Positions 1 through 64,000 of a stretch of 64,000 nt of DNA are shown here, one piece after another. The position numbers and the translations under genes were made by a program. Each line of letters starts with the position of its first letter. Within the stretch, counting starts at the first letter, position 1. The DNA is taken from contig JAWKQQ010000008.1 in the NCBI GenBank assembly GCA_041390065.1, positions 251,846 through 315,845 on the forward strand, given 5' to 3'. A model generated the notes under the pieces. It ran no database searches and was not told where the DNA came from. It was given only the letters and a program-made list of their open reading frames with translations. The DNA is from Candidatus Krumholzibacteriia bacterium (GTDB lineage: Bacteria; Krumholzibacteriota; Krumholzibacteriia; LZORAL124-64-63).

Positions 1-144
1 CACGATCCCCTCGACCTCGCGGCGGCCCTTGCCCTGGGACGCCGCGGCGTCGAACCGGTTGTAGATGTCCAGGAGGGTCTGGTGCTGCCGGTCGATGCCG
101 GCGTGCCCGACGCTCATGGCCGGTGTCCACTCGATCTGCGCCAT
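1..144 (-). CDS. hemerythrin-like metal-binding protein (partial, 3' end outside window)
   Basis: Manual translation of the minus strand from ATG at 144: MAQIEWTPAMSVGHAGIDRQHQTLLDIYNRF. This matches the bacteriohemerythrin N-terminal motif. A GGAAGG RBS sits upstream. Confidence 0.5.
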   Translation of the reverse strand, partial: MAQIEWTPAMSVGHAGIDRQHQTLLDIYNRFDAAASQGKGRREVEGIV

Positions 145-163
145 GCGGGCCTCAGGCCTTCCT

Positions 164-1858
164 TCAGGGCAGGTACCGGGTGGTCAGGTACGGCGCCTGC
201 GGCTTGCCGGTCACCTCGACCCAGCGGTTGTCGATCCGCGGCCGCACGGGGTCGTGCTGCTCGATGTACCACTCCACGGCCTCGGACGTGCGGATCTGCG
301 TCGGCATGACCGCCGCCGCCGGGATGGTGGTCAGGAAGTCGAGCCCGCTGTTGCCCTCGAGCAGGAAGTTGGTGCAGACCGCCTTGTAGATGCGGTCGGG
401 ATCCCAGGGCTCGCCGCCCACCAGGAGGGTGACCACGCGGTCCCAGTCGGGGCGGGTCTTGTCGAACTCCATGGTGATGCCCGAGACGCAGAGGCCGCCG
501 CTCTCGCCGGCCACCTTGCGCTCGAGGATGCGGCGCAGCATGCGTCCGTCCATCTCGACGATCACCAGCTCGTTGCCGAAGGGCAGGACGCTGAAGATGT
601 CGCCGGCGGTGATCGGACCCGCCGGCAGGTCGGCCCGCAGGCCGCCCATGTTCTGGAACGCGAAGTCGGCATCGAAGCGGGTGCGCATGGCGTCGGTCAC
701 GAGGTTGCCCATCAGGCTGTTGCCCGGACCGCCGCGGGTGAGGTTGACGGCCGCCGTGCCCACCTGGCGGGCCATCGCACGTTCCGCCTCCTCCTGATAG
801 GGCCGGATGACCTCGGCGATCTCCGGATCGGGCGGGAACTCGTCGGCGAACAGGGTGATCAGGGTGCCCTGGTCGTGGCTACGCTCCCAGCCCACCAGCT
901 GACGGGACTTCGGGTCGATCAGCAGGACGGCATGGCCGATGCTGCTGCCGTTGCCGAAGCTCTCGAAGCACAGGGTGTGGTTGACGGGATCGATCCACGG
1001 CTCCTGGTAACCGCGGTGGGTGTGGCCACCCACGGCGATGTCGATGCCAGGCACCGCGTTCACCAGCTCCATGAGGTTCGGGACGCTGCCCGAGTAGTTC
1101 GAGCCGTGGGCGCCGCCCTGCTCCAGCTCGGCGTCGGTCTCCTCGGCGCCGGCGATGGCGGCCCAGCCCTGCTGCGGGTCGTACGGCAGGCCCTCGTGGA
1201 TGGCGAGCAGGATGAGGTCGGCGCCCTGGCGCTTCAGCTCGTCGCGGTACTTCGCCACCGTTGCGGCCATGGGCAGGAAATCGAGGCCGGCGATGTTCTG
1301 CGGGAAGCTCATGTGCTTGGTGCCGGGGGTGATGATGCCGATCACGCCGATCTTGACGCCCTCGCGCTCGATCATCAGCGTCGGCACGCACCAGTCGACC
1401 ACCCTGCCGGTGTCCTTCTCCACGAGGTTGGCGGCCAACCACGGGAAACGCGACGCCCGGGCCAGGCGCTCGGTGACCTCACGGCCGAGATCGAAGTCGT
1501 GGTTGCCGGGCACGGCGAAGTCGTAGCCGATGGCGTTGTAGTAGTCGATCACCGCGCGGCCCTCGGTCTTGGTACCGATGGGCGTGCCCTGGAACATGTC
1601 GCCCACATCCATCAACAGGACCGCCTCGCCGGCGGTCGCGGCCTCGGCGCGCACGCGTTTGATGTAGGTGGCCGCGGCAGGCGCTCCCCCCAGAGGCGGC
1701 GGGAATTCGGGATTCATGAACCGGGCCGGCTCGGGCGCGATGTGGCCGTGCACGTCGTTGGTCCAGATCACGTGCAGGCGCAACGGCTCCTCGCCGGCCG
1801 CGACCAGCGTCGCCGCAAGCAGGATCAGGACCAGCGCCGATACGCGTAGGGTGTTCAT
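164..1858 (-). CDS. bifunctional 5'-nucleotidase / UDP-sugar hydrolase-like metallophosphatase, secreted
   Basis: 564-aa ORF with a signal peptide. Metallophosphoesterase motifs are present (NDVHG, GNHDFD, GHTH), followed by a 5'-nucleotidase C-terminal domain. Confidence 0.8.
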   Translation of the reverse strand: MNTLRVSALVLILLAATLVAAGEEPLRLHVIWTNDVHGHIAPEPARFMNPEFPPPLGGAPAAATYIKRVRAEAATAGEAVLLMDVGDMFQGTPIGTKTEGRAVIDYYNAIGYDFAVPGNHDFDLGREVTERLARASRFPWLAANLVEKDTGRVVDWCVPTLMIEREGVKIGVIGIITPGTKHMSFPQNIAGLDFLPMAATVAKYRDELKRQGADLILLAIHEGLPYDPQQGWAAIAGAEETDAELEQGGAHGSNYSGSVPNLMELVNAVPGIDIAVGGHTHRGYQEPWIDPVNHTLCFESFGNGSSIGHAVLLIDPKSRQLVGWERSHDQGTLITLFADEFPPDPEIAEVIRPYQEEAERAMARQVGTAAVNLTRGGPGNSLMGNLVTDAMRTRFDADFAFQNMGGLRADLPAGPITAGDIFSVLPFGNELVIVEMDGRMLRRILERKVAGESGGLCVSGITMEFDKTRPDWDRVVTLLVGGEPWDPDRIYKAVCTNFLLEGNSGLDFLTTIPAAAVMPTQIRTSEAVEWYIEQHDPVRPRIDNRWVEVTGKPQAPYLTTRYLP

Positions 1859-1879
1859 GACCGGGCTCCTCGGCGGTGG

Positions 1880-3199
1880 CTAGAATTCCTGGGTCCAGCC
1901 CAGGCCGAAGCGCAGGCGCATGTCGTCGACCCGGGACTCGGCGGGCGTCACGAACCCGTCCGGGTAGGAAAAGATATGGGGAATCCCCCGACTCTGCAGC
2001 TTGTTGAGTTCCAGCGACAGCGCCAGGCGGCCGCTCGCGATGGGCCACGCCGTCCCCAGCGAGAACACCGAATTGCCGCCCTCGGGGTCGTTGTAGCTGT
2101 CATAGCGGCGAAAGCCCACGTTCATGTCCTGGCCGCCCTGGAAGGTGTGCTGCAGGCCGAGGCGCACGTCCACGACATTCTGCAGCTCGCGCGGGGAGGT
2201 GAGCCGGCTGTCGCCGAGGCCGGGACGATCGTCCTTGAGATCCTCGTAGTCGGTGAGGACGACGTCGACGGTGAGCACGGTGCGCGGGTCGTTCCGCGGA
2301 TAGAGCGCGGCGCCGAAACGCCAGCGGGCCGGGTACTCGAGGCTGTGGCTGGCGGTGCTGGCGGCCGTGGTGTCGAACTCGGCGGTGTAGGCCGTGACGT
2401 CCAGGTCGCCGTCCACCGAGAGGGGCGTCTCGTAGGCGATGCCGAGGCTGAGGCGCTCGTTGGGATGCACCTGCACGCCCAGCGTCGCGTTGACGCCGCC
2501 GAGGGCCCACTGGCTGCGGGTGTCGTAGCTCTGGTCGCCGTCGTCGGTCCGGTTGTCGCGGGACAGCCAGTGCTCGTTGCGGTCGCCGAAGGCGTAGTGC
2601 ACGGCGGCGCCGAACGCGACGCGGTCGGCCTCGCCCGCCAGGCCCAGGCTCAGGGTGCGCAGGGTGCCCTCCACCTCGTAGGTGCGCTCCTCGAGGATGC
2701 GGTCGCGCGGATCGGAGAAGACGTCGGGGTCGCGCACTTCCTCGGTGAACTCGTAGCTGAACGGATTGCGGTCGGCCAGCGAGAGCCCGACGCCCAGCGG
2801 CAGGTCGCCGAGGTCCAGCCGTCCGGCCAGCGCGAAGCCGCCCTCGAGCCAGGTGTGCTGGTTGCTCGCGATCGACATGTCGGTGACGAAGCTGCCGAAG
2901 CTGTCGTACAGCGGCACGAAGCGCTCTTCTTCGTGGTAGGCGAGGCCGACGCCGCCGTCCAGACGCCAGGCCGTGGCCCGGGACAGGCCCGCCGGGTTCA
3001 GGATGCTGGAGAAGCCGCCGCGGTAGGCCGCGCCCCCGGAGCCGCCGAGGCCGTTGATCTCGGCCGATAGCCAGGGGCTCTGGCCGCCGTAGGCCGACTC
3101 CAGGTAGCTCACCGCGCTCGCCGGCGTTGCCACCAAACCCAGCAGCATGGCCACCGCCAGGATGGCCGTGTAGACGCTGATATTCCGTCGCGTGGTCAT
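1880..3199 (-). CDS. outer-membrane beta-barrel protein (unknown family)
   Basis: Signal peptide MTTRRNISVYTAILAVAMLLGLVATPASA. Aromatic/Gly-rich alternating pattern and a C-terminal Phe (..GWTQEF). Confidence 0.5.
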   Translation of the reverse strand: MTTRRNISVYTAILAVAMLLGLVATPASAVSYLESAYGGQSPWLSAEINGLGGSGGAAYRGGFSSILNPAGLSRATAWRLDGGVGLAYHEEERFVPLYDSFGSFVTDMSIASNQHTWLEGGFALAGRLDLGDLPLGVGLSLADRNPFSYEFTEEVRDPDVFSDPRDRILEERTYEVEGTLRTLSLGLAGEADRVAFGAAVHYAFGDRNEHWLSRDNRTDDGDQSYDTRSQWALGGVNATLGVQVHPNERLSLGIAYETPLSVDGDLDVTAYTAEFDTTAASTASHSLEYPARWRFGAALYPRNDPRTVLTVDVVLTDYEDLKDDRPGLGDSRLTSPRELQNVVDVRLGLQHTFQGGQDMNVGFRRYDSYNDPEGGNSVFSLGTAWPIASGRLALSLELNKLQSRGIPHIFSYPDGFVTPAESRVDDMRLRFGLGWTQEF

Positions 3200-3233
3200 G
3201 GTCGTCTCCTCGTCCAGCTCGGGGCCGGAAGGC

Positions 3234-5795
3234 TTAGAAGCTGTAGTCCACCTGGAGCCGGACGTACAGGTCGTCCTTGGGGACGCGGGTGGCATCGTAG
3301 TCCAGACCGTAGGCGTCGCCGTAGCGGCGCACGTCGATGTTGTCGCGCGGTTCGCTGTGGTCGCGCGTGACCTTCAGCTGCACGAGCGTGCGGTCGGAGA
3401 TGCGGCTCTCCACCTTGAACCACTGCCGCCAGCCGTTGGCGTCGAGGAGCACGAACTCGTTGCCCTCGAAGTTCCAGAAGAAGCCGTCGTAGACCGTGGC
3501 CGCGCCGGTGAGCGTGAGCCAGGGCGTGACGTTGTGCTCGTAGCGCACCTCGAAGGCGTTGCTCGGGCTGCTGGCCATGCCCACGCCGCTGGCGTCGTCG
3601 TCCGGGTTGTCGGGGCTGCCCGGGTCGGCCGGGTAGGTGAGCCGCTGCCGGGCCGGGAAGTTGACGTTGCCCGTGACGTAGGTCAGCTGCAGCCGGTTGT
3701 AGTTGCTCAGCAGGACGATGGCCTGCAGGCGCGTCTCCCAGCTGCGGTAGGTGCGCACGTCGAGGTCGTTCTGCTCGGTGCGGGCGGAGATGCGCTCGCG
3801 CACGCGGAACCGCAGGTTGAACGTCGGCTGGTACTCCAGCTTCGCCGTCCAGCGCCACTGGTCGGCGCCGTCGGCCTTGCGCTGCCACTGATCGAACTGC
3901 AGGCCGTTGATGATGAACTGACGGCTGATGCGGTAGCGCATGTCCAGGAACAGGCCCCGCTCGCCCTTGGGCTGGGGGTTGTCGGTCGCGAGCAGGCTGT
4001 ACCATTCGTCCTCGAGGCGGTAGGGGCTGTCGAGGATGGTCTGCTCGTACCTGGAGTCGTTGCTGAACGACCGCATGTACGGGTTGTCGAAGCCGATGTC
4101 GTAGTCGCGGTAGATCGCGAGCAGGTGCAGGTTGTCCCACTGGGCGAAGAGGTTGGTGATGAAGGCGTCGTGGCGATCGCCCCTCAGGAACCCCTCGCGC
4201 GGGTCCTGCAGCCAGGCGTACTCCGCCTGCCAGGACAGGTTGCCGTACACCGCCTGGCCCTCGAGGCCGTAGATGCGGCGCCAGCGGTACTCGGTGACCG
4301 TGGTGTCGCCCGGGTCGGCGAAGACGCTGGTGTAGCCGGCCGCGATCTCGCTGTCGCGGGCCAGCCAGTAGTCGGACGTCGCACCGCCGGGCAGGATCTC
4401 GTCGGGGTTGGCGTCGAAGGGCCGCGTGTAGCCCGAGTGCAGCACCGTGGCCCCGACGTAGGTGCCCGGCGCGAGCATCTGCTTGACGTTAACGCCCACC
4501 AGGTTCTCGCGGAAGGCGTTGCGGGTGATGCCGGTCTCCTGGCCCGACAGGGTCGGCAGCGCGGCCAGCTCCCGCTCGGTGAATCGGGGACGCATGCTCA
4601 CGTACCGGTTGACCGTGCCGTCATCGTTGAGGATCCCGTCGCGCCAGTCGCTGGAGCCGAAGAGCGTGAGGTGGGTGTTGCCGATGGCGCCCTCGACGGC
4701 GCCGCCGGTGAGGCGGTACTCGCGGGTGGCGCTGAGGTCGCCGCGGACGCCCAGCGGCCGCTTGTTCCAGCCGAATCCGGTCTTGCGGAAGTGGATGAAG
4801 TCGGTGTTGTCCATCACCAGGCCGGAGCCGAAGGCCACCCGGAACGAGCCCGCCACGGCCCGCTTCAGGCGCACCGGCCCCAGCTGCTGGTTCTTGACCT
4901 CGACGTAGGCCTTGGCGGTCTCGTCCCAGTCGGCCTCGCCGAGGCCGCGGTAGGTGCGGGCGCCGGCCCGCCAGTTGCCCGGCAGCGCCACGCGCAGCTT
5001 GTGGGACATGGCCGGGTTCAGGGTCTGCGGGTACTTCGGCACCAGGACGCTGGAGTTCTCGTCGTCGCCGCCGTACAGGGGCGTGTCGTAGTACCGGATC
5101 TGGTAGTCGGCCCGGACCTTGTCCGGGTCGCCGAGCTGCGCGTCGTCGTAGACCACGAAGTCGCGCAGGTTGCGGTAGGCGAAGTAGCGCAGGCCGTCGG
5201 CGCGGCGCAGCTGGCGGCTGCTGGTGATGCCCCCCATGCGTTCGCGCGCGGTCATGATCGCCGTCGCGTCGACGGGCGACACGTTCTGGAAGCTCATGAG
5301 GTCGAAGAGGTCGAGGTCGTTGACGTTGACCGGGTCCTGGAGCAGGTCCAGGTACTCGTCCACCAGGCCCTCGTTACTGCCCTCCTGTCCCAGGTAGTTG
5401 CGCACCTGGCGGTAGCTGGCGGCCATGCGGGCGACGGCGGCGTCGGCCGCGGGCGGCGGCAGCACCGCCACCAGGGGCCGCAAGGTGAGGATGGTCTGGG
5501 GCGTGACGAGGTCGATGTCGCCGAGGTCGTAGATGTCGTCGAAGTAGCGCACGTAGGTGCGGTGGTCGTAGATGGCGCGCGCCTCGGCCGCGGGGATGGG
5601 CAGGGCCAGCAGCTCTTCCAGGCTCGCCGAGTTGAGGTCGAGCTTGCCCTGGGCGAGCGTCGGGCGGCTGCCCGGATCCGCGGCGGGCGCCGCGGTCGCG
5701 GACGCCGCCGTCAGCCAGCACACCAGCACGAACAGCCCGCCGAGCAGGGCCCGCGCCGCCGGCCGGCGATGCACGAGGAGGTTACGCACGGTCAC
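3234..5795 (-). CDS. large outer-membrane beta-barrel protein with N-terminal ComEA-like helix-hairpin-helix domain
   Basis: 853 aa with a signal peptide. LDLNSASLEELLALPIPAAEARAI is an HhH motif. The long beta-rich region ends in ..QVDYSF (OMP C-terminal Phe). Confidence 0.55.
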   Translation of the reverse strand: MTVRNLLVHRRPAARALLGGLFVLVCWLTAASATAAPAADPGSRPTLAQGKLDLNSASLEELLALPIPAAEARAIYDHRTYVRYFDDIYDLGDIDLVTPQTILTLRPLVAVLPPPAADAAVARMAASYRQVRNYLGQEGSNEGLVDEYLDLLQDPVNVNDLDLFDLMSFQNVSPVDATAIMTARERMGGITSSRQLRRADGLRYFAYRNLRDFVVYDDAQLGDPDKVRADYQIRYYDTPLYGGDDENSSVLVPKYPQTLNPAMSHKLRVALPGNWRAGARTYRGLGEADWDETAKAYVEVKNQQLGPVRLKRAVAGSFRVAFGSGLVMDNTDFIHFRKTGFGWNKRPLGVRGDLSATREYRLTGGAVEGAIGNTHLTLFGSSDWRDGILNDDGTVNRYVSMRPRFTERELAALPTLSGQETGITRNAFRENLVGVNVKQMLAPGTYVGATVLHSGYTRPFDANPDEILPGGATSDYWLARDSEIAAGYTSVFADPGDTTVTEYRWRRIYGLEGQAVYGNLSWQAEYAWLQDPREGFLRGDRHDAFITNLFAQWDNLHLLAIYRDYDIGFDNPYMRSFSNDSRYEQTILDSPYRLEDEWYSLLATDNPQPKGERGLFLDMRYRISRQFIINGLQFDQWQRKADGADQWRWTAKLEYQPTFNLRFRVRERISARTEQNDLDVRTYRSWETRLQAIVLLSNYNRLQLTYVTGNVNFPARQRLTYPADPGSPDNPDDDASGVGMASSPSNAFEVRYEHNVTPWLTLTGAATVYDGFFWNFEGNEFVLLDANGWRQWFKVESRISDRTLVQLKVTRDHSEPRDNIDVRRYGDAYGLDYDATRVPKDDLYVRLQVDYSF

Positions 5796-6679
5796 TCACC
5801 GCCCCACGCCCAGGACAGGCCGAACTGGTGGGTGCTCTCGAGCACGCCGCCACCGGTGGAGAAGCCGTAGCTCAGGGCCGCCTCGCCGAAGCGGTAGCCG
5901 AAGCCCGCGGTGAGCTTGTTGGGCCTCGTGATCAGGCCGGCGCGCAGCACCAGGCCTTCGAGCACGTCGAACTCCATGCCGGCGTGCCATTGCGGATCCT
6001 CGCCGTGCACGTTCTCGAGCTCGAACACCGTGAGCACCCCCGCATACGGCTCGTAGGCCAGACCCGCCTGCAGACGGCGCGGCAGCTCCTCCTCGTCGCG
6101 GCCGATCTTCGGCGCGTTCACGTTGTGCACCAGCACGCCCATGTGGGTGCGGTCGTGCAGCGTGGCGGCGAAGCCGACGTCGAGGCCCGTGGTGAGGTCG
6201 CTGCCGGGATCCAGGCCGCTGACCGTCTCGCCGAACTCCAGGCGGTAGAGGTTCAGCCCCACGCCCAGGTTGATGCGCGAGTGGACGTCGGCGTACAGCG
6301 GCAGGCCGTAGGCCACGGTCAGCGTGCTCTCGGTCTGCAGGTCGACGTTCTGGTACTCCACGCCGTACTGCCGGAAACCCAGGCCCAGGCTGCCGGCCTC
6401 GCCGGGCAGGCGCAGGGCGGCGCCCAGGTAGTAGAGGCGGTGGAAGTCCAGGCTGTAGGGCTGGACGTAGCTGACGCCCACCTCGCCATCCGTGGCCAGG
6501 CGCGCGAGCTGCGCGGGATTGAGGGTGGCCGCGAACGTGGCGTCGTCCACGGCCACCGAGGCGTCGCCCATGGCGCGGGCCCGCGGGCTGGTCATCAGGT
6601 TCTCGAAGGCCGCCCGGGCCGGCGCCACCAGAGTGACGAGGCTCACGAGGACCACCATCGCTGCAAGTCTGCGCTTCAT
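5792..6679 (-). CDS. PorP/SprF-like (or PorV/FadL-like) outer-membrane beta-barrel protein
   Basis: 295 aa with signal peptide ..APARA. N-terminal SPRARAMGDASVAVDDATFAATLNPAQLA motif as in PorP/SprF/PorV families. It lies immediately downstream of a gene encoding a protein with a type-B-like CTD. Confidence 0.45.
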   Translation of the reverse strand: MKRRLAAMVVLVSLVTLVAPARAAFENLMTSPRARAMGDASVAVDDATFAATLNPAQLARLATDGEVGVSYVQPYSLDFHRLYYLGAALRLPGEAGSLGLGFRQYGVEYQNVDLQTESTLTVAYGLPLYADVHSRINLGVGLNLYRLEFGETVSGLDPGSDLTTGLDVGFAATLHDRTHMGVLVHNVNAPKIGRDEEELPRRLQAGLAYEPYAGVLTVFELENVHGEDPQWHAGMEFDVLEGLVLRAGLITRPNKLTAGFGYRFGEAALSYGFSTGGGVLESTHQFGLSWAWGGE

Positions 6680-6696
6680 CGTCGGTCACTCCCTCG

Positions 6697-9429
6697 CTAG
6701 TCCAGCCGCGTGGCCACGACCACGGGTGCGGTTTTCTCGGTGCGCTCGCCGGAGACCAGGTCCACGGCCTGCAGGTGCACCACGTACATGCCCGCCCGGA
6801 CCCTGGCGAAGGTCTCGTCGCGGCCGTCCCAGCTGACGATGGTGGGGAACTCGGGAATGCCCGAGACCGCCCCGTCGAAGCGGCTGTCCCACAAGGTCAC
6901 GATCACCCGACCCTCGAGGTCGATGATGCGCAGCCGGGTCTCGGAGTTCTCCTTGGTCACGATGGAGATGGGGAAGCGTTCGCCCAGCTCGGGCAGGAAC
7001 GTGCGCGCGGGCACGCTCAGGCCGATGTCGTTCACCGGCTCGAGGCCGGCCAGGAAGACGCCGGGCGTGGGGATGGCGAGCTCGAAGGTCGCCGTCCAGT
7101 CCTCGCTGGTCTCGTCGCGGCCGCCGACGCCGTTGCTGCCCACGGTGAGCTGGGTGCCCTCGTCGGCGTCGATGCGGGTGTAGGAGCGGTCGCCGGAGGA
7201 GTCCACATCGACGAACCAGTCCTGATCGGCCACCGGGGTGTCCGGCTGGTAGCCGGGCACCAGGGATTTGTCGAAGCCCACCCGGAAGTTGCCGGTCTTC
7301 TCGTTGCCGAACATGAACACGTCGATGTCGGTGACCAGCGGCTCGCCCTCGGCCCAGTAGTAGAGGATCACGGGCTCGCCGTAGAACTCCTCGAGTTCGG
7401 GGATGCCCTTGGGCAGCTGGTCGGCGCTGGTGCCGGACGAGCGGCCGGGCGTGAAGATGCTGTTGCCCGGGAGATCATCGGGCGGGTTGACGAACACCGG
7501 CCGCATGGCCGGCACGCCCTCGACCGAGAGGTCGTCGGCGTAGAGCTCGATGTCGGGCAGGCGGCTGTAGATGCGCTCGAACCAGCCGCTGCTGGCGATC
7601 GACAGCACCAGCGTCTGGCCGGCGCCGAGCACGTAGCCGTCGGGGAACCGGGCGGTGAAGTCGTTGTAGTGGCCGCCGCCGACGGTCTGCTGCGTGGGGT
7701 TGCCCGCGGTGATGGCCCAGTAGACCTGGGTGCTGAAGTTGTAGTTGATGGCGTCGGTCAGGTAGTAGTTGCTCAGATCCACAGGGAAGCTGTTGGGGTT
7801 GTGGATCTCCACGAGCTCCGGCGCGATCTGGGCCATGCTGGTGAACGGGTAGATGTTGCGGCCCGCGTTCACCTCGGTGATCAGCAGCTTGGCCGGGCCC
7901 GTGGCGGCGTCGGTGAACGTGACCGAGGCCGTGGTCGAGGGCGCGCCGTCGGGGAAGACGTCGCTCTGCGCGTTGCCGTCCACCACCTCGACGTACCAGG
8001 CCACCACCGTGCCCGCGGGCTGGCCGGGGATCTCGCCGGTGAGCGTCGCGCCGTCGGCCATGAGGCCGGCGGTCTGGAACGCGCCGCCGGCGACCGCATA
8101 GTGGAGGGTGCCGGAGAGGTCGAGGTCGACCGCGTCGACGTGCACGGTGATGAGGCAGGGCGTGCCGTTGAACGCGCTGCCGGCGGTCGCGCTGGTGATC
8201 ACGGGCGCCGGCACGCCCTCGACGACCAGGAGGCGCGGGAGGGCGTCGGCATTGGCCGGCCAGACGGCCGTGCCGCCGCCCGTGCCGGTGATGGTGGCGT
8301 ACCACGCGATCTCGACCCCGCCGGACTGGCCGGGGATGGCCGCCGACCACATGCCGGCGGTCACCTGGCTGCCCGCCGCCTGCTGCCATGAACCGCCGTC
8401 GATCCGGAAGTGGACGGCCATGGCCGCGAGCGGGTCGTAGCTCAACGCCGTGAGCGTGACGTCGGTCGCCAGACCGGCATACGCGTCGCCGACCGAGCCG
8501 GCGGTCACGATCGGCGCCGGCGCCAGGGGCGTCGCCGCCGGGCCGGCCGGGGTCTGGTCCGAGACCACGTCCCAGCTGCCCGCGAGGTCCTCGCTGGTCT
8601 CGTCGTGACCGGTGGCGCCGTTGCCGCCGCTGGCGTCCTCGCTGGTCTCCACGGCACCCGTGCGCACGAGCGCCTGGCCGAACGTGGGAACCGTGCCGGC
8701 GGAGATCTGGCTGGCCGCCGGGGTGTCGGCCAGGTAGGTCGAGGGGGTCGCGCCGGCATCCGGGCCGTCGACGCTCACGTCGGTCTTGTCGACGCGCACG
8801 TTGGTGGAGGTTCCGTAGATCAGGTAGTCGAGGTCCTGCACCAGGTCGCTCGCACCGTCCCAGCGGTAGAGGACGATGCTGTCCGAGGCCCCCGACCCGC
8901 TGGCCAGGGCCGGCGTGTTCGAGCCGGTCGAGCCGAGGCCCGCGCCGATGCTGCCCGGGAAGGCCTCCCGCATCTCCGCCACCGCGTCGGGCGCGATGCC
9001 GTCCTCGAAGAGCTCGAGGTCGGGCAGGTAGCCGTAGGCCTGCTGGAACTGCGTGCTGCCGCTGAGGGAGATCACCAGGGTGTCGCCCGCGGCGAGGCTC
9101 AGGCCGACCGGGAAGCGCGCATGCACGTTGCCGGAGGTGCCGCCGCCCTGACCTGCGCCCGTCACGATGTTCCAGTAGAGCTTGCCGAGCGCCACGTCCT
9201 GCGCCGTCGACAGGTAGACGTCGTCGAGGGCGATCGCCGCACCCGTGGGGTTGACGATCTCGATGAACGGGCTGCCGAAGGTGGACACGGGGTTGCGGGT
9301 GACGACGACCACCTCGCTCAGGAGCAGATGGTCGGCCTCCTGGGCCAGCAAGGCGGCCGGCAGGAGCAGCAGGGCCAGCAGGGCCAGCGGCCTCCGGCAC
9401 CGACGCTCGGGACTCCGGTCACGGGTCAT
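6697..9429 (-). CDS. secreted lamin-tail-domain (LTD) repeat protein with T9SS type-B-like C-terminal domain
   Basis: Start chosen at MTRDRSPERRC..LLLLPAALLAQ (signal peptide). Two LTD motifs (LLLSEVVVVTRNP..FIEIVNPTGAAIALDDVYL and LLITEVNAG..ELVEIHNPNSFPVDLSNYYL). The C-terminus (..SWDGRDETFARVRAGMYVVHL..) resembles the gliding/T9SS type-B CTD. Confidence 0.6.
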   Translation of the reverse strand: MTRDRSPERRCRRPLALLALLLLPAALLAQEADHLLLSEVVVVTRNPVSTFGSPFIEIVNPTGAAIALDDVYLSTAQDVALGKLYWNIVTGAGQGGGTSGNVHARFPVGLSLAAGDTLVISLSGSTQFQQAYGYLPDLELFEDGIAPDAVAEMREAFPGSIGAGLGSTGSNTPALASGSGASDSIVLYRWDGASDLVQDLDYLIYGTSTNVRVDKTDVSVDGPDAGATPSTYLADTPAASQISAGTVPTFGQALVRTGAVETSEDASGGNGATGHDETSEDLAGSWDVVSDQTPAGPAATPLAPAPIVTAGSVGDAYAGLATDVTLTALSYDPLAAMAVHFRIDGGSWQQAAGSQVTAGMWSAAIPGQSGGVEIAWYATITGTGGGTAVWPANADALPRLLVVEGVPAPVITSATAGSAFNGTPCLITVHVDAVDLDLSGTLHYAVAGGAFQTAGLMADGATLTGEIPGQPAGTVVAWYVEVVDGNAQSDVFPDGAPSTTASVTFTDAATGPAKLLITEVNAGRNIYPFTSMAQIAPELVEIHNPNSFPVDLSNYYLTDAINYNFSTQVYWAITAGNPTQQTVGGGHYNDFTARFPDGYVLGAGQTLVLSIASSGWFERIYSRLPDIELYADDLSVEGVPAMRPVFVNPPDDLPGNSIFTPGRSSGTSADQLPKGIPELEEFYGEPVILYYWAEGEPLVTDIDVFMFGNEKTGNFRVGFDKSLVPGYQPDTPVADQDWFVDVDSSGDRSYTRIDADEGTQLTVGSNGVGGRDETSEDWTATFELAIPTPGVFLAGLEPVNDIGLSVPARTFLPELGERFPISIVTKENSETRLRIIDLEGRVIVTLWDSRFDGAVSGIPEFPTIVSWDGRDETFARVRAGMYVVHLQAVDLVSGERTEKTAPVVVATRLD

Positions 9430-9736
9430 GGAAGTTCTCCCATCGGAATCGTTCGGCGGCGCGGGACGGCCGGCCCGGATGGCGGTATCCCGCGAAGCTT
9501 GCGGCTGGCGCCGGGGCGTCGGCCTCGGAAGTGGGGGCAGAAGGTACGCCAACCACCCTTACGATTGCAAGGGTGTGCAGCAGAAAGAAGCGCGGTGCCC
9601 GCGACCTGGTCAAGTTCGCTCGTCTTTCCCGACCAGCCCGACGATGACAGGCGGGCGGCCGCGCGCTATCGTGTCGGCGGATCCGCGACGCACCCGCGGC
9701 GCACGCCCCGCGCCCCAGAGGAAGGCCCTCGACCCG

Positions 9737-11212
9737 ATGCGCGACCCCTTCGCCGCCCTGACCCGCAAGCAGCGGCTACAAGCCTGGCGGCTGACGGCCG
9801 ACCGCCTGGTGCGGCGCCCCTGGCGCCCGGGCCGCCTCGTGCGCCGGCATGAAGGCCCCGCCAACCTGGTGCTCGTGGGGATCGACACCCTGCGCCGCGA
9901 CCACGTCACTCCCGAGCTCATGCCCAATCTGCTCGCCCGGGCGTCCGCCGGATTCGATTTCATGGACACCTCGGCGCCTGCCCCGTGGACCCTGCCCTCG
10001 TTCGCGGGCGCGCTCACCGGCCTGATGCCCGCGCAGCACGGGGCCCGCCTCACGGGCGACGTGCGCAATATGGACCGCCAGCCCCCCGGCCGCCTGCGCA
10101 GCGATGTGACCACGCTCGCCGGCCACCTCGCCCGGCAGGGTTACCGGACCTGCGCCGTCTACGCCAACCAGTTCTTCGCCTTCGGCCTGGCCGAGAGCTT
10201 CGGCGAGCACGTCTACCGCAACCTCCGGGCCGACGCCCTGCTGGACGTGGCGCTGGAGTGGATCCGCCGCCACGCCGACGGCCCCTTCTGCTGCTTCGTG
10301 CTCCTGAACGACCCCCACGAGCCCACCACGCCCCGGCCGGCGCTGCTCGAGCCGGAGCTGGCCCGGCTCGACGTGCCGCCGCCGCATGCACGCGAGTTGC
10401 GCGCCCTCGCGGGCTGGGGCGACCCCGCCCGGCCGCAGGCTCACCTCGGCCTCTGCGGCTGGCCGTTGCCCGAAGCGGCCCGGCGGGCGCGCAAGCTCAA
10501 GGCGGCCATCTACCGGGCGGTCGTCCACGAGGTGGACCTGGCGCTCGGGCGTTTCCTCGGCCGCCTCGACGCCTGGGGCCTCACCGACCACACGCTTTGC
10601 AGCGTCTTCAGCGATCACGGCGAGGAGTTCTGCGACCACGCCGCCGAGGCCCACGCCTGGGACCACGATCCCCGGCGGGTGCGCGGCATCGGTCATGGCC
10701 ACACCCAGTTCCAGGAGCTGCTCGGCGTACCGTGGTTGGGCTGGGGGGCGGGTGTGCCGCAACGCGGGCGGGTGGCGCGGCCGGTCTCGCTGCTCGACCT
10801 CACGCCCACGCTGGTCGACTGGCTCGGCCTCGCACCGTTCCCGCTGCCGCCGCTGCCGCTGGCCGCCCTGGGCGGCCGTTCCCTCGCCGCCGGGACGGAC
10901 ATCGACGACGATCGTCTGCTCCTGGCCGAGGCCATCGCCTACGGCCCGGACGTGGTGGCCCTCCGGCGTGGCCGCTGGAAGCTGATCGCGCACCGCGACG
11001 GCCGGCCGCTGGGCCTCTACGACCTCGCCGCCGACCCGCGCGAACGCGACGACCGCCAGCAGGCCGAGCCGGAGGTCCTGCGATCGCTCCGGCAGGACCT
11101 CGCGGTCTGGCGCGAGGCCGCGCCGTCGTTCGACGGACACGGCCGCCGCGGCTGGGACTCGCTCACCAGCGAGGTCCGCCAGCGGCTGAAGGACCTCGGC
11201 TACGGCGAGTGA
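9737..11212 (+). CDS. sulfatase / alkaline-phosphatase superfamily protein
   Basis: Start at ATG 9737 inside the longer ORF 9245..11212. LVLVGIDTLRRDHV metal-site motif. Contains TGLMPAQHG and the DPHEP region. Confidence 0.65.
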   Translation: MRDPFAALTRKQRLQAWRLTADRLVRRPWRPGRLVRRHEGPANLVLVGIDTLRRDHVTPELMPNLLARASAGFDFMDTSAPAPWTLPSFAGALTGLMPAQHGARLTGDVRNMDRQPPGRLRSDVTTLAGHLARQGYRTCAVYANQFFAFGLAESFGEHVYRNLRADALLDVALEWIRRHADGPFCCFVLLNDPHEPTTPRPALLEPELARLDVPPPHARELRALAGWGDPARPQAHLGLCGWPLPEAARRARKLKAAIYRAVVHEVDLALGRFLGRLDAWGLTDHTLCSVFSDHGEEFCDHAAEAHAWDHDPRRVRGIGHGHTQFQELLGVPWLGWGAGVPQRGRVARPVSLLDLTPTLVDWLGLAPFPLPPLPLAALGGRSLAAGTDIDDDRLLLAEAIAYGPDVVALRRGRWKLIAHRDGRPLGLYDLAADPRERDDRQQAEPEVLRSLRQDLAVWREAAPSFDGHGRRGWDSLTSEVRQRLKDLGYGE

Positions 11213-11227
11213 TCCCCCGGACGCGGA

Positions 11228-12307
11228 TCAGTCGACGCAGCGCGTGATCACCTGTCCGGCGAGCTCGAGGAAGATCTCGCGGATCGGCCCGGCATCCTTC
11301 TGCAGCATGAGCGGCCGCCCCGTGTCGCCGCCCTCGCGGATCCGCATCTCCAGGGGGATCTGCGCGAGCAACGGCAGGTCGAACTGCCGCGCCACCCGCT
11401 CGCCGCCGCCGGTGCCGAAGATGTCGTACCGCCGGCCGTTGTCCGGGCACAGGAAGTAGCTCATGTTCTCGACGATGCCGAGCACGGGCACGTCGACCTG
11501 CCGGAACATCTGCACGCCGCGCCGCACGTCGGCCAGCGCCACCTCCTGCGGCGTGGTCACCATCACCACGCCGGCCACCGGCGTCTGCTGCACGAGGGTG
11601 AGCTGGGCGTCGCCGGTACCGGGCGGCATGTCCACGACGAGGTAGTCGAGATCCTCCCAGACGGTGTCCTTGAGGAACTGCTTGACCGCCGAGAACACCA
11701 TGGGACCGCGCCAGATCACCGCCTGCTCGGGGTCGATCAGCAGGCCCATGCTGAGGACCTGCAACCCGTGGGCGCGCCCGGGATGGATCCTGCGGTCCGC
11801 GGTCACCTCGGGCGCCTCGGTCACGTCCAGCATGGTGGGCAGCGAGGGACCGTAGATGTCGGCGTCGAGGAGACCGACGCGCAGCCCCTCCTGGACCAGA
11901 GCCAGCGCCAGGTTCACCGCGACCGAGCTCTTGCCCACGCCGCCCTTGGCGCTCGCCACGGCCACCACGCGGCCGACGCCCGGCAGGCGCTCGCGGTCGG
12001 CCCACGGGTCGGGCGACTGGCCATGCGGGCCGGCGGCGGCGGTCTTCTGGGCCTTCCCGGCGCCGGAGCGGTCATCCACCTCGACGGACAGGTTCTGCAC
12101 GCCCGGCAGCCGGCGGAGGCGTTCCGGGCCGCCTCGCACACGGCCGCGATGGTCTCCTGCTTCTCGGTCGTGCGGACGATCCGCACCACCACCTCGCCGT
12201 CCTGGATCTCGATGGCGCCCACGAGGTCGATCTTGACGATATCGACCTTGGTGCCGGGGACCTTCCTCGCGCAGGGCGGCGAGGATGTCGTCACGGGTCA
12301 GGCTCAA
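11228..12307 (-). CDS. apbC: Mrp/ApbC Fe-S cluster carrier ATPase (apparent frameshifts near 12110 and 12260)
   Basis: N-terminal MIP18-like (DUF59) segment VDIVKIDLVGAIEIQDGEVVV is read in a second frame. The P-loop VAVASAKGGVGKSS and the ParA-like body are in the main frame. The two shifts compensate. Confidence 0.75.
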   Translation of the reverse strand: MSLTRDDILAALREEGPRHQGRYRQDRPRGRHRDPGRRGGGADRPHDREAGDHRGRVRGGPERLRRLPGVQNLSVEVDDRSGAGKAQKTAAAGPHGQSPDPWADRERLPGVGRVVAVASAKGGVGKSSVAVNLALALVQEGLRVGLLDADIYGPSLPTMLDVTEAPEVTADRRIHPGRAHGLQVLSMGLLIDPEQAVIWRGPMVFSAVKQFLKDTVWEDLDYLVVDMPPGTGDAQLTLVQQTPVAGVVMVTTPQEVALADVRRGVQMFRQVDVPVLGIVENMSYFLCPDNGRRYDIFGTGGGERVARQFDLPLLAQIPLEMRIREGGDTGRPLMLQKDAGPIREIFLELAGQVITRCVD

Positions 12308-12402
12308 GGCGGTTGCCTCCGGTTGGCGGGCACCGGGGTGCCCGACGTCTTCAGATGTAACAGTGTCTCAATGGTGTTCGCCCACGCCGGTCGGCGCAAG
12401 CG

Positions 12403-12870
12403 TCAGCGCAACCCCAGCGCCCCGATGATCCTGGCGACCACGCGGTCGTGGTCGAACGCCAGCGGCGGCAGAGCGTCGACGGGGAACCAGCGGGCCGTCA
12501 CGGCGTCGTCGCCGCCCATCACCGCCGGCAGCTCGCCCACCAGTTCGGCCACGTAGACCACCGACACGGTATGGCCCCGGGGATCGCGGTCGGGATCGCC
12601 GAAGACGTGGAACTGCCGGAACGGCAAGCCGCCGAGGCCCGTCTCCTCCGCGACCTCGCGGCCCACGGCCTGGTCGGGATCCTCGCCGTACTCGACGAAG
12701 CCGCCGGGCAGGGCCCAGTGGCCCTGGTACGGCTCGCGTCCGCGCTCGATGAGCAGGACGTGGGAGCGGAAGCCGCCGCCGGCCCGCGGTCGGCGCACCA
12801 GGACGGCGCCGTCGACGGTCAGGGCCGGGCTCCGGAACCGTGGGTGCAGGCAGCCGTCGTCGCCGTTCAC
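12403..12870 (-). CDS. NUDIX hydrolase
   Basis: NUDIX box GGFVEYGEDPDQAVGREVAEETGL. Confidence 0.7.
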   Translation of the reverse strand: MNGDDGCLHPRFRSPALTVDGAVLVRRPRAGGGFRSHVLLIERGREPYQGHWALPGGFVEYGEDPDQAVGREVAEETGLGGLPFRQFHVFGDPDRDPRGHTVSVVYVAELVGELPAVMGGDDAVTARWFPVDALPPLAFDHDRVVARIIGALGLR

Positions 12871-12874
12871 GGGG

Positions 12875-13219
12875 CTATTCCGGCTTGAAGGACGCCATGG
12901 CGGCCTTGCAGTCCTCGTACGTCTCGAAGACCAGCTTGAGCTGGGTGACGTTGAGGATGTTGTCGATCCGCGCCGACACCGAGCAGATCTTCATCACGCC
13001 GCCGTTCTTCTTCAGCGTGTGGAAGGCCGAGACCAGGATACCCAGGCCCGTGGAGTTGATCCAGGTGACCTTGGACATGTTCAACAGGATGTCCACGTAG
13101 CCGTCGTTGATGAGCGACTTGATCTCGCTGTGGAACTTCTCGTAGTCGGGCCCGCCCATGATCTTGCCCGACAGGTTGAGGACCATGACCTCGCCCTCGG
13201 GCGCCTGCTGGATGTTCAT
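12875..13219 (-). CDS. STAS-domain protein (anti-sigma-factor antagonist SpoIIAA-like)
   Basis: Start at MNIQQ (ATG 13219, GGAGAA RBS). 114 aa, rich in K/I/N. Local GC is visibly lower than the surroundings. Confidence 0.7.
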   Translation of the reverse strand: MNIQQAPEGEVMVLNLSGKIMGGPDYEKFHSEIKSLINDGYVDILLNMSKVTWINSTGLGILVSAFHTLKKNGGVMKICSVSARIDNILNVTQLKLVFETYEDCKAAMASFKPE

Positions 13220-13386
13220 CGTGTTCTCCCATGTGCTGACGGGGCCGTCCCTGGAGGGCGGCCCCGGGGGTCCGTGGCATCCTGACACAATGCCTGTTCC
13301 CGGCGGCCGAGGCAAGCGCTCGCTGGACCCCGACCGGGCCCGTCTGGTACATTCGGCGCGTCCGCCCCTCGTCAGGAGCACGGCGC

Positions 13387-14811
13387 ATGAGTCCTGTCCG
13401 GCCACCCGTCCTCGCCGGGACCTGGTACCCGGCCGACCCCGAGCGGTTGCGCGCCCGGGTGCGGGAGTACCTCGCCGCGGCCGACCCCGCCCGCCGGCCG
13501 CCGGGGCGGCCGACCGTCGTGCTGTCGCCGCACGCCGGCTATCGCTATTCCGGCCCCACCGCCGGCAAGGTGCTGGGACTCCTGCGCGGCCTGGAGTTCC
13601 GGGCCGTGTTCATCCTCGCGCCCAGCCATCGGGCCCACCTCGTAAGACCCGCCCTGCCGGCCGCGACCGGGTTCGCCACTCCGCTCGGCACCGTCCCGGT
13701 GGCCGGGGAGATCGTGGCCCGCCTGGCGGCCACCGGCGACTTCACGGTCGACGAGGCCGCCCACCGCGACGAGCACGCCGTCGAGATCCAGCTGCCGCTG
13801 CTGCAGGAGGCCCTGCCGGCGGGCACGCCCATCGTGCCCATCCTGGTGCCGCCCCTCGCGCCGGAGCTGCGCCGGGCCGCCGCCCGCGCCCTCGACCCCT
13901 ACCGCGACGGCGACCACCTGCTGCTGGTGTCGAGCGACCTCACCCACTACGGTCGAGCGTACGGCTACGTTCCGTTCACCGAGCACGTCGGCGAGCGCCT
14001 CGAGGAGCTCGACACGGGCGCCCTGTTGCGTATCCTCGCCCACGACTCCGAGGGCCTGCTCCGCTACGGACAGCAGACCGGCATCACGATGTGCGGCCTG
14101 GAGGCGGCCGCCCTGGCCCTGGACAGCCGCGAGCCCGGCCCCCACCACGCCGAGCTCGTCGACTACACCCGCAGCGCCGACGGCGACGGTGACCCGGACC
14201 TTTCGGTCAGCTACGCCGGGGTGCTCATCTGCCGCGACCCGGCGATCGCCGGGCTCAGCGACGCCGATCGACGGTTCCTCCTGACCCTGGCCCGGCGTTG
14301 CCTCGAGGCCGCCGTCCGCGGCGAGCCCGCCCCCACCCCCGCCGCGCTGGCCGCGGAGCTGGGCCAGGAGCTGTCGCCGGCGCTGAACGAGCGGCGGGGC
14401 GCGTTCGTCACCCTCCGGAGCGGTGGCCTTCTCCGGGGCTGCATCGGCTACATCGAGGGCCACGCGCCCCTGGCCGAGGCCGTGGCCGCCAACGCCCGCA
14501 GCGCCGCCCTGGACGATCCCCGGTTTCCGCCCGTGCGCCCGCAGGAGCTGGCCGGTCTGCACATCGAGGTGTCCGCACTGACCCGCCTGCGGCCCGTCGC
14601 AGGACCCGAGGCCATCACGGTGGGTCGGCACGGGGTGCTGCTGGAGAAGGCCGGCCGCCGGGCGGTGTTCCTGCCCCAGGTCGCACCGGAGCTGGGCTGG
14701 GACCTGCCGACGATGCTCGGCGAGCTGGCCCTGAAGGCCGGCCTCGGCCCTGATGATTGGCGGTCCGGCTGCCGCTTCCAGGTCTTCGAGGCCGAGATCT
14801 GCGAGGAATGA
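13387..14811 (+). CDS. MEMO1-family / AMMECR1-domain fusion protein (AmmeMemoRadiSam proteins B+A)
   Basis: N-terminal MEMO1-like (PVLAGTWYPADP..SPHAGYRYSG..SSDLTHYG). C-terminal AMMECR1 (RGAFVTLRSGGLLRGCIGYIEG..PRFPPV..FLPQVAPELGW). Confidence 0.75.
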   Translation: MSPVRPPVLAGTWYPADPERLRARVREYLAAADPARRPPGRPTVVLSPHAGYRYSGPTAGKVLGLLRGLEFRAVFILAPSHRAHLVRPALPAATGFATPLGTVPVAGEIVARLAATGDFTVDEAAHRDEHAVEIQLPLLQEALPAGTPIVPILVPPLAPELRRAAARALDPYRDGDHLLLVSSDLTHYGRAYGYVPFTEHVGERLEELDTGALLRILAHDSEGLLRYGQQTGITMCGLEAAALALDSREPGPHHAELVDYTRSADGDGDPDLSVSYAGVLICRDPAIAGLSDADRRFLLTLARRCLEAAVRGEPAPTPAALAAELGQELSPALNERRGAFVTLRSGGLLRGCIGYIEGHAPLAEAVAANARSAALDDPRFPPVRPQELAGLHIEVSALTRLRPVAGPEAITVGRHGVLLEKAGRRAVFLPQVAPELGWDLPTMLGELALKAGLGPDDWRSGCRFQVFEAEICEE

Positions 14812-14837
14812 CCGGCGGCGTCCGCCAGGAAAACCTG

Positions 14838-14866
14838 TTGTTCAGTCCGAGTCACGGGACTATTCT
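14838..14866 (+). promoter_or_regulatory. putative sigma70-like promoter upstream of spt (-35 TTGTTC, 17 nt spacer, -10 TATTCT)
   Basis: Hexamers read directly from the sequence about 55 nt upstream of ATG 14923. The segment is locally AT-richer. Confidence 0.3.
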
Positions 14867-14922
14867 ATCGGCTTACCTGCCGTCGCCCCCGGCGGTCCAC
14901 CTCTGCCACGATACCGGAGATC

Positions 14923-16101
14923 ATGGGTCTTCTCGACAAGGTTCACCAGTTTCAGACGGCGCGCCAGCTCATGGCCGCCGGTCTGTACAATTACTTCCGG
15001 CCCATCGAGACCGCGCAGGAGAACACGGTCCGCTACAACGGCCGTGAAGTCATCATGCTCGGCAGCAACAACTACCTGGGCCTCACCAATCACCCCAAGG
15101 TGAAGGAGGCCGCCAAGGCGGCCCTCGACAAGTACGGCAGCGGCTGCGCCGGCTCGCGCTTCCTCAACGGCACCCTCGACGTGCACGTGCAGCTCGAGCG
15201 CAAGCTGGCCGACCTGGTGGGCAAGGAGGAGGCGCTGGTGTTCTCCACCGGCTTCTTCGCCAACCTGGGCACCATCAGCACCATGGTCGGCCGCAACGAG
15301 ACCGCGATCGTCGACCGCACCGACCACGCGTCGATCATCGACGGCTGCCGCATGAGCTTCGGAAACGTGCGCAAGTACAAGCACCAGGACATGGAACACC
15401 TCGACTACTGCCTCGAGCAGGAGCGGGACGTCAACAAGCTGGTGATCGTCGACGGCGTGTTCTCCATGGAAGGCGACGTGGCCAGGTTGCCGGAGATCGT
15501 GCCGCTGGCGAAGAAGCACGACGCCCTGGTGATGGTGGACGACGCCCACGGCGTGGGCGTGATGGGCAAGCACGGCCGCGGCACCTGCGACCACTTCGGG
15601 GTGACCGACGACGTGCACCTCATCGTGGGCACGTTCAGCAAGAGCCTGGCCTCGGTCGGCGGTTTCGTGGCCTCCGACGCCGACACCATCCACTACATCA
15701 AGCACCTGGCGCGGGTGATGATCTTCTCGGCGAGCCCCCCGCCCGCGTCGGTGGCCTCGGTGTCGGCCGCCATCGACGTCATGCTGGAAGAGGAATGGCG
15801 TCACGAGCAGCTCTGGCGCAACACGCGGATCCTCATGGAGCGCCTCCGGCAGGCCGGCTTCGACACCGGCCCGAGCGAGACCCCCATCATCCCCGTGGTG
15901 GTGGGCGGCGACGTGGAGACCTACCGCATGTGCGTCCGCTGCTGGGAAGAGGGCGTGTTCGTCAACCCGATCGTGTCGCCCGCCGTCGAGCCGGGCAACG
16001 CGCTGCTGCGGCTGTCGCTCATGGCCACCCACACCGAGGACGAGATCCACAAGGCCATGGACATCATGGTCAAGGTGGGCAAGGAAGTGGGCGTGATCTA
16101 G
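14923..16101 (+). CDS. spt: serine palmitoyltransferase (alpha-oxoamine synthase family, PLP-dependent)
   Basis: 392 aa. GTFSKSLASVGGFVAS PLP-lysine motif and ..MIFSASPPPASVASVSAAIDVM.. closely resemble bacterial SPT. Homologs with other functions in the same family (BioF, Kbl, CapB) are not fully excluded. Confidence 0.75.
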   Translation: MGLLDKVHQFQTARQLMAAGLYNYFRPIETAQENTVRYNGREVIMLGSNNYLGLTNHPKVKEAAKAALDKYGSGCAGSRFLNGTLDVHVQLERKLADLVGKEEALVFSTGFFANLGTISTMVGRNETAIVDRTDHASIIDGCRMSFGNVRKYKHQDMEHLDYCLEQERDVNKLVIVDGVFSMEGDVARLPEIVPLAKKHDALVMVDDAHGVGVMGKHGRGTCDHFGVTDDVHLIVGTFSKSLASVGGFVASDADTIHYIKHLARVMIFSASPPPASVASVSAAIDVMLEEEWRHEQLWRNTRILMERLRQAGFDTGPSETPIIPVVVGGDVETYRMCVRCWEEGVFVNPIVSPAVEPGNALLRLSLMATHTEDEIHKAMDIMVKVGKEVGVI

Positions 16102-16123
16102 CGACTCCGCGGCCGGTTCCGGT

Positions 16124-16156
16124 GGGGGCGGCTCGCTGGCCGCCCCCTTTCTTCTT
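16124..16156 (+). terminator. intrinsic terminator-like hairpin after spt
   Basis: GGGGGCGGC-tcgctg-GCCGCCCCC: perfect 9-bp GC stem, followed by TTTCTTCTT. Confidence 0.5.
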
Positions 16157-16286
16157 CATCCCGGCGCCGACGGCCAGGCGGCGAAGGCGCCGGGACGGCC
16201 GCCGCGGCCACCCGCCAACCCGACTCTTGCCATCGCGGCCCGTTGCAGGCACCCTAGCGGCATCACCCCCTCAGGAGGCTTCGCCG

Positions 16287-17411
16287 TTGAGCGTCACCGT
16301 CACCCCCGTCCGCGACAAGCGCGACCTGGCCCAGTTCCTGCGGATCCCCTACCGGATCTACGGCAAGAACCACCCCCAGTACGTGCATCCGCTGATCGCC
16401 CAGATGAAGGCCTTCCTCGACCCGAAGAAGAACCCGTTCTTCCGCCACGCCGACACGCAGCTCTGGGTGGCCCGCGACGGCGCCATCCCCGTCGGCCGCA
16501 TCGCCGCCTGCGTCGACGCGAGCAGCAACGAATACCACGACGAGCTCGTCGGCTTCTTCGGGTTCTACGAGGCCCCCGACGACCCCGAGGTGGCCCGGGC
16601 CCTGCTCACGACCGCCGCGAACTGGATCAAGGACCAGGGCATGGCCACCATGCGCGGCCCCGGGTGCTTCACCACCAACCACGACTACCTCGGCCTGTTG
16701 ATCGACGGTTACGAGCGTCGGCCCGTGCTCGGCATGCCGTGGCAGCCGCCCTACTACCGGCCGCAGTTCGAGCAGTTCGGCCTGGTCAAGGCCAAGGACC
16801 TGCTGGCCTGGGACTTCCGCGTCGAGGGCAACCGCATGCCCGAACGCATGGCGCAGTTCGCCGAACGCTTCGAGAGCCGCAAGGACTTCACCATCCGTGG
16901 GTTCCGCATGGACCGCTTCTGGGAAGAGGTGGAGATCGTGCGCGGCCTCTATTACGACGCCTGGAAGGACAACTGGGGCTTCGTCCCCCTCGACGAGGAG
17001 GAGTTCCGGCACCTCGCGAAGGACATGAAGAGCATGGTCGACCCGGGCCTGTTGCTGATCGCCGAACGCGACGGCGAGCCCATCGGCTTCTCCATGTCGA
17101 CGCAGGATTTCAACGAGGCGCTCAAGCCCCTGAACGGCGCCCTGCTCCCCTTCGGCTGGCTCCGGTTCCTGCTGGCCAAGCGCCACATCAAGGGCTGCCG
17201 GACCCTGCTGCTGGGCGTCAAGCCGGAGCACCGCCAGCGCGGGGTCGACACGCTGCTGGTCTACGAGAGCATCAGGTACGGCCTGACGCGGGGCTACGAC
17301 CACAGCGAGGCGTCCTGGATCCTCGAGGACAACGTGGCCATGAACCGCGCGCTCGAGAAGCAGGGCGCCAAGGTCAAGAACATCTACCGGATCTTCGAGA
17401 AGGACGTGTGA
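16287..17411 (+). CDS. GNAT-fold acyltransferase (candidate bacterial ceramide synthase, bCerS-like)
   Basis: TTG start preceded by AGGAGG. GNAT motif A LGVKPEHRQRGVDTLL. Stop overlaps the next start (TGATG). Confidence 0.55.
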   Translation: MSVTVTPVRDKRDLAQFLRIPYRIYGKNHPQYVHPLIAQMKAFLDPKKNPFFRHADTQLWVARDGAIPVGRIAACVDASSNEYHDELVGFFGFYEAPDDPEVARALLTTAANWIKDQGMATMRGPGCFTTNHDYLGLLIDGYERRPVLGMPWQPPYYRPQFEQFGLVKAKDLLAWDFRVEGNRMPERMAQFAERFESRKDFTIRGFRMDRFWEEVEIVRGLYYDAWKDNWGFVPLDEEEFRHLAKDMKSMVDPGLLLIAERDGEPIGFSMSTQDFNEALKPLNGALLPFGWLRFLLAKRHIKGCRTLLLGVKPEHRQRGVDTLLVYESIRYGLTRGYDHSEASWILEDNVAMNRALEKQGAKVKNIYRIFEKDV

Positions 17412-18417
17412 TGGCCGCGGCCGTGGTGGTGACCGGTGCGTCGGGGTTCCTCGGCAGCCACGTCTGCGACGTGCTCCTGGAGCGCGGCCTGGCCGTGCGC
17501 GCCGCCCACCGCGCGTCGAGCAACCTGCGTTGGCTCAAGGACAAGGACCTCGCGACCGTGTCCGTCGACCTCGCGCGGCCCGACGAGGCGCGGCCCTCGT
17601 GGACGGTTGCCGGGCCGTGGTCCACTGCGCCGGCGTGGTGATGGCCGACGCGGCCACCTACGAGCGGGTGAACGTGGACCTGACCCGCGCCCTGCTCACG
17701 GCCGCCGCCGCGGCCGGCACCGTCGACACCTTCGTCCTGATCAGCTCCCTGGCGGCCGGCGGTCCCGCCGGCCTGCGGCAACCGCGCGGCGAAGGCCAGC
17801 CCGACCGGCCCATCTCCCACTACGGCCGCAGCAAGCTGGCCGCCGAGGGGCTCCTCGCCGCCGGCTGGCCCTTCCGCACCGCGGTGCTGCGGCCCCCCTC
17901 GCTCTACGGCCCCCGCGACCGCGAGTTCGGCCCCCTGCTGCGCGCCGCGTCCCGCGGCTGGACCGCGCGTTTCGGCCGCGCGATGGACGGACTCAGCCTG
18001 GTGCACGGACGCGACGCGGCCGCGGCCGCCGTGGCGCTGCTCGACGCCCCCGGCGCGGTCGGCGTCTACCACCTGGACGACGGCCCCGGCCTCGACGGCC
18101 CCCGCGACCCGGGCCGCCGCTGGCCGTGGGGCTACGACTGGAACGAGTTGCACACCGCCCTGACCTGGCTGTTCGGCCGCTCCGTGCGCCGCCTGGAGAT
18201 CCCGCTGGGCCTGCTGCGCCTGGCGAGCCGGCTCGCGGGCGAGCGGCGCTTCCGTTCGCCCGTCCTGCACCCCGACCGCATCCGCGACCTCGACACGCCG
18301 GGCTGGGTGTGCACCGCCGAGCGTCTGCGCCGCGACACCGGCTGGCTGCCCGTCCACAACCTGGCCAGCGGCCTGCGCGACACCCTCGACTTCTACCGCC
18401 GCCGCGGGTGGATGTGA
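17411..18417 (+). CDS. NAD-dependent epimerase/dehydratase-family reductase (candidate ceramide reductase CerR-like; apparent frameshift near 17590)
   Basis: VVTGASGFLGSHV Rossmann motif in the first frame. The continuation in a second frame (from 17530) carries the catalytic YGRSKLAAE. Confidence 0.6.
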
Positions 18418-19379
18418 TGCGACGATTCCTGGCCGACCTGCGTCCCTGGCGACGCCCCTACGACTGGTACGGGATCATCTACGCCCTCACGTCGGCCTGG
18501 TATCCCCTGCTGCATCCGGACTGCTTCGAGGTCCTGGCGCAGCCGGGCCCCCTGCAGACTCCGTTCGGGCACCTGGCCGTCCACCTGATGGCCGCCCTCC
18601 TGATGTTCCTCGCACCGCCGGTGCTGCGCCGACGCGGCGGTCGGATCGGCCGCGTGTTCGGCCTCATCTACCTGCCGCTCCTGTTCGGGCAGTTCTACGG
18701 CGAGCTGGCGTACCTCGGGGTGGTCTTCCGCGACTACGGCCATTCCTTCGACCCCGCGCTCATCGATCTCGAGCAGGCCCTCTGCGGCCTGCAGCCGAGC
18801 CTCGCGTGGTCGCGGGCCTGGCCCTGGCCGTGGCTGCTCGAGCTCATGGAGTTCGCCTACTTCAGCTACTACGCGTTCGCGGCCCTCGGCCTGGGGCTGA
18901 TCTGGCTGGCCAGCGGCCGCGACACCGCCACGCGGTGGGCGAACTCCGAGGCGCTGGTGCGCGACCTCAGTGCCGTCATGCTCACCTGCTACGCCTGGTA
19001 CACGTTCTTCCCGGTCTGGGGGCCCAAGTACTTCGCGTACCTGGGCGTGGCCGGATCGGTCGAGAGCGAGGGGCTGCGGGGCTGGGTGTTCACCGACCTC
19101 ATGCGCTGGATCCACGCCCACGGCGCCCTGCAGGGCGCGGCCTTCCCGTCGAGCCACGTCGCGGGCAGCCTGGTGAGCTGGTGGTGGGGCTGGAAGGTGG
19201 CGCCGCGACACCGCGGCTGGCTCACCGGACTGTGGGTGCTGCTCTGCCTGAGCATCGTCTACTGCCGCTACCACTACGTGGTCGACCTGCTCGGCGGACT
19301 CGCGTGGGGCGCGCTGATCGTCTGGCTGGTGGCGCGGTTCGGGACGGCCGAACGCCCGCCGGTGGGCGGGCGTTCGTGA
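18417..19379 (+). CDS. PAP2-superfamily integral membrane protein (candidate sphingolipid head-group phosphotransferase)
   Basis: Start MRRFLADL overlaps the upstream stop (TGATG). Multiple TM helices. Motifs FPSSHVAG and CRYHYVVDLLGG match the SGH and HYxxD motifs of the PAP2/LPT family. Confidence 0.6.
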   Translation: MRRFLADLRPWRRPYDWYGIIYALTSAWYPLLHPDCFEVLAQPGPLQTPFGHLAVHLMAALLMFLAPPVLRRRGGRIGRVFGLIYLPLLFGQFYGELAYLGVVFRDYGHSFDPALIDLEQALCGLQPSLAWSRAWPWPWLLELMEFAYFSYYAFAALGLGLIWLASGRDTATRWANSEALVRDLSAVMLTCYAWYTFFPVWGPKYFAYLGVAGSVESEGLRGWVFTDLMRWIHAHGALQGAAFPSSHVAGSLVSWWWGWKVAPRHRGWLTGLWVLLCLSIVYCRYHYVVDLLGGLAWGALIVWLVARFGTAERPPVGGRS

Positions 19380-19427
19380 TCCTCGGCGACGAGAGACGCG
19401 GCGCACGGCCGCGTGAGCCTAGACGCC

Positions 19428-19643
19428 TCAGCTGAAACCGCTGCCGCAACCGCCACCGGGCGCGCCGCAACCACCCGACGCCGTCGCCCCGGCCTGGCCA
19501 GTGGCGAACGACGACAGCGCGCGCTGGACCTTCTGGCTGCCGCAGGCCGGGCAGACCGCTTCGCCGGCCTCGAGCGCGGCGTAGGTCATGAGGTCCTCGA
19601 ACGTGTGCCGGCACTGCTGGCACTCGAACTCGAAGATGGGCAT
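19428..19643 (-). CDS. FmdB-family zinc-ribbon protein
   Basis: MPIFEFECQQCRHTFE..CPACGS with CxxC..CxxC. GGAGGG RBS. Confidence 0.7.
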   Translation of the reverse strand: MPIFEFECQQCRHTFEDLMTYAALEAGEAVCPACGSQKVQRALSSFATGQAGATASGGCGAPGGGCGSGFS

Positions 19644-19670
19644 GTCAGATCCCTCCGGAACGGCCTCCGG

Positions 19671-19808
19671 TCAGTCGGACTTGCCGACCGCCGGGGCGGG
19701 TTGGCTGGCCTTGGCGTCCACGTCGCCGGCCGCGGTCCTGGCCTCGCCATCGAGCTTGCGGGCGTCGTCCTTCGCGTGCGGGTCACCGACCTCGCAGACG
19801 TTGGCCAT
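19671..19808 (-). CDS. hypothetical small protein (45 aa)
   Basis: Manual translation MANVCEVGDPHAKDDARKLDGEARTAAGDVDAKASQPAPAVGKSD. Its ATG overlaps the stop of the upstream small ORF (TGAATG). Confidence 0.2.
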   Translation of the reverse strand: MANVCEVGDPHAKDDARKLDGEARTAAGDVDAKASQPAPAVGKSD

Positions 19809-19892
19809 TCAGCCACCCTTGAAGCCGAGGCGGGGCAGCACCACGTTGAACAGCACCAGGTACGCCACGATGAACAGGGCTACCTCGAGCAT
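19809..19892 (-). CDS. hypothetical small hydrophobic peptide (27 aa)
   Basis: Manual translation MLEVALFIVAYLVLFNVVLPRLGFKGG (a single TM helix). Confidence 0.2.
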   Translation of the reverse strand: MLEVALFIVAYLVLFNVVLPRLGFKGG

Positions 19893-20111
19893 GCGCGATC
19901 TCCACTTCGATTTAGTATCTGCATAACTCATTGACTAAATGTAACGACGATTCCGGGGCTGTCAAGCCTCGCCGGTCATTCCGGAGTGTATCCTATCGGC
20001 CGCCGGCGGCCCGACGCGAGCGCGAAATCGCTGGCCCCTGGCCGCCGATGCCTTATGATTTGCCCAGTTCGTGCCCGAAGCGCCGCCCGCACCATCCGGA
20101 GGCCCCGTCCC

Positions 20112-21823
20112 GTGAGCGAAGCCAAGTTCCGCCGCACCCTCGTCACCGCCGCCCTGCCCTACGCCAACGGCGAGATCCACCTCGGCCACCTGGCCGGCGC
20201 CTACCTGCCCGCCGACTTCTACGTCCGCTACCTGCGGCTGCGCGGCCGGCCCGTGCTGTTCATCTGCGGCACCGACGAGTATGGCGTGCCCATCACGCTG
20301 ACCGCCGAACGGGAGGGCATCAGCCCCAAGGACCTCGTGGACCGCAACCACGAGTCGATCAGGCGCAGCTTCGAGGGCCTGGGCATCGCCTTCGACAACT
20401 TCTCGCAGACCAGCCGCCCCATCCATACCGAGACCGCGCAAGCCTCTTCAAGGACCTCCACGCCCAGGGCAAGCTGATCCAGAAGACGTCGCAGCAATTC
20501 TACAGCCCCAGCCAGAACCGGTTCCTGGCCGACCGCTACATCGAGGGCACCTGCCCCAAGTGCAGCAGCGCCGGCGCTCGCGGCGACCAGTGCGAGTCGT
20601 GCGGCAGCAGCCTCGACCCCACCGACCTCATCGACCCGCACGACGTGCTGCGCGGCGAGCCCCTGGAACTGCGCGACACCGTCCACTGGTACCTGCCGCT
20701 GGGCGACTGGCAGCCCCGGCTGGAGGAATTCATCGATGCCCATCCGGAATGGAAGGACAACGTCAAGCAGTACTGCCGCTCCTGGTTCAAGGACGGCCTC
20801 GGCGACCGCGCCGTCACCCGCGACATCGCCTGGGGCGTGCCCGTGCCCCTGCCCGACCACGAGGGTAAGGTCCTCTACGTGTGGTTCGACGCGCCCATCG
20901 GCTACATCTCGAGCACCCGCGAGTGGGCCCACGAGCAGGGCGATCCCGAGGCCTGGCGCGTGTGGTGGCAGGACCGCGAGACGCGCCTCGTCCACTTCAT
21001 CGGCAAGGACAACGTGGTCTTCCACACGCTGATGTTCCCGGCCATGCTGATGGCCCACAGCGAGCCCTGGATCCTGCCCGACAACGTGCCGGCCAACGAG
21101 TTCCTCAACCTCGAGGGCCGCAAGCTGTCCACCAGCCGCGGCTTCGCCGTGTGGCTGCCGGAGTATCTGGCGTCCTACCAGCCCGACCCGTTGCGTTACG
21201 TCATGGCCCGCAACCTGCCCGAGACTCGCGACATGAACTTCACCTGGGAGAACTTCCTGGCGCGCAACGACAACGAGCTGGGCAACAACTTCGGCAACCT
21301 CATCAACCGGGTGTTCACCTTCGTCCACCGGTACTTCGACGGCCTGGTGCCCGAATGGACGGAGGAGGCCATGCTGCCGATGGACCACGCGGTGCTCGCC
21401 GAGGTGGCCGAGCTGCGCGAACGGTGGGCGACCCACCTGGAGCGGTTCGAGGTCAAGGCAGCCATGGAATGCGCGTTCGCCGCCGGCCAGGCGGGCAACC
21501 GCTACTTCGACGAATCGGCGCCGTTCACCAGCCGCAAGACCGACCTCGTTCGCTGCGGCCAGAGCCTCGCCGTGTCCCTGCAGGTGCTGCGACAGCTGGC
21601 GCTCATGCTCGCGCCCATCTGCCCGTTCGGCATGGAGAAGCTCTGGCGGTGGCTGGGCATGGAGACGCCGCTGTTCTTCGGCGCCTGGGACGAGGGCCTG
21701 CGGCCCTTGCCGGCCGGACGCGAGCTCGGCCAGCCGGAGATCCTGTTCCCGCGCCTGGATCCGGACCTGATCCAGGCCGAGGTGGACCGGCTGCAGCAGC
21801 TGGTGGAGGACAAGCCCGCCTGA
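20112..21823 (+). CDS. metG: methionyl-tRNA synthetase (short form; apparent frameshift near 20443)
   Basis: GTG start after GGAGG. The N-terminus (..PYANGEIHLGHL..) is in the ORF frame starting at 19986. The remainder (..KMSKS-class body, WYLPL.., anticodon-binding domain) is in the frame of ORF 19931..21823. Confidence 0.85.
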
Positions 21824-21843
21824 CCCGGTTCGCGCCAGGACAC

Positions 21844-21877
21844 GAACGGGGCGTGCCGCCGCAGCGACGCGCCCCGT
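21844..21877. terminator. convergent-gene hairpin (bidirectional terminator-like)
   Basis: GAACGGGGCG-N14-CGCCCCGTTC: perfect 10-bp stem between the metG and sugar-transferase 3' ends. Confidence 0.4.
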
Positions 21878-21891
21878 TCTTCAGCTCAGGC

Positions 21892-22656
21892 TCAGCGCGC
21901 TCCGCTCCCTCGTAGGACCACCCCCACGGTCCGGGCGAGGATCTTCAGGTCGGTGACGAGGCCCGCCTCGCGCACGTAGCGACGGTCCAGGGCCACCTTA
22001 CGGCGCACCGACTCGAGGTCCGTATCGTAGCCGTTCTCCACCTGGGCCAGGCCGGTGATGCCGGGCCGCACGAGCAGGCGCTCGCGGTAACGCGGCACCT
22101 CCTGCTCGAACTGGTTGATGAAGCAGAGCCGCTCCGGCCGCGGCCCCACCACGCTCATCTCGCCGCGCAGCACGTTCCAGAACTGCGGCACCTCGTCCAG
22201 GCGGCTCTTGCGCAGGAAGCGGCCCACGCGGGTGACCCGGGCGTCGTTGACCGACGCCCACCGGGGCCCGTTGCGCTCGGCGTCGGTGACCATGGTGCGC
22301 AGCTTCCAGACCTGGAACGGTCGGCCCGGCGCCATGGCCCGCCGACGATCGCGGCCCACGGAGCACCGATCGCGCCGTCGGTCGTGGCCCACCCGGTCCT
22401 GGCGGTAGAACACCGGTCCGGGCGAATCGAGCTTGATGATCAGCGCCAGCACCGGCAGGACGACGGCGAACGCCGCCAGCCCGACCGTCGCCGTGGTCAG
22501 ATCCAGCACCCGCTGGGCGCTCCGGGTATAGGCGACGGGCCGCGCCGGCGACGGCTCCAGCCATTCGGCGCGCGGCTGGCTGGCCGGTCGACGCGCCAGC
22601 TGGCCCTCGGCGGCCTGCAGGCGGTCCTCGATCGTGGTGGCGTTCTGTCTGGACAT
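21892..22656 (-). CDS. bacterial sugar transferase (undecaprenyl-phosphate glycosyl-1-phosphate transferase family)
   Basis: Start MSRQNATTIEDRL. Conserved motifs VGPRPE and RPGITGLAQV. Carries an Arg-rich, roughly 20-aa insertion between RVG and GRPF. Confidence 0.7.
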   Translation of the reverse strand: MSRQNATTIEDRLQAAEGQLARRPASQPRAEWLEPSPARPVAYTRSAQRVLDLTTATVGLAAFAVVLPVLALIIKLDSPGPVFYRQDRVGHDRRRDRCSVGRDRRRAMAPGRPFQVWKLRTMVTDAERNGPRWASVNDARVTRVGRFLRKSRLDEVPQFWNVLRGEMSVVGPRPERLCFINQFEQEVPRYRERLLVRPGITGLAQVENGYDTDLESVRRKVALDRRYVREAGLVTDLKILARTVGVVLRGSGAR

Positions 22657-23045
22657 CACTGGATCCCCCGGGGAGGCGTTACGGGACCTGGGACTGGCTG
22701 ACGTGCCGCGGTTGTTTCCGGTCCTCATGATGTCTTACGCGTCAATGTGAACGCCGCTGGACCACGATCGTCACACCCCGTCTCTTGTCCCGCGAAGATT
22801 CGTGCTGCCTCGATCACGGCGACGTCCGGCCAACCAGGGAACACCTATGATCAAATTCAAAGACAGAATAGGCATCAGCATCGACACACCTTCTCGACCG
22901 AACTGCCAGCCGAAATCTTCGCGGCATAACCAGGGGTTTGCCAGATGGGCCCCGCCACCGCACAATGGGAGGATCTCAGGACGCCCCCACCGCCACACCG
23001 CCATGCCGGGGCGTCCGACCAGCCTTCCCTCCACCCCGGAGTGCA

Positions 23046-23745
23046 CGGATTGACCACCAACCTGCCCGACGTGCTCGACGCCCTGGTCAAGCTCGTCCTC
23101 GCGGCCGCCCTCGGCGGTCTCATCGGGTTCGAACGCGACAAGCACGGCCGCGCCGCCGGCCTGCGCACCCACCTGCTCGTGAGCATGGGCGCCGCGGTCT
23201 TCATGATCCTCTCGCGCCACGTCGCGGCCCAGACGTCCGGATCGGGTTACATCGCCGATCCCGGCCGGATCGCCGCCCAGATCGTCGCCGGCATCGGTTT
23301 CCTCGGCGCGGGCGTCATCCTCAAGACCGGACACCACGTCCGCGGGTTGACCACCGCGGCGTGCTTGTGGACGGCGGCCGGGGTGGGCATGGCGGCGGGC
23401 GGCGGCTTCTACGCGATCGCCGGGGCGACGACAGCCCTGGCCCTGCTGAGCCTCGTCCTGCTCAAGGTCCTCGAACGCCGCTACGCCAAGGATTCCTACC
23501 GCGTGCTCTCGGTCGTCACGTCCCTCGACGTGACGGCTTCCGACGTCATCGCCGCCGTCAAGCGGGCCGACGTCACCGTCATCAGCTGCGACATCAGGCG
23601 CGACTACATGGCGCAGACGGCCACCACACGGCTGAGCATCCGGATCTACCATCGGGGGATCACCGACAAGCTCGCCCACGGCATCGTGGCCTCCCTGGAC
23701 GCGTCGGCCATGGACCTGCGCGAGGTGAGCTGGGGCCAATCCTGA
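23046..23745 (+). CDS. mgtC: MgtC/SapB-family membrane protein
   Basis: LVKLVLAAALGGLIGFERDKHGRAAGLRTHLLV N-terminal signature. The start codon is uncertain (TTG 23046 or GTG 23037). Confidence 0.7.
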
Positions 23746-23756
23746 GCCACGGGCCT

Positions 23757-24369
23757 TCAGCGGCGGGCCGCCGGCTCGTCGCGGGTCGCACGGATGAGGC
23801 CGGAGGCTGCGGATGCGTTCGCCTCCGTCGTCGTGCTGTCCACCACCGCGTCGAGAGCCTGCAGGCGCAGCTCGAGCTCCGCCAGGCGGCGCTGCAGATG
23901 CTGGCGCTCGGCGCGCAGGTCGTCCTGGCGGAGCTGCAGGGCGACGCGCCCATCGCGGCCGGCGATTTCGGCACGGGCGCCCACCTCGGCCAGGTCGTTC
24001 CGCACGAGCCGCATGCCGTCGCGGATCCGTCCGTAGCCCGCGGCCACGGTGTCGAGTTCGGCGCTGAGCTCGTCGCGCAGGCCGGCCCAGCGTTCGGTGA
24101 CGATGGCCACTCGGCCGGGTGCGGATGAGGGCGGAATCGAGGCTCGCGAGGCGAGGCCGGAGGCTGCGGTCGAGCCGGGAGAGGTCGTCGGCAACGTCGG
24201 CCAGCCTCAGATCGAGGGACTCGAGCCGGGCCTCGGCGCGCTGGCGGGCGGCGGCTTCCTGCAGCAGGGCGGCGTCGAGATCGTGGCGGGTGGCGACGCC
24301 GAACACGGAGCAGCCGCTCGAGGCGGCGAGGGCGATGACGAGGGGCAGAAGAACGAGGCTGCGGTGCAT
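23757..24369 (-). CDS. coiled-coil lipoprotein, unknown function (possible frameshift near 24110)
   Basis: Lipobox MHRSLVLLPLVIALAASSGC. Heptad-like Leu/Arg/Ala-rich sequence continues in two frames. Confidence 0.35.
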
Positions 24370-24512
24370 GGAAGACCTCCCCGCCCGGACGCAGGCCCGG
24401 GCACGTGACGGAACCGTCTGCGTTGAGCGGGGTGGCAGCCGCCTGCCCGTGAGGACGGCGGTGTCGAGATCAGTGTACGGAGCCGGCGGCCGCAGGGCAA
24501 CCGGAGCGCCGG

Positions 24513-25664
24513 CTAGCCGAAGAGCGCCAGGAACACGCCGGCCGCGACGGCCGAGCCGATGACCCCGGCCACGTTGGGCCCCATGGCCGCCATCAGCGGG
24601 TTCACCTTGCCGCGGGTCTCCTTGCTCACCAGCGTCTGCACCACCCGCGCAGCCATGGGCACGGCCGACACGCCGGCCGCTCCCAGGCAGGGGTTGATGC
24701 GCCGCTCGCGAGGCAGGAACACGTTCAGCAGCTTAGCGAACACGACGCCGCCGAAGGTCGAGAACGCGAACGCGATCGCGCCGATCACCAGCACGAACAG
24801 GGTGCGCGGGCTGAGGAACGTGTCGCCCTCCATGGTGGAGCCCACCACCAGGCCGAGGAAGATGGTGACGATGTTGATGAGCGGGCCGCCCGCCGTCTTG
24901 ACCAGGCGCTCGGTCACGCCCGACTCGCGCAGCAGGTTGCCGAACATCAGCATGCCCAGCAGCGGGGCGCAGGACGGCACGGCCAGGATGGCGACCGTCG
25001 CGGTGATGATCGGGAACAGGATGGCCGCCGCCCGCGACACGGGCCGCATCTCGCCCGCCGGCAGGGCACGCTCGGCCTTCGATGTGAGCAACCGCATGAT
25101 GGGCGGCTGGATGACGGGCACCAGCGCCATGTAGCTGTAGGCCGCCACCGCGATCGCCCCCAGCAGGTCGGGCGCCAGCTTGGAGGCCAGGAAGATGGAC
25201 GTCGGGCCGTCGGCGCCGCCGATGATGCCGATCGCGGCCGCTTCCTGCAGGGTGAAGCCGAACAGGTAGAACGCGCCCATCGCGGCGACGAAGATGCCGA
25301 ACTGGGCCGCCGCGCCGAGCAGGAAGGTGACCGGCCGCCCGAGCAGCGGGCGGAAGTCGGTCAGGGCGCCGACCCCGAGGAACACCACCGGCGGCAGGAA
25401 CTCCGTGCGCACGCCGGCGTCGTAGACCAGCTGCAGCAGGTGGTGGCCGGCGCTGTCGCCGTGGCCGGCATACGAGGCCGCCATGCCCGCCAGCGGCAGG
25501 TTGGCCAGGATGGCGCCGAAGCCGATGGGGATCAGCAGCAACGGCTCGTACTCGCGGGTGACGGCCAGGTAGATGAGCAGGCCGCCGATCGCGAACATCA
25601 CCAGGTTCTGCCAGCCCAGGCTGGCGAAGCCCGAGCTCTGCACCAGCGTGGTGAGGGCCTCCAT
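24513..25664 (-). CDS. oadB: Na+-translocating decarboxylase beta subunit
   Basis: 383-aa polytopic protein with the typical OadB/GcdB/MmdB sequence. Confidence 0.85.
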   Translation of the reverse strand: MEALTTLVQSSGFASLGWQNLVMFAIGGLLIYLAVTREYEPLLLIPIGFGAILANLPLAGMAASYAGHGDSAGHHLLQLVYDAGVRTEFLPPVVFLGVGALTDFRPLLGRPVTFLLGAAAQFGIFVAAMGAFYLFGFTLQEAAAIGIIGGADGPTSIFLASKLAPDLLGAIAVAAYSYMALVPVIQPPIMRLLTSKAERALPAGEMRPVSRAAAILFPIITATVAILAVPSCAPLLGMLMFGNLLRESGVTERLVKTAGGPLINIVTIFLGLVVGSTMEGDTFLSPRTLFVLVIGAIAFAFSTFGGVVFAKLLNVFLPRERRINPCLGAAGVSAVPMAARVVQTLVSKETRGKVNPLMAAMGPNVAGVIGSAVAAGVFLALFG

Positions 25665-25667
25665 GCC

Positions 25668-27554
25668 TTAGCCTCCGATGGTGAGGATGGGCTTGCCCGC
25701 GTCCACGTCGTCGCCCAGGGCGCAGTCGATCGACATGACCGTGCCCGACACCGGCGCCATGACGTCGTGCTTGGCCTTCATGGCCTCGACGGCGGCCACG
25801 GCCTGGCCCTCGGCCACCTTGTCGCCCACCTTCACGTTGATCTCCACCAGCTCGGTCTTGCCCTCGAACGGAGAGTAGACCGGCGTCGCGCCCGTGGCGG
25901 CGACCGGCGCCGTCGCCGCCCCGGCGCTCGGCGCCACGGCACGTCCAGCCGTCCCGGGGGCGCCGGCCGGAGGCTCGATCGTGATGGTGAAGTTCCGCGT
26001 CTTGCCGTTCTCGGTCACCGCGCAGCGGGTCACCACGGCCGAGGTGAACATGGGCGCCGAGCCCGGCTGGGCGGCCGGCGTCGGCGTGGACGCCGGAGCG
26101 GTCGTCGCGGCGGCCGCGGCCGGCTTCTTCAGCGGCAGCACGATCTTGGCCTTGCCGGTGAGCAGGCGGATGCCCTCGTTGAGGTCCATGTTCTTGCCCG
26201 GCACGATGGCCGCGGCCACCAGGAAGATGTTCTCGTCGGTGACGGGCAGGCCGCGCTCCTCGAGCGCTTGGCGGGCGGGGACAAGGCTGTCGGGCGCGGC
26301 CTCGAGCGGGTCGCCGGTGAACGGCTCGAGCTTCAGCTGCTCGCTCGCGAGCTTGATCACCGCGGGATCCGGGTCCAGGGGCGTGCGCCCGAAGTAGCCC
26401 AGGACCGACTTGCCGTAGCCGGCGTCGATCTTCTGCCAGCGTCCGTACAGCACGTTGTTGAAGGCCTGCAACCAGTATTGCTGGCTGCCCGGCGTCACGC
26501 TCGTCCACGCTCCGCCGGCGCGCACGACGACCGGGAACTCGGCGAGCACCTCGCCGTAGCGCGCGAGGATGCCGGCCTCCTTCATCATGTGCACGTTGGG
26601 GCCGATGGCGCCGCCGGGCATCGGGAACCCCACCACGCGGGCGTCGGCGGTGGTGGTGACCGGGTTGAACTCGTAGGCGGCGAGTCCCTCCTCGATCATC
26701 TGTTCGACCTCGTTGATCATGGCCACGTCGAGGTCGAGGCTGTAGCCGGTGCCCTTGAGGCCGTGCGCGAGGGAGCGGACGTCGGGCTGGACGGTGCCGC
26801 TGGCCATGGGCCGGCAGCTGAGGTCCACGCCGTCGGCGCCGCCCTCGATGGAGGCCAGGTACTGGGCCACGCCGATGCTCGCGGTGTCGTGGGTGTGGTG
26901 CCAGAGCTTCACCTCGGGCGGCAGCAGGGCCTTGATCCCCTTCGCCGTCTCGTAGCAGGTCCGCGGGTCGGTGGTTCCCGAGGCGTCCTTCATGCAGACC
27001 GAGTCGAAGTGCATGCCCGAGGCCAGGATACGCTTCACCACGTCGATGTAGAACTCGGGCGTATGGACCTTGTCGTCGTGGAACGGCATGCCCATCATGG
27101 CCACGCAGACCTGGTGGTGCATGCCGGCGTCGACGATGGGCTTGCCAGTCTTCACCAGGTTCTCGACGTCGTTCATGAAGTCGAAGTTGCGGTCGTAGGT
27201 CGTGCCGTGCTTGGCCATCAGCTTGGCCTGCAGGCCGAGGGCGTCCAGGCGCTGGGTGGTCAGCGTGACGCCCGACACCGATCGCGTGAGGATCTGCAGG
27301 TCGACGTCCGGCCCCACGGCCTGGCGCATGCGATCCATGCTCTCGAAGGGGTTCTCGCCCACGTAGAAGTACGGGGCCTGATAGCGGGCGCCGCCGCCGA
27401 ACTCCAGGTGGCGCAGCCCGGCTTTCTTGGCCGCGAACTCCATGGCGGGCAGGATGTCGTCGAGGCGCACCTTGCCGCCGAAGGAACTCTGCAGGCCATC
27501 GCGGAAAGGCGTGAAATGGACGCTGATCTTCTTGGGCTTGTCGGTGAAGATCAT
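25668..27554 (-). CDS. oadA: oxaloacetate decarboxylase alpha subunit (carboxyltransferase + biotinyl domain)
   Basis: Start MIFTDKPKKISVHFTPFRDG (GGAGAAG RBS). HMGL-like carboxyltransferase domain. C-terminal biotinyl-lysine motif EAMKAKH. Confidence 0.85.
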   Translation of the reverse strand: MIFTDKPKKISVHFTPFRDGLQSSFGGKVRLDDILPAMEFAAKKAGLRHLEFGGGARYQAPYFYVGENPFESMDRMRQAVGPDVDLQILTRSVSGVTLTTQRLDALGLQAKLMAKHGTTYDRNFDFMNDVENLVKTGKPIVDAGMHHQVCVAMMGMPFHDDKVHTPEFYIDVVKRILASGMHFDSVCMKDASGTTDPRTCYETAKGIKALLPPEVKLWHHTHDTASIGVAQYLASIEGGADGVDLSCRPMASGTVQPDVRSLAHGLKGTGYSLDLDVAMINEVEQMIEEGLAAYEFNPVTTTADARVVGFPMPGGAIGPNVHMMKEAGILARYGEVLAEFPVVVRAGGAWTSVTPGSQQYWLQAFNNVLYGRWQKIDAGYGKSVLGYFGRTPLDPDPAVIKLASEQLKLEPFTGDPLEAAPDSLVPARQALEERGLPVTDENIFLVAAAIVPGKNMDLNEGIRLLTGKAKIVLPLKKPAAAAATTAPASTPTPAAQPGSAPMFTSAVVTRCAVTENGKTRNFTITIEPPAGAPGTAGRAVAPSAGAATAPVAATGATPVYSPFEGKTELVEINVKVGDKVAEGQAVAAVEAMKAKHDVMAPVSGTVMSIDCALGDDVDAGKPILTIGG

Positions 27555-27754
27555 GACTTCTCCTCGATGCGGGTGACCCTCGCGCCGGGCGCGAACGTGG
27601 CCACGGCCGTGGCGATGGCTGCGGTGACGGTGGCGTCGACGCCGGACTGGCGGACGGGGAAGACCGCGGTGATGGCGCGCATGACGGCGGCGAGGAGCGC
27701 CAGCAGGAGGAAGACCGCCGTGAAGGCGATGATGCAGGCCAGGACCAGGTTCAA
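27551..27754 (-). CDS. oadG: decarboxylase gamma subunit (OadG-like small membrane anchor)
   Basis: TTG start after GGAAGGA. Translation ..NLVLACIIAFTAVFLLLALLAAVMRAI.. is a single TM helix. Its stop overlaps the oadA ATG (ATGA). Confidence 0.5.
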   Translation of the reverse strand: MNLVLACIIAFTAVFLLLALLAAVMRAITAVFPVRQSGVDATVTAAIATAVATFAPGARVTRIEEKS

Positions 27755-27879
27755 GGCGGATCCTTCCACTTGACGGTCTGGACACCGTCGATCCTGTTCG
27801 ATGCACCGGGGTCTCGATGACGCAGTGTTGCACCGGCTGGCCCGGGGATCAAGCCGAGAGTTGCACCCTGCGGGGTCGG

Positions 27880-28890
27880 CTAGACGGCGAGATCGCCCTG
27901 GCGGAGGACCGGCACGGTCCGTCCGTCCCGCGTCACCTCGATGGTCGGCAGGTGGACCAGGCAATCCACGTGCATCCCGGAGTGCAGCGACCCGCCCGGG
28001 AACCCCTGGTTGTCGCCGAAGGCGACGTGCGCGGTGCGCAAGGCCTTCTCGTCCTCCAGCATGCGCCCCACCAGGCGGGCCCCCGGGTTCAGGCCCATGC
28101 CCAGTTCGCAGACCATGGCCGCGCCGGCGTCGTGCCGGAAGTTGCGGCTGATCCGGTCCTGCCAGAGCGCGTCGGCGCAGACCACGTCGAGCACCTTGCC
28201 GGCCTTGATCTCGATGCGCACGGGCATCGGCGGCACTCCCTCGTGGCCGATCGGGCCGTCGACCATGAGGACCCCCTCGGCCGAACCCTCGACCGGCGCG
28301 CAGTAGATCTCGCCGCAGGGGAGGTTGATGCAGCAGGCGGGGCTCGCCTTGAGGTCGCTGATGAAGGGGCGTTCGTGAACATCGACCGTGAGGTCGGTGC
28401 CGAGGTTCGAGCGCAGCCGCACGGTCTCGGCGCCCTCGAGGAGGTCGAGCATGAGGCGTTCCCGCAGCTGCATGCGACGGTAATCCACGTCGAGCGAGCC
28501 GCCGGTCATCATGTCCTCGCTGATGCCGGGCGCGTGGCCCATGCGGATGCTGCCCTGCCGCTCGACGAGGTTGAGCCAGGCGATGCGGAAGGGCGTCTCG
28601 GCCGTGTGGCCGGGGATCGCGTTGACCACCACGGTGGGACCGGGGATGAGGGCGGCCAGATCGCGCGGGATCTCCGCGAGCGGGCGGCCGTTCGGCGGCA
28701 GATCGTAGGTGGTGACGCGGCAGCCGTAGCGGCGGGCGGCGGCGGCGAAGGCGCCGGGGCAGGCGCCGCAGACCTCGTCGCCGACCACGAGCACGTGGTC
28801 GTCGGGGCGCAGTTCGAGGGCCGCTTCCATGGCGCGCAGCGCGGCGGAGACCATGGCGGAGGTGGGCTGCTGGACGGCACCGAAATTCAT
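27880..28890 (-). CDS. aminopeptidase, peptidase M29 (AmpS/aminopeptidase T)-like
   Basis: Start MNFGAVQQ. The C-terminal region AHVAFGDNQG..SLHSGMHVDCLV..TRDGRTVPVLRQG matches the M29 C-terminal signature. Confidence 0.55.
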   Translation of the reverse strand: MNFGAVQQPTSAMVSAALRAMEAALELRPDDHVLVVGDEVCGACPGAFAAAARRYGCRVTTYDLPPNGRPLAEIPRDLAALIPGPTVVVNAIPGHTAETPFRIAWLNLVERQGSIRMGHAPGISEDMMTGGSLDVDYRRMQLRERLMLDLLEGAETVRLRSNLGTDLTVDVHERPFISDLKASPACCINLPCGEIYCAPVEGSAEGVLMVDGPIGHEGVPPMPVRIEIKAGKVLDVVCADALWQDRISRNFRHDAGAAMVCELGMGLNPGARLVGRMLEDEKALRTAHVAFGDNQGFPGGSLHSGMHVDCLVHLPTIEVTRDGRTVPVLRQGDLAV

Positions 28891-29003
28891 GGCACTGAGG
28901 GTCCCTGGTTGGGGCGGACGACGGGGCGCCGCATCCGGGGCGGACGGCGCCCGTCGCGCCCAAACATCGTGCGCGGGACGGGGGAAAGCAAAGGTGGGAT
29001 GGG

Positions 29004-30415
<1,412 letters not shown>

Positions 30416-30439
<24 letters not shown>

Positions 30440-32821
30440 CGGCGCCCGGGCGGTGCGCAGGGTCAGTTCGAAGGTGGTGCCCCGTCCGGGTCGCGAGGCC
30501 GCGATGTCCAGCTCGCCGCGGAAGCGGCGCAACGTCTCCTGGGTGCGGGCGAAGCCGAAGCCGCCGCCGCGCCGCGTGCTGCCCTTGCCGGCCAGGATCT
30601 GGGCCCAGTCGGCGGGCGGAATGCCGCAGCCGGTGTCGACGACGGTGACAACGGTGCGGAGCTCGTCCGTCGTCCAGGCGATGCCGAGCTCGCGGTCGAC
30701 CGACCCGCGCATGGCGCGAACCGCGTTGCCGACCAGGTTGTCGAGGCAGAACGCGAGGTCGTCCGGATCGCAGATCACCGCGCAGGCTGCGGTCGCGGCC
30801 GGCGCGTCGGGCGTTCCGGCCCGCCCCTGCACGGTGACCTTGACCTCCGCCCCGGCGAGGGCCGACGCCTGCGACCGCAACACCCCGGCCAGCACGCCTG
30901 GCAGGTCGGCCACGAACCGGCTCTCCACCTCGTCGCGCACCCGGGCGACCTCCACCTGCAAGGCCTGCTGGAGGGCCTCCAGCTCGGCCACCATGGCCTC
31001 CAGATCGACCGGTTCGTCCGCTTCCAGGCGGCCGAGCAGGCGGTCGGCGCCGGCGCAGGTCTCCGCCAGCGACGCCAGGCGATGGTCCCGCACCCGGACC
31101 TGGCGGGCCAGATCCACGACCTCGTCCAGGCGCTGCAGGGCGGACGCGCGCGCATCGGCCGCCAGGTCGCGGATCTCCTGGCCCGGCACGGTCGGCCCGT
31201 CCGACATCTCGACGGCCGCGCGGCAGTGCCAGGCGAGGCGGTCGAAGCACTCCAGGGTGCCGAACGTCTCGTGGCGGATGGTCCGCAAGCGGTCGAGCAG
31301 GCCCAGCGCGAGCTCACGCTGGACGGCCGCGCTCACGGGCCGACGGCGCCGTCGGCGCACGGCCAGCGTGGTCAGGGGCACGGCCGCGAGCGAGGCGCCG
31401 GCGCCCACGAGCCAGGGCCAGCGGGCGCGACGCATGACGAAGGCCTGGCGCGCATGCTCCGAGGAGAACAGGAGCGGCGGACCGGCGTCGAGCTGCCAGA
31501 CGGCGAGCGCGTCCGCGGTCCGCGGCCGGCCCTTCGGCAGGAACGCCTGGGGCGCGAGGTCATCCGACAGGACCACCACGCCGACGTTGTTCAGCTCGGC
31601 GAGGATGAACGGAGGCCGGCCGGCCAGAAGGTCCGCCCGACCGCGGAGAGCGGCGTTCGCCGGCATCCAGACGCGCCCCCGCTCGCTGAAGCGGCCGGAC
31701 GGGGCGAGGTTCCAGGTCGTCAGCAGCCCTCCCCGCTGGCTCACGGCCAGGCGGAGATCGCCGTCGGTCCCGGTCGACCAGAGCACCAGCGACGTCACGT
31801 CGAGGTCGGTCGCGGCGACGCCGAGAGGCCGGCCGGTGGCCCCGTCGAGGGCGGCGAGGATCCCGGACCCGCCCGCCTGCGAACCGCCGCCGCAGACCAC
31901 GTCCAGCACGCCGTCGCCGTCGACGTCGGCCACCGCGAGCACGGCGCCGGAGGGATGGGCGGCGACGGCCCACTGCCAGCGGAGGCGTCCCTGGTCATCG
32001 AACACCATGACGTAGCTCGAATCGTCGGACGCGGTGCCGATCCGTTCCTGGCGGAGGTTGTCGACCCCGCCGCAGCTGAGGATGATCTCCCGCCGGCCGT
32101 CCTGGTCGAGGTCGGCGAGCCGGCTCGCGGCGGCGTTGGGGCAGGGACCGAGTTCGACGCGCCAGACGTCTTCGCCCGACCAGGGATCGACGGCCCGCAC
32201 GCCCCGCCCCGTGACGTCGTAGCCGGCCCGGCCGACCAGCACCAGCACCTGGCCGCCCTCGCGGCCGCCGGACACGCCTCCGAGCGGAGTCAGCGATCCG
32301 TCCCAACGGCCGTCCGCGAACCGGCCGTCGTGCATGGGCGTCTCGAACGCCGCCCGGGTGTCGCCGGTGCGCGGATCGAGCACCCGGGTCAGCCAGCGGA
32401 GATTCAGGGAGTCCGCCGCCGTGGCCACCAGCTCGGGGCGGCCGTCGCCATCGAGGTCGAAATCGAGGCAGAGCTGGGCCACCGGGCGGTGCGTGTGGAA
32501 CGGCGGCAGGAAGGGGTGCTGCCAGATGACCGGCGGCAACGGCCACTCGTGCGAGCGGCCGAGCAGGCAGAAATCGTAGTGGTGGAACATCTCGGCCAGC
32601 CCGTCGCCGTCCACATCGCCCCACACGCAGGACGGCCCCGGCGTCGGCTCCGGCGCGTCTTTGAGGTCGAAGAAGTTGACCTTGTGCAGGTCGTAGGGGA
32701 GCCAGCGCAGGTCCGCTTCGCGGCAGCCGCCGAGGACGAGCGGCAGGCAACACACGACCATGGCGATGGTCGCGGCGGCCCGCCCGCGGGCGATCGCGGC
32801 TCGGGTGGCGGACGGGAACAT
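30416..32821 (-). CDS. sensor histidine kinase with extracytoplasmic FG-GAP/beta-propeller sensor domain
   Basis: Signal/TM, then repeated ..DxDGDG.. FG-GAP-like blades. A TM (WPWLVGAGASLAAVPLTTLAV) is followed by a poly-Arg stretch. HATPase_c boxes NLVGNAVRAM, VVDTGCGIP, GGGFGF. Confidence 0.65.
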
Positions 32822-32909
32822 GCGGCATCCCCACGTGGCGCAAGACGGTCGAACGGATGGTCGCGGGCCAGTATAACCCGAAGCCGGAGCCGTTCTCAAC
32901 GCCGCGCTG

Positions 32910-34892
32910 TCAGGGCAGCAGGGTCACCCGCGTGGTCCGGTTCCGCTCGCCCGCCTGCAGACGCACCACGTAGGCGCCGGCAGCCACCCCGACGCCCCGG
33001 TCGTCACGGCCGTTCCAGCGGGCCGATTGCCAGGCGCCGCTGGCCGATCCGGCGGCGAGCCGCCGGACCTGACGCCCCCGCACGTCGTACACCACGACGC
33101 TCACCGGCGTGCCCAGCTCCGCGCGCCAGCTCACCACGGTGGCCGGGTTGCAAGGGTTCGGCACGGCCGGCAGGAGGCGCGCCGCCGTGGCCGGCCGCGG
33201 CCCGGCCGGCCCCTCCAGCTCGGCCTCCACGAGGCCGCCGCCGGCCAGGGTGAGCGCGAGATGGTAGGCGAGCGGACCCCGGGTCTGCCAGGCGGCGTCG
33301 GGGTCGTGCACCCGGCAGCGGCCGCCGTCGAGGGTGAGCAGCGGATCCGCGGGCGCTCCGTCGAGCAGCACGTCGACGCCGCCGGCGTGGCGGCGTTCGA
33401 GCCGCACCGCGGCGAGGTCGGCGGACGTCAGACCGGTCGCCAGGAGGCTGCCACGGACGCCGCCGTCGGCATCCCAGGCGCAGGCCCAGCCGCCGAGCTC
33501 GACGGGCACCGCGTCGCCGCTGGAATCGACGAAGCGTACCCAGCCGGCCACGGCCGAGCTCGCGACGTTGCCCTCCGGCGCTCCCACCGCGTAGTCGTCC
33601 GCGCCATCGCCGTCGAGATCGCCCGCCCAGGCGCACCAGGCGCCGAAATGATCGTCCGCCGGGGCGGCGACGAGGCCGTCGCGGATCACCTCGGTGAGCT
33701 GGTCGGCATCCGCGACGCTGCCCGAGCCGCCGGTCCACAGGAAGGCGCGGCCGGCCTCGGTGGCGGGCGAGTCGTCGTAAGGCGCCCCCAAAAGCACGTC
33801 GGGCAGGCTGCTGCCCGCGACATCGCCCACGCCGGCCACCGACCAGCCCAGGCGGGCCCCGCCGGCCGGACCGCCGCAGCTGCGGTCGGCCGTGGCGTCG
33901 GCGTCCAGGCCGCCGAAGAAGATCTCCACCCGGCCGCGTTCGGTGCCGCCGTCGTTGCAGAACGGCACCCCGACGGCGAGATCGGGATCGCCATCGCCGT
34001 CGAAGCTGCCCACGGCGGCCACGCTGTAGCCGAACTGGTTGTCGGCGGTCGAGGTCGCGTTGCTCTGGAGCGTGAGGTCGCTGGTCGTGTCCGGTCCGGG
34101 GCTGGGCGACGTGCTGCCGCGGTAGACGTAGACCGCGCCCTGCCGCAGGGCCGCTCCCGTGCCGTTGCTGGGAGCGCCGACGGCCAGGCAGCGGGCGCCC
34201 CCGCCGAGGAAGGCGCCCACCCCGGCCAGCGACCAGCCGAAGCGCTCGTAGGCCAGGTGCCCCAGCATCGTGAGGTCCGGCGTGGTGGCCGGGCCGCCCG
34301 GCGCGCCGAGGTACACGTAGGCCGCGCCGGCCTCGAGGCCGGCGGTGTCGGCCAGGGGTGCGCCGATCGCGAAATCGTCGCGCCCGTCGCCGTCGAGGTC
34401 GCCCAGGGCGGCCAGCGCCCAGCCGAAGTGCGCGCCGGTGGCCGGACTGGCGAGGGTGAGGTCCGGCGTGGCGGAGATCGGCGAACCGCCGTAATAGACA
34501 TAGACCCGGCCGCTCTCCGAGCCGCCGACATCGGAATAGGGCGCGCCGACGGCGAAATCGTCCACGCCGTCGTCGTTCACGTCGCCGATCCGGGCCACGG
34601 CGTGGCCGAACTGCTCGCCGCCGGCGCCGTTCCAGATGCGATTGGCGTTCAAGGTGATCGCCGTGCCACCGAACCATAGGTAGACGCGCCCGGCGTCCTG
34701 GCCCGTGGCGTCGGAACCGGGAGCGCCGACGAGGAGTTCCCCGTCTCCGTCGCCGTCCTGGTCGCCGAGGGCGCTGACGGCGGCTCCGAGGCGAAGACCG
34801 GCCGTTCCCGTTGCATCGCGCACGATGTCGGTGCCCCGGGCGACGGTCGAGAGCAGCAGGACGCTGACGAGCAACAACGGGATGGGGCGCAC
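32910..34892 (-). CDS. secreted FG-GAP repeat (integrin-alpha-like beta-propeller) protein with T9SS type-A C-terminal domain
   Basis: GTG start with a signal peptide. Seven or more FG..GDxDGDGxxDxxxGAP repeats. C-terminus AVPNPCNPATVVSW..VVVYDVRGRQVRRL..GAYVVRLQ. Confidence 0.65.
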   Translation of the reverse strand: MRPIPLLLVSVLLLSTVARGTDIVRDATGTAGLRLGAAVSALGDQDGDGDGELLVGAPGSDATGQDAGRVYLWFGGTAITLNANRIWNGAGGEQFGHAVARIGDVNDDGVDDFAVGAPYSDVGGSESGRVYVYYGGSPISATPDLTLASPATGAHFGWALAALGDLDGDGRDDFAIGAPLADTAGLEAGAAYVYLGAPGGPATTPDLTMLGHLAYERFGWSLAGVGAFLGGGARCLAVGAPSNGTGAALRQGAVYVYRGSTSPSPGPDTTSDLTLQSNATSTADNQFGYSVAAVGSFDGDGDPDLAVGVPFCNDGGTERGRVEIFFGGLDADATADRSCGGPAGGARLGWSVAGVGDVAGSSLPDVLLGAPYDDSPATEAGRAFLWTGGSGSVADADQLTEVIRDGLVAAPADDHFGAWCAWAGDLDGDGADDYAVGAPEGNVASSAVAGWVRFVDSSGDAVPVELGGWACAWDADGGVRGSLLATGLTSADLAAVRLERRHAGGVDVLLDGAPADPLLTLDGGRCRVHDPDAAWQTRGPLAYHLALTLAGGGLVEAELEGPAGPRPATAARLLPAVPNPCNPATVVSWRAELGTPVSVVVYDVRGRQVRRLAAGSASGAWQSARWNGRDDRGVGVAAGAYVVRLQAGERNRTTRVTLLP

Positions 34893-35078
34893 GACGGGCC
34901 TCCAGGGCGCGGCATCACGGCGCCTTCTCCCCCGTGGAGGGGCGTCGTCATGCGGTCGGACACGAGAGCATACACCGGCACGCGGGTTGCATAAAACCCT
35001 TGCTTGCCGGACCGTTCCGGGTTGATCTTTGCAAGACCCCGGCCAGATCCCCGCCCCGCGCGGGCCAGATGAGGTGAC

Positions 35079-36461
35079 ATGCGTTCGACGTTCCTCGTGG
35101 TTGCCCTGGCCACCCTGAGCCTGCTCATGGTGGCCGGTTGTCGCGACCAGCAGCCCCAGAGCACCGCCATGGGCGGCCCGGAAGAATTCCTGCCACCGGC
35201 GCCCCCGCTCGTGCCAGCGGCCCAGGAACCGGTCACGGAGACCACGGCGGCCGGCCCGGCCCTCGGGCGCGACGTCGAGCTGCGGATCCAGCGCGGGCAG
35301 ACGTTCTACGAGGCCCTGGCGGCACTGGGCATCCCCCACGGGGACATCATGGACCTCGTGGCCGCCGTCGGCGAGTTCCGCAACCTGCGCAAGGTGAAGC
35401 AGGGCGAGCTCTTCCGCATCGAGTTCACCGCCCACGACGAGCTGCGCGCCCTGGCCTTCGACCTCGACCTCGAGAGCTGGGTCCGCTACGAGCGGGGCGA
35501 GGACGGCGTCTTCACCCAGGAGCAGGGCAGCTACCCGGTCGAGCATCGCACCGTCGGCGTCGCTGGCGTCATCGAGTCGAGCCTCTACGAGGCGCTGCAG
35601 AAGAGCGGCGCGCCGCTCAACCTGGCCGCCAAGATCAACGACGTGCTCGGGTGGGATCTCGACTTCAGCCGCGACCCTCGCCAGGGCGACCGGTTCAGCA
35701 TCGTCTACGAGGAGATCTTCAAGGACGGGGAGTTCGTGCGCACCGGCCCGATCCTCGCCTGCAGCTACGAGGGCCGCGGCCACGACCTGGCCGCCTACCG
35801 CTACACCCTCAAGGACGACCACACGGGGTACTACGGCCGCGACGGCAAGAACCTCCAGAAGCAGCTCATGCGGGCCCCGCTGAACTACTCCCGCATCTCC
35901 AGCGGCTTCAGCTACCAGCGCAAGCATCCGGTGCTGGGCCGCGTGATGCCCCACCTGGGCATCGACTACGCCGCCCCGGTCGGCACGCCGGTCTATGCCG
36001 CGGGCGACGGCGTGGTCACGGACATGGGCAGCAAGAAGGGCAACGGACGCTACGTCCATCTGCGCCACACCAACCGCGAGTACGAGACCCTGTACCTGCA
36101 CTTCTCGCGTTTCGCCCGGGGACTGAAGGTGGGCACGCGCGTGCGCCAAGGCGACGTCATCGGCTACGTCGGCGCCACCGGCTACGCCACCGGCCCGCAC
36201 CTCGACTTCCGCGTCAAGAAGGGCGGCGCGTTCGTCAACCCACGCACCCTGAAGCTGCCCCCGGCCGAGCCGGTGCCCAGCGACCAACTGGCCAGCTTCC
36301 TGGCCCTGCGCGCGACCTACGACGAGGCGCTCGCCGAGGCCGGCGCGGGCCTGGCCGAGCCGGTGACGGTGGCCGCGCTCGACCGCGAGGCGCCACCGTG
36401 GTGGGACGCCCATGCCCAGGCCGCGCTGGCGTTGCCGCTGGGGTTGCGGGCGGCGGACTGA
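35079..36461 (+). CDS. M23-family peptidoglycan endopeptidase lipoprotein
   Basis: Lipobox LLMVAGC. LytM motifs HLGIDYAAPVGTPVYAAGDGVV, GNGRYVHLRH, GATGYATGPHLDF. Confidence 0.8.
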   Translation: MRSTFLVVALATLSLLMVAGCRDQQPQSTAMGGPEEFLPPAPPLVPAAQEPVTETTAAGPALGRDVELRIQRGQTFYEALAALGIPHGDIMDLVAAVGEFRNLRKVKQGELFRIEFTAHDELRALAFDLDLESWVRYERGEDGVFTQEQGSYPVEHRTVGVAGVIESSLYEALQKSGAPLNLAAKINDVLGWDLDFSRDPRQGDRFSIVYEEIFKDGEFVRTGPILACSYEGRGHDLAAYRYTLKDDHTGYYGRDGKNLQKQLMRAPLNYSRISSGFSYQRKHPVLGRVMPHLGIDYAAPVGTPVYAAGDGVVTDMGSKKGNGRYVHLRHTNREYETLYLHFSRFARGLKVGTRVRQGDVIGYVGATGYATGPHLDFRVKKGGAFVNPRTLKLPPAEPVPSDQLASFLALRATYDEALAEAGAGLAEPVTVAALDREAPPWWDAHAQAALALPLGLRAAD

Positions 36462-36571
36462 GCCGGACCGGACGTCCCCCCGCGTTGTCGCGACGACCTC
36501 CCGGGCCTTCCGCTGCCCGAGGGAGAGCCCTCGACGATATCCCAGCACCCGCTTCGGATTTCATGCTATCC

Positions 36572-36610
36572 TTGACGGGCGTCCCCGCCCCCTGGCCGCC
36601 AGCCCGTCAA
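36572..36610 (+). promoter_or_regulatory. inverted repeat (TTGACGGGC-N21-GCCCGTCAA) abutting the RBS of the downstream gene
   Basis: Perfect 9-bp inverted repeat. Its 3' arm ends at the AAGGAG Shine-Dalgarno of the 36621 ATG. Confidence 0.3.
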
Positions 36611-36620
36611 AGGAGACACC

Positions 36621-38621
36621 ATGAAGACCCGCCTCGTGCTCGCCCTCGCGCTCCTGGCCGCCGCCGCCCTGCCCGCGGTGGCCCTGGTCCCCCGGAACAT
36701 CGTCGTGGAGATGGGCTCGGCCACCTGGTGAGGCTACTGCCCGCGCGCCCGCGCCGGTCTGCAGGTCCTGCACGACCGCTACGACACCATCGAGTTCGAC
36801 TCCATCGAGTACATGGCCACCAGCGGCGGCCTGGGCTGTCCCGACTCGGACACCCGCATCACCTACTACGGCAACAACGGCCTGCCCCACCTGCTCTTCG
36901 ACGGCGGTGACCTGATCGTCGGCGCCGGCACCGACGCCGTCGACGGCAGCGTCTACGACCCCGTGGTGCAGAAGCTGCTCGACGACGCCACGCCCGTGAA
37001 GATGACGATGTCCGACGTGGTGCTCGACCCCCTGGGGTCCTCATGCACGGTGACCCTGGAGCTCACCGACGACCTCGCGAGCAGCGACGCCATCTACCTG
37101 CGGGTCGCCATCGTGGAAGACCAGGTGACCTACGCGAGCACCACCTACGAGAACATCCTGCGCGACCTGCTGCCGGACGTGCCACTGACGATCAGCGAGG
37201 CCGGCCAGACCCAGGTCGTGCCCCTGGCGTTCACCTTCAGCGGCAGCTGGGTGGCGGCCAACTCCCGGCTGGTCGCCTTCGTGCAGCGTGACGCCGACAA
37301 GCGGGTCCTGCAGACCTGCAACTCGCGCCCCACGCCCGACCATTCCCTGCGCTACTACGCCCTCGGCGAGCGCACCGTGATCGCCGGCGGCGAGGTCGTG
37401 TTCGACGAGGCCGCGCTGTTCAACACCGGCAACCTGGACGACACCTACCAGGTGACGCTCGACACGGCGGCCCTGCCCGCCGGCTGGAGCGCCCACTTCA
37501 CCCACGACGCCGGCGTCGACACCGACCTCACCCTGCCCCTGGCCGCGGGCGCCTCGGCGGCGTTCCACGTGGTCATCGACGCCGTCGGGACCGGCGAGGG
37601 CCAGGTCACCCTGACGTTCACGCCGCAGAGCGGCGGCGCCGCCCCCCGCGCCATCACCTACAAGGTCATCACCCCGGGCACCGAGATCCTGATCGTCGAC
37701 GACGACGGCGCCTATGACTACGAGACCCGCTACTTCGCGCCGGCGCTGGCGAGCACCGGCCGCAGCTTCGCCATCTGGGACCGCAACTCGACCGCCGTAT
37801 CGGCGGCCGTCCTCGACAACTTCGACGCCGTGATCTGGTCGTGCGGCTGGGCCTTCCCCACCGTGGACGCCGACGACCGCGCCGCCCTCGCCAGCTACCT
37901 CGACGGCGGCGGCAATCTGTTCATCACCGGCCAGGACATCGGCTGGGAGATGGCCGATCAGGGCGGCGCCGCGCTCGCCTGGTACCAGACCTACCTGCAT
38001 GCCACGTACGTCGCCGACGACACCAACCTGCTCACCCTCCAGGGCGTGCCGGGCGATCCCATCACCGACGGCCTCAGCCTCGCGATTTCCGGCGGCGACG
38101 GCGCCGACAACCAGGAGTACCCCAGCGACATCGACCCCCGCGGCGCGGGCGCCTCGGTGATCCTCACCTACGACGCCAGCCGCAACGGCGCCATCAAGGC
38201 CGACACCGGGCTCTACAAGGTGGTCTACCTGGCCTTCGGCTACGAGGCCATCAACAACCCGGCCGACCGCGCGGCCCTCATGGCGGGCATCGTGGACTGG
38301 CTGCTGCCCGACCCGCTGGACGCACCCGGCAACCGGGTACCCGCCGCCACGGCCGTCCTCGGCAGCGCGCCCAACCCGTTCAACCCCATGACGGTCATCC
38401 GCTACGCCGTGGCGACCGAGGCCGACGTCACGCTCGGCGTGTTCGACGTGCGCGGGCGGCTGGTGCGGCGGCTGGACCAAGGCCGACGCGCGGTCGGCGA
38501 GCACGCCGCCCGCTGGGACGGACTCGACCAGACCGGCCAGGCCCTCCCGTCGGGGACCTACGTCTGCCGGATCGTCGGGTCGGACTCCGCGCCGGCGGTC
38601 AAGCTGATGCTCGTGCGGTAG
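36621..38621 (+). CDS. candidate selenoprotein: secreted thioredoxin-fold (W-U-G-Y-C) domain fused to a large domain and T9SS type-A C-terminal domain; in-frame UGA at 36729-36731
   Basis: ATG after an AAGGAG RBS, then signal peptide MKTRLVLALALLAAAALPAVA. NIVVEMGSATW-TGA-GYCP continues in frame into ORF 36813..38621, which has no signal peptide of its own. An fdhF-like SECIS hairpin lies at 36756-36777. C-terminus PNPFNPMTVIRY..GVFDVRGRLVRRL. Confidence 0.5.
36756..36777 (+). ncRNA. putative bacterial SECIS element (mRNA hairpin)
   Basis: GGUC-UGCA-GGUCC-UGCA-c-GACC: stem with apical loop GGUCC about 35 nt 3' of the UGA. Strongly resembles the E. coli fdhF SECIS upper stem-loop GGUUGCAGGUCUGCACC. 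Confidence 0.4.
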
Positions 38622-38715
38622 CCCGCGCGCAACCAGGAGGACGCGCCCCGACCGTCGCCGGCGGTCGGGGCGCTCTCACGAGGTCATGCGACCACGGCTG
38701 CGATCCGCCTGCCGG

Positions 38716-40170
38716 TCACCCCGCTTCCCGCAGGTCCGCCCGCAGGCTCCGCAGCGTCACCAGCATCACCTCGTCCACCACGGCCACCCGCCCGGTCGCG
38801 GGCGCCCAGAGCACGGGCTGGCCGGTGACGCGATGGCGCCCCAGCCACGCCTCGCGCACCGACCCGTCGCCGAACCAGCCGCGGACCCGCCAGCGGGGCT
38901 CGGCAGCCAGCGGATCGACGGCGGACGTCGGCAGCAGATCGATCATGCCGAGCCGATCGAGCGTGACCTGCAGGTCGTCGATGTGGTTGGCGGTGGTCTC
39001 GGCGCCGAACGTCAGCGTCCATCCCGGCGGAACGGCGGCGTCCCAGCCGCTCTGGCGCGCCTCGAAGCGGGCCCGCGGATCGGGCGCGCGCCGCCCCCAC
39101 AGGAGCGGACGGTCGGGCTCATCGACATGCAGGCTGTCGGCGTCGGCCAGCCGGTAGCCGAGGGCGGTCAGGTCGAGGAACTCGCCGAGGAAGCCCTCGG
39201 CCGGCGCGAGCGCCTCGGCGCGGGTGATCACCAGGGCCCGCTGGCGGCGGGCCATGACCCGGTCGGCCTCCTGGAGTTCGCCGAAGGCCACCGACCAGGT
39301 GTCCGGTCCCTGGTGCAGGTCGAGCGTGCGGTAGGCGGGCAGGAGCCCGTAGTCCGCCAGGAGATCCGGCGTGGCCCCGGCGGCGGGCACGAAGCCCGTC
39401 ACCGCGGTGTCCGTGGCCCGGAACACGAGGTCGGCCAGACGACGGCGGTCGGCCTGCACCCAGGTGCCGTCGGGCTCGGCGAGGCGGCGGTCGGTGAACC
39501 GGGTGTGGTAGGCGGCGGCGAGCCCCGCGAGGTCGGCCACACCGCCCTCCAGGCGGCACCACCAGCGTCCGTCGGCGCCGCGCCGGAAGCGCCAGGAGGC
39601 GCCATCGCGGCGTCCGAGCGTGAGCGAGTCGACGTCGGCCAGGGTCAGCGGCGGCAGCAGGCGCGGCAAGCGCACGCTGTCCGGCAGACGCACGGCCACG
39701 GCGTAGAGACCGCCGCCGACGCCGAAGACGCCGCGGCGGCCCGCGCCGCTGGCGTAGATCTGGTCGGACACCGGAGCCACGTCGCCGAGGGCCAGGCGTT
39801 CACGGCCGCCGCCGGCGAGGTGGAAGATCAGCTCGATGGCGCCCTCGCCGCCGAAGCCGAAGCGGCGGGCGTCCGGCTCGGTGCCGGGCAGGACGGGGAA
39901 GGCGTCGGCCTCGACCAGGACGGCCAGGGCCGTGTCCATCCGCTCGGCGTCCACGAGGTCCTCGACCTGGCCCTCGAGGCGCCAGCCGCCCGGCTCGCGC
40001 ACCAGCACGTCCGTGCCCAGGGCCCGGCGCACCTCCAGGCGCTCCACCGCCGCCGGTTTGAAAGAGAACATGGGGCCGCCGTGCAGGCCCCGGTCCTGAT
40101 CGGCGGGAGCCGACCAGCGCCAGAGCAGCAGCCCCATGAGCAGAGCCAGGATGATCCCGGCCAGTTTCAC
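38716..40170 (-). CDS. DUF4340-like membrane-anchored protein (GldG-associated)
   Basis: GTG start with an N-terminal TM (MKLAGIILALLMGLLLW). Position immediately downstream of the GldG-like gene. Confidence 0.45.
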   Translation of the reverse strand: MKLAGIILALLMGLLLWRWSAPADQDRGLHGGPMFSFKPAAVERLEVRRALGTDVLVREPGGWRLEGQVEDLVDAERMDTALAVLVEADAFPVLPGTEPDARRFGFGGEGAIELIFHLAGGGRERLALGDVAPVSDQIYASGAGRRGVFGVGGGLYAVAVRLPDSVRLPRLLPPLTLADVDSLTLGRRDGASWRFRRGADGRWWCRLEGGVADLAGLAAAYHTRFTDRRLAEPDGTWVQADRRRLADLVFRATDTAVTGFVPAAGATPDLLADYGLLPAYRTLDLHQGPDTWSVAFGELQEADRVMARRQRALVITRAEALAPAEGFLGEFLDLTALGYRLADADSLHVDEPDRPLLWGRRAPDPRARFEARQSGWDAAVPPGWTLTFGAETTANHIDDLQVTLDRLGMIDLLPTSAVDPLAAEPRWRVRGWFGDGSVREAWLGRHRVTGQPVLWAPATGRVAVVDEVMLVTLRSLRADLREAG

Positions 40171-40189
40171 CAGGTTGGATCGCAAGGGA

Positions 40190-42358
40190 TCAGCGCCTCC
40201 ACTGACGGAACGATACGAAACCGAACCACAGGAGTCCAACCAGGGCCGGCCAGGCGAGCACCGCGACCCAGCCCAGCCACTCCTTGGTGGCATCGTCCAG
40301 CAGCAGGGGTTGGAAGCTCGCGCGTCGTCCGCGGATGCCCAGCAGGTCGTCCTCGGCCGCGATCCAGCCCACCAGGTTGAGGGCCAGGTCGCGGTTGCCG
40401 TAGAGTCCCAGGTTGGCGTTGGTGACGAACGCGCTGCTGCCGATGACGACCAGGCGACCGTCGCGAAGACCCGCCGTGGTGTCGGTCGGCGCGATCTGCA
40501 GGGCGACTCCGAACGGGCTGGGCCCGGGGCGGTCGACGGCGGGGTCGAAACCGGGCAGGCCGCTGTAGCGGAACGCGGGATCGCTGTCCGACCAGGTGTC
40601 CGGACCGGTGAAGAGCAGGGGGCTGCCCTTGACGCCCGCCAGCTCCCGCTGCCGCGACCGCAGGGTCTGCACCAGGGGGAACGTGGTGGTGACGGCCTGC
40701 AGCGGACGCACGGCCGGATGCTCGGTGTAGCCCTCGACGACGACGACGGTCCGCAGGTCGACGCCGGCGCGCGCACCGCCGCGGCTGGGCGCCATCACCA
40801 CGTCGTCGTTCTGCACGATGTTGTAGGCCTCGGTCCAGCGGCGCACAGCCGCCGGCGTGTCCGGTCCGAAGAAGCAGAGCATGGAGCCGCCGCCGTGCAG
40901 CAGCCGATCGAGCAGGGCGAGATCGGCGGCGGCCGGGTCGAGCTTGGGACCGGCCCACGCGAGCAGGCGCGCGTCCGCGGGCAGGAAGGCGCGGTCGGTC
41001 AGCACCAGCGGGCGCACGTCGTAGCCGGCGTCGTCGAGCAGGCCGGCGAGCTGGCTCGCGCCGCCGGGTTCGTCGAGATCGATGCGGGCCTCGCCGTGGC
41101 CGAGCAGCCAGTAGAGCACCGGCCGCGTGTCGGTCGCGAGGCGGTAGATCGCGCCTGCCAGCTGACCTTCGTCGGGCTCGAGCAACTGGCGCTGCCGGCC
41201 GCCGCTCATCACCACCACCGTGCGGGCCACCGCCACCTCGTGCTGGCGCACGAGATCCGGATCGACGTCCGGATCGACGATCTCGAAGCGGACGTGGGGC
41301 GAGCGGTCGGCGAACGACTGCAGCAGCGCCTGCGCCGCCTGCCGGGTGCCGTCGAGGCTCTGGTAGAACGCCAGCAGAGTGACCTCGGCCGCCTCGCCGT
41401 CGGGGCCGGCGCGGTCGAGGCTGTCGAGGATCTGCTCGGTCTGCGGGGCGAGGCTGTAGAGGCGGTCGGGGGTGAGGTCCAGGCGCAGCGGCCGGCGCAC
41501 CGCGACCGCCTGCAGGAACACCGCCACCACGGCGATCGCGAGCACCGGCGCCCACGGCCGCAGCTTGCGGCCCGGCGCGAGGCGACGCTGCTCCAGCGCG
41601 GCCGCGGCCACGGCCAGGCCCACGGCCGCCAGGCTCAGGAAGTAGAGCACGTCGCGGCTATCGAGCACGCCGCCGGCGAAGCGCAGGAAGTGGCCGCCGA
41701 GCGCCAGCTCGCCCAGCACCCGGCCCAGCGCGCCCGGGACGAACGGCTCCAGCTGCCCGACCAGGAACAGCCCCAGCGTCACCACGAACGACAGGAAGTA
41801 GGCGGCGGCCTGGTGGCTGACCAGCGCCGACGCGGCCACCCCCCAGGCGGCCACGGCCGCGCCCAGCAGGAGCAACCCCAGCAGCGAGGTGAGCAGCGGC
41901 TGCCACTGCGGCGCCACCGGCGGATCGGCCAGGCGACCCAGCACCCCGGTGAGTCCGAAGTAGAACGACGTCCCCACGAGGAGCAGCGCCACCACCACGA
42001 CCACCGAGAGCCACTTGCCGATCACCCAGCTGCGCGCGGGAACCGGCCAGCTCGCGAGCAGCTCGTAGCGGCCGCTGCGGTACTCGCTGCTCAGCAGGCG
42101 CATCGTCACCGCCGGCAGCAGGAACAGGAGGAACAGGACCACGTCGCCGTAGAGCTTGTGGAAGATGCCGGCATGCAGGTTGAGGAACACGGGCCGTCCG
42201 CTGCGCACGGTGGCCAGGCTGGTGTCGGCGTACCCGCGCACGAACAGGAAGTAGAACAGGCCGGTGAGCACCAGGAAACCGGCGGTGATCACGGGCGCCT
42301 GCGTGCTCGAGAGGAAGGCCCGGGATTCGCGGCGCAGGATGGCGAGGATCTGCCTCAT
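40190..42358 (-). CDS. ABC-2 permease fused to GldG-like auxiliary domain (GldF-GldG fusion)
   Basis: Start MRQILAILRRE overlaps the ATPase stop (ATGA). Six-TM ABC-2 permease segment, then a large GldG-like domain ending in a TM (WLGWVAVLAWPALVGLLWFGF). Confidence 0.6.
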   Translation of the reverse strand: MRQILAILRRESRAFLSSTQAPVITAGFLVLTGLFYFLFVRGYADTSLATVRSGRPVFLNLHAGIFHKLYGDVVLFLLFLLPAVTMRLLSSEYRSGRYELLASWPVPARSWVIGKWLSVVVVVALLLVGTSFYFGLTGVLGRLADPPVAPQWQPLLTSLLGLLLLGAAVAAWGVAASALVSHQAAAYFLSFVVTLGLFLVGQLEPFVPGALGRVLGELALGGHFLRFAGGVLDSRDVLYFLSLAAVGLAVAAAALEQRRLAPGRKLRPWAPVLAIAVVAVFLQAVAVRRPLRLDLTPDRLYSLAPQTEQILDSLDRAGPDGEAAEVTLLAFYQSLDGTRQAAQALLQSFADRSPHVRFEIVDPDVDPDLVRQHEVAVARTVVVMSGGRQRQLLEPDEGQLAGAIYRLATDTRPVLYWLLGHGEARIDLDEPGGASQLAGLLDDAGYDVRPLVLTDRAFLPADARLLAWAGPKLDPAAADLALLDRLLHGGGSMLCFFGPDTPAAVRRWTEAYNIVQNDDVVMAPSRGGARAGVDLRTVVVVEGYTEHPAVRPLQAVTTTFPLVQTLRSRQRELAGVKGSPLLFTGPDTWSDSDPAFRYSGLPGFDPAVDRPGPSPFGVALQIAPTDTTAGLRDGRLVVIGSSAFVTNANLGLYGNRDLALNLVGWIAAEDDLLGIRGRRASFQPLLLDDATKEWLGWVAVLAWPALVGLLWFGFVSFRQWRR

Positions 42359-43326
42359 GCGTCGTCCCCCTCGGTCGGCGGCGATGACGCCGCCGGATCC
42401 GGCGCGGGCGGCACGCCGGTCAGGCGCAGGAAGAGATCCTCGAGCGTCGGGCCGCGCTCCTCGAGGCCCTGCAGGCGGCCGCCGGCGCGGAGCACCGACT
42501 CCACGAGCTGCGGCTTGATCTCCACGGCGTTGCCGGCGATGACGACCTCGGCGCCGCACGCGGTCGCGGTGACGGCGTCCCGGCCGACGACCGCGGCCAG
42601 GGCTTCGACCACGGCCGCGCGGTCGCCCTCCCAGCTCAGGTGCACGGTGCTCGCGCCACCGCTTGCACCCTGGAGAGAGGCGCCGCTCTCCTCGGCCACG
42701 ACGCGGCCATGGTCGAGGATGATGATGCGGTCGCACACCTGAGCCACCTCGGCCAGGATGTGGCTGGACAGGAGCACGGTCTTCTCGCCGCGGAACTCGC
42801 GCACCAGCTGGCGGATCTCCACGATCTGGTGCGGATCGAGCCCCGCGGTGGGCTCGTCGAGGATCAGCACCGGCGGGTCGCCCACCAGGGCCTGGGCCAG
42901 GCCGACGCGCTGCCGGAAGCCCTTGGAGAGCTGGCCCACCGGGCGGGCGGCCACCTCGCCGAGGTGGCAGCGGGCGATGATCCGATCGAGCTGGGCGCGG
43001 CGGACGGCGCGCGGCACGCCCTTGAGGTCGGCCACGAACTCGAGCAGTTCGCACACGGCGGTGTCGGGGTAGAGCGGCGTGTTTTCGGGCATGAAGCCCA
43101 CCTGACGACGGGCGGCCAGCGGATCGGCCACCACGTCGCGCCCCCCCACGCGCACCTCTCCGTGGCCGGGCGCGAGGCTGCCGGTGAGGATCTTCATGCA
43201 GGTCGACTTGCCCGCGCCGTTGGGCCCCAGGAAGCCGGCCACCTCGCCCTCGGCGACTCGGAAGCTCACGTCGTCGAGGGCGAGGACCTTGCCGAAGCGG
43301 CGGCGGAGATGACGGACCTCGATCAC
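42355..43326 (-). CDS. ABC transporter ATP-binding protein (GldA-like)
   Basis: Walker A GPNGAGKST, signature LSKGFRQRV, Walker B ILDEPTAGLD. Confidence 0.85.
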   Translation of the reverse strand: MIEVRHLRRRFGKVLALDDVSFRVAEGEVAGFLGPNGAGKSTCMKILTGSLAPGHGEVRVGGRDVVADPLAARRQVGFMPENTPLYPDTAVCELLEFVADLKGVPRAVRRAQLDRIIARCHLGEVAARPVGQLSKGFRQRVGLAQALVGDPPVLILDEPTAGLDPHQIVEIRQLVREFRGEKTVLLSSHILAEVAQVCDRIIILDHGRVVAEESGASLQGASGGASTVHLSWEGDRAAVVEALAAVVGRDAVTATACGAEVVIAGNAVEIKPQLVESVLRAGGRLQGLEERGPTLEDLFLRLTGVPPAPDPAASSPPTEGDDA

Positions 43327-43351
43327 TGGCGCCTCCCGAGGGAACCGCGGA

Positions 43352-44362
<1,011 letters not shown>

Positions 44363-44537
44363 GGCATCCTTTCTCGTTCGGGTCGCTCGCTGCGCCGCCG
44401 GCGCGGAGCTGACCCCGTACCCTAAGGGAGGTGTTGCCGGGGATCAAGCGCCCAGACGCACACCTCGCCGCAGATCGGGCGTCCAGGTCGAAAGATGGGG
44501 ATCCCGGCCGGGAAAGTCCAGATCGGGCGGACCGGCC

Positions 44538-46343
44538 TCAGGGGGCGAGCGTGACCTTGCCCGTGATGGCGGCGCCCTCGGCCGTCGTGATCCGGTAGAG
44601 GTACACGCCGCCCGGCGCCCGCAGGCCCCGGTCGTCCCGTCCGGGCCACACGAGCGTGTTCGGGCCGGCCGCGATCGGACCAGCGGGTGTCTGCCAGATC
44701 CGCCGGCCCCGCAGGTCGTACACGGTCGCCCGGCCGACCGTGGCGGCGGACGACGTGAACTGCAGGGCGACCTGCGGGTTGCCCGGGTTCGGCCGCGGCC
44801 CGAGGTCGGTCAACCCGGCGGCTGCGGTCGTCGGTTCGACCGCCAGCGCCGTCATGGTCTCCTTGATGTGGTCGACGTTGATGTGACCGTCGACCGCGGC
44901 GTCGACGATGGCGACGTAGACCTCGCGGCCGTCGTACGGCACGAGGTCCCACCAGCGCTCGGTCATGGTCGTCTGCCCGTCGCCGGATTCACGGTAGATC
45001 ATGGTGTCCGTCGCGGCGTCCATGAGCGCCACGTAGCAGTGTTCGGGGTCGTCGGTGCCGCCGACCCGCAGGCTCATGCTGAGGCCCGTGATGACGAACG
45101 GATGGCTCCGCAGCGAGCCCGTGGCCGCCTCGCCGAGCATCTGGCCCGGCTGGCCGCGGCCGGACAGCGGCCCCTGGAAGTACTCCGCGGAGCCGAAGTA
45201 GCACGTGCCGACCAGACCCACGCTCTCCTCGCCGCGGCGCTTCGGGTTGTCGCCGAAGGTGGGATTGCCGAGCACGCTGTTGCCCGTGAACGCGGCGAAC
45301 TCACGCGCCAACGGCGGCGTCCGGTGCACCGTGGGCGCGGCCAGTCCCTCGCCGAACCGCAGGGTGTCGGTCCGGACCACGAACGCCAGCTGGCCCAGAT
45401 GAGGCTCGCTGAAGGGCGCGATGCGCGAGAGCAGCCACGACTGCCCGCCGTCGAAGCTGTCGACCTCGGGCGCGAGGCCCTGGTCGATGATGGTGCGGGC
45501 GGCGAAGCTCCAGGCGCCGGGCTCGTTCGCCGCCAGGTGGCTGATGCCCGAGGTCCCGTACTCGTGGAACAGGAGGTGATGCACTCCCTGCCGGACGATG
45601 TACTGGCTGCTCTCCAGGGACGCGGTCGGGGTGGCGCTGCCGTTGAGCAGGAAGACCTCCGGGTCGGTCCAGGCATGCACGGTGATCGCGGTCGCCATCG
45701 CCAGCGCGGCGCGTCCGCCCGGCAGATCGTTCGTCCGCACGGTGGTCAGCATGTGCCACTGCCCGTCCTCGACGTAGAGATACGGGTCGCGGCACTCGCT
45801 CCACTGACCATCCGGATCGTAGAAGAACTCCGGCGGGGCCGGCTCCTGCACCGGGTTCAGCGGCGACTTCGACCAGTTCACCAGATCGGTCGAGTAGGCC
45901 GTGCAGATGCGCTGGTTGGAGGCGTCATCCACGCCGGTGTAAGCCATCCACCAGAGGTGGGTGCCGGCATCGTAGACCACGTCCGGCGCCCACAGGGCCC
46001 GCGACTCGTAGGGCGCCGAGGACACCGCGAGCACCTGGACAGGCGGCGACCAGTGGATCAGGTCTCCGCTCGTGCTGTACCAGATGTGGTCCGACGATCC
46101 GGGATAGGGGTCGTCCATCGGGATGGCCCCGTAGTAGAGGACGTACAGCGTGTTCCACTTCACGAGGCAGAAGTCCCAGACCTGCCAATCGGGATGCACG
46201 TAGTACGGTTGCTCGAAGTCGATGACATGGAGCGCGTGGGCCCCGACGGCCGGCAGACCGAGCAACGCGAGCACGAGCAGGCCGCGCGCCACGGCCGGCA
46301 GGCCGAGGCGCGAGGTCGTGCGGGCGAGGACGCCGAGGGTCAT
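44538..46343 (-). CDS. secreted GH32-like five-bladed beta-propeller protein with T9SS type-A CTD (paralog 1)
   Basis: Signal peptide. PYYVHPDWQVWDFC..LYVLYYG..HIWYSTSGDLIHWS parallels the GH32 N-terminal blocks, but WMNDPNG is replaced by WQVWDFC. RDP is present in SECRDPYLY. C-terminus PNPGNP..VYDLRGRRIW..GVYLYRI. Confidence 0.5.
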   Translation of the reverse strand: MTLGVLARTTSRLGLPAVARGLLVLALLGLPAVGAHALHVIDFEQPYYVHPDWQVWDFCLVKWNTLYVLYYGAIPMDDPYPGSSDHIWYSTSGDLIHWSPPVQVLAVSSAPYESRALWAPDVVYDAGTHLWWMAYTGVDDASNQRICTAYSTDLVNWSKSPLNPVQEPAPPEFFYDPDGQWSECRDPYLYVEDGQWHMLTTVRTNDLPGGRAALAMATAITVHAWTDPEVFLLNGSATPTASLESSQYIVRQGVHHLLFHEYGTSGISHLAANEPGAWSFAARTIIDQGLAPEVDSFDGGQSWLLSRIAPFSEPHLGQLAFVVRTDTLRFGEGLAAPTVHRTPPLAREFAAFTGNSVLGNPTFGDNPKRRGEESVGLVGTCYFGSAEYFQGPLSGRGQPGQMLGEAATGSLRSHPFVITGLSMSLRVGGTDDPEHCYVALMDAATDTMIYRESGDGQTTMTERWWDLVPYDGREVYVAIVDAAVDGHINVDHIKETMTALAVEPTTAAAGLTDLGPRPNPGNPQVALQFTSSAATVGRATVYDLRGRRIWQTPAGPIAAGPNTLVWPGRDDRGLRAPGGVYLYRITTAEGAAITGKVTLAP

Positions 46344-46447
46344 GTCGGGGCGGCCTCCAGATGGAGGAGAGAATGCACCCTATCGGGGGTGCTTTCGGAG
46401 GATTCTATACGATTTCGTTCTGCGCGTGTGGCGATATCGTGATTTCA

Positions 46448-48265
46448 TCACGGGATCAGGGTCACCTTCCCCGAAACCGCCTCGCCGGCGCCGCCCGTGA
46501 TCCGGTAGACATAAACGCCGCCGGCGAGCCGGCCGCCGCGGTCGGACTCGCCCGACCAGCTGACGCCGTTGGCCCCGACCTGACCCTGCAACGGCCCGGA
46601 GCGCCAGACGCGGCGGCCGCGCAGGTCGTAGACGGCGGCGTCGACCGTGGCCGCACGCGCGAGGCTGTACCGGAGCGTGGTCCGGGGGTTGAACGGATTC
46701 GGCCAGGCGCCCAGGTCGCGCAGGCCCGTCGCCGGCGGCGCCGGCTCCGGCACGGCGGTGATCACGTCGTACGTTTCCTGGATCTCGTCGAGGTTGATGT
46801 AGCCGTCGTAGGCCGCGTCCTCGATGCGGAGGTAGACCGAGCGCCCCTGCAGATCCGTGACGTCCCACCAGCGCTGGACCATGGTCTCGGCGCCGTTGCC
46901 CGTGGTGCGGCGCAGCACGGTGTCGACGTCGGCGTCGCAGAGGGCGATGTAGCAGAGATCGGGCTGGTTGGAACCGCCGATGAGGAATCGGATGGCCGTG
47001 CCTTCGATCACGAAGTCGTGGCTGCGCAGGAAGCCGGTGGCCGAGTTGCCGAGCTCGATGCCGGCGGCGCCCCGGTTGGACAGCGGACCGCGGAAGTACT
47101 CGCGCGAACCGAAGTAGCTGTTGCCGACCGTGCCGGCCGGCGGATCGCCGCGGGCCGCCGGATTGTCGCCGAAGCAAGGGTTGCCCAGGCACATGCTGCC
47201 GCCGTAGGCCACGAAGTCGCGCGCCCACGGGTCGGCCCGGAACACCGTCGGCGCCACTGCACCCTGCCGGAACTGCAGCGTGTCGATCCGCGTCGCCACG
47301 CTGACGACCGGATTGACCGGCTCCTGGTACGGCGCCGCCCGCGACAGCAGCCAGGTCTGGCCGTCGTCGAAGGAATCGACCTCCGGAGCGATGCCCAGGT
47401 CGATCATCGTCCGCTCGTCGAACGACCAGCCGCCGGGCTCGGTGGCCCCCAGATGGGTGACGCCCTGGGAACTGTACTCATGGAAGAACAGGTGGTGGCC
47501 GCCGTTGATCTGATGATACTGGCTGCTCTCGAGGGCGTTGGCGGGCGTCTCGCCGGTGTTGAGCAGGAAGACGTCGGGCGCCGACCAGGCCTCGAGATCG
47601 TTGCTGGTCGCGTGCAGCAGGCTGCCCTGGCCCTGCGGCAGGCCGGGCGTCAGCGCCGACGCCAGGATGTGCCACAGGCCGCCCTCCCGGTACAGGAACG
47701 GATCGCGGCATTCCGCCCAGCCGGCGTCGGGGAAGTAGAGGAAGGCGTCACCCGAGGGCTGGAGCACCGGATTGACCGTGGACTTGGTCCAGACGTCGAG
47801 ATCGTCGGACCAGGCCAGGCAGATCCGCTGGTTGTTCAGGTCGTCGACGGCCGTGTAGGCCATGGCCCAGCGGCCCGAATCCGCATCCCACACCACGTCC
47901 GGCGCCCACACCGCCTTCGTCTCGTAGACCTCGTGAGACACCGTGACCGCGTATTCCGGCGCCCCCCAGTGGACGAGGTCGGGACTGGTGGCATGCCAGA
48001 TCACGTCCGATTCGCTCGGATGCGGGTTGGACTCGGGCACCGCGAGGTAGAAGATGTGGTAGAGGCCCTCATGCCGGATGAGGCAGAAATCCCAGACCTG
48101 CCAGCCGTCATGGACGTAGAAGGGCTGCTCGAAATCGATCGAGAGCAGCGCCGTGGCCGAGGCCGCCCAGCCGAGCCCCAGACACAGGACCAGCGACTTC
48201 AGCAGACGGCGCAAGAGGCTGCCGCGGACCGGCCGCGCGGGCGTCGAGGGATGGTTGCGGGGCAT
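46448..48265 (-). CDS. secreted GH32-like five-bladed beta-propeller protein with T9SS type-A CTD (paralog 2)
   Basis: Same architecture as 44538..46343 (FEQPFYVHDGWQVWDFC, AECRDPFLY, C-terminal PNPFNPRTTLRY..VYDLRGRRVW). Confidence 0.5.
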   Translation of the reverse strand: MPRNHPSTPARPVRGSLLRRLLKSLVLCLGLGWAASATALLSIDFEQPFYVHDGWQVWDFCLIRHEGLYHIFYLAVPESNPHPSESDVIWHATSPDLVHWGAPEYAVTVSHEVYETKAVWAPDVVWDADSGRWAMAYTAVDDLNNQRICLAWSDDLDVWTKSTVNPVLQPSGDAFLYFPDAGWAECRDPFLYREGGLWHILASALTPGLPQGQGSLLHATSNDLEAWSAPDVFLLNTGETPANALESSQYHQINGGHHLFFHEYSSQGVTHLGATEPGGWSFDERTMIDLGIAPEVDSFDDGQTWLLSRAAPYQEPVNPVVSVATRIDTLQFRQGAVAPTVFRADPWARDFVAYGGSMCLGNPCFGDNPAARGDPPAGTVGNSYFGSREYFRGPLSNRGAAGIELGNSATGFLRSHDFVIEGTAIRFLIGGSNQPDLCYIALCDADVDTVLRRTTGNGAETMVQRWWDVTDLQGRSVYLRIEDAAYDGYINLDEIQETYDVITAVPEPAPPATGLRDLGAWPNPFNPRTTLRYSLARAATVDAAVYDLRGRRVWRSGPLQGQVGANGVSWSGESDRGGRLAGGVYVYRITGGAGEAVSGKVTLIP

Positions 48266-48587
48266 CGGGTGTCGGCTCCTCCGGGTGACGCCACAGCGGT
48301 CCAGCGGTCGGACGGCGGCCCGATCCCATGGCGGGGATGCGTCGGGCCGACCGGACGAAAGATTATATCAAGGGATGGGGCTTGGGGTCAAATGAAGGTG
48401 GCGGGATTCCCCTCCCAGCCCCCGCCACGTCATGGTACAATCCGACGGTTCTGCCTCGGACATTGTGCGTGGGCCCGCGAAAGCCCGGATCTCGAGGTTC
48501 GACGACAAATAACCTGGGCTGGGGTCAACATTCTGCGGCCCTTTCGGCCCCTCCCGGTACGCGGCACATTTTCCCAGGCAGAACCGC

Positions 48588-49772
48588 ATGACAGAGATCA
48601 AGCCGCTGACGTCGTTGAGGGCCTTCGCCGCGTTCCTGGTCTTCATGTTTCACTACGCCAACGTCTACCGCCCAGAGAACCTGGGCATCCCCTTCGGCGG
48701 CGAGTGGATCCCGCTGATGCCCGTCTGGCGGCAGGGCCCCCTCGGCGTGTCCATCTTCTTCGTGCTCTCGGGGTTCCTCATCACCCGGATCTACTACGAC
48801 GGCATGGCGGACCGCCGGGTGCCCTTGCGGCTGTTCTTCGTCAAGCGCATCGCGCGCATCTGGCCGCTGTTCCTGGTCTTCGCGTGCGTCGAGCACGGGG
48901 TGAAGGTGGCCCAGGGCCTGTGGCGGCCGCACCTCGACTTCCTGGTCACCATGACCATGAGCCAGGGCTTCTTCTACGACCTGCGTTACGCCGGGCTGCC
49001 CACCGCGTGGTCGTTGACCGTGGAGGAGAGCTTCTACGCCCTGGCGCCCCTCGTCTTCCTGGCGGTGGCCCGGCTGGCCGGCCGGCGGCCGGCGCCCGGC
49101 GCCCTGGACCGGGCCGGCCTGGTCCGCCACGCCCTCGGGCTCGCGGTGGTGACCGCGGCGATGGTAGGCCTCGGCGAGGTGCTGGTGCGCCTGGTCCTGC
49201 ACCTGGGCTGGGACTGGGAAGGTTTCATGGGATCGCGCTTCCACATGCGCCACGCCACCATCTTCGGGCGGTTTCCCGAGTTCGCCCTCGGCATGCTGGC
49301 GGCCTTCATCCACCGGGGCGTGCCGCTGCCCAGGTACCTGGGCGGCCGGCGCGCCCCCGCGCTCGCGATCACGACGTTCGGCCTGATCGGCCTGTCGATG
49401 TGGGCCAAGGACTGGACCGTCCAGCATCCATCGGCCGGGGCTGGGCTGGCATCGACCGGCCTGTCATACGCCGTGGCCGTGCTCACCGCCGTGCTGATCC
49501 TGGCCCTGAGCGTCGACGGCAGCCGCCTCTACCGGTGGCTGTCCCACGGTCTGCTCGTCTACCTGGGCAAGATCTCGTACGGCTTCTACCTGATCCAGCT
49601 GACGGTGCTGCTGGCCCCGGCCGTCGCGCTCTCCCACCGGCTGGGCTACTGGCGGGTGCCGGTGCTGCTCGTGCTCACCAACCTGATCTGCGCCGGGTTC
49701 TACCAGTTGGTGGAGGTGCCGGCGCGGCGCGCGATCGTCGCGCGCTGGGGCGGACGCCGGACGACGGCATGA
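48588..49772 (+). CDS. acyltransferase family 3 (OatA/NolL-like) membrane protein
   Basis: About 10 TM helices. N-terminal LRAFAAFLVFMFH signature. Confidence 0.8.
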   Translation: MTEIKPLTSLRAFAAFLVFMFHYANVYRPENLGIPFGGEWIPLMPVWRQGPLGVSIFFVLSGFLITRIYYDGMADRRVPLRLFFVKRIARIWPLFLVFACVEHGVKVAQGLWRPHLDFLVTMTMSQGFFYDLRYAGLPTAWSLTVEESFYALAPLVFLAVARLAGRRPAPGALDRAGLVRHALGLAVVTAAMVGLGEVLVRLVLHLGWDWEGFMGSRFHMRHATIFGRFPEFALGMLAAFIHRGVPLPRYLGGRRAPALAITTFGLIGLSMWAKDWTVQHPSAGAGLASTGLSYAVAVLTAVLILALSVDGSRLYRWLSHGLLVYLGKISYGFYLIQLTVLLAPAVALSHRLGYWRVPVLLVLTNLICAGFYQLVEVPARRAIVARWGGRRTTA

Positions 49773-49836
49773 AACGACGGCCCCGACCCTGGAGTCGGGA
49801 CCGTCGCGTTCATCCGCGAGGGACGGACAGGACCGG

Positions 49837-50394
49837 CTAGCTCTTGCTCTCCGGAGCCTCGCCGCCGTCCTCGCCGGTCTCGGCAGCCTCGGGAGCCTCG
49901 TCCGCGGTCTCGTCCGCGGCCGCCCGCTCCTCGGCGGCTTCCTTGAGCGCATGCAAGGCCTCCGCCTTCTCCTCGGCCTTGAGGATCTTGCGAGCCTGAC
50001 GACGCTTCTTGGTGTCCAGGGACTTCGGCCGCACCGTGCTGTCCACCAGCTCGAGGATGGCCATCTCGGCGTTGTCGCCCTTGCGGTTGCCGTTCAGACG
50101 CAGGATCCGGGTGTAGCCACCCGGGCGCTCGGCGAACCGCGGCCCGATCTCCTCGAACAGCTTGTGGAGCACGGCGGGGTCGTTGACCTTGCGAGCCGCC
50201 ATACGACGGGCGTGCAGGTCACCCCGCTTGGCGAACGTGATCAGCTTCTCGGCGAGCATGCGCGCTTCCTTGGCCTTGATGACCGTGGTCTGGATGCGCT
50301 CGTGCTCGAAGAGAGCGGTCACGAGGTTGCGGTACAGCATCTTGCGATGCGCCGCGGTGCGGTTCAGCTTGCGACCGCTGTACTGGTGACGCAT
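49837..50394 (-). CDS. rplQ: 50S ribosomal protein L17 (with acidic C-terminal tail)
   Basis: Conserved L17 core plus a 45-aa Glu/Ala-rich extension. Confidence 0.9.
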   Translation of the reverse strand: MRHQYSGRKLNRTAAHRKMLYRNLVTALFEHERIQTTVIKAKEARMLAEKLITFAKRGDLHARRMAARKVNDPAVLHKLFEEIGPRFAERPGGYTRILRLNGNRKGDNAEMAILELVDSTVRPKSLDTKKRRQARKILKAEEKAEALHALKEAAEERAAADETADEAPEAAETGEDGGEAPESKS

Positions 50395-50407
50395 GACTAC
50401 TCCGTCC

Positions 50408-51415
50408 TTATTCCGCGATCCGGGCCTTCACCTTGTCGGCGACGTCTTCCTCGAACGTCATGCCGAAGGCAAGGTTCATGCCCTCGAGGATCTCGGCGAT
50501 CTCGTTCAGACTCTTGCGGCCGAAGTTGCGGAACTTCAGCATCTCGCTCTCGGACTTGGTGACCAGGTCGAAGATGGTGCCGATGTTGCCGCTCTTGAGG
50601 CAGTTGGCCGAGCGTACGCTCAGTTCCAGCTCCTCCACCGAGCGAGCCAGCAGCTCGATCTGACGCTCCTTCTCCTCGTCGACCTCGATCTCCTGGGCGT
50701 CGATCGGCGCCTCGTCGAAGTTGATGAAGAGCTGGAAGTGATCCTTGAGCAGCTTGGCGGCGAACGCGATCGCGTCCTCCGGCTTCACCGCGCCATTGGT
50801 GGTGATCTCGAGCGTCAGCTTGTCGTAGTCCGTCCGCTGCCCCACGCGGGTGTCGGCCACCCGGTAGGCCACCTTCTTGACCGGCGAGAAGTTGGCGTCC
50901 ATGCGGATCACCCCGATGACCTCGTCGGGAATCTCGTGCACTTCGCGGTCGACATAGCCACGGCCCATGTCGACGTAGATCTTGGCCGAGAACTGGCCGG
51001 CCTCGGTGAGGTTGCAGATCACCAGGTCGGGGTTGCAGACCACCAGTTCAGGGTGGCCCTGGATCATACCGGCCGTGACCGGACCCGGTTCGGTGGCCTC
51101 GATGGTCGCCCAGCCGGACGGCGCGTCGGACAGGGCGAAGACCACCTGCTTGAGGTTGAGCACGATGTCGGTCACGTCTTCCAGCACGTTGGGCAGGGTG
51201 CTCAGCTCGTGCGGAACACCCTCGATCTGGACGGCGGTGACGGCGTGGCCGTGGATGCTGGAGAGCAGCGTCCGACGCAGGGCGTTGCCCAACGTGTGGC
51301 CGAACCCGGCCTCGAGCGGCGCGATCTCCAGCGCGGCGAACGTGTCGGTCTGCGAGTCCGCCACGACCTTGACGCCGTCGGGCATCAACATATTGACCCA
51401 GCGCATACGTTCCAT
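50408..51415 (-). CDS. rpoA: DNA-directed RNA polymerase alpha subunit
   Basis: 335 aa with N- and C-terminal alpha domains. Confidence 0.95.
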   Translation of the reverse strand: MERMRWVNMLMPDGVKVVADSQTDTFAALEIAPLEAGFGHTLGNALRRTLLSSIHGHAVTAVQIEGVPHELSTLPNVLEDVTDIVLNLKQVVFALSDAPSGWATIEATEPGPVTAGMIQGHPELVVCNPDLVICNLTEAGQFSAKIYVDMGRGYVDREVHEIPDEVIGVIRMDANFSPVKKVAYRVADTRVGQRTDYDKLTLEITTNGAVKPEDAIAFAAKLLKDHFQLFINFDEAPIDAQEIEVDEEKERQIELLARSVEELELSVRSANCLKSGNIGTIFDLVTKSESEMLKFRNFGRKSLNEIAEILEGMNLAFGMTFEEDVADKVKARIAE

Positions 51416-51435
51416 CCCTTCCGTTCGCTACCAGA

Positions 51436-52068
51436 CTAGACCTTCGAATAGAGCTCCACGATCAGGTTCTCCTGGATCGGGATGGGCAGGTCGCTGAGCT
51501 GAGGCTCGGCAATGAGCTTGCCCGTGAGGGCCTGCTCGTCGAGCTCGACGAACGGCAGCCGCTCGCGGCGGGCCGTGCCCTTGACCGCCTCGGCAACCGC
51601 CGGGATGTTCCGGCTCTTCGGCCGGATGCTCACCTGCTGGCCCAGTCGAAGCTGCGCGCTGGGGATGTCGCACACTTGCCCATCGACGAGCACGTGCTTG
51701 TGACCGACCAGTTGCCGGGCGGCGTCCCGCGAGGGCGCCAGACCAAGACGGTAGACCACGTTGTCGAGCCGCTTCTCGAGGAGGTTGAAGAGGTTCTCAC
51801 CCGTCGGACCACTGCGTCGGTTCGCCTCGGCATAGTAGAGGCGGAACTGACGCTCCAGCACACCATAGATGGAGCGCACCTTCTGCTTCTCGCGCAGCTG
51901 GAGTTTGTAGTCCGAGGGTTTACGCCCGCGGCGACGGCCATGGTGTCCCGGCGGATGCGGCCGGCGCTCCATGGCGCAGCTGCTGGAATAGCAGCGCTCG
52001 CCCTTCAGGAACAGCTTCATCCCCTCGCGGCGGCAAAGCTTGCACTTTGCACCTGTGTACCTTGCCAT
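51436..52068 (-). CDS. rpsD: 30S ribosomal protein S4
   Basis: [16 protein letters not shown].. zinc-finger type S4. Confidence 0.95.
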
Positions 52069-52131
52069 GAAATGAGACCTCCGTGACGCCCGACGGGCCT
52101 GAACCCCGCGGCGTCCGCTCTAGCCTGAGAG

Positions 52132-52536
52132 TTACATGCGGCGCCGCTTGACCGGGCGGCATCCGTTGTGCGGGATCGAGGTGCAGTCGCGGATACGCAC
52201 CACCTCGAGGCCCTCGGCCTTGAGGCTGCGCACCGCGGCTTCGCGTCCGGAACCCGGACCCTTGATCCAGCACTCCACCTTCTTCATGCCGCCCTGGATG
52301 CACTCCTGGGCGCAGAACCGGGCCGCGAGCTGCGCGGCGAAGGCGGTCGACTTGCGGCTGCCCTTGTACCGGCCCTGGTGACCTCCGGAGGACCACGTCA
52401 ACACGTTGCCCTGCAGGTCGCTCATGGTGATGATGGTGTTGTTGAAGCTCGACTTGATGTGCGCGACGCCCACCGAGTCGAACTTCTTCTTCTTGGTCTT
52501 GCGCACCTTGGCGCGCTTGTCCTTGGCCGTGGCCAC
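52132..52536 (-). CDS. rpsK: 30S ribosomal protein S11
   Basis: Typical S11 sequence. Confidence 0.95.
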
Positions 52537-52549
52537 AGGCTACCTCCCG

Positions 52550-52921
52550 TTACTTCTTCTTCATGCCGCCGGGACGGGCCAGCGGGCCCTTGCGCGTCCG
52601 GGCGTTGTTCTTGGTGTTCTGGCCGCGGACCGGCAGCTTGCGACGATGCCGCAGGCCACGGTAGCAGCCGATGTCCATCAAGCGCTGGATGTTCATCGAC
52701 AGCTCGGTCCGGAGGGAACCCTCCACCTGGTAATCCTTGTCGATGATTCCGATGATCTTGCGCGTCTGATCCTCGCTGAGGTCCCTGGTCTTCAGCTCGG
52801 GATCGATGTCCGCCTTGCGGCAGATCTCGACGGCCCGGTGGGGGCCGATCCCGAAGATGTAGGTCAGGGACGTCGAGATCCGCTTCTCGTTCGGAATGTC
52901 GACGCCGGCAATACGTGCCAC
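52550..52921 (-). CDS. rpsM: 30S ribosomal protein S13 (GTG start)
   Basis: ARIAGVDIP.. The start codon is GTG. Confidence 0.95.
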
Positions 52922-52997
52922 GCCTGGCTCCTTTCTTGGTCCTGGTCACCGGTCGGTCCGGGCTGGTTGCGCCGTCGCCCGCCGAGCCGGTTGCGAA

Positions 52998-53111
52998 TCA
53001 ACCTTGCTTCTGGATATGGCGTCGGTTGATACAGATCACCCGCACGACACCTTCGCGACGGATGATCTTGCACTTGGGGCAGATCTTCTTGACGGAACTG
53101 CGAACCTTCAT
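52998..53111 (-). CDS. rpmJ: 50S ribosomal protein L36
   Basis: Not in the ORF track. Manual translation [37 protein letters not shown]. Confidence 0.9.
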
Positions 53112-53130
53112 GACAACTCCTCCGGGCAGC

Positions 53131-53349
53131 CTACTTATAACGGTAGGTGATGCGCCCTCGGGTCAAATCGTAGGGCGACAACTCGACAGTCACCTTGTCG
53201 CCGGGCAGGATCCGGATGAAGTGCATCCGCATCTTTCCGGAGACGTGAGCGAGCACAACGTGGCCGTTCTCGAGCTCCACCCTGAACATCGCGTTGGGCA
53301 GCGCTTCGATGACGATCCCCTCGACACTGATTCCCTCTTCCTTAGCCAT
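53131..53349 (-). CDS. infA: translation initiation factor IF-1
   Basis: 72 aa with an S1-like fold (AKEEGI..VEG.V.E..PNAMFRV.LENGH). Confidence 0.95.
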
Positions 53350-54144
53350 CTACTGCTCTCCTCGCGGTGTCCAGCGTGGCCGATCGGTCAAGACTCTCGG
53401 GCCGTCGGCGGTCACGGCCACCGTGTGCTCGAAGTGGGCCGAAAGCTTGCGGTCGGCCGTCACCACGGTCCAGCCGTCCGCCAGGGTCACGACCCGCTTG
53501 GTGCCCATGTTGATCATCGGCTCGATGGCGATGACCAGCCCCTCGTCCATGACGGGGTCGGGCATGTTGAAGCAGCGGTAGTTCGGGACCTGCGGGTCCT
53601 CGTGCATCTGCTGGCCGATCCCGTGACCCACCAGCGTCTCCACCACCGCGAAACCCTCGGCGCGGGCCAGGGTCTCGACGGCGATGCCCACCACCGACAG
53701 CCGCTTGCCCGCCGCGATGGCCTCGATGCCGCGCCACAGACACTCGTCGGTGATGCGCAGCAACCGTTCCGCTTCCGCGTCCACCTCGCCCACGGGCAGG
53801 GTCTCCGCGCTGTCCGCGTGCCACCCGTCGTGGATGAGGCCGATGTCGACCCCGACGATGTCGCCCTCCCGCAGCACCCGGTCCCCCGGAATGCCGTGGA
53901 CGACCTCTTCGTTCACCGAGATGCAGGCCGAGGCCGGAAAGCCGTGGTACCCCTTGAACGAGGGCACGCAGCCCGCATCGCGAATCATGCTCTCCAGACG
54001 GCGGTCCATCTCCCCGGTGGTGACCCCGGGAGCGACCAGGCGCCGGACCTCGCCGAACACCTCGGCCAGGATGCGCCCGCTGGCCGCCATCGCCTCGATC
54101 TGCTCGGCCGTCTTGCGCCGGATCTTCAGGTTAGCCCAGGACAC
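53350..54144 (-). CDS. map: methionine aminopeptidase type I
   Basis: Pita-bread fold motifs are present. The start is uncertain (GTG 54144 proposed). Confidence 0.85.
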   Translation of the reverse strand: MSWANLKIRRKTAEQIEAMAASGRILAEVFGEVRRLVAPGVTTGEMDRRLESMIRDAGCVPSFKGYHGFPASACISVNEEVVHGIPGDRVLREGDIVGVDIGLIHDGWHADSAETLPVGEVDAEAERLLRITDECLWRGIEAIAAGKRLSVVGIAVETLARAEGFAVVETLVGHGIGQQMHEDPQVPNYRCFNMPDPVMDEGLVIAIEPMINMGTKRVVTLADGWTVVTADRKLSAHFEHTVAVTADGPRVLTDRPRWTPRGEQ

Positions 54145-54211
54145 TGACGAGCCTCGATCGGCGGTAGCGTCCCCGGACGGCACCCGACATGTTCAGGACC
54201 CCGGTCACGAA

Positions 54212-55511
54212 TCAGGTCCTCCGCGCGCGCATGCGACCCTTGGCCATGAATCCGTCATAATGCCGCATCACCAGATGCGACTCGATCTGCTGCAGCGTGT
54301 CGAGCGCCACGCCGACGACGATCAGCAGGCCCGTGCCGCCGAAGTAGAACGGCACGTTGAACCAGGCGATCATCAGGTCGGGCAGGATCGCGATCAGCGC
54401 CAGGAAGATGGCTCCCGGGAGCGTCACGCGGGTCAACACGCGGTCGATGTACTCGGCGGTCTTGTTGCCCGGCCGCACGCCCGGGATGAAGCCGCTGTTC
54501 TTCTTCAGGTTGTCTACCGTCCCGCGGGTTCAGGATGACCGCGGTGTAGAAGTAGGCGAACAGGATGATCATCGCCGAGTAGACGACCACGTAGATCGGG
54601 TGCGGCGGCGAGAAGTTCCGGCTCAACGCCTGCCAGAAGTCGTTGTTGGGGAAGAAGTTGCCAAGCGTCGCCGGGAACATGATGATCGACTGGGCGAAGA
54701 TGATGGGGATCACGCCGGCGGTGTTGACCCGCAGCGGGATGTGCGTGCTGGCGCCGCCGTACACGCGACGACCCACGATCTTCTTGGCGTACTGCACCGG
54801 GATCTTCCGCTGGCCCTGGGTGATCGCGATGATGGCGGCGATCACGACCAGCATGAACGCCACGATCATGATCAGCTTGAACCAGTGCATGGTCCCGTCC
54901 TGCAGCTGCGTCAGGGTGCGCAGGACGTCGGACGGGTACCGGGCCACGATGCCGATGAAGATGATCAGCGAGATGCCGTTGCCGATGCCGCGCTCGGTGA
55001 TCTGCTCTCCGAGCCACATCACCAGCATGGTGCCGGTGGTGAGCGTGAGCACGAACATGAGCTTGAACGCCATACCGGGCGCGGCCACCACGCCCATGCT
55101 CTCGACGGCGAAGCTCATGCCGAAGGCCTGCACGAGCGCCAGGGCGACCGTGCCGTAACGCGTGAGCTGATTGATCTTCTTGCGGCCTTCCTCGCCCTCC
55201 TTGGCCAGCTTCTCGAAGTACGGCACCACGGCCTGGAGAAGCTGCAGGATGATCGAAGCGCTGATGTAGGGCATGATGCCGAGGGCGAAGATCGTCGCGT
55301 TCTTGAGGTTGCCGCCGGAGAACATGTCGTACAGACCGGCGAACGTACCCTCGAGGCTCGCGAAGAACTGCGCCATCTGGGCCCGGTCGATCCCGGGCAC
55401 GGGAATGTGGCTACCCAGACGGTAGATGACCAGGATCATGGCCGTGAACAGGATCCGCCGCTTGAGTTCGGGGATCTTGAACATCGATTGGTAGCTGCCA
55501 GCGATATTCAA
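54212..55511 (-). CDS. secY: preprotein translocase SecY (apparent -1 frameshift near 54515-54525)
   Basis: The N-terminal 400 aa lie in the frame of ORF 54255..55586. The C-terminal 88 aa ([28 protein letters not shown]..) lie in another frame. TTG start after AAGGAAG. Confidence 0.85.
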
Positions 55512-55554
55512 GGCTGCTTCCTTTGCTGATGACGCACGCGTGCGGCTCCGGTGA

Positions 55555-56004
55555 CTACTCGCTCTGGGTGACGGAACCGCCGGCACCCTCGATGGCGCTC
55601 ACGGCGCTCTGGCTGGCCTTGTTCACGGTGACGGTGAGCGACTTGGTGATCTCGCCACGGCCGAGCAGCTTGACCGGCTGCTGGGCGTTGCGCACCAGGC
55701 CGCGCTCCGCCAGGATCTCGGCGTTGACGGTCTCGCCGGCCTGGAAGCGGCCCTCGAGCTGGTCGAGGTTGACCAGCTGGAACTGCTTCTTGAAGATGTT
55801 CGTGAAGCCGCGCTTGGGCAGACGGCGGTTCAGGGGCATCTGGCCGCCCTCGAACCACGGCGGCACGCCGCCGCCGCTGCGGGCCTTCTGGCCCTTGTGG
55901 CCGCGGCCGCCGGTCTTGCCCTGGCCCGAGGACGGACCACGACCACGGCGCTTCTTCTCGCGGTTCGCTCCCTGGGGAGCGCCGATGTCGTTGAGCTTCA
56001 GCAT
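55555..56004 (-). CDS. rplO: 50S ribosomal protein L15
   Basis: Typical L15 sequence. Confidence 0.95.
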   Translation of the reverse strand: MLKLNDIGAPQGANREKKRRGRGPSSGQGKTGGRGHKGQKARSGGGVPPWFEGGQMPLNRRLPKRGFTNIFKKQFQLVNLDQLEGRFQAGETVNAEILAERGLVRNAQQPVKLLGRGEITKSLTVTVNKASQSAVSAIEGAGGSVTQSE

Positions 56005-56005
56005 G

Positions 56006-56188
56006 CTACTTCACCTCTTCGACCCGCACCAGGTGCCGCACCTTGTGCAGCATGCCGCGGATGGCGGGGGTATCGTCGTGCTCGACGGTCATCTGGTGGT
56101 GGCGCAAGCCGAGGGCCGCCACGATGCGGCGCTGCGGGTGCGGGCGTCCGATGACGCTCTTGATCTGCGTGACCTTCAGCTTACTCAT
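56006..56188 (-). CDS. rpmD: 50S ribosomal protein L30
   Basis: Start at [11 protein letters not shown] inside the longer ORF. Confidence 0.9.
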
Positions 56189-56987
56189 CGCTGCTGGCCT
56201 CCTGCTCCGGTTCGGCCACGGGGGCCGCGGTCGGCTTGGGCGCCCGTCGCTGGCCCGGATCGGCCAGGCCCAGCACCTCGGGCACGGTGAGGCCACGCTT
56301 GGCGGCGAAATCCTCGACGATGCGCAGCTGGCGCAGGCCGTCCATGGTCGCCTTGACCACGTTGTTGGGGTTCCGCGAACCCAGCTGCTTGGTGAGGATG
56401 TTGCGCACGCCCGCGGCCTCGAGGATGGCGCGCACGCCGCCGGCGGCGATCACGCCCGTACCGGCCGTGGCCGGCTTCAGCAGGACGCGGCTCGCGCCGA
56501 AACGGCCGATCACCTGGTAGGGGATCGTCTCGTTGGTGATGGGCACCTTCATCATGGACGACCGCGCGTTCTCGCCGCCCTTGCGGATGGCGTCGGAGAT
56601 CTCGTTGGCCTTGCCCATGGCAACGCCCACGCGCCCCTTGCCGTCACCCACGGTGACGATCGCGCTGAAGCTGAAGCGCCGACCGCCCTTGACGACCTTC
56701 GCCACGCGGTTGATGTTGATCACGTTCTCGAGCATATCGCTCTGCTCGCGGTCGCGACCGGGACCGCGCCCGTCACGCCCGCCGGGGCCACCAGGACCGC
56801 CGGGACCGCGCCGACCATCCCGCCCGCCGGGGCCGCCGGGACCGCCGGGACCGCCAGGGCCACGCCCGCCGGGGCCGCCCGGGCCACGTCCGCCCGGGCC
56901 ACCAGGCCCGCGCCCACCGAAACCACCAGGTCCGCGTCCACCGGCGCCCGGTCCACCACGACGAGTGTTGTTGTTCATCTCCGCCAT
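56181..56987 (-). CDS. rpsE: 30S ribosomal protein S5 with Gly/Arg-rich N-terminal extension
   Basis: Conserved S5 core from ..[18 protein letters not shown]. Preceded by about 80 aa of (GRGPGGPGG)n low-complexity sequence. An acidic C-terminal tail is also present. Confidence 0.9.
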
Positions 56988-57041
56988 CGGATCCTGCTCC
57001 TGTCTGCGTATGCGCGGCCCGTCCGGGCCGCCACATGCAAT

Positions 57042-57416
57042 CTAGAACTCCAGTCCACCGTCCCGGGCGCCCTGCGCGAGGGCCGCGACGCGTCCGTGGT
57101 AGAGGTAACCGTTACGATCGAAGACGATCTTCTCGACGCCCTTGGCCTTGGCCTGCTCGGCCAGGGCGTGCCCCACGCGGTAAGCCAGGGCGCGCTTGCC
57201 GTCGATGCCCTCGGGCAGCTTGCACTCGACCGCCTTGCTCACGTCACAGAAGGCGAGGGTCTGCCCCTGATCGTCGTCCACCAGCTGGGCGTACATGTTG
57301 CGGTGGCTACGGAACACCGTGAGGCGGGGCTTCTCCGCCGTCCCATGGAGCCGCTTGCCCACCCGCCGCTTGCGCTTCAGCCAGGCGCTTCGCCGCGTCT
57401 TGCGTCCTTCACTCAT
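57042..57416 (-). CDS. rplR: 50S ribosomal protein L18
   Basis: Typical L18 sequence. Confidence 0.95.
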   Translation of the reverse strand: MSEGRKTRRSAWLKRKRRVGKRLHGTAEKPRLTVFRSHRNMYAQLVDDDQGQTLAFCDVSKAVECKLPEGIDGKRALAYRVGHALAEQAKAKGVEKIVFDRNGYLYHGRVAALAQGARDGGLEF

Positions 57417-57434
57417 CGTTCAACCTCCGCCGCG

Positions 57435-57974
57435 TTACTTGCCGCCAGCCTTGCCGGCCTTGCGGATGATTTGCTCGCCTGCGTAGCGAATCCCCTTGCC
57501 CTTGTAGGGCTCGGGCTTGCGGAACGCTCGGATCTCCGCCGCCACCTGGCCGACCTGCTGCTTGTCGACGCCCTTGATCGTGATATGGGTCTGATCGGGC
57601 GTCTCGATGGTGATGCCGTCGGGAATGGGGTACTCCAGCGGGTGGCTGAACTGCAGCTGCAGGTCCAGCACCTTCCCCTTCACCTGGGCCCGGTACCCGA
57701 CGCCCTCGATCTCGAGCTTCTTCTCCCAGCCCTCGGTCACGCCCTTGATCTGGTTGGCGATCAGCGCCCGCACCAGACCGTGGTAGCCGCGCATGGGCTT
57801 GCTGTCGTCGGGCCGCGTGATGTTCAGCTCCCCGTCGACGACCTCGTAGTGCAGGCCCGCGGGCACATGCTGACGCAACTCGCCCTTGGGTCCCTTGACC
57901 ACGGCGGTGTTGCCCTCGACGGCGACGGTGACGCCGCTGGGGACGGGAATGGGATTCTTACCGATGCGAGACAT
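57435..57974 (-). CDS. rplF: 50S ribosomal protein L6
   Basis: Typical L6 sequence. Confidence 0.95.
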   Translation of the reverse strand: MSRIGKNPIPVPSGVTVAVEGNTAVVKGPKGELRQHVPAGLHYEVVDGELNITRPDDSKPMRGYHGLVRALIANQIKGVTEGWEKKLEIEGVGYRAQVKGKVLDLQLQFSHPLEYPIPDGITIETPDQTHITIKGVDKQQVGQVAAEIRAFRKPEPYKGKGIRYAGEQIIRKAGKAGGK

Positions 57975-58001
57975 TGATCTTCCTCCGCGACCAGGAACGG
58001 C

Positions 58002-58409
58002 TTACCACACTTCGCAGAGCACCTCGCCACCGACGCCGCGCTTGCGGCACTGGTGACCGGTGAGGATGCCCTCGTTGGTGGACAGGATGGAGATACCGTA
58101 GCCGCCGCAAACCTTGGGAATGGCGTCCTTGCCCGCGAAGATGCGGCGTCCCGGACGACTCACCCGGCGGATACCCTCGATCACGCCGATCCGGGAGCCG
58201 TCGCGGTCGTAGTACTTCAAGTACAACCGCAGCGTCCCCTGGGGGCTGTCGGAGATCTCCTCGAACTTCGTGATGTATCCCTGCTCCTTGAGCACCTCGG
58301 CGATGGCCCGCTTGGTGCCCGAGGCAGGGATCTCGACCCTGCGATGACCCGCCTGGATGGCGTTGCGAATGCGGGTCAGCATATCCGCGATGGGATCGGT
58401 CATGCTCAT
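58002..58409 (-). CDS. rpsH: 30S ribosomal protein S8
   Basis: Typical S8 sequence. Confidence 0.95.
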   Translation of the reverse strand: MSMTDPIADMLTRIRNAIQAGHRRVEIPASGTKRAIAEVLKEQGYITKFEEISDSPQGTLRLYLKYYDRDGSRIGVIEGIRRVSRPGRRIFAGKDAIPKVCGGYGISILSTNEGILTGHQCRKRGVGGEVLCEVW

Positions 58410-58429
58410 GTCTTCAGTCTCCTCGTGCC

Positions 58430-58621
58430 TTACCAGCTGGCCTTCTTGACGCCCGGGATCTTGCCCTCGAGCGCGAGTTCACGGAAGCAGATGCGGCAGA
58501 TGCCGAACCGGCCGATGTAGCCTCGCGACCGGCCGCACCGGCGGCAACGGTTGTAACCCCGAACCTTGAACTTGGGCGGCCGGTTGGCCTTGGCGATCAG
58601 CGACTTGCGCGCCAAATCCAT
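58430..58621 (-). CDS. rpsN: 30S ribosomal protein S14 type Z (zinc-binding)
   Basis: 61-63 aa with CRRC..CRIC. Confidence 0.95.
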
Positions 58622-58627
58622 TCCTCC

Positions 58628-59182
58628 TTAGGAGCGCCGGAACGGCATACCGAGCAGGCTGAGGAGTTCCCGGCCTTCTTCGTCCGTCGTGGCAGTGGTG
58701 ACGATGGTCACGTTCATTCCGCGGGGCTCCTCGACCTTGTCGAAGTCGATCTCCGGGAAGATGAGCTGGTCCTTGAGGCCCAGGGTGTAGTCGCCCGCGC
58801 CGCTCAGCCGCGCCGGCACGCCGCGGAAGTCGCGGATACGGGGCAGCGTCACGTTGATGAAGCGGTCGAGGAACTCCCACATGCGCTCGTTGCGGAGCGT
58901 CACCCGGGCGCCGATGGTCATGCCCTCGCGAACCTTGAAGTTCGAGATGGACTTGCGGGCCTTCGTGGGCACGGCCTTCTGCCCGGTGATGATCTCCAGC
59001 TCGGAGATGGCGTTCTCGAGGGCCTTGGGATTCTGGATAGCCTTCCCCATGCCCACGTTCAGCACGACCTTCACCGGCCTCGGGATCTGCATCGCGCTGC
59101 CGTACTCGAATTTCTCCTGCAGGGCCGCCTTGACCGTTTCTTCGTAGGTCACGCGCAGCCGGGGCATCGTCTTCTCGGTCAT
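58628..59182 (-). CDS. rplE: 50S ribosomal protein L5
   Basis: Typical L5 sequence. Confidence 0.95.
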
Positions 59183-59216
59183 CGGACCTTCCTCCGTCTT
59201 CGTCGCTCGGGCCAGC

Positions 59217-59531
59217 CTAGTCGCTCAGCATGTCGCCGCTGCGCTTGCTCACGCGGGCGCGGCTGCCGTCGGACAGGATCTCCTTGCCGACGCGGGTCGG
59301 CTTCTTCGTGTTCGGACACACCAGCATGACGTTGGACACGTGGATGGGGGCTTCCTTCTCCACGATCCCGCCCTGCGGGTTGATCTGGGTGGGGCGCGTG
59401 TGCCGCTTGATCAGGTTGATCTTCTCGACGATCACCCGCTGGGTCTTCGGGTAGACCTTGAGGATCTTGCCTTCCTTGCCCTTGTCGTTGCCGCTGATGA
59501 CGTGGACGAGGTCGCCCTTCTTGAGTCGCAT
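59217..59531 (-). CDS. rplX: 50S ribosomal protein L24
   Basis: Start at [11 protein letters not shown]. Overlaps the rplN stop (ATGA). Confidence 0.9.
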
Positions 59532-59899
59532 CACAGCACCTCCGGGGCCAGGCTGACGATCTTCATGAACCGACGGTCGCGCAGCTCGCGGGCCACGGGC
59601 CCGAAGATACGCGTGCCCACGGGCTCGAGGTTGTCCTGGATGATCACGGCTGCATTCTCGCTGAAGCGGATGTAGCTGCCATCCTTGCGCCCGACTTCCT
59701 TCTTGGTGCGCACGACGACGCACTTGACGACCTGGCCCTTCTTGACGTTCGCGTTGGGGATGGCCGACTTCACCGATGCGACGATGATGTCACCGACCCG
59801 CGCGTAACGCCGTCCGGTGCCGCCCAGCACGCGGATGCACATGGCGGTCTTGGCGCCGGAGTTGTCCGCGATGGTAAGGCGTGTAAATTCCTGGATCAT
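59531..59899 (-). CDS. rplN: 50S ribosomal protein L14
   Basis: Typical L14 sequence. Confidence 0.95.
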
Positions 59900-59940
59900 T
59901 GCTCCATGCTCCTACTCGGGCTAGTTAGCCTCACCGGTGC

Positions 59941-60198
59941 CTACTTCGCCTTCTCGATGATCTCGGACACCCGCCAGCGCTTGGATTTCGAGAGCGGACG
60001 GGTGGCCATCACCTTCACCACGTCACCGACGCGGCACTCGTTGGTCTCATCATGGGCCATCAGCTTGACCGACCGCGTGATGATCCGCTTGTACAGCGGG
60101 TGGGGGAAGCGTCGGTTGATCTTCACCGTCACGGTCTTGTCCATCTTGTCGGACACCACCGTCCCGATCCTGACCGCCCTCAGATTGCGTTCGCTCAT
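59941..60198 (-). CDS. rpsQ: 30S ribosomal protein S17
   Basis: Typical S17 sequence. Confidence 0.95.
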   Translation of the reverse strand: MSERNLRAVRIGTVVSDKMDKTVTVKINRRFPHPLYKRIITRSVKLMAHDETNECRVGDVVKVMATRPLSKSKRWRVSEIIEKAK

Positions 60199-60244
60199 CG
60201 TTCCTTCTCCTGGCCCCGCCAGAGCGGGAGCCCGCTGGGGCGTC

Positions 60245-60451
60245 CTAGACCGCCGCCCGCTTCTTCTCAGTGATGACCGTCTTGATCGTCGCCAACTCGC
60301 GCCGGGCCTCCCGGATCGAGAGCGGGTTGTCGACCTGCCGCAGCCGGAGCCGCAGCCGCAGGTTCATCAGGTCCTCGGCCTTCTCCCGCTCGAGGCTCTC
60401 GAGGTCCTCGACGGTCAGGTCCCGGAGATCGTGCGCTTTCTTCTTCGCCAT
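60245..60451 (-). CDS. rpmC: 50S ribosomal protein L29
   Basis: Typical L29 sequence. Confidence 0.9.
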   Translation of the reverse strand: MAKKKAHDLRDLTVEDLESLEREKAEDLMNLRLRLRLRQVDNPLSIREARRELATIKTVITEKKRAAV

Positions 60452-60454
60452 GAT

Positions 60455-60868
60455 CTAGTCTCCCTGCCGGCTGATGACCCGGCACTTGAACGGCAGCTTG
60501 GCGGCACCGAGGCGCAGGGCCTCCTTCGCGAGCTGCTCATCGACGCCGTTGATCTCGTAGATCACGCGACCCGGCTTGACCACCGCCACCCAGTACTCGG
60601 GGGCGCCCTTGCCCTTGCCCATTCGGGTCTCGGCGGGCTTCAGCGTGATGGGCTTGTCCGGGAAGACGCGGATCCAGACCTTGCCCTGACGCTTGATGCG
60701 ACGGGTGATGGCCACACGGGCGGCCTCGATCTGCCGGCTCTTGATCCAGCCGGGCTCGACGGCCTGCAGGCCGTAGTCCCCGAACGACACCTTGGAGCCG
60801 CGGAACGCCGTGCCCCGGGTGCGGCCCTTCATCATCTTGCGGAACTTGGTGCGCTTCGGCATCAACAT
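60455..60868 (-). CDS. rplP: 50S ribosomal protein L16
   Basis: Typical L16 sequence. Confidence 0.95.
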
Positions 60869-60951
60869 GATACGTTACCTCTGCCTCGTCGGCGTGATCG
60901 TCACGACGTCGTCATGGTCCAGCTGCCGGCGGTCGGGACCGCCCGCCGCGA

Positions 60952-61624
60952 TCAGGTGCGTTCCCGGGCCACCTGGGACCGCAGTTCTTCCTTGTACTCG
61001 GACGGGAAGACCTCGCCCTTGCAGATCCACACCTTCACGCCGATGGCACCGTACGCGGAGCGGCCGGTGGCCGTGCCGTAGTCGATGTCGGCCCGCAGGG
61101 TGTGCAGGGGCACGCTTCCCTCGGCATAGCTCTCGACGCGGGCCATCTCGGCGCCGCCGAGTCGGCCGGCCGCCCGCACGCGGATGCCCTTGGCGCCCAT
61201 GCGCATGGCCGTCTGGATCGCCTTCTTCATCGCCTGTCGGAGCTCACCCGGCCGGCCAGCTGCACGGCGATGTGCTCGGCCACCAGGGTGGCGCACAGCT
61301 CGGGCTTCTTCACTCGTCCACATCCAGCTTGATCTTCTTGCCGGTGAGCTTCTCGAGCTCCTGGCGCGAGCTCTCGGCCTGGGCGCCGCGACGGCCGATG
61401 ACCACGCCGGGACGGCTGGTGGCGACGATGACGTTCACGCGCTCGCGGAACCGCTTGATCCGGATCTCGGCGATGCCGGCGCTGCCGACACGGGCCTGCA
61501 CGTACTTGCGGATCTTGACGTCCTCGGCCAGCCAGTCAGCGAAGTGCTTCTGGGTGAACCAGGTCGAGCTCCAGTCCTTGACGATTCCGACGCGGAATCC
61601 GATCGGATGTGTTTTCTGACCCAT
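60952..61624 (-). CDS. rpsC: 30S ribosomal protein S3 (two apparent 1-nt deletions near 61313 and 61240)
   Basis: N-terminal 104 aa in ORF 61310..61624. The conserved middle part ([24 protein letters not shown]) is only readable in a third frame. The C-terminal part (..[21 protein letters not shown]..) is in the frame of ORF 60952..61323. Confidence 0.85.
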
Positions 61625-61706
61625 GGTCGTCCTTCCTCGGCGTCGCGGTCCGCAGTCCGCGCCGCACGTGAACTCTACTCGCCGGCCGACGCGGCCGGCC
61701 TTGCCA

Positions 61707-62054
61707 TCAGTCGAGCGTCTCCACCGTCACCTTGATGTGACTCGTGCGCTTGTTGATCCGGTACGCCCGGCCCTGGGCCCGCGGCCGGATACGCTTGAGG
61801 GTCGGGCCCTCGTCGATCCGGATCTCGGACACCAGCAGGGCCTCATGGGACAGGTCGGTCGACCTGTCGTTCAGCACCTGAGCGTTGGCGGCCGCCGAGA
61901 GGATGGCCTTGCGCAGGATGGGCGAGGCCTTCTTGGGCGTCAGCGCCAGGATGTTCAGCGCATCCTGGACGGTCTTGCCGCGCACGAGGTCGGCCACCAG
62001 GCGCGTCTTGCGGGGCGAAACCCGGATGAAGCGGGCAACTGCCATGGCTTGCAT
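61707..62054 (-). CDS. rplV: 50S ribosomal protein L22
   Basis: Typical L22 sequence. Confidence 0.95.
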
Positions 62055-62071
62055 GTCTCATCTCCTCCGGG

Positions 62072-62341
62072 CTACTTCTTCTTCTTGCTGGTATGTCCGC
62101 GGTAGGTCCGCGTGGGCGCGAACTCGCCGAACTTGTGCCCCACCATGTTCTCCTGGACGTAGACGGGCACGAACTGCTTGCCGTTGTGCACGGCGATCGT
62201 GTGTCCGAGGAACTCCGGGAGAACGGTCGAACGCCGGGACCAGGTCTTGACGACCCGCTTCTCGCTATTCGCGTTGAGGGCGTCCACCTTCTTGAGCAGG
62301 TGCTCGTCGACGAACGGGCCCTTCTTGATCGAACGACTCAT
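62072..62341 (-). CDS. rpsS: 30S ribosomal protein S19
   Basis: Typical S19 sequence. Confidence 0.95.
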
Positions 62342-62400
62342 GCCTCAGTCTTCCTCCGTCAGACGGTGACGCCGGGTGGCCGGCCTCGCCGGTCGCCTCA

Positions 62401-63231
62401 CTACTTGCTCTTGCGCCGGCGCACGATGAACGTGTCGGACGGCTGCTTCTTGCGGGTCTTGTAACCCTTGGTGGGCTTGCCCCACGGTGTGCTGGGATGA
62501 CGGCCGCCGCTCGTGCGACCCTCGCCACCGCCATGCGGGTGATCGATCGGGTTCATGGCCACGCCGCGGACCTTGGGCCGCTTGCCGAGCCAGCGGCTGC
62601 GACCCGCCTTGCCGCTCACGATGTTCTCGTGCTCGGAGTTGCCGACCTCGCCGATCGTCGCGTAGCAGTTGCGGTGCACCATGCGCACCTCACCCGAGGG
62701 GATGCGCAGCGTGACCCGCTCGCCTTCCTTGGCCATCACCTGGGCATAGGCGCCGGCCGAGCGGACCATCTGCCCGCCCTTGCCGATCTGCAGCTCCACG
62801 TTGTGGACCAGCGTGCCCAGCGGGATGCGCGCCAGCGGCAGGGCGTTGCCGACGTTGAACGGCGCGTCCGGCCCGGCCACGACCTCGCTGCCCACCTCCA
62901 GGCCCTTGGCCCAGAGGATGTAGCGCTTCTCGCCGTCCGCGTAGTGCAGCAGGGCGATGCGGGCGCTGCGGTTCGGGTCGTACTCGATGGCCGCCACCTT
63001 GGCCGGCACCTCGAGCTTGTTGTGCCGCTTGAAGTCGATCTTGCGGTAGCGACGCTTGTGGCCGCCGCCGCGCCGACGCGACGTGATCCGGCCCATGTTG
63101 TTGCGGCCGCCCGACTTCGTCAGCGGCTCGAGCAACGACTTCTCGGGCTCGGTCTTGGTGACCTCGGCGAAGTCCGCCACGGTGCGGAACCGTTGCACGG
63201 GCGTCGTCGGTTTGAGCTTCCTGATCGCCAT
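62401..63231 (-). CDS. rplB: 50S ribosomal protein L2
   Basis: Start at [11 protein letters not shown]. Confidence 0.95.
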
Positions 63232-63330
63232 GTTCCCTGTCTCCTTCAACCTGGCGGCTGGTTCGCCGCCAGCCCGTCTTCGCAGCCGACCCGGGGTCGG
63301 CTATACAACGTCGGACCGCCTCGCCGCGGG

Positions 63331-63621
63331 TCAGACCTGATCGAAGAGATCGATCGAGTCGCCCTTGGCCAGGGTCACGATGGCCTTCTTCCAGTCGGCG
63401 CGCTTGCCCTCGAACCGGCCGAGGCGCTTGACCTTGCCCAGCACGTTCATGGTGCGCACGTCGGTCACCTTCACGCCGAAGTAGTGCTCGATGGCCTGCC
63501 GGATCTCGTGCTTGTTGGCGTCCGGATGGACCTCGAAGATGAACTTGTTGTCGCGCTCGCGCAGGCGGGCGAAACGCTCGGTCACCAGCGGCTTGCGGAC
63601 GACCTGGCTCAGGTCCTTCAT
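63331..63621 (-). CDS. rplW: 50S ribosomal protein L23
   Basis: Typical L23 sequence. Confidence 0.95.
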   Translation of the reverse strand: MKDLSQVVRKPLVTERFARLRERDNKFIFEVHPDANKHEIRQAIEHYFGVKVTDVRTMNVLGKVKRLGRFEGKRADWKKAIVTLAKGDSIDLFDQV

Positions 63622-64000
63622 GCGAACACCTCCTCGGCCTTGCTCAGGGCCGACTGCGTGAACACCAGGTTGTCGGCCCAGAGGATGGTGTAGGCGTTCA
63701 GCTCGTGGCTCCGCAGGACGCGGACGCCGCCGAGGTTCCGCACGCTCTTGAAGAGGACCTCGGATTCGTTCGGCAGCACCACCAGCGTGTGCCGGCCTTC
63801 GAGGGCCATCTTGCGCAGCAGCTCGGCCATCGTCTTGGTCTTGGGGGCCTCCATCTGGAAGTCCTCGACCACGGCGATCCGGGCCGCGGCGGCACGGTCG
63901 CTGAGCGCCGACTTCAGCGCCAGGCGCTTGATCTTGCGCGGCAGCGTGTAGCTGTAGTCGCGCGGGTGCGGGCCGTGTGCGCGGCCGCCGCCGACGCGGC
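63618..64000 (-). CDS. rplD: 50S ribosomal protein L4 (partial, 5' end outside window)
   Basis: The frame is open to the window edge. Manual translation ..GGGRAHGPHPRDYSYTLPRKIKRLALKSAL.. continues into MVEDFQMEAPKTK... Confidence 0.9.
   Translation of the reverse strand, partial: RVGGGRAHGPHPRDYSYTLPRKIKRLALKSALSDRAAAARIAVVEDFQMEAPKTKTMAELLRKMALEGRHTLVVLPNESEVLFKSVRNLGGVRVLRSHELNAYTILWADNLVFTQSALSKAEEVFA

Follow-up and report, generated by a model that had tools for sequence, protein, structure and literature searches.

[quoted passage not shown] The CTDs of PorU and PorZ are not shed but dock onto PorV and PorQ. SprA is a barrel of 36 strands, on which PorV sits in solved T9SS translocons with the CTD of a cargo bound; one structure with PorV, 8GL6, is a CTD-bound complex. 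In a different setting, the lamin-tail domain (LTD) and the OB fold are accessory modules of the extracellular nucleases ExeM, NucH, Xds and YhcR.

LTDs associate with hydrolases of the MBL, EEP and calcineurin-like phosphoesterase kinds. The nuclease activity of ExeM is enhanced by the LTD, and in vivo ExeM can degrade DNA without the domain; the biochemical role of the LTD is unproven, and a role in membrane targeting has been proposed for it (PMC6085458). In Bacteroidota, BamA has FadL-type barrels as its adaptors, and one of these, BamG, is not a transporter but a pillar on which a surface protein docks (PMC12611786). Riemerella anatipestifer takes up DNA without a pilus, by means of a surface protein with DUF5689, the barrel RA0C_RS04915 and the helix-hairpin-helix (HhH) protein RA0C_RS02645 (PMC8459023).

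Organization and conservation of the operon

Within the 64,000 nt of a Krumholzibacteriia MAG that were analyzed (henceforth the window), five tightly packed genes of an outer-membrane type lie on the minus strand. They are given below in the order of the operon, after their divergent neighbor and with the evidence for each in parentheses.

9737..11212, plus strand: divergent gene, protein of the sulfatase/alkaline-phosphatase superfamily (Sulfatase 2.5e-22, Phosphodiest 8e-8)
6697..9429, minus strand: cargo, 910 aa, with signal peptide, first LTD, two Ig-like repeats, second LTD and special CTD (Pfam LTD, family of 336)
7591..7902, minus strand: second LTD of the cargo, aa 510-613, its best-scoring LTD stretch (Pfam LTD)
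6700..7014, minus strand: special CTD of the cargo, aa 806-910 (alignment A1, sub-threshold profile matches, hhalign)
5792..6679, minus strand: probable PorV/PorQ-family barrel, 295 aa, predicted to have 14 strands and an N-terminal helical hatch (NF033709, AF2, Foldseek)
3234..5795, minus strand: outer-membrane protein, 853 aa, with signal peptide, two ComEA-type HhH modules and a predicted barrel of ~24 strands, ending in ...VDYSF (HHH_3, AF2)
5151..5648, minus strand: the two HhH modules of that protein, about aa 50-110 and 160-215 (HHH_3, AF2, PDB profile search)
1880..3202, minus strand: second barrel of the FadL superfamily, 440 aa, closest to BamG and PorV, ending in ...WTQEF (NF053685, PorV_fam)
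164..1858, minus strand: UshA-type 5'-nucleotidase/metallophosphoesterase, 564 aa (5_nucleotid_C, Metallophos, UshA)

Successive genes of the operon are separated by 17 nt, by an overlap of start and stop codons, by 31 nt and by 21 nt, and gaps this tight argue for co-expression of one complex. The reading frames are backed by a GC3 of 0.91-0.98 in the operon's ORFs. The PorV-like barrel and the cargo are recorded at NCBI as R3D98_07600 and R3D98_07605 (each at 100% identity), both in a Candidatus Krumholzibacteriia MAG, and the names that databases give to members of the family extend only to "hypothetical", "lamin tail domain" or "helix-hairpin-helix domain" proteins.

Gene order was counted over 80 species-level genome loci, each feature only at those loci with enough flank. 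The gene with the special CTD lies directly 5' of the gene for the PorV-like barrel at 74 of 75 loci; next in order come the 853-aa barrel (69/69), the 440-aa barrel (58/58) and the nucleotidase (49/49). Such an arrangement is far beyond chance. Across the 80 loci the order of the operon is invariant. Unrelated lineages with a GC content of 41% and 33% have the genes in this order too, their PorV-like barrels being 36-38% identical. Conservation of the operon extends over Krumholzibacteriota, an uncultured phylum, and over relatives of it, and the operon occurs as well in Eisenbacteria and other lineages. In the species-level loci it is mostly the only copy of its genome, and it adjoins housekeeping genes.

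A first-pass annotation of this DNA had already remarked on the pairing of a cargo bearing an unusual CTD with a cognate barrel, a pairing borne out at 74 of 75 loci even where the passenger has been swapped. It had also seen two further barrels and a nucleotidase in one co-directional string, and these are indeed there, as the 853-aa and 440-aa barrels and the 5'-nucleotidase. The sulfatase-superfamily gene is a conserved neighbor too (46 of 57 loci), but none of its orthologs examined has a signal peptide, and its membership in the module is doubtful.

The cargo and its C-terminal domain

The cargo begins with a Sec-type signal peptide, MTRDRSPERRCRRPLALLALLLLPAALLAQ, and matches Pfam LTD (E=4e-13) over two stretches, as befits the secreted 910-aa protein with two lamin-tail domains that was first described. 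A CBM_56-like Pfam match is weak. The family to which the cargo belongs numbers 336 members of 780-1520 aa, and no enzymatic domain (neither EEP nor another nuclease domain) was detected in the cargo with Pfam and NCBIfam profiles. In five loci (L066, L074, L076, L081 and L082), Big_5 Ig and OB-fold repeats stand in place of the LTD passenger, with the CTD kept. The matches of these repeats, to the ExeM_NucH model in its N-terminal region (1.5e-6) and to stress_OB_fold (1.7e-5), are weak, with no single stretch that passes. The cargo does not qualify as ExeM/NucH (NF033681): it has the LTD, and the alternative cargos have an OB-type region, but the cargo lacks the EEP catalytic domain. Two paralogs with LTDs, P0226 and P0191, carry an ordinary type-A CTD of the PNPFNP kind and have no barrel operon alongside.

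With its Sec signal peptide and a domain at aa 806-910 that ends at the stop codon (T9SS CTDs measure ~80-110 aa), the cargo is built as T9SS cargos generally are. Its end reads ...SWDGRDETF..AGMYVVHL...APVVVATRLD, and the consensus of the family is VPARTFLPxxGExFPIxFxSxxxSETRLRIFDLEGRLVxTLxDSRFDG...WDGRDxTFExVxAGMYVVHLSVVDxxTGxExTxTAPVVVATRLS, with a mean column identity of 58% in alignment A1. Since the domain is kept where OB-fold repeats replace the LTD, it is conserved independently of its passenger.

Profile models place the special CTD near, but not within, described types. The C-terminal end of the PorU model is matched by all 45 ortholog CTDs (below the curated cut-off) and that of the PorZ model by 24 of them. 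The type-A model, TIGR04183, is matched by 34 of the 45, at E values from 3e-4 up to 1 and below the cut-off; the window's CTD scores 13 bits (E=0.077) against a curated cut-off of 23. FlgD_ig is matched by 32 of the 45 (below cut-off) and Pfam CHU_C by 27, the best at 3.5e-4 and all under the gathering score. TIGR04131, the type-B model, gives no match to the window's protein and finds one of the 45 CTDs, at E=0.19. Aligned by hhalign with the ordinary type-A CTDs found in its own phylum, the special CTD reaches a probability of 97.9% (E=4.9e-13). By these sequence comparisons it is best described as a strongly conserved, divergent sibling within the superfamily of type-A CTDs and FlgD_ig, and this relatedness suggests for it the seven-strand Ig-like beta-sandwich of T9SS CTDs.

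Three other proteins of the window pass the TIGR04183 cut-off (23.8-27.2 bits versus 23), which is indirect evidence of a T9SS in this genome. Models of T9SS core components found no match among the window's proteins that were scanned, and a literature search for T9SS in Krumholzibacteriota turned up nothing. A GldF/GldG-like gene also lies in the window.

The PorV-like barrel

The 295-aa ORF begins 17 nt past the stop codon of the cargo, after a spacer, CGAGGGAGTGACCGACG, that holds the Shine-Dalgarno-like site GAGGGAG; the N-terminal motif quoted for it earlier, ARAMGDASVAVDDATFAATLNPAQLA, is present. Its match to PorV_fam (NF033709) has an E value of 8.7e-19 and 68.2 bits (cut-off 90) and joins residues 25-291 to positions 6-325 of a model of 326. 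All 47 barrel orthologs match the same model (best E 1.2e-22). The score of the window's barrel against the PorV equivalog is 23, the cut-off being 250. PorV is also the only sequence match of the barrel in the PDB. The AF2 model (pLDDT 88.4, pTM 0.83) has 14 strands and N-terminal helices, and the PorV chains 8gl6_F and 6h3i_F head its Foldseek matches (TM-scores 0.75 and 0.73, rmsd ~4 Å), followed by FadL (TM-score 0.64, rmsd ~8 Å). The profile, with a score below its cut-off, and the predicted structure both point to the PorV/PorQ family.

The first-pass annotation, by contrast, had called the barrel PorP/SprF-like and the CTD one of the gliding or type-B kind. Neither resemblance held up. 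PorP/SprF models (TIGR03519/PF11751) found nothing in the window's barrel at E<=10 in Pfam or E<=0.1 in NCBIfam, TIGR03519 is matched by just 7 of 47 orthologs (best E 1.4e-7), and PorV is the best structural match; for the CTD, the PorU end and type A are the nearest models, whereas type B finds its lone ortholog. The adjacency of the two genes was seen correctly, but across 17 nt, not 18. A resemblance to FadL/TodX, named at the time as grounds for abandoning the claim, is also at odds with the results: Toluene_X (PF03349) scores 12.4 bits (E=0.053, cut-off 29.7), a likeness at the level of fold only, and PorV comes first in sequence and structure.

These matches bear on the role first proposed for the locus, that of a dedicated secretion and attachment module on the SprB-SprF plan, where an adhesin with a type-B CTD is exported by T9SS with its PorP/SprF barrel and serves in attachment or gliding. 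The cargo gene does always adjoin the barrel gene, weak CHU_C matches occur in 27 of 45 CTDs and weak TIGR03519 matches in 7 of 47 barrels, and the window has its GldF/GldG-like gene. However, TIGR04131 picks out a single CTD, the barrel is PorV-like in 47 of 47 cases, the passenger domains are of nuclease type instead of SprB-like adhesin repeats, and the plan has no place for an invariant HhH barrel and nucleotidase. An adhesin or gliding function is very improbable, and the conserved partners suggest the handling of nucleic acids instead.

The downstream genes

The 853-aa ORF starts with a GTG that overlaps the TGA stop of the PorV-like gene. HHH_3 (PF12836) matches the protein over two stretches (7.8e-12, 45.6 bits, above the cut-off of 27), and a profile search of the PDB found the HhH region of EEPD1 (9.8e-12) and ComEA (7e-7 and 4e-6). 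The HhH modules come before the first strand of the barrel and are therefore probably periplasmic. In their sequences, both modules depart from the canonical Gly-hydrophobic-Gly at the first hairpin, with LPIP in one and VSPVD in the other, and some HHH_3 domains, that of PsbU for example, do not bind DNA. The AF2 model has a pLDDT of 74.8 and a pTM of 0.71, and the structure search found no specific solved barrel for it (TM-score <=0.28). That a barrel of ~24 strands, with no characterized relative, might serve as a channel is a guess from its modeled size.

The 440-aa barrel matches BamG (NF053685) at 8.2e-10 and 38.3 bits, where the equivalog cut-off is 250. Its orthologs match BamG in 15 of 15 cases (best 2.8e-24) and PorV_fam in 12 of 15, all far under the equivalog cut-offs, which supports a relatedness to BamG at the level of family only. 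The last gene of the operon passes the cut-offs for 5_nucleotid_C (2.7e-34, 119 bits versus 23.6) and Metallophos (4.4e-09, 37.5 versus 21.5) and matches UshA at 1.5e-52. The nucleotidase is presumably periplasmic, because it has a signal peptide but neither lipobox nor CTD. At 11 of 49 loci, the gene of the second barrel is followed, ahead of that of the nucleotidase, by one for an extra lipoprotein that matches the ComEC/Rec2 MBL domain (8.5e-23, 1e-19). The window's own operon encodes no nuclease, and none was found within the 64 kb.

What might such a set of genes do? One proposal is a self-contained secretion and attachment device, with the 24-strand barrel as translocon, the PorV-like protein as receptor or shuttle for the CTD, the second barrel as an accessory, and the nucleotidase linked but unrelated. 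The PorV-like gene is translationally coupled to that of the large barrel, which has no known relative, and in solved T9SS translocons (8GL6 and 6H3I are the top structural matches) PorV is seated on the large SprA barrel with a cargo CTD bound. But ~24 strands make a barrel much smaller than the 36 of SprA, conserved ComEA-type HhH modules have no obvious use in a protein translocon, and the nucleotidase at 49 of 49 loci and the ComEC-type MBL protein inserted in 11 speak against it as well. Even with the precedent of FadL-type barrels as adaptors of BamA in Bacteroidota (PMC12611786), the proposal is quite improbable.

The ComEA-type modules, and in some loci the ComEC-type MBL domain, would suit the outer-membrane stage of natural transformation, in which DNA is taken up without a pilus and handed to ComEC in the inner membrane for recombination, not primarily for nutrition. 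R. anatipestifer, a member of the Bacteroidota, employs a surface DNA binder, a barrel and a periplasmic HhH protein (PMC8459023). Against this, the one constant enzyme is a 5'-nucleotidase, which destroys incoming material, and comEC, dprA and comF are unlinked to the operon in the loci examined, so that transformation as the main purpose is decidedly unlikely.

Finally, the operon might serve a general structure of the surface or envelope with no role in nucleic acids: a layer or adhesin of LTD and Ig domains carried on PorV/BamG-type barrels, with HhH modules for contacts between proteins and the nucleotidase salvaging nucleotides or UDP-sugars. The operon is universal, usually single per genome and near housekeeping genes; the first HhH hairpins are degenerate and the window's operon has no nuclease; and the role of the LTD is unproven, membrane targeting having been proposed (PMC6085458). 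However, four independent types of domain associated with nucleic acids (LTD, ExeM/NucH-type OB fold, ComEA HhH and ComEC MBL) occur together along with a nucleotidase, and the LTD passenger is swapped specifically for an OB-fold passenger. An envelope structure of this sort is rather unlikely.

A proposed role in extracellular nucleic-acid handling

Tentatively, and with chances that we place a little below even, we read the operon as a multi-barrel outer-membrane module for the handling of extracellular nucleic acids, its special CTD docked on the PorV-like barrel. The nucleic-acid theme comes from the LTD and OB-fold passengers, the ComEA-type HhH modules, the ComEC-type MBL lipoprotein and the nucleotidase. 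Domain identities, folds and synteny are what the model starts from; docking, DNA binding, channel function and topology are what it would add.

To judge from its signal peptide, the cargo would cross the inner membrane by Sec. Its passage through the outer membrane would follow a route of the T9SS type, as suggested by the fold family of its CTD and by cargos with type-A CTDs in the same genome. The special CTD would then be a docking domain retained on the co-encoded PorV-like barrel, not a disposable sorting tag. This docking is inferred from gene order, because the adjacency of the genes is invariant and the CTD is conserved independently of the passenger; known parallels are the CTDs of PorU and PorZ on PorV and PorQ and type-B CTDs on PorP/SprF. 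The passenger so displayed, LTD and/or OB fold, may capture DNA or RNA. The translationally coupled 853-aa protein would form a wide barrel of ~24 strands, with HhH modules on the periplasmic side that bind the incoming polymer and bias its movement inward, as ComEA does. The second, BamG/PorV-like barrel may be one more subunit, with a structural or adaptor role. Cutting of the polymer would follow in the periplasm, and after it dephosphorylation. The cutter may in some lineages be the operon's ComEC-type MBL lipoprotein; in the window's genome, the nuclease would have to sit outside the operon. The operon's 5'-nucleotidase would yield nucleosides and phosphate.

A more specific version, possible but doubtful, is that the operon encodes an undescribed, pilus-independent machine for the import of DNA across the outer membrane, composed of a ~24-strand barrel with a ComEA-type ratchet, two adaptors of PorV/BamG type and a surface binder on a CTD of a third class.

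Whatever its function, the locus appears to present a third subfamily of T9SS CTDs, strongly conserved, strictly linked in gene order to a PorV-like barrel of its own, and found outside the Bacteroidota. It supports the idea that FadL-type barrels (PorV, PorQ, BamG) are general docking platforms for surface proteins in the superphylum. If the nucleic-acid reading is true, the operon is a testable candidate for DNA transfer through the outer membrane with no dedicated pilus, and it would bear on how abundant uncultured phyla of sediment and sludge obtain phosphorus and nucleosides from extracellular DNA.

Comparison with known systems

The special CTD shares with type-A CTDs (TIGR04183/Por_Secre_tail/FlgD_ig) the motifs D-x-x-G-R-x-V, W-D/N-G and G-x-Y. 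It differs in opening with PARTFLPxxGExFP instead of PNPFNP, in its conserved extension TGxExTxTAPVVVATRLS, and in a degree of conservation far above that of ordinary sorting tags (mean column identity of 58%). As in SprB-SprF, a gene for a cargo whose CTD is not of type A adjoins the gene for its own outer-membrane barrel; unlike that pair, the CTD goes unrecognized by the type-B model, the barrel is PorV-like, and passenger and operon partners appear related to nucleic acids rather than to gliding.

With PorV the 295-aa protein has in common a predicted FadL-type barrel of 14 strands and an N-terminal hatch, and its partner in the operon, like those of PorV/PorQ systems, has a C-terminal domain, probably Ig-like, that matches the ends of PorU and PorZ. 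It is, however, ~100 residues shorter than PorV, scores under the curated cut-offs, and is encoded beside one dedicated cargo instead of serving many; the host belongs to the Krumholzibacteriota, not the Bacteroidota, and docking is here a prediction. The 440-aa barrel resembles BamG of the Bacteroidota BAM complex in that 15 of 15 orthologs match the model, but its gene lies within this operon, not beside bamA.

The LTD, OB fold, HhH, MBL and calcineurin-type 5'-nucleotidase modules recall ExeM/NucH/Xds, YhcR, ComEA and the MBL domain of ComEC. In contrast to ExeM/NucH/Xds and YhcR, the modules here are split over the genes of an operon and attached to barrels, with no EEP or SNase domain. 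ComEA itself is periplasmic, either soluble or membrane-anchored, whereas the HhH modules here are the N-terminus of a barrel. No sequence relationship to the uptake proteins of R. anatipestifer was detected. The likeness to that system lies in a plan of three parts, for the operon a proposed one: a protein at the surface that binds DNA, a barrel in the outer membrane and HhH modules in the periplasm (PMC8459023). The R. anatipestifer barrel is a relative of TonB-dependent receptors and works with a separate HhH protein, whereas this operon has its HhH modules on the barrel itself, by fusion, and adds a PorV-like anchor.

The operon and its setting

Reading frames chosen by third-position GC (0.91-0.98, in a window of about 70% GC) recover a secreted cargo, a barrel and three further genes as one tight, co-directional string, much as the first-pass annotation had described it:

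6697-9429, minus strand: 910-aa protein (the cargo) with a Sec signal peptide, read from the sequence
5792-6679, minus strand: 295-aa barrel protein, starting 17 nt 3' of the 910-aa gene (first put at 18 nt), with a GAGGGAG site ahead
3234-5795, minus strand: 853-aa protein, its GTG start overlapping the TGA stop of the preceding 295-aa gene
1880-3202, minus strand: 440-aa protein, from its reading frame
164-1858, minus strand: 564-aa 5'-nucleotidase, from its reading frame and family matches

The 910-aa and 295-aa proteins are identical (100%) to R3D98_07605 and R3D98_07600 of NCBI, each called "hypothetical protein" in a Candidatus Krumholzibacteriia MAG. A scan for promoters and terminators gave nothing informative at 70% GC. 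Divergent to it (9737-11212, plus strand) lies a gene of the sulfatase/alkaline-phosphatase superfamily. The idea that its product is a phosphodiesterase exported as part of the module was dropped, since none of the orthologs examined has a signal peptide. Its N-terminus is Arg-rich, and the protein is probably cytoplasmic.

Four secreted proteins of the window end in ordinary PNPFNP-type C-terminal domains (CTDs) of type IX secretion (T9SS), three of them passing the TIGR04183 cut-off:

32910-36560, minus strand: FG-GAP protein
36732-38621, plus strand: Omp28-like protein
44538-46379 and 46448-48367, both minus strand: two GH32-like enzymes in tandem

These ordinary type-A CTDs are indirect evidence that the organism uses T9SS. 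At 30416-32923 (minus strand) lies the gene of a histidine kinase whose sensor region is FG-GAP/propeller-like. It overlaps the end of the gene for the FG-GAP protein, so that sensor and surface protein may well be a linked pair. Elsewhere are a GldF-like ABC-2 permease fused to a GldG-like auxiliary protein (TIGR03518 at 1e-31, PF09822), with a DUF4340 protein after it (38716-43351, minus strand), the beta and alpha/biotin-carrier subunits of a Na+-translocating oxaloacetate decarboxylase (24513-27848, minus strand), and a single ORF fusing a Memo-like to an AMMECR1 domain (13387-14811, plus strand). The run of short minus-strand ORFs at 50000-64000, where GC falls to 0.64-0.67, is probably a ribosomal-protein operon, since the one ORF checked (62401-63300) encodes uL2.

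The tail of the cargo

The cargo has two lamin-tail domains (LTDs; Pfam, E=4e-13) and no enzyme domain recognized by Pfam. Its family numbers 336 database members of 780-1520 aa, in which the C-terminal tail is the most conserved part (mean column identity 58%), with the consensus VPARTFLPxxGExFPIxFxSxxxSETRLRIFDLEGRLVxTLxDSRFDG...WDGRDxTFExVxAGMYVVHLSVVDxxTGxExTxTAPVVVATRLS. The final 105 residues of the window cargo (aa 806-910) are recognized by neither Pfam nor NCBIfam, direct scans giving only spurious matches to Endostatin and RbmA-like. It took separate scans of 45 ortholog CTDs for a family signal to emerge.

Table. Matches of 45 ortholog tails to domain models
PorU sortase model, extreme C-terminal end: 45/45, best E 5.9e-6
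Type-A CTD, TIGR04183: 34/45, best E 3.2e-4
FlgD_ig: 32/45, best E 2.1e-4
CHU_C: 27/45, best E 3.5e-4
PorZ model: 24/45, best E 7.8e-5
Por_Secre_tail: 22/45, best E 4.5e-3
Type-B CTD, TIGR04131: 1/45, E 0.19

The tail had at first been read as resembling a type-B CTD. It is not type B, with a single match to TIGR04131, and it does not pass the curated tests for either CTD type. Profile-profile comparison aligns it with the ordinary PNPFNP-type CTDs of the window and phylum over a 62-column core (97.9% probability, E=4.9e-13), and nothing significant was found in PDB with the CTD profile (SoxZ 0.07, FlgD 0.26-0.44). The ortholog scans and the profile comparison together place the tail, at the level of sequence, beside the type-A CTD/FlgD_ig fold as a sibling that has diverged: the motif at its N-terminal end is its own, and a conserved extension follows at the C-terminal end.

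A representative search with the CTD profile also retrieved giant proteins with FlgD_ig-like domains repeated internally in tandem; these repeats were classed as superfamily relatives and not as members of the special CTD class. In the giant proteins (P0361-P0366, P0372 and others), which range from 1300 to 7800 aa and by their sequences seem to come from low-GC organisms, 6-21 internal tandem copies match the profile, so the fold serves also as a repeat unit and not only as a C-terminal tail.

The 295-aa barrel

The barrel was mislabeled as PorP/SprF: it does not pass the curated test for that family, whose model touches 7 of 47 orthologs, and NCBIfam PorV_fam matches all 47. The window protein matches PorV_fam from end to end (E=8.7e-19; 68 bits, the curated cut-off being 90), the PorV, PorQ and PorV2 models more weakly, and Toluene_X at only 0.05. 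PorV is also its sole sequence match in PDB. AlphaFold2 (pLDDT 88.4, pTM 0.83) predicts 14 strands with a helical segment at the N-terminus, and Foldseek ranks first the PorV of the Flavobacterium translocon in its RemA-CTD-bound state (8GL6 chain F, TM-score 0.75), then the PorV of 6H3I chain F (0.73); FadL scores 0.64, with twice the rmsd of PorV. Though below threshold for PorV/PorQ, the protein has the fold, and it belongs to the PorV/PorQ lineage of T9SS and not to the FadL transporters. The SprB/SprF model had the adjacency of cargo and barrel in its favor; with neither a type-B tail nor a PorP/SprF barrel to build on, it is now very improbable.

Co-inheritance of tail and barrel

A survey of gene context, built on homologs of the window barrel and taking one genome per species, yielded 80 loci, from Krumholzibacteriota and two Eisenbacteria (some NCBI labels are obviously loose).

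Table. Gene order at loci with enough flanking sequence
Special tail ends near barrel start, median 21 nt: 74/75
853-aa protein next: 69/69
440-aa barrel next: 58/58
Nucleotidase next: 49/49
Sulfatase-like gene divergent, upstream: 46/57

What precedes the tail may change. Five loci (L066, L074, L076, L081 and L082) lack the LTD passenger and keep the same tail, the passenger there being an alternation of Big_5 Ig domains and OB-fold-like repeats, the latter with weak matches to the N-terminal region of the ExeM/NucH model. The cargo of L083 combines LTD and OB repeats. Conversely, two LTD paralogs with an ordinary type-A CTD (P0226 and P0191) lie in unrelated neighborhoods without the barrels. 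A full-library profile search found the tail C-terminal on LTD/OB proteins of low-GC lineages as well, and two such lineages (41% and 33% GC) have the same order of barrel, HhH-barrel (helix-hairpin-helix) and barrel. Because passengers are swapped, type-A paralogs lack the barrels and low-GC operons keep the order, tail and barrel evidently travel together: gene order shows directly that they are co-inherited across large evolutionary distances, whatever the passenger. From this co-inheritance we infer a docking role: the tail would stay on the cargo and bind the 295-aa barrel.

Some loci have peculiarities of their own. In the 33% GC lineage (L088, 12461-21988), cassettes have been inserted between genes of the operon: two HEPN/nucleotidyltransferase toxin-antitoxin pairs, a ParE toxin and a restriction-modification pair. 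One MAG, binchicken_co65_219, holds three operon copies (L038, L049, L050), which could be genuine paralogs or the product of a mixed bin; the L050 cargo, from an ORF of 2220 codons, is about 2200 aa long and has five LTDs or more. In the 41% GC lineage (L087), the gene divergent to the cargo (2142-3851, minus strand) encodes a DUF5689 protein with a type-A CTD; DUF5689 is a domain of a surface protein needed for natural transformation in Riemerella (PMC8459023).

A possible role in handling nucleic acid

Conservation of the 853-aa protein is high (53-84% identity), and two HHH_3 modules in its HhH region (aa 47-220) exceed the cut-off of Pfam; their nearest solved relatives are the HhH region of EEPD1 and ComEA. 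The remainder is a predicted barrel of about 24 strands (pLDDT 74.8), for which no specific relative was found among solved structures. Perhaps this large barrel and its PorV-like partner form a self-contained translocon, though we judge that quite improbable. Orthologs of the 440-aa protein match BamG (15/15) and PorV_fam (12/15), all far under equivalog cut-offs; BamG itself, a barrel of FadL type, stands on BamA as the pillar for a surface lipoprotein (PMC12611786). One more lipoprotein, with matches to the metallo-β-lactamase (MBL) domain of ComEC/Rec2 (8.5e-23 and 1e-19), precedes the nucleotidase in 11 of 49 loci; tblastn found no copy in the window. LTDs are known companions of phosphoesterases of the MBL, EEP and calcineurin types, and the nuclease activity of ExeM is enhanced by its LTD (PMC6085458). 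The operon thus brings together the modules that make up cell-surface nucleases and the competence proteins ComEA and ComEC, here as separate genes set on outer-membrane barrels.

In the scheme that we prefer, where we infer docking, DNA binding, channel function and topology alike, the cargo would be exported by Sec, pass the outer membrane by a T9SS-type route and dock by its retained tail on the PorV-like barrel. The LTD/OB passenger would capture extracellular nucleic acid, and the polymer would enter through the 24-strand barrel, helped by periplasmic HhH modules, to be degraded by a nuclease (operon-encoded in some lineages only) and then by the 5'-nucleotidase. This composite has somewhat less than an even chance of being right; docking taken alone is somewhat more likely. 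Against the composite, the window operon encodes no nuclease, nor was one found within the 64-kb window; the first hairpins of the HhH modules are degenerate, the OB-fold matches are weak, and no role is proven for the LTD. The operon may instead be a general surface structure with no tie to nucleic acid, which seems unlikely, or the outer-membrane stage of natural transformation, comparable to the pilus-independent system of Riemerella (PMC8459023), for which the odds are lower.

Relation to known systems

Literature searches on T9SS in Krumholzibacteriota or Eisenbacteria, and on outer-membrane DNA systems with LTD or ComEA, turned up nothing that deals with this locus directly; none of the papers found reports the operon, the subfamily of its tail or a barrel fused to HhH modules. 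The pairings PorU-PorV, PorZ-PorQ and type-B-PorP are known, and the tail-barrel locus would work in the same way.

Follow-up and report, generated by a model that had tools for sequence, protein, structure and literature searches.

Do four adjacent genes in a Candidatus Krumholzibacteriia genome encode a complete route to a sphingolipid and, if so, what does the last of them contribute? In the window (the whole stretch of 64,000 nucleotides that was analysed), open reading frames and sequence reading place genes for an alpha-oxoamine synthase (spt), a GNAT acyltransferase, an SDR reductase and a PAP2_3 membrane protein, in this order on the + strand, at 14923-19379. The organism was identified through an NCBI protein with 100% identity. 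A sequence-only reading had already described these genes with the same positions and order, together with a hairpin and TGATG overlaps at 17411 and 18417, all of which we find; its reductase, however, is not a single open frame. From the sequence comparisons it is quite likely that the locus is a sphingolipid biosynthesis cluster whose pathway ends in a phosphosphingolipid, as each enzyme assignment (Spt, GNAT, SDR and PAP2) passed a direct test: it combines the three known bacterial ceramide genes with a gene for an Aur1-like enzyme, and the organism probably makes a phosphosphingolipid. The pathway itself is known, and the cluster adds an example of it rather than a new type of system.

The spt gene (14923..16101, +) encodes a 392 aa protein that resembles serine palmitoyltransferases of the CFB/Sphingobacterium type. 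It is assigned to PF00155 (208 bits in the Pfam search; the PLP-dependent class I/II aminotransferase fold), and its PLP-lysine motif GTFSKS and its DDAHG align with those of Sphingobacterium multivorum Spt. The best of 23 NCBIfam models is NF047600 (SerpalmtaseCFB), with 574.6 bits (short of the equivalog cut-off of 640 bits) and a lead of 155 bits, compared with 419 bits or less for the BioF/Kbl models. The closest solved structure is likewise S. multivorum Spt (PDB 3a2b; 448 bits, 53% identity over 387 aligned positions), against 305, 268, 222, 206, 137 and 221 bits for the BioF, Kbl, ALAS, CqsA and cysteate acyltransferase set, 305 bits being the score of a BioF/Kbl enzyme structure. In a neighbor-joining tree (the only method used, with only two outgroups, Escherichia coli BioF and Kbl) the protein forms a clade with S. 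multivorum Spt, and BioF and Kbl fall outside in 100 out of 100 bootstraps. The enzyme is thus Spt-like, as had been proposed, and clusters with neither BioF nor Kbl.

The spacer between spt and the GNAT gene is 185 nt long, compared with about 60-85 nt in three other Krumholzibacteria loci (L004-L006). It contains a terminator-like hairpin with a T-rich tail (16124..16157, +): a stem of 10 bp (9 G-C pairs) with a loop of 4 occupies 16124-16147, 22 nt past the spt stop codon, and is followed by TTTCTTCTTC. The hairpin is present in both the MFE and the centroid folds, but by itself it is statistically unremarkable (one terminator-like site found vs 1.9 expected in shuffles; a weak folding z-score of -1.36). 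It is possible that spt is transcribed apart from the other three genes. These are probably co-translated, given their stop-to-start TGATG overlaps at 17409-17413 (GNAT/SDR) and 18415-18419 (SDR/PAP2).

The best start of the GNAT gene (16287..17411, +; 374 aa) is a TTG at 16287, 8 nt behind a GGAGG ribosome-binding site (16274..16278, +); the resulting N-terminus, MSVTVTPVRDK, resembles those of orthologues (e.g. MPVTVAPVRDK in locus L001) and fits this start. PF00583 covers residues 227-360, the AF2 model (pLDDT 92) has a tandem-GNAT fold, and sequence reading locates an acyl-CoA binding motif, RQRGVD, at residues 314-319. Alignments running from residue 1 to residues 372-374 link the protein to E. 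coli YghO (36% identity, E 2e-73), to an acyltransferase of a Sphingomonas cluster (33%, E 6e-66) and to a GNAT of a Streptomyces cluster (40%, E 1e-90), all in full length. The GNAT and spt products are also found as natural fusions: two proteins, P0149 (780 aa) and P0229 (777 aa), align with the Krumholzibacteriia Spt in their N-terminal half (47-52% identity) and with the Krumholzibacteriia GNAT in their C-terminal half (38-44%). An acyltransferase of the OlsB type, acting in ornithine-lipid synthesis, was considered and rejected: at E <= 0.01 the protein's Pfam matches are limited to PF00583 and PF13508, and no NCBIfam model matches it, so the OlsB affinity that would have told against the original proposal was not found. 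We take PF13444 to be the family in which OlsB proteins would be expected. YghO and the Sphingomonas acyltransferase are given as orthologues of the Caulobacter ceramide synthase CC_1154 (PMC9386255), and through these published orthologues the GNAT is supported as a candidate ceramide synthase of the bCerS/YghO family, in line with the bCerS-like assignment proposed earlier.

The third gene (17411..18417, +) encodes an extended SDR of 335 aa once a deletion of 1 nt is repaired. It belongs to the Epimerase family (PF01370, 100.8 bits in Pfam), and its repaired translation contains the glycine-rich NAD(P) motif TGASGFLG and a YxxxK motif, YGRSK. It aligns in full length with the cluster reductases of E. 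coli (ECD_02852-like), Sphingomonas and Streptomyces (127, 112 and 103 bits), while the best PDB match covers the N-terminal half only (56.6 bits) and the best NCBIfam model is HpnA (81 bits), although these scores come from different programs and are only roughly comparable. Membership through the published E. coli and Sphingomonas orthologues supports a putative CerR-type reductase. The family and the CerR-type match of the earlier proposal therefore stand, but not its one open reading frame: as assembled, one frame runs from 17411 to about 17590 and the next frame over continues to 18417. A DNA alignment shows a single base absent near 17592/17593, and intact orthologues (334-345 aa) align on either side of the break.

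The homologies, folds, motifs and conserved linkage suggest substrates and an order of steps. Spt would make 3-ketosphinganine from L-serine and a long-chain acyl thioester. Since neither a dedicated ACP nor an acyl-ACP synthetase is encoded in the cluster, this thioester is probably acyl-CoA. The tandem-GNAT of the bCerS/YghO family would then N-acylate the long-chain base, and the CerR-type SDR would reduce the 3-keto group, giving dihydroceramide. The PAP2_3 protein would most likely take a phospho-alcohol head group off a glycerophospholipid and attach it to the 1-hydroxyl of ceramide, like Aur1 and the sphingomyelin synthases. The product would be a phosphosphingolipid, for which our guess is ceramide phosphoethanolamine, with phosphoglycerol or phosphoinositol as alternative head groups.

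The fourth gene (18417..19379, +; 320 aa) encodes an Aur1/sphingomyelin-synthase-like PAP2_3 membrane protein, a candidate ceramide phospho-head-group transferase. It had been called a PAP2 membrane protein, which is borne out (PF14378, 51.2 bits vs a cut-off of 27), and its motif alignment and Foldseek matches show it to be, moreover, Aur1-like. The triad formed by the His of C2 and the His-x3-Asp of C3 (H247, H286 and D290) is invariant in 46 orthologues. PAP2 phosphatases and this protein have a common core fold. By its model the protein appears nearer in fold to Aur1/SMS than to PAP2 phosphatases. At the sequence level Aur1 is matched weakly (E 7e-5, about 15% identity) and only across the catalytic motifs; SMSr (PDB 8ijq) matches less well than Aur1, and a plain sequence search detects no similarity to it.

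Might the protein be a lipid phosphate phosphatase instead of a head-group transferase? It would then act on ceramide-1-phosphate or on the phosphate of a sphingoid base, or it would be of the PgpB/LpxE/UppP type, and the cluster would yield plain dihydroceramide or else a lipid whose modification takes place elsewhere. We consider this unlikely: the phosphatase C1 motif K-x6-RP is absent, the canonical C3 Arg position has no Arg (S-I-V-Y-C-R-Y-H aligns with S-T-M-Y-L-T-H-H of Aur1), Aur1 aligns over 261 residues vs 159-176 for phosphatases, and the top three Foldseek matches are all sphingolipid head-group transferases. More doubtful still is a decay of the pathway in this strain, with a real frameshift in the SDR gene leading to no dihydroceramide or only to a build-up of oxo-ceramide. 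The break does stand in the sequence as given; but most likely it is an assembly error, since a single-base gap of the same kind also interrupts metG, an essential gene 3 kb downstream. On either side of the break conservation with L001 is still good (58% and 70% identity), and the reductase is intact in nine out of nine relatives examined.

Other rivals concern the amino acid used by the first enzyme. With alanine or glycine in place of serine the enzyme would form 1-deoxy bases, and lysine is a further option; the GNAT and SDR would then act on that different product. This reading is compatible with the score below the Spt equivalog cut-off and with Black Sea lipidomes in which 1-deoxy-, lysine- and sulfono-ceramides of unassigned origin occur beside diverse Spt-like genes (PMC11334938). 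We nevertheless find it very improbable, given that the enzyme is 53% identical to an Spt that is specific for serine and has a characterised structure, and given that the co-operonic Aur1-like enzyme would need a 1-hydroxyl, which only serine would provide. The capnine/sulfonolipid pathway, which had been offered as an alternative, joins cysteate and acyl-CoA before reduction and N-acylation; it employs the same enzyme classes (AOS, SDR and acyltransferase), and sulfonolipids are known in the related phylum Bacteroidota (PMC9304779). Here, however, it is barely credible and we reject it: the cysteate acyltransferases 28eh and 7u7h (SulA/CapB type) score 221-222 bits against the synthase vs 448 for Spt, the GNAT and SDR match ceramide-pathway orthologues, and the hydroxyl on which an Aur1-like enzyme would act is absent from C1 of capnine.

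The preferred reading, a phosphosphingolipid cluster, concerns a gene arrangement far more conserved than chance would allow. All Krumholzibacteria loci examined (L001-L007, L013 and L093) have it, and the four families are found together in other phyla, with identical order in Eisenbacteria, Gemmatimonadota, Planctomycetota and Acidobacteria. Among 80 species-representative GNAT loci from more than 15 phyla, the AOS gene adjoins the GNAT gene in 59 and both AOS and SDR genes are present in 39; all four genes are found in 11, in identical order in eight. Only 14 of the 80 have a PAP2 homologue, so PAP2 is an accessory, not a core component. Separate co-locations include all four genes in Nonomuraea and an SDR-PAP2_3 pair in Prevotella. 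Locus L008 has another order (reductase, ACP, spt, ATP-binding protein, lptF, lptG, desaturase, GNAT), which agrees with the published Sphingomonas paucimobilis locus-tag series DRN02_007875 to 007910.

The most original lead is the recurrent fourth gene, whose Aur1-like product is a concrete candidate for attaching a phospho-head-group to ceramide in bacteria. We see even chances that it represents a widespread uncharacterised family of Aur1-like phosphosphingolipid synthases acting on ceramide, whose genes sit in spt-bcerS-cerR operons of Krumholzibacteriota, Eisenbacteria, Gemmatimonadota, Planctomycetota, Acidobacteriota and Nitrospirota at least and, in Prevotella, accompany the gene for a CerR-like reductase. 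If so, the family would account for the head-group step that has been missing from the pathway in many uncultured phyla, and it might include the unassigned ceramide-phosphoethanolamine or ceramide-phosphoglycerol synthase of Bacteroidota. To our knowledge, genetic evidence for head-group attachment is limited to the Bacteroides inositol lipid (BT_1522) and the Cpg route of Caulobacter, which is unrelated, and Krumholzibacteriota is a candidate phylum without a cultured member. Predicted sphingolipid-making capacity now reaches this phylum. Its description as a lineage not known for sphingolipids holds for Krumholzibacteriota, as the literature searched has no joint mention of the two, although predictions of Spt-like genes already extend to about 40 phyla (PMC11334938). 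The compact, self-contained cluster of four genes, with no ACP system, would be an easy target for heterologous expression, and for environmental lipidomics it is a possible source of the sphingolipids found in anoxic settings.

Among known head-group enzymes, the yeast inositol phosphorylceramide synthase Aur1 has a partner, Kei1, which the Krumholzibacteriia protein, at about 15% identity, does not; human SMSr, a ceramide phosphoethanolamine synthase, resembles it less than Aur1 does. BT_1522, the PI-dihydroceramide synthase of Bacteroides thetaiotaomicron, adjoins genes for inositol-phosphate synthase and PIP-synthase (PMC9246714), whereas the Krumholzibacteriia gene lies inside a ceramide operon; the two are likened by description and gene context only. 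The three ceramide genes, adjacent here, reportedly do not form a cluster in Bacteroidota (PMC11334938). S. multivorum Spt (PDB 3a2b and 8guh), which has the GTFSKS and DDAH motifs in common with our protein, comes from a different phylum. For Caulobacter, we take CC_1154 to be CCNA_01212 (bCerS) and CC_1164 to be CCNA_01222 (CerR). The ceramide pathway of Caulobacter, E. coli B and Sphingomonas (Spt, CC_1162; bCerS/CerS, CC_1154, orthologous to yghO, PMC9386255; CerR, CC_1164) has the same three enzyme families, clustered on the genome, and the Krumholzibacteriia GNAT and SDR are homologous in full length to its E. coli and Sphingomonas members. Unlike that pathway, the Krumholzibacteriia cluster has no dedicated ACP (AcpR), acyl-ACP synthetase (AasR), LptF2/G2 or Cpg-type head-group genes. 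Its Spt is of the CFB type, as opposed to the 'Rhodobacteria' type, and its spt-bcerS-cerR order with overlapping genes is not that of the Caulobacter-type pathway but that of Streptomyces locus L009.

The four genes occupy 14923–19379 on the plus strand of the window (G+C content ∼70%) in the order in which the sequence-only reading had placed them: an alpha-oxoamine synthase gene (AOS; 14923–16101), an N-acyltransferase gene (GNAT; from a TTG start at 16287, with a GGAGG site ahead of it, to 17411), an Epimerase-family reductase gene (SDR; 17411–18417), whose frame is broken in the assembly, and a PAP2_3 membrane protein gene (18417–19379). Both TGATG overlaps are present in the sequence. 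The GNAT and PAP2 proteins each match, at 100% identity, an NCBI protein of a 'Candidatus Krumholzibacteriia bacterium' MAG.

The top NCBIfam model for AOS is SerpalmtaseCFB (574.6 bits, under its cut-off of 640), which scores 155 bits over any BioF/Kbl model. Its closest solved structure is the characterised serine palmitoyltransferase (Spt) of Sphingobacterium multivorum (448 bits, 53% identity over 387 positions), followed by a BioF/Kbl enzyme (305 bits), Sphingomonas Spt (278–286), Kbl (268) and BioF (222). When E. coli BioF and Kbl served as outgroups in a neighbour-joining tree, the window AOS and S. multivorum Spt formed a clade that left out both in 100 of 100 bootstraps, and a wider clade that adds the Sphingomonas and E. 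coli Spt proteins did so in 91 of 100. We infer that AOS is a Bacteroidota-type serine palmitoyltransferase, in keeping with its first description as Spt-like: best model and best structure are both Spt, and AOS falls outside BioF/Kbl. The sulfonolipid pathway, proposed earlier as the alternative because it uses the same enzyme classes, failed its tests, as the cysteate acyltransferases of sulfonolipid synthesis score only 221–222 bits against AOS.

The GNAT protein matched no NCBIfam model and had no relative in a sequence search of the PDB; its predicted structure is a tandem GNAT (pLDDT 92). Plasmid records, searched in translation, supplied the key link to recognised clusters. Aligned along its full length, GNAT shares 36% identity with E. 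coli YghO, whose gene neighbours code for fatty acyl-AMP ligase, Epimerase-family reductase, ACP and AOS, and 33% with an acyltransferase of Sphingomonas parapaucimobilis, encoded among genes for a reductase, ACP, Spt, an ATP-binding protein, LptF, LptG and a desaturase. With a Streptomyces GNAT, which belongs to an AOS–GNAT–SDR operon of overlapping genes, identity is 40%. Both yghO (ECD_02850) and S. paucimobilis DRN02_007910 are listed as orthologues of CC_1154, the Caulobacter N-acyltransferase (bCerS) needed for dihydroceramide (PMC9386255). This full-length homology points to GNAT as a member of the bacterial ceramide synthase family, the class to which it had been assigned from the start; the alternative, OlsB, failed its test. 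The E. coli locus (1349–9128 of a PN43 record labelled plasmid) holds the whole sphingolipid cluster of the E. coli B type (lptF, lptG, spt, ACP, reductase, acyl-AMP ligase and yghO) adjoining the glc operon. As B strains have an spt/yghO cluster of their own (PMC9386255), BL21-type hosts are unsuitable for testing the window genes.

The reductase had been read as a single gene, but this overlooked a break in its frame. Residues 6–58 of the intact 339-aa orthologue from a Krumholzibacteria relative match the frame at 17423–17581, and residues 64–338 match the neighbouring frame at 17596–18414; nucleotide alignment with two relatives places one missing base near 17592/17593. The break may mark a true pseudogene. 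The reductases of all nine relatives examined are intact, however (334–345 aa), and metG, the essential methionyl-tRNA synthetase gene 3 kb downstream (20106–21823, plus strand), also lacks one base near 20441/20442 when compared with two relatives, so that an indel error in the assembly would be the simplest reading. Two indels among 12 syntenic genes (SDR and metG) likewise suggest that the assembly carries such errors. A third frameshift, suspected in the oxaloacetate decarboxylase alpha gene from a partial Pfam match, was ruled out, as the N-terminus is intact in frame.

When repaired, the SDR protein aligns end-to-end with the reductases of the E. coli, Sphingomonas and Streptomyces clusters (127, 112 and 103 bits, respectively), whereas among solved SDRs the best match scores 56.6 bits and covers the Rossmann half only. 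For the repaired protein, the top NCBIfam model is HpnA (81 bits against a cut-off of 367); it carries an NAD(P) motif and a YxxxK pair. ECD_02852 and DRN02_007875 are listed as orthologues of the Caulobacter ceramide reductase CC_1164 (PMC9386255). By its full-length match to three recognised clusters, SDR probably belongs with the CerR-type reductases, as had been claimed.

The third coupled gene does encode the PAP2 membrane protein expected there, and the protein is Aur1-like. It matches PF14378, and many of its orthologues also match PF14360 (sphingomyelin synthase C-terminal family). For a profile of 46 orthologues, yeast Aur1 was the best solved relative (E 7e-5), with a match spanning AFPSSH...HYVVD against AFPSLH...HHYFVD; H247, H286 and D290 are invariant among the 46. 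The phosphatase C1 motif K-x6-RP was not found in the protein. For the structural model (pLDDT 89), the first three Foldseek hits were Aur1 with ceramide, Aur1–Kei1 and human SMSr. The PAP2 protein therefore looks like a candidate head-group transferase rather than a phosphatase. In Bacteroides, phosphoinositol-dihydroceramide depends on an Aur1 homologue, BT_1522 (PMC9246714).

The order AOS–GNAT–SDR–PAP2_3 is kept in every Krumholzibacteria locus fetched, in a common housekeeping synteny (Mrp, NUDIX, STAS and Memo/AMMECR1 upstream; a zinc ribbon and MetG downstream). Because Memo/AMMECR1 adjoins the cluster in Krumholzibacteria alone (two of 80 loci), a functional link between the two was rejected. 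These 80 loci, from >15 phyla, were found by scanning GTDB species representatives with a phylum-level GNAT alignment: an AOS homologue is present in 59, AOS and SDR in 39, a PAP2 homologue in 14 and all four genes in 11. The gene order is identical in eight, from Krumholzibacteria, Eisenbacteria, Gemmatimonadota, Planctomycetota and Acidobacteria MAGs. In the actinobacterium Nonomuraea gerenzanensis (3756–8214 of its locus), AOS (minus strand; it matches in two pieces), GNAT, SDR and a convergent PAP2 homologue all adjoin. In Prevotella sp. oral taxon 299 (5621–7633), a CerR-like Epimerase-family SDR gene is followed 4 nt on by a PAP2_3 gene, with no inositol-lipid genes beside them, and this pair could be a Bacteroidota counterpart of the window SDR–PAP2 pair. 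In the AOS–GNAT–SDR operon on a plasmid of Streptomyces sp. NBC_01001, the fourth, overlapping gene (10048–11295) encodes a condensation-domain protein in place of PAP2, which hints at a different modification of the ceramide-like product.

An exhaustive phmmer search returned 7764 GNAT relatives among 50%-identity representatives. Some are ∼780 aa long and carry an Spt-like domain, 47–52% identical to the window Spt, fused to the bCerS-like GNAT (e.g. the metagenomic proteins P0149, 780 aa, and P0229, 777 aa); the metagenomic P0181 (648 aa, partial) is a fusion of this kind too. Another protein, P0121 (784 aa), aligns with the GNAT query in two separate regions and has a double set of GNAT Pfam matches; it is apparently made up of two bCerS-like copies in tandem.

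A terminator had been placed after AOS. The hairpin 3′ of the AOS stop is G+C-rich with a T-rich tail, but is not statistically unusual against the scan's own shuffles, and the spt–GNAT spacer is only 60–85 nt in some relatives, so that transcription of spt on its own is at most plausible. One Krumholzibacteria relative has a beta-helix (NosD/Pel9A-like) gene on the opposite strand (6559–7773, minus) between spt and GNAT, making spt and the remaining cluster separable transcription units there.

No gene that would have pointed to the head group or acyl donor (inositol-phosphate synthase, CDP-alcohol transferase, ACP or acyl-ACP synthetase) turned up in Pfam scans of 20 other large ORFs of the window. 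Elsewhere in the window, two adjoining very large minus-strand ORFs (30416–36560), of 1216 aa (FG-GAP repeats) and 835 aa (FG-GAP repeats and a histidine-kinase ATPase domain), have its highest G+C content (0.75–0.76). Short minus-strand ORFs follow one another at 50000–64000, where G+C falls to 0.64–0.67; this part resembles a region of ribosomal-protein genes.

The steps can be predicted from gene linkage and from what is known of each family. Spt would form 3-ketosphinganine from serine and an acyl thioester, probably acyl-CoA because the cluster has no AcpR/AasR pair; GNAT would N-acylate it and SDR would reduce the 3-keto group, the order of these two steps being debated even for Caulobacter (PMC11087976). 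The Aur1-like enzyme would then take a phospho-alcohol off a glycerophospholipid and attach it to the C1 hydroxyl of ceramide; any choice of head group is a guess.

The Spt/bCerS/CerR pathway, defined in 2021–2022, is often encoded by clustered genes. A Black Sea study had already predicted Spt-like genes in MAGs of ∼40 phyla; its supplements, as far as examined, do not mention Krumholzibacteria (PMC11334938). Literature searches brought up no relevant paper on a bacterial ceramide-phosphoethanolamine synthase or on PAP2 in combination with bacterial Spt, and no description of a recurrent Aur1-like fourth gene or of Spt–bCerS fusions was found in the searched literature; these two are the parts worth pursuing. 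The window cluster itself would be a new member of the known ceramide pathway, in a phylum that we did not find mentioned together with sphingolipids in the searchable literature.

Follow-up and report, generated by a model that had tools for sequence, protein, structure and literature searches.

The PAP2 gene and its operon

Does a PAP2 membrane protein that is named only as a phosphatase attach the head group in a bacterial sphingolipid pathway? The question is raised by a locus of a Candidatus Krumholzibacteriia MAG, of which a stretch of 64,000 nucleotides (the window) was analysed. Four co-directional genes make up the operon, in the order spt, bCerS-like, cerR-like and PAP2:

14923-16101, forward strand: spt, an alpha-oxoamine synthase resembling serine palmitoyltransferase, at the head of the operon (Pfam Aminotran_1_2, E = 2.4e-61)
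16287-17411, forward strand: bCerS-like GNAT acyltransferase, candidate bacterial ceramide synthase (Pfam Acetyltransf_1 in the C-terminal part)
17411-18417, forward strand: cerR-like NAD(P)-dependent epimerase/reductase, candidate ceramide reductase (Pfam Epimerase, E = 9.5e-14)
18417-19379, forward strand: candidate ceramide phospho-head-group transferase, a PAP2_3 / LPT-fold integral membrane protein of 320 aa with eight predicted TM helices

The ORF at 18417-19379 is translated without a stop over 320 aa, and its GC contents at the three codon positions (0.67/0.50/0.94) are typical for real genes in this window of 70% GC. Its product matches Pfam PAP2_3 (PF14378) at 51.2 bits against a gathering threshold of 27, over the full length of the profile (3-190 of 190), and PAP2 (PF01569) at 29.6 against a threshold of 27.2. 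The preliminary description had placed a PAP2-family membrane protein here, and the gene is real. PAP2_3 was also matched by all 22 distant members of the subfamily. The ATG of the PAP2 gene (18417-18419) shares one nucleotide with the TGA of the upstream gene (18415-18417), reading TGATG, which confirms the previously noted overlap with the stop of the CerR-like gene; the start at 18417 is supported by the alignment of Met1 with the N-termini of 26 homologues. The same stop/start overlap occurs between the bCerS-like and cerR-like genes at 17411, and the two overlaps indicate co-translation. The identical database protein is named 'phosphatase PAP2 family protein [Candidatus Krumholzibacteriia bacterium]', and all members of the subfamily bear this generic name; two homology searches gave at least 849 matches at E <= 0.001 and at least 1070 at E <= 1e-10.

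The top NCBIfam match of the spt product is the CFB-type serine palmitoyltransferase model NF047600 with 574.6 bits, which lies below the model's cut-off of 640 and above the scores of the KBL and BioF models (386-419 bits). The bCerS-like gene starts with a TTG at 16287, preceded by AGGAGG, in agreement with the N-terminus of its orthologue in locus L001. For the cerR-like gene the corrected start is 17411. A 1-nt frameshift lies between 17582 and 17595 in this gene, so that the Rossmann N-terminus MAAAVVVTGASGFLG shares its frame with 17411 and the remainder with 17530; identity to the L001 orthologue is 71% both before and after the shift. The MetRS gene 0.6 kb downstream is frameshifted too; since both genes are shifted, the two indels are probably assembly errors.

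Active-site motifs

Motif conservation was scored over 79 sequences of the subfamily. Three motifs stand out in the protein of the window:

19011-19028, forward strand: conserved loop motif P-V-W-G-P-K, residues 199-204, predicted to be periplasmic, at the position of the phosphatase C1 motif
19146-19157, forward strand: C2 motif P-S-S-H, residues 244-247, aligned to PSLH of Aur1, with His247 on Aur1 His255
19266-19286, forward strand: C3 motif R-Y-H-Y-V-V-D, residues 284-290, aligned to THHYFVD of Aur1, with His286 and Asp290 on Aur1 His294 and Asp298

The triad His247/His286/Asp290, which defines the PAP2 / LPT superfamily, is invariant in the 79 sequences, and so is the whole of P-S-S-H. 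The C2 and C3 histidines are 39 residues apart in 78 of the 79, exactly as in Aur1 (255 to 294). In the window protein the motifs read FPSSH and CRYHYVVD, and the two segments singled out by the preliminary description proved to contain them: FPSSHVAG corresponds to residues 243-250 with His247, and CRYHYVVDLLGG to residues 283-294 with His286 and Asp290. A regular-expression search for the phosphatase C1 motif KxxxxxxRP found it in none of the 79 sequences; its place is taken by P-x-x-G-P-[KR], in which P199 and G202 are fully conserved, P203 occurs in 91% and either K or R stands at position 204. The Arg of the phosphatase C3 motif (S-R-x5-H-x3-D) is likewise missing from all 79. C3 reads S-T-V-Y-C-R-Y-H-Y-V-V-D in the window protein, and the residue six positions before the His is Thr (89%) or Ile, comparable to the S-T of Aur1. 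K/R204 and R284 are conserved basic residues near the motifs and could serve to bind a phosphomonoester. The consensus of the SMS family is C-G-D-x3-S-G-H-T for D3 and H-Y-T-x-D-V for D4, from which P-S-S-H-V and H-Y-V-V-D-L of the window protein depart.

Fold and family searches

In a profile search of the PDB, the best match of the PAP2 family was yeast Aur1 (E = 6.6e-5), with the triad aligned on His255/His294/Asp298, and the PgpB-type phosphatase of B. subtilis was matched at E = 0.0037. The AlphaFold (AF2) model of the window protein has a pLDDT of 87.4 and eight TM helices; a second model was taken from a member of Limisphaerales that is 31% identical to the window protein (pLDDT 85.8). 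With both models, Foldseek ranked Aur1, Aur1 and human SMSr in this order, all ahead of phosphatases. The Aur1 matches have TM scores of 0.57-0.64 over about 295 columns (9vj4_A: 294 columns, TM 0.57/0.64), and the resemblance is remote, with 14-16% identity and a Foldseek E of about 2e-3. True phosphatases have the LPT core as well, and LpxE and YodM reach target-normalised TM scores of 0.59-0.64. By the positive-inside rule, both termini are predicted to be cytoplasmic and the triad periplasmic.

NF052609, the NCBIfam model of phosphoinositol dihydroceramide synthase, gave 14.8 bits (E = 0.015) with the window protein, far below its cut-off of 480. Among 22 relatives it is the most frequent NCBIfam match (10 of 22, best E = 4.3e-8), while undecaprenyl-PP phosphatase models give weak matches of similar magnitude in seven of the 22, and weak matches to LpxE and PgpB models are also present. 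The Pfam model PAP2_C (PF14360, sphingomyelin synthase) scored 20.2 bits with the window protein, under its threshold of 27. The motif and fold comparison asked for by the preliminary description thus came out with Aur1 on top in both the PDB profile search and Foldseek (two models) and SMSr after it, and the topology check gave eight TM helices with a predicted periplasmic active site.

Linkage to sphingolipid genes across genomes

We collected 80 genomes with the PAP2 subfamily, 61 of whose loci had enough upstream DNA to be informative. The spt gene adjoins the PAP2 gene in 54 of the 61, and in 52 of those 54 cerR is immediately upstream of PAP2. In the Krumholzibacteria-like group, each of the 23 loci with 3.6 kb or more of upstream DNA carries spt and an adjacent cerR. 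In the other groups (Verrucomicrobiota, Gemmatimonadota, 'delta-proteobacteria' and others), spt was found in 31 of 38 loci and at least one sphingolipid gene in 34; in seven, no spt lies within 10 kb. The PAP2-spt loci show four different gene orders, and spt, bCerS, cerR is kept in this order in 33 loci. One verrucomicrobial locus consists of a stand-alone spt-cerR-PAP2 operon whose flanking genes are unrelated and oppositely oriented.

By all-against-all ORF clustering of the 80 loci, only the spt, bCerS, cerR and PAP2 families are common to both locus groups. The clustering revealed no fifth conserved gene of the module, and no kinase, CDP-alcohol transferase or inositol-phosphate synthase common to both groups. 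Pfam annotation of about 30 further genes of the window likewise identified no inositol or other head-group genes. The co-occurrence with spt, proposed earlier as a check, holds in several phyla, and the linkage to undecaprenyl-PP or lipid A genes that had been named as counter-evidence was seen at none of the loci examined. A homology search seeded from outside the Krumholzibacteria yielded generically named proteins of uncultured MAGs and nothing else; it linked the family to no cultivated organism whose lipidome is known.

Minor ORF clusters, each from three to five loci, comprise a Gfo/Idh/MocA-like oxidoreductase and an ABC ATPase. A CerR-PAP2 fusion of 676 aa (P0122) was considered as Rosetta-stone evidence and rejected as an indel artefact, because spt and bCerS of its source contig (L082) are themselves split into fragments of 54-162 aa.

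Proposed function and alternative explanations

The motif and fold match and the co-occurrence with spt support the earlier reading of the protein as a sphingolipid head-group transferase. We consider it fairly probable that the product of the PAP2 gene is a lipid phosphotransferase of the Aur1/SMS kind and carries out the final step of the pathway begun by the three preceding genes: because its closest solved relative is the yeast ceramide head-group enzyme, the synthesis of a bacterial sphingolipid is probably completed by it. To judge from family type and synteny, (dihydro)ceramide would be produced by Spt together with the acyltransferase of the bCerS type and the reductase of the CerR type. 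The PAP2_3 protein would sit in the inner membrane with eight TM helices and cytoplasmic termini, its triad exposed at the periplasmic face. The Aur1 mechanism and triad have been described (PMC13133130), and by analogy His286, activated by Asp290, would attack the phosphodiester of a bulk glycerophospholipid, releasing diacylglycerol and leaving a phospho-head-group-enzyme intermediate; His247 would then activate the C1 hydroxyl of ceramide, which would accept the phospho-head group to give a ceramide-phospho-X lipid. CerR of Caulobacter, which performs the last ceramide step, is reported to be periplasmic (PMC11087976). A periplasmic hand-over of ceramide from CerR is assumed here from Caulobacter, because the CerR of the window has no obvious signal peptide.

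As the module is not accompanied by any gene for inositol or another head group, PE or PG is the favoured donor, giving ceramide phosphoethanolamine or ceramide phosphoglycerol, respectively. A more specific proposal, which we put forward tentatively and regard as having somewhat less than an even chance, is that this PAP2_3 subfamily represents the bacterial synthase of ceramide phosphoethanolamine (or ceramide phosphoglycerol). If true, spt-bCerS-cerR-PAP2 would be a self-contained four-gene phosphosphingolipid module in at least five, mostly uncultured, phyla, and the protein would be a Kei1-independent bacterial counterpart of Aur1 and its eight-TM architecture.

The protein might instead be a lipid phosphate phosphatase and dephosphorylate an intermediate of sphingolipid synthesis. 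Candidate substrates would be ceramide-1-phosphate, the phosphate of a sphingoid base, or a ceramide-phosphoglycerol-phosphate supplied by enzymes whose genes lie elsewhere. Most bacterial members of the PAP2 superfamily are phosphatases, the triad is identical in them, and eukaryotic S1P phosphatases are PAP2 proteins too; K/R204 and R284 close to the active site and the weak UppP, LpxE and PgpB matches point in the same direction. However, the phosphomonoester-binding C1 motif and C3 Arg are absent from all 79 sequences, the module has neither a kinase nor a CDP-alcohol transferase as a conserved companion, and transferases come first in the fold and profile searches, so we regard a phosphatase role as unlikely. 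The absence of C1 and the C3 Arg also bears on an LpxT-like phosphotransferase, which would take a phosphate off undecaprenyl pyrophosphate, or off a different pyrophosphate lipid of the periplasm, pass it to ceramide and make ceramide-1-phosphate without a kinase, since LpxT-type enzymes retain the full C1-C3 phosphatase motifs. The predicted periplasmic active site and the undecaprenyl-diphosphate phosphatase matches in seven of 22 members would suit such an enzyme, and LpxT itself is described as a PAP2 enzyme with phosphate-transfer chemistry (PMC2904496). Nevertheless, with Aur1 rather than PgpB or LpxE as the closest fold, this activity appears improbable.

A housekeeping enzyme (Und-PP, PGP or lipid A 1-phosphatase) to which the ceramide genes are merely adjacent would be in line with the generic annotation and, again, the weak LpxE, PgpB and UppP matches. 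This is very improbable given the adjacency to spt and cerR in several phyla, with four gene orders and unrelated flanks, the co-translation indicated by the overlaps, and the lack of conserved cell-wall or lipid A genes nearby. There is still less reason to believe that the operon is decaying in this genome and that its PAP2 gene has no current role. The frameshift in cerR could be taken as a sign of decay, but the shift in the essential MetRS gene points to assembly indels, and all four operon genes have a GC3 near 0.9 and resemble their orthologues over the full length.

Comparison with known enzymes

The head-group transferase reading places the protein beside yeast Aur1, the catalytic subunit of IPC synthase (PDB 9vj3/9vj4/9ivc) and its best profile and fold match. 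Both have eight TM helices, termini inside and an exoplasmic active site, as predicted for the window protein and reported for Aur1 (PMC12122681). They also share the register of the H255/H294/D298 triad with its 39-residue spacing, the absence of C1, Pfam PAP2_3 and the C3 context S-T-x-Y-x-x-x-H-Y-x-V-D. Unlike Aur1, the window protein is bacterial, is encoded in an spt operon with no evident Kei1-like partner, and has R284/Y285 in place of T292/H293. In addition, no inositol-lipid genes lie near its gene or are conserved in related loci, and the donor is therefore probably not PI.

The bacterial Aur1 homologue BT_1522 of Bacteroides thetaiotaomicron, characterised in 2022, transfers phospho-inositol to dihydroceramide (PMC9246714). 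It resembles the proposed enzyme as a bacterial Aur1-type protein that places a phospho-head group on (dihydro)ceramide, but it lies in an inositol-lipid cluster apart from spt, whereas the window family lies in an spt operon without inositol genes; the 14.8 bits against a cut-off of 480 assign the window protein to another subfamily. The animal SMS family (SMS1/2, SMSr; PDB 8ijq), the third-best fold match, has the H-Y-x-x-D C3 motif in common with it, and its ceramide-plus-PE chemistry (PMC12122681) is a plausible model for the window enzyme. However, SMSr has six TM helices rather than eight, its TM scores are lower (0.27-0.44), and SMS proteins have S-G-H-T where the window protein has S-S-H. 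The ceramide-phosphoglycerate pathway of Caulobacter also decorates ceramide with phospho-head groups through genes clustered with spt (PMC11324152), but it uses a ceramide kinase (CC_1160) and several further enzymes, no PAP2 protein, and none of these is conserved with the module. Phosphatases of the PgpB/YodM, LpxE and UppP types share the five-TM LPT core, the triad and the periplasmic active site; however, they carry C1 KxxxxxxRP and C3 S-R, neither of which occurs in the window family, and they are shorter, are without the Aur1-aligned N-terminal helices and occur in different genomic contexts.

Novelty and significance

The preliminary description held that a bacterial PAP2 protein dedicated to ceramide head-group addition would be notable. 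This was overstated, because BT_1522 (PMC9246714, NF052609) already adds phospho-inositol to dihydroceramide; with the chemistry and a bacterial precedent at hand, the present family is no conceptual surprise. Meanwhile, a full-text literature search found no PAP2 protein tied to bacterial spt or cerR, although supplements of earlier work may mention one, and no paper on sphingolipids in Krumholzibacteria; nor did the searchable literature assign a gene to a bacterial ceramide phosphoethanolamine or phosphoglycerol synthase. The ceramide synthesis genes spt, bCerS and cerR are now recorded in dozens of bacterial phyla (PMC11334938). The enzymes leading from ceramide to mature phosphosphingolipids are known only for the Bacteroides inositol lipids and the Caulobacter kinase route. 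A family labelled 'phosphatase' that travels with spt and cerR is thus a directly testable candidate for this missing step in a large number of uncultured lineages. The family would also allow a better annotation of several hundred proteins and provides a simple model, in bacteria, of Aur1, a target of antifungals.

Downstream boundary of the operon

The 3' end of the operon is marked by a small convergent gene outside the pathway:

19428-19643, reverse strand: Zn-ribbon gene (Pfam Zn_ribbon_8, E = 3.9e-14)

A 173-aa ORF after the PAP2 gene (19413-19934) has no Pfam match and is considered spurious, the true gene being the Zn-ribbon gene on the opposite strand. The latter holds an equivalent position in loci L081 and L082.

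The PAP2 gene and its operon

The PAP2 gene lies downstream of three co-directional genes, and the stretch 14923-19379 holds a complete spt-bCerS-cerR module in a Candidatus Krumholzibacteriia genome:

14923-16101, + strand: spt; Aminotran_1_2, top NCBIfam match serine palmitoyltransferase, CFB type
Start at TTG 16287, + strand: bCerS-like, GNAT-type acyltransferase; start placed here because AGGAGG precedes it and it agrees with the orthologue N-terminus
17411-18417, + strand: cerR-like epimerase-family reductase (Pfam)
18417-19379, + strand: PAP2 gene
19428-19643, opposite to the operon: convergent Zn-ribbon gene (Pfam), the 3' limit of the operon
Frames of 19986-20477 (N-terminal HLGH-motif part) and 19931-21823 (remainder): methionyl-tRNA synthetase (MetRS)

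The PAP2 ORF is genuine. It has 320 codons and a GC3 of 0.94 (window GC 70%), its product exceeds the Pfam thresholds for PAP2_3 and PAP2, and the N-termini of hundreds of homologues line up with its Met1. The motifs named in the preliminary description, FPSSHVAG (His247) and CRYHYVVDLLGG (His286 and Asp290), are both present, and the start/stop overlap noted there is TGATG, in which the A of the PAP2 ATG is the last base of the upstream TGA; the bCerS/cerR junction is likewise TGATG. A 173-aa ORF 3' of the PAP2 gene, where the Zn-ribbon gene lies, was rejected as spurious.

A 1-nt frameshift between 17582 and 17595 divides the cerR-like gene: its N-terminal Rossmann part, read from ATG 17411, is out of frame with the other 275 codons, and each of the two parts shares 71% identity with the intact orthologue of locus L001. 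This might be seen as decay of the operon; however, the essential MetRS just 3' of the operon is also split over two frames, which suggests indel errors in the window's assembly and makes decay extremely improbable. A 676-aa CerR-PAP2 fusion (P0122; L082, 6001-8031) is most likely a sequencing-indel artefact rather than a natural fusion, because spt and bCerS on its contig are shattered into small ORFs.

Within the 185-nt spt-bCerS gap, 23 nt past the spt stop, a GC-rich hairpin with a 10-bp stem and a following T-rich run (16124-16147) may be an operon-internal attenuator or terminator; the evidence is weak, since the scan gave one terminator-like site vs about 1.5 expected by chance. Immediately 5' of spt, 13387-14811 encodes a 474-aa Memo-AMMECR1 fusion protein; this neighbourhood is kept in most Krumholzibacteria-like loci and in no other phylum, and in L081 each domain has a gene of its own.

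Linkage to spt across genomes

One genome per GTDB species was scanned with two conserved peptides of the PAP2 subfamily, which yielded at least 594 confirmed relatives, and the best 80 loci were searched with the window Spt, bCerS and CerR. Group A consists of 31 loci (47-69% identity) from records titled Krumholzibacteriia, 'uncultured Fibrobacteraceae' or unclassified bacterium. Wherever 3.6 kb or more of upstream sequence is present (23 loci), the order is spt-bCerS-cerR-PAP2; the other eight are truncated, and in six of them cerR or bCerS is still visible where the contig ends. Group B comprises 49 loci (31-39% identity) from Verrucomicrobiota, Gemmatimonadota, 'delta-proteobacteria', KSB1, Victivallales, Brocadiaceae and Spirochaetes, and 31 of its 38 informative loci contain spt (at least one sphingolipid gene in 34). 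Four arrangements were found in Group B: spt-cerR-PAP2 (12 loci), the same with bCerS convergent downstream (11), spt-bCerS-cerR-PAP2 (9) and cerR-spt-bCerS-PAP2 (1). One verrucomicrobial locus has spt-cerR-PAP2 alone, between unrelated and oppositely oriented flanks. In all-against-all ORF clustering of the 80 loci, only spt, bCerS, cerR and PAP2 are common to both groups. The proposed coupling to the ceramide genes thus holds across genomes, and undecaprenyl-PP or lipid A genes, the context named as contradicting it, were not found in the 80 loci.

Many Group A relatives (L001-L031) belong to binchicken-assembled MAGs whose records read 'uncultured Fibrobacteraceae bacterium', and their taxonomic labels look inconsistent because these and the Krumholzibacteriia-named records share the entire Memo-spt-...-MetRS synteny. 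In three non-Krumholzibacteria loci (L034, 18401-19177; L046, 10734-11516; L080, 6461-7240), an ABC-transporter ATPase gene lies less than 10 kb from the PAP2 gene; this recurrence could reflect a lipid exporter or coincidence.

Relation to Aur1 and to known families

A profile of 26 homologues was searched against solved structures, and its top relative was yeast Aur1 (E 6.6e-5), followed by a PgpB-type phosphatase (E 0.0037). His247/His286/Asp290 align with the catalytic His255/His294/Asp298 of Aur1 (PMC12122681, PMC13133130). The AlphaFold model (pLDDT 87.4, pTM 0.88) has eight predicted TM helices, and Foldseek against the PDB placed ceramide-bound IPC synthase first (9vj4_A; TM 0.57/0.64, 294 columns), then Aur1-Kei1 (9ivc_A) and human SMSr (8ijq_A), ahead of soluble and membrane phosphatases; the order was unchanged for a Limisphaerales member only 31% identical to the window protein. 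Among 79 subfamily sequences the triad is invariant, and in 78 of them the two histidines are spaced 39 residues apart, exactly as in Aur1. None has the phosphatase C1 motif KxxxxxxRP, and the position of the phosphatase arginine in C3 is Thr/Ile (S-T-V-Y-C-R-Y-H-Y-V-V-D, vs S-T-M-Y-L-T-H-H-Y-F-V-D in Aur1). Lys/Arg residues are concentrated at the N-terminus (5) and the TM2/3 (6), TM4/5 (3) and TM6/7 (3) junctions, with few in other loops; by the positive-inside rule, the protein is therefore predicted to be N-in/C-in with a periplasmic triad, equivalent to the luminal active site of Aur1. The motif alignment with Aur1 and the predicted topology, both among the checks proposed earlier, agree with a head-group transferase.

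Among bacteria, an Aur1 homologue specialised in adding a head group to ceramide has already been characterised, BT_1522 of Bacteroides (PMC9246714), whereas Caulobacter uses a kinase-based route (PMC11324152). The window protein scores 14.8 bits vs a cut-off of 480 for NF052609, and thus lies outside the BT_1522 phosphoinositol dihydroceramide synthase equivalog; it is also below the Pfam threshold for SMS-type PAP2_C. Among 22 distant relatives, whose NCBIfam matches are all far below cut-off, NF052609 is most frequent (10/22, vs 7/22 for an undecaprenyl-PP phosphatase model). All public names in the subfamily are generic (an identical protein from a Candidatus Krumholzibacteriia MAG is a 'phosphatase PAP2 family protein'), and the literature searched, which did not include the principal comparative paper, contained no report of a PAP2 protein linked with the spt/cerR genes, nor of sphingolipids or their genes in Krumholzibacteria. 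With these names and the BT_1522 precedent, the subfamily would be a new and widespread addition to an enzyme type that is already known.

Possible function

Context and fold support the subfamily well as a candidate ceramide head-group enzyme. The LPT core and triad occur in hydrolases and transferases alike, and two conserved basic residues (K/R204 and R284) lie near the site, which would also suit a phosphatase acting on a phosphorylated sphingolipid intermediate, an unlikely reading though one to be reckoned with, or an LpxT-like phosphate transferase producing ceramide-1-phosphate, which seems improbable. With spt in most informative loci, an unrelated housekeeping PAP2 enzyme is highly improbable.

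For a head-group transferase, Spt, bCerS and CerR would make ceramide, which would then be found in the inner membrane, on its outer leaflet; in Caulobacter, CerR is periplasmic (PMC11087976). His286/Asp290 may then take the phospho-head group off a bulk glycerophospholipid, releasing diacylglycerol, and His247 may help hand it to the ceramide C1-OH, by analogy with the role proposed in Aur1 (PMC13133130). Because no inositol, kinase or CDP-alcohol genes accompany the module (ORF clustering of the 80 loci; Pfam annotation of about 30 further window genes), PE or PG is our guess for the most economical donor.

Elsewhere in the window, 44538-48265 contains two adjacent paralogous genes (about 600 aa each) with a GH32 N-terminal domain and, in at least one, a C-terminal FlgD_ig domain, which also occurs on a 602-aa Omp28-like protein (36813-38621).

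Follow-up and report, generated by a model that had tools for sequence, protein, structure and literature searches.

Gene structure and reading frame

The window (the whole 64-kb stretch of DNA that was analysed) contains a long reading frame on the + strand that is interrupted by a single TGA codon. Its features, from the ribosome-binding site to the terminator, are collected in Table 1. Codons 1-36 encode MKTRLVLALALLAAAALPAVA|LVPRNIVVEMGSATW, of which MKTRLVLALALLAAAALPAVA is the predicted signal peptide, and the peptide that follows the TGA at 36729-36731 reads GYCPRARAGLQVLHDRY. Around the TGA, with U standing for selenocysteine (Sec), translation gives NIVVEMGSATW-U-GYCP-RARAGLQVLHDRY. 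The signal peptide lacks a lipobox Cys. An N-terminal helix is seen at residues 2-15, with low pLDDT, in the modelled Cys ortholog described below, and tblastn alignments in related genomes reach back to residues 1-5. The AAGGAG, the ATG at 36621 and the signal peptide of the earlier note are confirmed, and the TGA does follow 36 codons with an open frame beyond it; the 630 downstream codons that it counted are 629 sense codons and then a TAG.

Table 1. Features of the locus, in window coordinates. Residue numbers (aa) refer to the 666-residue protein.
Feature	Position	Strand	Basis or remarks
Shine-Dalgarno AAGGAG	36610-36615	+	read from sequence; 5 nt upstream of ATG 36621
Complete CDS, predicted selenoprotein	36621-38621	+	translation; 666 codons including Sec37
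Predicted Sec-type signal peptide, aa 1-21	36621-36683	+	sequence; cleavage after A-V-A placed by eye
Predicted thioredoxin-fold module, aa ~24-122	36690-36986	+	beta-alpha-beta-alpha-beta-beta-alpha
Redox motif W36-U37-G38-Y39-C40-P41	36726-36743	+	aligns with W-C-x-Y-C-P in all full-length homologs; between beta1 and the N-terminus of alpha1 (ortholog model)
UGA, predicted selenocysteine codon (Sec37)	36729-36731	+	TGA at 30 and TGC/TGT at 18 orthologous sites elsewhere
Hairpin H1 (GCGC-GCCC-GCGC)	36743-36754	+	RNAfold; +15 to +26 from the U of UGA
SECIS-like hairpin H2, CGGUCUGCAG-GUC-CUGCA(C)GACCG	36755-36778	+	RNAfold; agrees with all four published bSECIS criteria
Predicted Omp28-type beta-sandwich, aa ~125-235	36993-37325	+	packed on the thioredoxin module (model); Pfam Omp28 81-234; NF045500 26-232
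Predicted Ig-like beta-sandwich, aa ~243-350	37347-37670	+	model; Foldseek: transglutaminase C-terminal barrels, RbmA
Predicted class-I glutamine-amidotransferase/ThuA/GIFT-like alpha/beta domain, aa ~355-562	37683-38306	+	conserved Cys/His absent
FlgD-Ig/T9SS-type sorting-domain-like beta-sandwich, aa ~581-666	38361-38618	+	ends KLMLVR; PF13860
Terminator TAG	38619-38621	+	translation

Because long spurious open reading frames are common at the 70% G+C of the window, both strands of the 64 kb were scanned for interior TGA codons, with 40 stop-free codons and coding-type GC3 required on each side. The scan returned four matches. Only the TGA at 36729, which has a GC3 of 0.95 both upstream and downstream, is a genuine interior codon; the other three mark the edges of genes or fall in antisense frames. 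The genes of the window themselves end in TGA more often than in any other stop codon, indicating that the genetic code is standard.

Domain architecture and predicted structure

Structure was predicted with AlphaFold for P0017, the closest full-length Cys ortholog (56% identical), using a 106-sequence alignment. The model has a pLDDT of 90.3, with the thioredoxin module above 90. In P0017 this module consists of the following elements: beta 28-34, CxxC 38-41, alpha 41-54, beta 60-66, alpha 75-83, beta 91-94, beta 97-101, and alpha 114-121. The topology is that of the canonical thioredoxin fold, with the CxxC at the alpha1 N-cap. Pro89 of the window protein (36885-36887) is invariant in 26 of 26 sequences and directly precedes beta3, and the family profile matches the thioredoxin-fold structures 1fo5 and 1nho. 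The best structural match of the P0017 model is HBP35 of Porphyromonas gingivalis (PDB 5y1a), aligned over 204 residues. The thioredoxin-like layout that had been proposed from the sequence is thus borne out by the position of the motif in the ortholog model and by this match.

What the earlier note had called a large unknown domain comprises three parts: an Omp28-type beta-sandwich, then an Ig-like sandwich, and finally a domain resembling class-I glutamine amidotransferases (GATase1) and ThuA. This last domain (residues 355-562) has the class-I glutamine amidotransferase fold and carries the conserved motifs VDDDG, GGxLFITGQDIGW, DDTN, GGDGANNQ, and FGYEAI; an exhaustive search found it to recur in very large multidomain proteins. 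No Cys or His within residues 355-562 is invariant or near-invariant in the homolog alignment, and a catalytic amidotransferase role was rejected on this ground. The domain differs in the same way from its structural relatives, the ThuA-like, class-I GATase and GldG-IFT52 'GIFT' domains (2gk3, 4jqs, 3rht, 5fms), in lacking the conserved nucleophilic Cys and the catalytic His.

A disordered linker precedes the C-terminal beta-sandwich in the P0017 model. The tail of the window protein matched FlgD_ig (PF13860) at 43.7 bits, above the cut-off of 27, and scored below the cut-offs of the T9SS models (PF18962, 13.2 vs. 27; TIGR04183, 16.6 vs. 23). TIGR04183 was passed by several orthologs and paralogs: P0017 (23.6), L066 (28.4), L076 (27.4), and L075 (34.5). 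The family profile also matches the C-terminal domains of PorU and PG93. The T9SS C-terminal domain claimed for this protein therefore holds at the level of the family, while the window copy itself falls short of the T9SS cut-offs. A Sec-type signal peptide and a C-terminal beta-sandwich are both present, the former from sequence and the latter from the ortholog model. The same tail occurs on two other window proteins, and acidobacterial orthologs are without it.

Relationship to known families

In a profile search of the kind suggested by the earlier note, the best NCBIfam match was a UxxC family, NF045500 ('Omp28-related selenoprotein'; E = 2.7e-13), with residues 26-232 aligned to model positions 40-263. 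The score was 50.0 bits against a curated cut-off of 200. Seven orthologs and paralogs scored 36.8-71.1 bits on the same model, all below the cut-off. A 2026 review, in which outer-membrane selenoproteins also appear, equates NF045500 with 'Hypothetical protein GOS_C' and gives its motif as UxxC (PMC13188914). GOS_C was described from 74 Sec sequences in ocean metagenomes and assigned a thioredoxin-like fold (Zhang and Gladyshev, 2008; PMC2398784).

The window protein shares with NF045500/GOS_C an Omp28-type thioredoxin-like N-terminal module, a UxxC motif with Sec at the first position, Cys-form homologs, and a SECIS element just downstream of the UGA. It differs in length and content, having 666 residues with additional Ig-like and GATase1/ThuA-like domains compared to the 377 positions of the NF045500 model. 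The sources differ as well: GOS_C came from GOS marine reads, whereas the window family comes from non-marine metagenome-assembled genomes (MAGs) of Krumholzibacteria, Eisenbacteria, and Acidobacteriota. A score of 50 bits against a cut-off of 200, with relatives at no more than 71.1 bits, indicates at the sequence level that the family of the window protein is related to GOS_C/NF045500 but separate from it. The protein is accordingly less unusual than had been supposed, as Omp28-related UxxC selenoproteins with a thioredoxin-like fold (GOS_C/NF045500) have been known since 2008.

HBP35 resembles the window protein in its thioredoxin module and attached beta-sandwich, which are structurally homologous, and it is itself a T9SS-secreted CxxC thioredoxin located at the cell surface. 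It has Cys in place of Sec, a sequence identity of 14-16%, and neither the Ig-like nor the GATase1-like domain. HBP35 binds haem, while the window protein carries no sign of haem binding. The CxxC-dependent disulfide-reductase activity of HBP35 has been proven (PMC2907840).

Similarity to the Omp28 lipoproteins (PF11551; NF033782) is weak in sequence, extends over residues 23-234 and falls below both cut-offs (PF11551, 27.7 vs. 34.9; NF033782, 17.7 vs. 150). In contrast to these lipoproteins, the window protein has no lipobox Cys and carries an SPase-I-type signal peptide. The Cys-form orthologs appear at NCBI under the name 'Omp28-related outer membrane protein'. The proposed range of the family of the window protein takes in Krumholzibacteriota, Eisenbacteria and Cloacimonadota-like lineages, with tail-less forms in Acidobacteriota.

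The UGA codon among homologs

The database search found 212 homologs. Among the 120 matches listed, 99 cover no more than 94% of the query (most are ~616 aa) and 21 span the whole query (662-676 aa); the N-terminus is missing from ~80% of those listed. The short homologs that were aligned begin at a Met just past the Cys/Sec site. An exhaustive search yielded 923 representative clusters (E <= 1e-30), and in several of the listed matches the alignment begins two residues after the Cys/Sec position, with homolog residue 2 opposite query residue 40. P0003 is one truncated gene call, made at a locus (L001) whose DNA carries TGA. In every full-length homolog aligned, the residue facing the UGA is Cys, within the motif A-T-W-C-x-Y-C-P.

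For 79 related loci in species-representative genomes of GTDB, the codon was read directly from the DNA. The orthologous codon was TGA at 30 sites and TGC or TGT at 18 sites in other genomes, making the window the 31st TGA. The TGA sites occur in genomes labelled Krumholzibacteriia, Eisenbacteria/Eiseniibacteriota, Thermoanaerobaculia, Holophagae, and Acidobacteriota. The consensus of the site is E-x-G-x-A-T-W-[U/C]-x-Y-C-P and the flanking peptide is kept on both sides. Residues 1-64 are conserved at the protein level across phyla, Cys forms included. On a rough neighbor-joining tree, Sec forms do not separate from Cys forms but are intermixed with them, implying several Sec/Cys switches. The placement of Sec at the first Cys position, as first read from the window, agrees both with the Cys of the full-length homologs and with the TGA kept at the 30 sites.

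A sequencing or assembly error in a TGC Cys codon, or a recent mutation of such a codon that left a pseudogene, would also produce the TGA. One base separates TGA from TGC, Cys-form orthologs with TGC/TGT exist, and the source is a MAG. An error or a recent mutation would not account for TGA at the same codon at 30 sites in genomes that were assembled independently, with full-length open frames and conserved flanks, for the GC3 of 0.95 on either side, or for a SECIS-type hairpin that co-occurs specifically with TGA (see below). This explanation has a negligible probability and is effectively refuted by the 30 orthologous TGA sites with conserved peptide on both sides.

The same conservation bears on the possibility that the TGA is a true stop. 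The gene would then be the 602-aa ORF from the ATG at 36813, exactly as NCBI annotates it (P0001; 100% match, Candidatus Krumholzibacteriia MAG), and the 36 upstream codons a small ORF or leader; HBP35, which also yields internally initiated cytoplasmic isoforms (PMC2907840), offers some support for such an internal start. No Shine-Dalgarno sequence precedes 36813, and this ATG falls within strand beta2 of the predicted thioredoxin fold, leaving a product without beta1, the active site and alpha1. That product would also have no signal peptide yet would end in a secretion-type tail, and residues 1-64 are plainly part of the protein in the Cys forms. The earlier note had made the related point that the signal peptide lies only upstream of the UGA, which stands, with the further result that the downstream ORF starts inside the fold. 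We consider a true stop very unlikely. Taken together, the TGA conserved at 30 sites and the peptide kept on both sides rule out the sequencing-error, pseudogene and two-gene readings.

Hairpins downstream of the UGA codon

Folding of the RNA downstream of the UGA, a check proposed in the earlier note, gave two hairpins. Bacterial SECIS (bSECIS) elements are defined by a loop of 3-9 nt, an upper stem of at least 4 bp, a G in the first two loop positions, and a distance of 16-37 nt from the UGA, with an energy cut-off of <= -7.5 kcal/mol (PMC13188914). The apical loop of H2, GUC, lies at 36765-36767, 33 nt from the UGA. H2 has 10 bp with one bulge and an energy of -12.9 kcal/mol, ranking at 0.04 against synonymous recodings. 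It is presumably similar to the E. coli fdhF minihelix.

The bSECIS geometry was present in 30 of 31 Sec genes (mean -7.65 kcal/mol), 15 of them at <= -7.5 kcal/mol. Eleven of the 18 Cys orthologs had no bSECIS hairpin and one of the 18 passed the energy cut-off. The difference between Sec and Cys genes was pronounced (Mann-Whitney p = 3.6e-7, the sequences being related to one another). H2 thus agrees with the bSECIS definition, and such hairpins separate Sec from Cys genes.

The hairpins differ among clades: the Krumholzibacteria and Thermoanaerobaculia forms have loops of the GGUC type, and the Eisenbacteria form has GCUUC-CGGGAUU-GAAGC. When pairs were counted on the clade hairpins, 100% and 86.8% of cells were paired, compared to 25-44% with the partners slid, in a test whose sequences are related and whose structures were derived from the same sequences. 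For H1, 97.9% of cells were paired over 12 orthologs, with two pairs altered on both sides. Two-sided pair changes include a U-A to C-G exchange made by two synonymous substitutions. The upper stem of the hairpin slips by one position between relatives.

Two broader tests were negative. Total MFE of the region from +4 to +60 did not differ from that of synonymous recodings (mean z -0.08 for Sec and +0.07 for Cys genes, p = 0.28), a comparison made uninformative by the 70% GC, and the 16 codons that follow the UGA had no higher silent-site identity than the rest of the gene. Rfam contained no matching model at gathering thresholds or at permissive E-values.

Genomic context and proposed decoding of the UGA

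The neighbours of the gene encode an M23 peptidase, an FG-GAP protein with the same tail, a DUF4340 protein, a GldA/F/G-like ABC transporter, and FabH. No neighbour gene was conserved across 41 loci, and none suggests a redox partner. Clade-restricted neighbours were Nuo subunits, QueF, an epimerase, and DUF6599. None of the T9SS core genes (SprA, PorU/V, GldKLMN) was seen in the 64-kb window. Literature searches found nothing linking Omp28 to selenoproteins, nothing on selenocysteine in Krumholzibacteriota and nothing on type IX secretion in Krumholzibacter.

Neither selA, selB, nor selD was found in the 64-kb window, which is part of a ~317-kb contig, or in the 79 related loci. The 30 window ORFs gave no Pfam match to SelA, SelB, or SelD, ARAGORN detected no tRNA-Sec in the window or the 79 loci, and a tblastn search with an approximate E. 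coli SelD query, a weak negative, had no match. This absence of Sec machinery, along with the negative total-MFE and silent-site tests, would be expected if the UGA were decoded as something other than Sec, either by near-cognate read-through inserting Trp or Cys or through a reassigned UGA. Reassignment is ruled out by TGA being the usual terminator in the window, where no other gene has an interior TGA. Non-Sec decoding in general is opposed by the aligned residue, which is the catalytic Cys of a CxxC and the classic Sec position; by the hairpin of bSECIS geometry, which is specific to UGA forms and has compensatory changes; and by the nearest curated family, which is a UxxC selenoprotein. 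Decoding as a residue other than Sec is therefore unlikely.

On these comparisons the locus is very probably a single gene (36621-38621) whose product is an exported selenoprotein of 666 residues, with the UGA at 36729 decoded as Sec. The argument of the earlier note that the gene makes sense only with a decoded UGA gains support from the conserved UGA/Cys pair, the UGA-specific hairpin, the fold, and the signal peptide. From the sequence of the locus and its relatives we infer that the host lineage has the capacity to decode Sec.

Proposed function

Translation would start at the ATG at 36621. Sequence and comparison suggest that H2, acting as a bacterial SECIS, would recruit SelB and Sec-tRNA(Sec) at the UGA, with Sec inserted at position 37. 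The signal peptide would guide the chain through the Sec translocon and be cleaved by SPase I, and the mature N-terminus would lead into the thioredoxin module with its predicted active site, U37-G-Y-C40. There the selenol would be the exposed attacking position and Cys40 the resolving residue, the two possibly forming a reversible selenenylsulfide. Since the thioredoxin module and beta-sandwich are homologous to those of the disulfide reductase HBP35, the most likely activity would be extracytoplasmic thiol/disulfide or selenol-based oxidoreduction. The Ig-like sandwich and the non-catalytic GATase1/ThuA/GIFT-like domain probably serve in binding or scaffolding, and the C-terminal FlgD-Ig/T9SS-type domain probably directs outer-membrane crossing and surface attachment.

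An extracytoplasmic oxidoreductase function, argued by analogy with HBP35, is a plausible assignment in which our confidence is about evenly divided. Export specifically via the T9SS, suggested by the tail sequences of the family, is held with somewhat less certainty. With confidence that is likewise balanced, we propose that the window protein may be the founding example of an unannotated, mostly Sec-using family of T9SS-type surface proteins in several little-studied phyla, which would combine an HBP35-like Sec thioredoxin with a non-catalytic GATase1/GIFT-like domain and be distinct from GOS_C.

Implications

Omp28-related UxxC selenoproteins with a thioredoxin-like fold are already known. 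New here are a distinct multidomain family, the dominance of its Sec form, its occurrence in phyla without a selenium literature, and its systematic truncation in annotation. Most public database entries of the family are truncated, since gene callers take the Sec codon for a stop, and the active site, the signal peptide, and hence the cellular location are missing from their annotation. With this family, phyla without published selenium biology gain a Sec-dominant selenoprotein, and a Sec-decoding trait is implied in these uncultured lineages. In its clade-specific SECIS hairpins, which lie within the coding sequence of helix alpha1, protein and RNA structure would be evolving in the same nucleotides.

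The protein would be a natural Sec counterpart of HBP35-type secreted thioredoxins and a means to study two questions: why extracytoplasmic redox reactions favour selenium, and which reductant serves such enzymes outside the cell. If the proposed reading is true, these bacteria would have a selenium-dependent oxidoreductase outside the cytoplasm, possibly at the cell surface, a place with no known conventional reductant.

UGA-containing paralogs and hairpins

Two family paralogs with UGA codons were found on a single short contig of a Thermoanaerobaculales MAG (L052), and a CUCG-GGUCU-CGAG hairpin was common to both. More distant paralogs carried UGA at the first motif position. The contexts among these seven sites were G-U-PGCP, U-PSCP, T-U-PYCP, T-U-SFCP, and W-U-GGC. 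One distant paralog was short (426 aa); it lacked the alpha/beta domain, but its T9SS tail scored strongly, at 34.5 bits. The cut-off (200 bits) of NF045500, the NCBIfam model for the Omp28-related selenoprotein, was reached by none of the distant UGA paralogs scored. The window's selenoprotein gene has a further hairpin, H1, which follows the UGA and precedes the SECIS-like one; the Krumholzibacteria clade conserves it through compensatory changes (GCGG/CCGC vs. GAGG/CCUC).

Coordinates of the window features and related loci (L-numbers, fetched from GTDB species genomes)
Feature	Location	Strand	Detail
UGA paralogs	L052 1342; 3197		
Distant paralogs, UGA	L065 3106; L066 2875; L067 2881; L076 3097; L075 651; L070 7697; L073 7647		
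Orthologs without C-terminal sorting-type tail	L048 308-2047; L054 2716-4755		Thermoanaerobaculia/Acidobacteriota
Hairpin H1	window 36743-36754	+	GCGC-GCCC-GCGC
FG-GAP-repeat protein	window 32910-~35000	-	FlgD-Ig/T9SS-type C-terminal domain
GH32-like protein	window 44538-46379	-	FlgD-Ig/T9SS-type C-terminal domain
DUF4340, fused ABC-2 permease with GldG-like ABC_transp_aux/DUF4350, ABC ATPase	window 38716-43536	-	Convergent with selenoprotein gene
Small ORF	window 19600-19673	-	Start reads MPIFEFECQQCRHTFE
Memo-AMMECR1 fusion, then in-frame class I/II aminotransferase	window 13240-16101	+	TGA 14809-14811; ATG 14923

Other window genes

The TGA that ends the Memo-AMMECR1 fusion was not flagged in the window's coding-signal scan for interior in-frame TGA; the fusion and the aminotransferase therefore appear to be two separate genes. 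Judged by eye from its motif, the small ORF appears to encode a zinc-ribbon protein of the FmdB family, with Cys (CxxC) at the motif. The GOS paper (PMC2398784, Table 4) counts Sec-containing members of that family among its selenoproteins.

C-terminal tail and GATase1/GIFT-like domain

The FlgD-Ig/T9SS-type C-terminal domain of the selenoprotein was also present in the FG-GAP-repeat and GH32-like proteins, giving three putative cargo proteins in the 64 kb, the selenoprotein included. The tail fits a lineage-specific export signal, because the tail-less orthologs nonetheless retained the Sec-thioredoxin module (motifs T-U-GYCP and G-U-PHCP) and the GATase1-like domain.

The DUF4340/ABC cluster, which runs towards the selenoprotein gene, encodes a gliding-type transporter like GldA/F/G, and its GldG-type domain and selenoprotein residues 355-562 belong to a common, broad GIFT/GATase1-like fold class. 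The GATase1/GIFT-like domain (query residues ~350-565) recurred in very large proteins of 1000-4800 aa at 30-45% identity, as well as in ~460-aa proteins without the thioredoxin module (database homologs P0123, P0128, P0139, P0189, P0261, and others). Because it occurs in both of these settings, the domain looks like a mobile surface-protein module.
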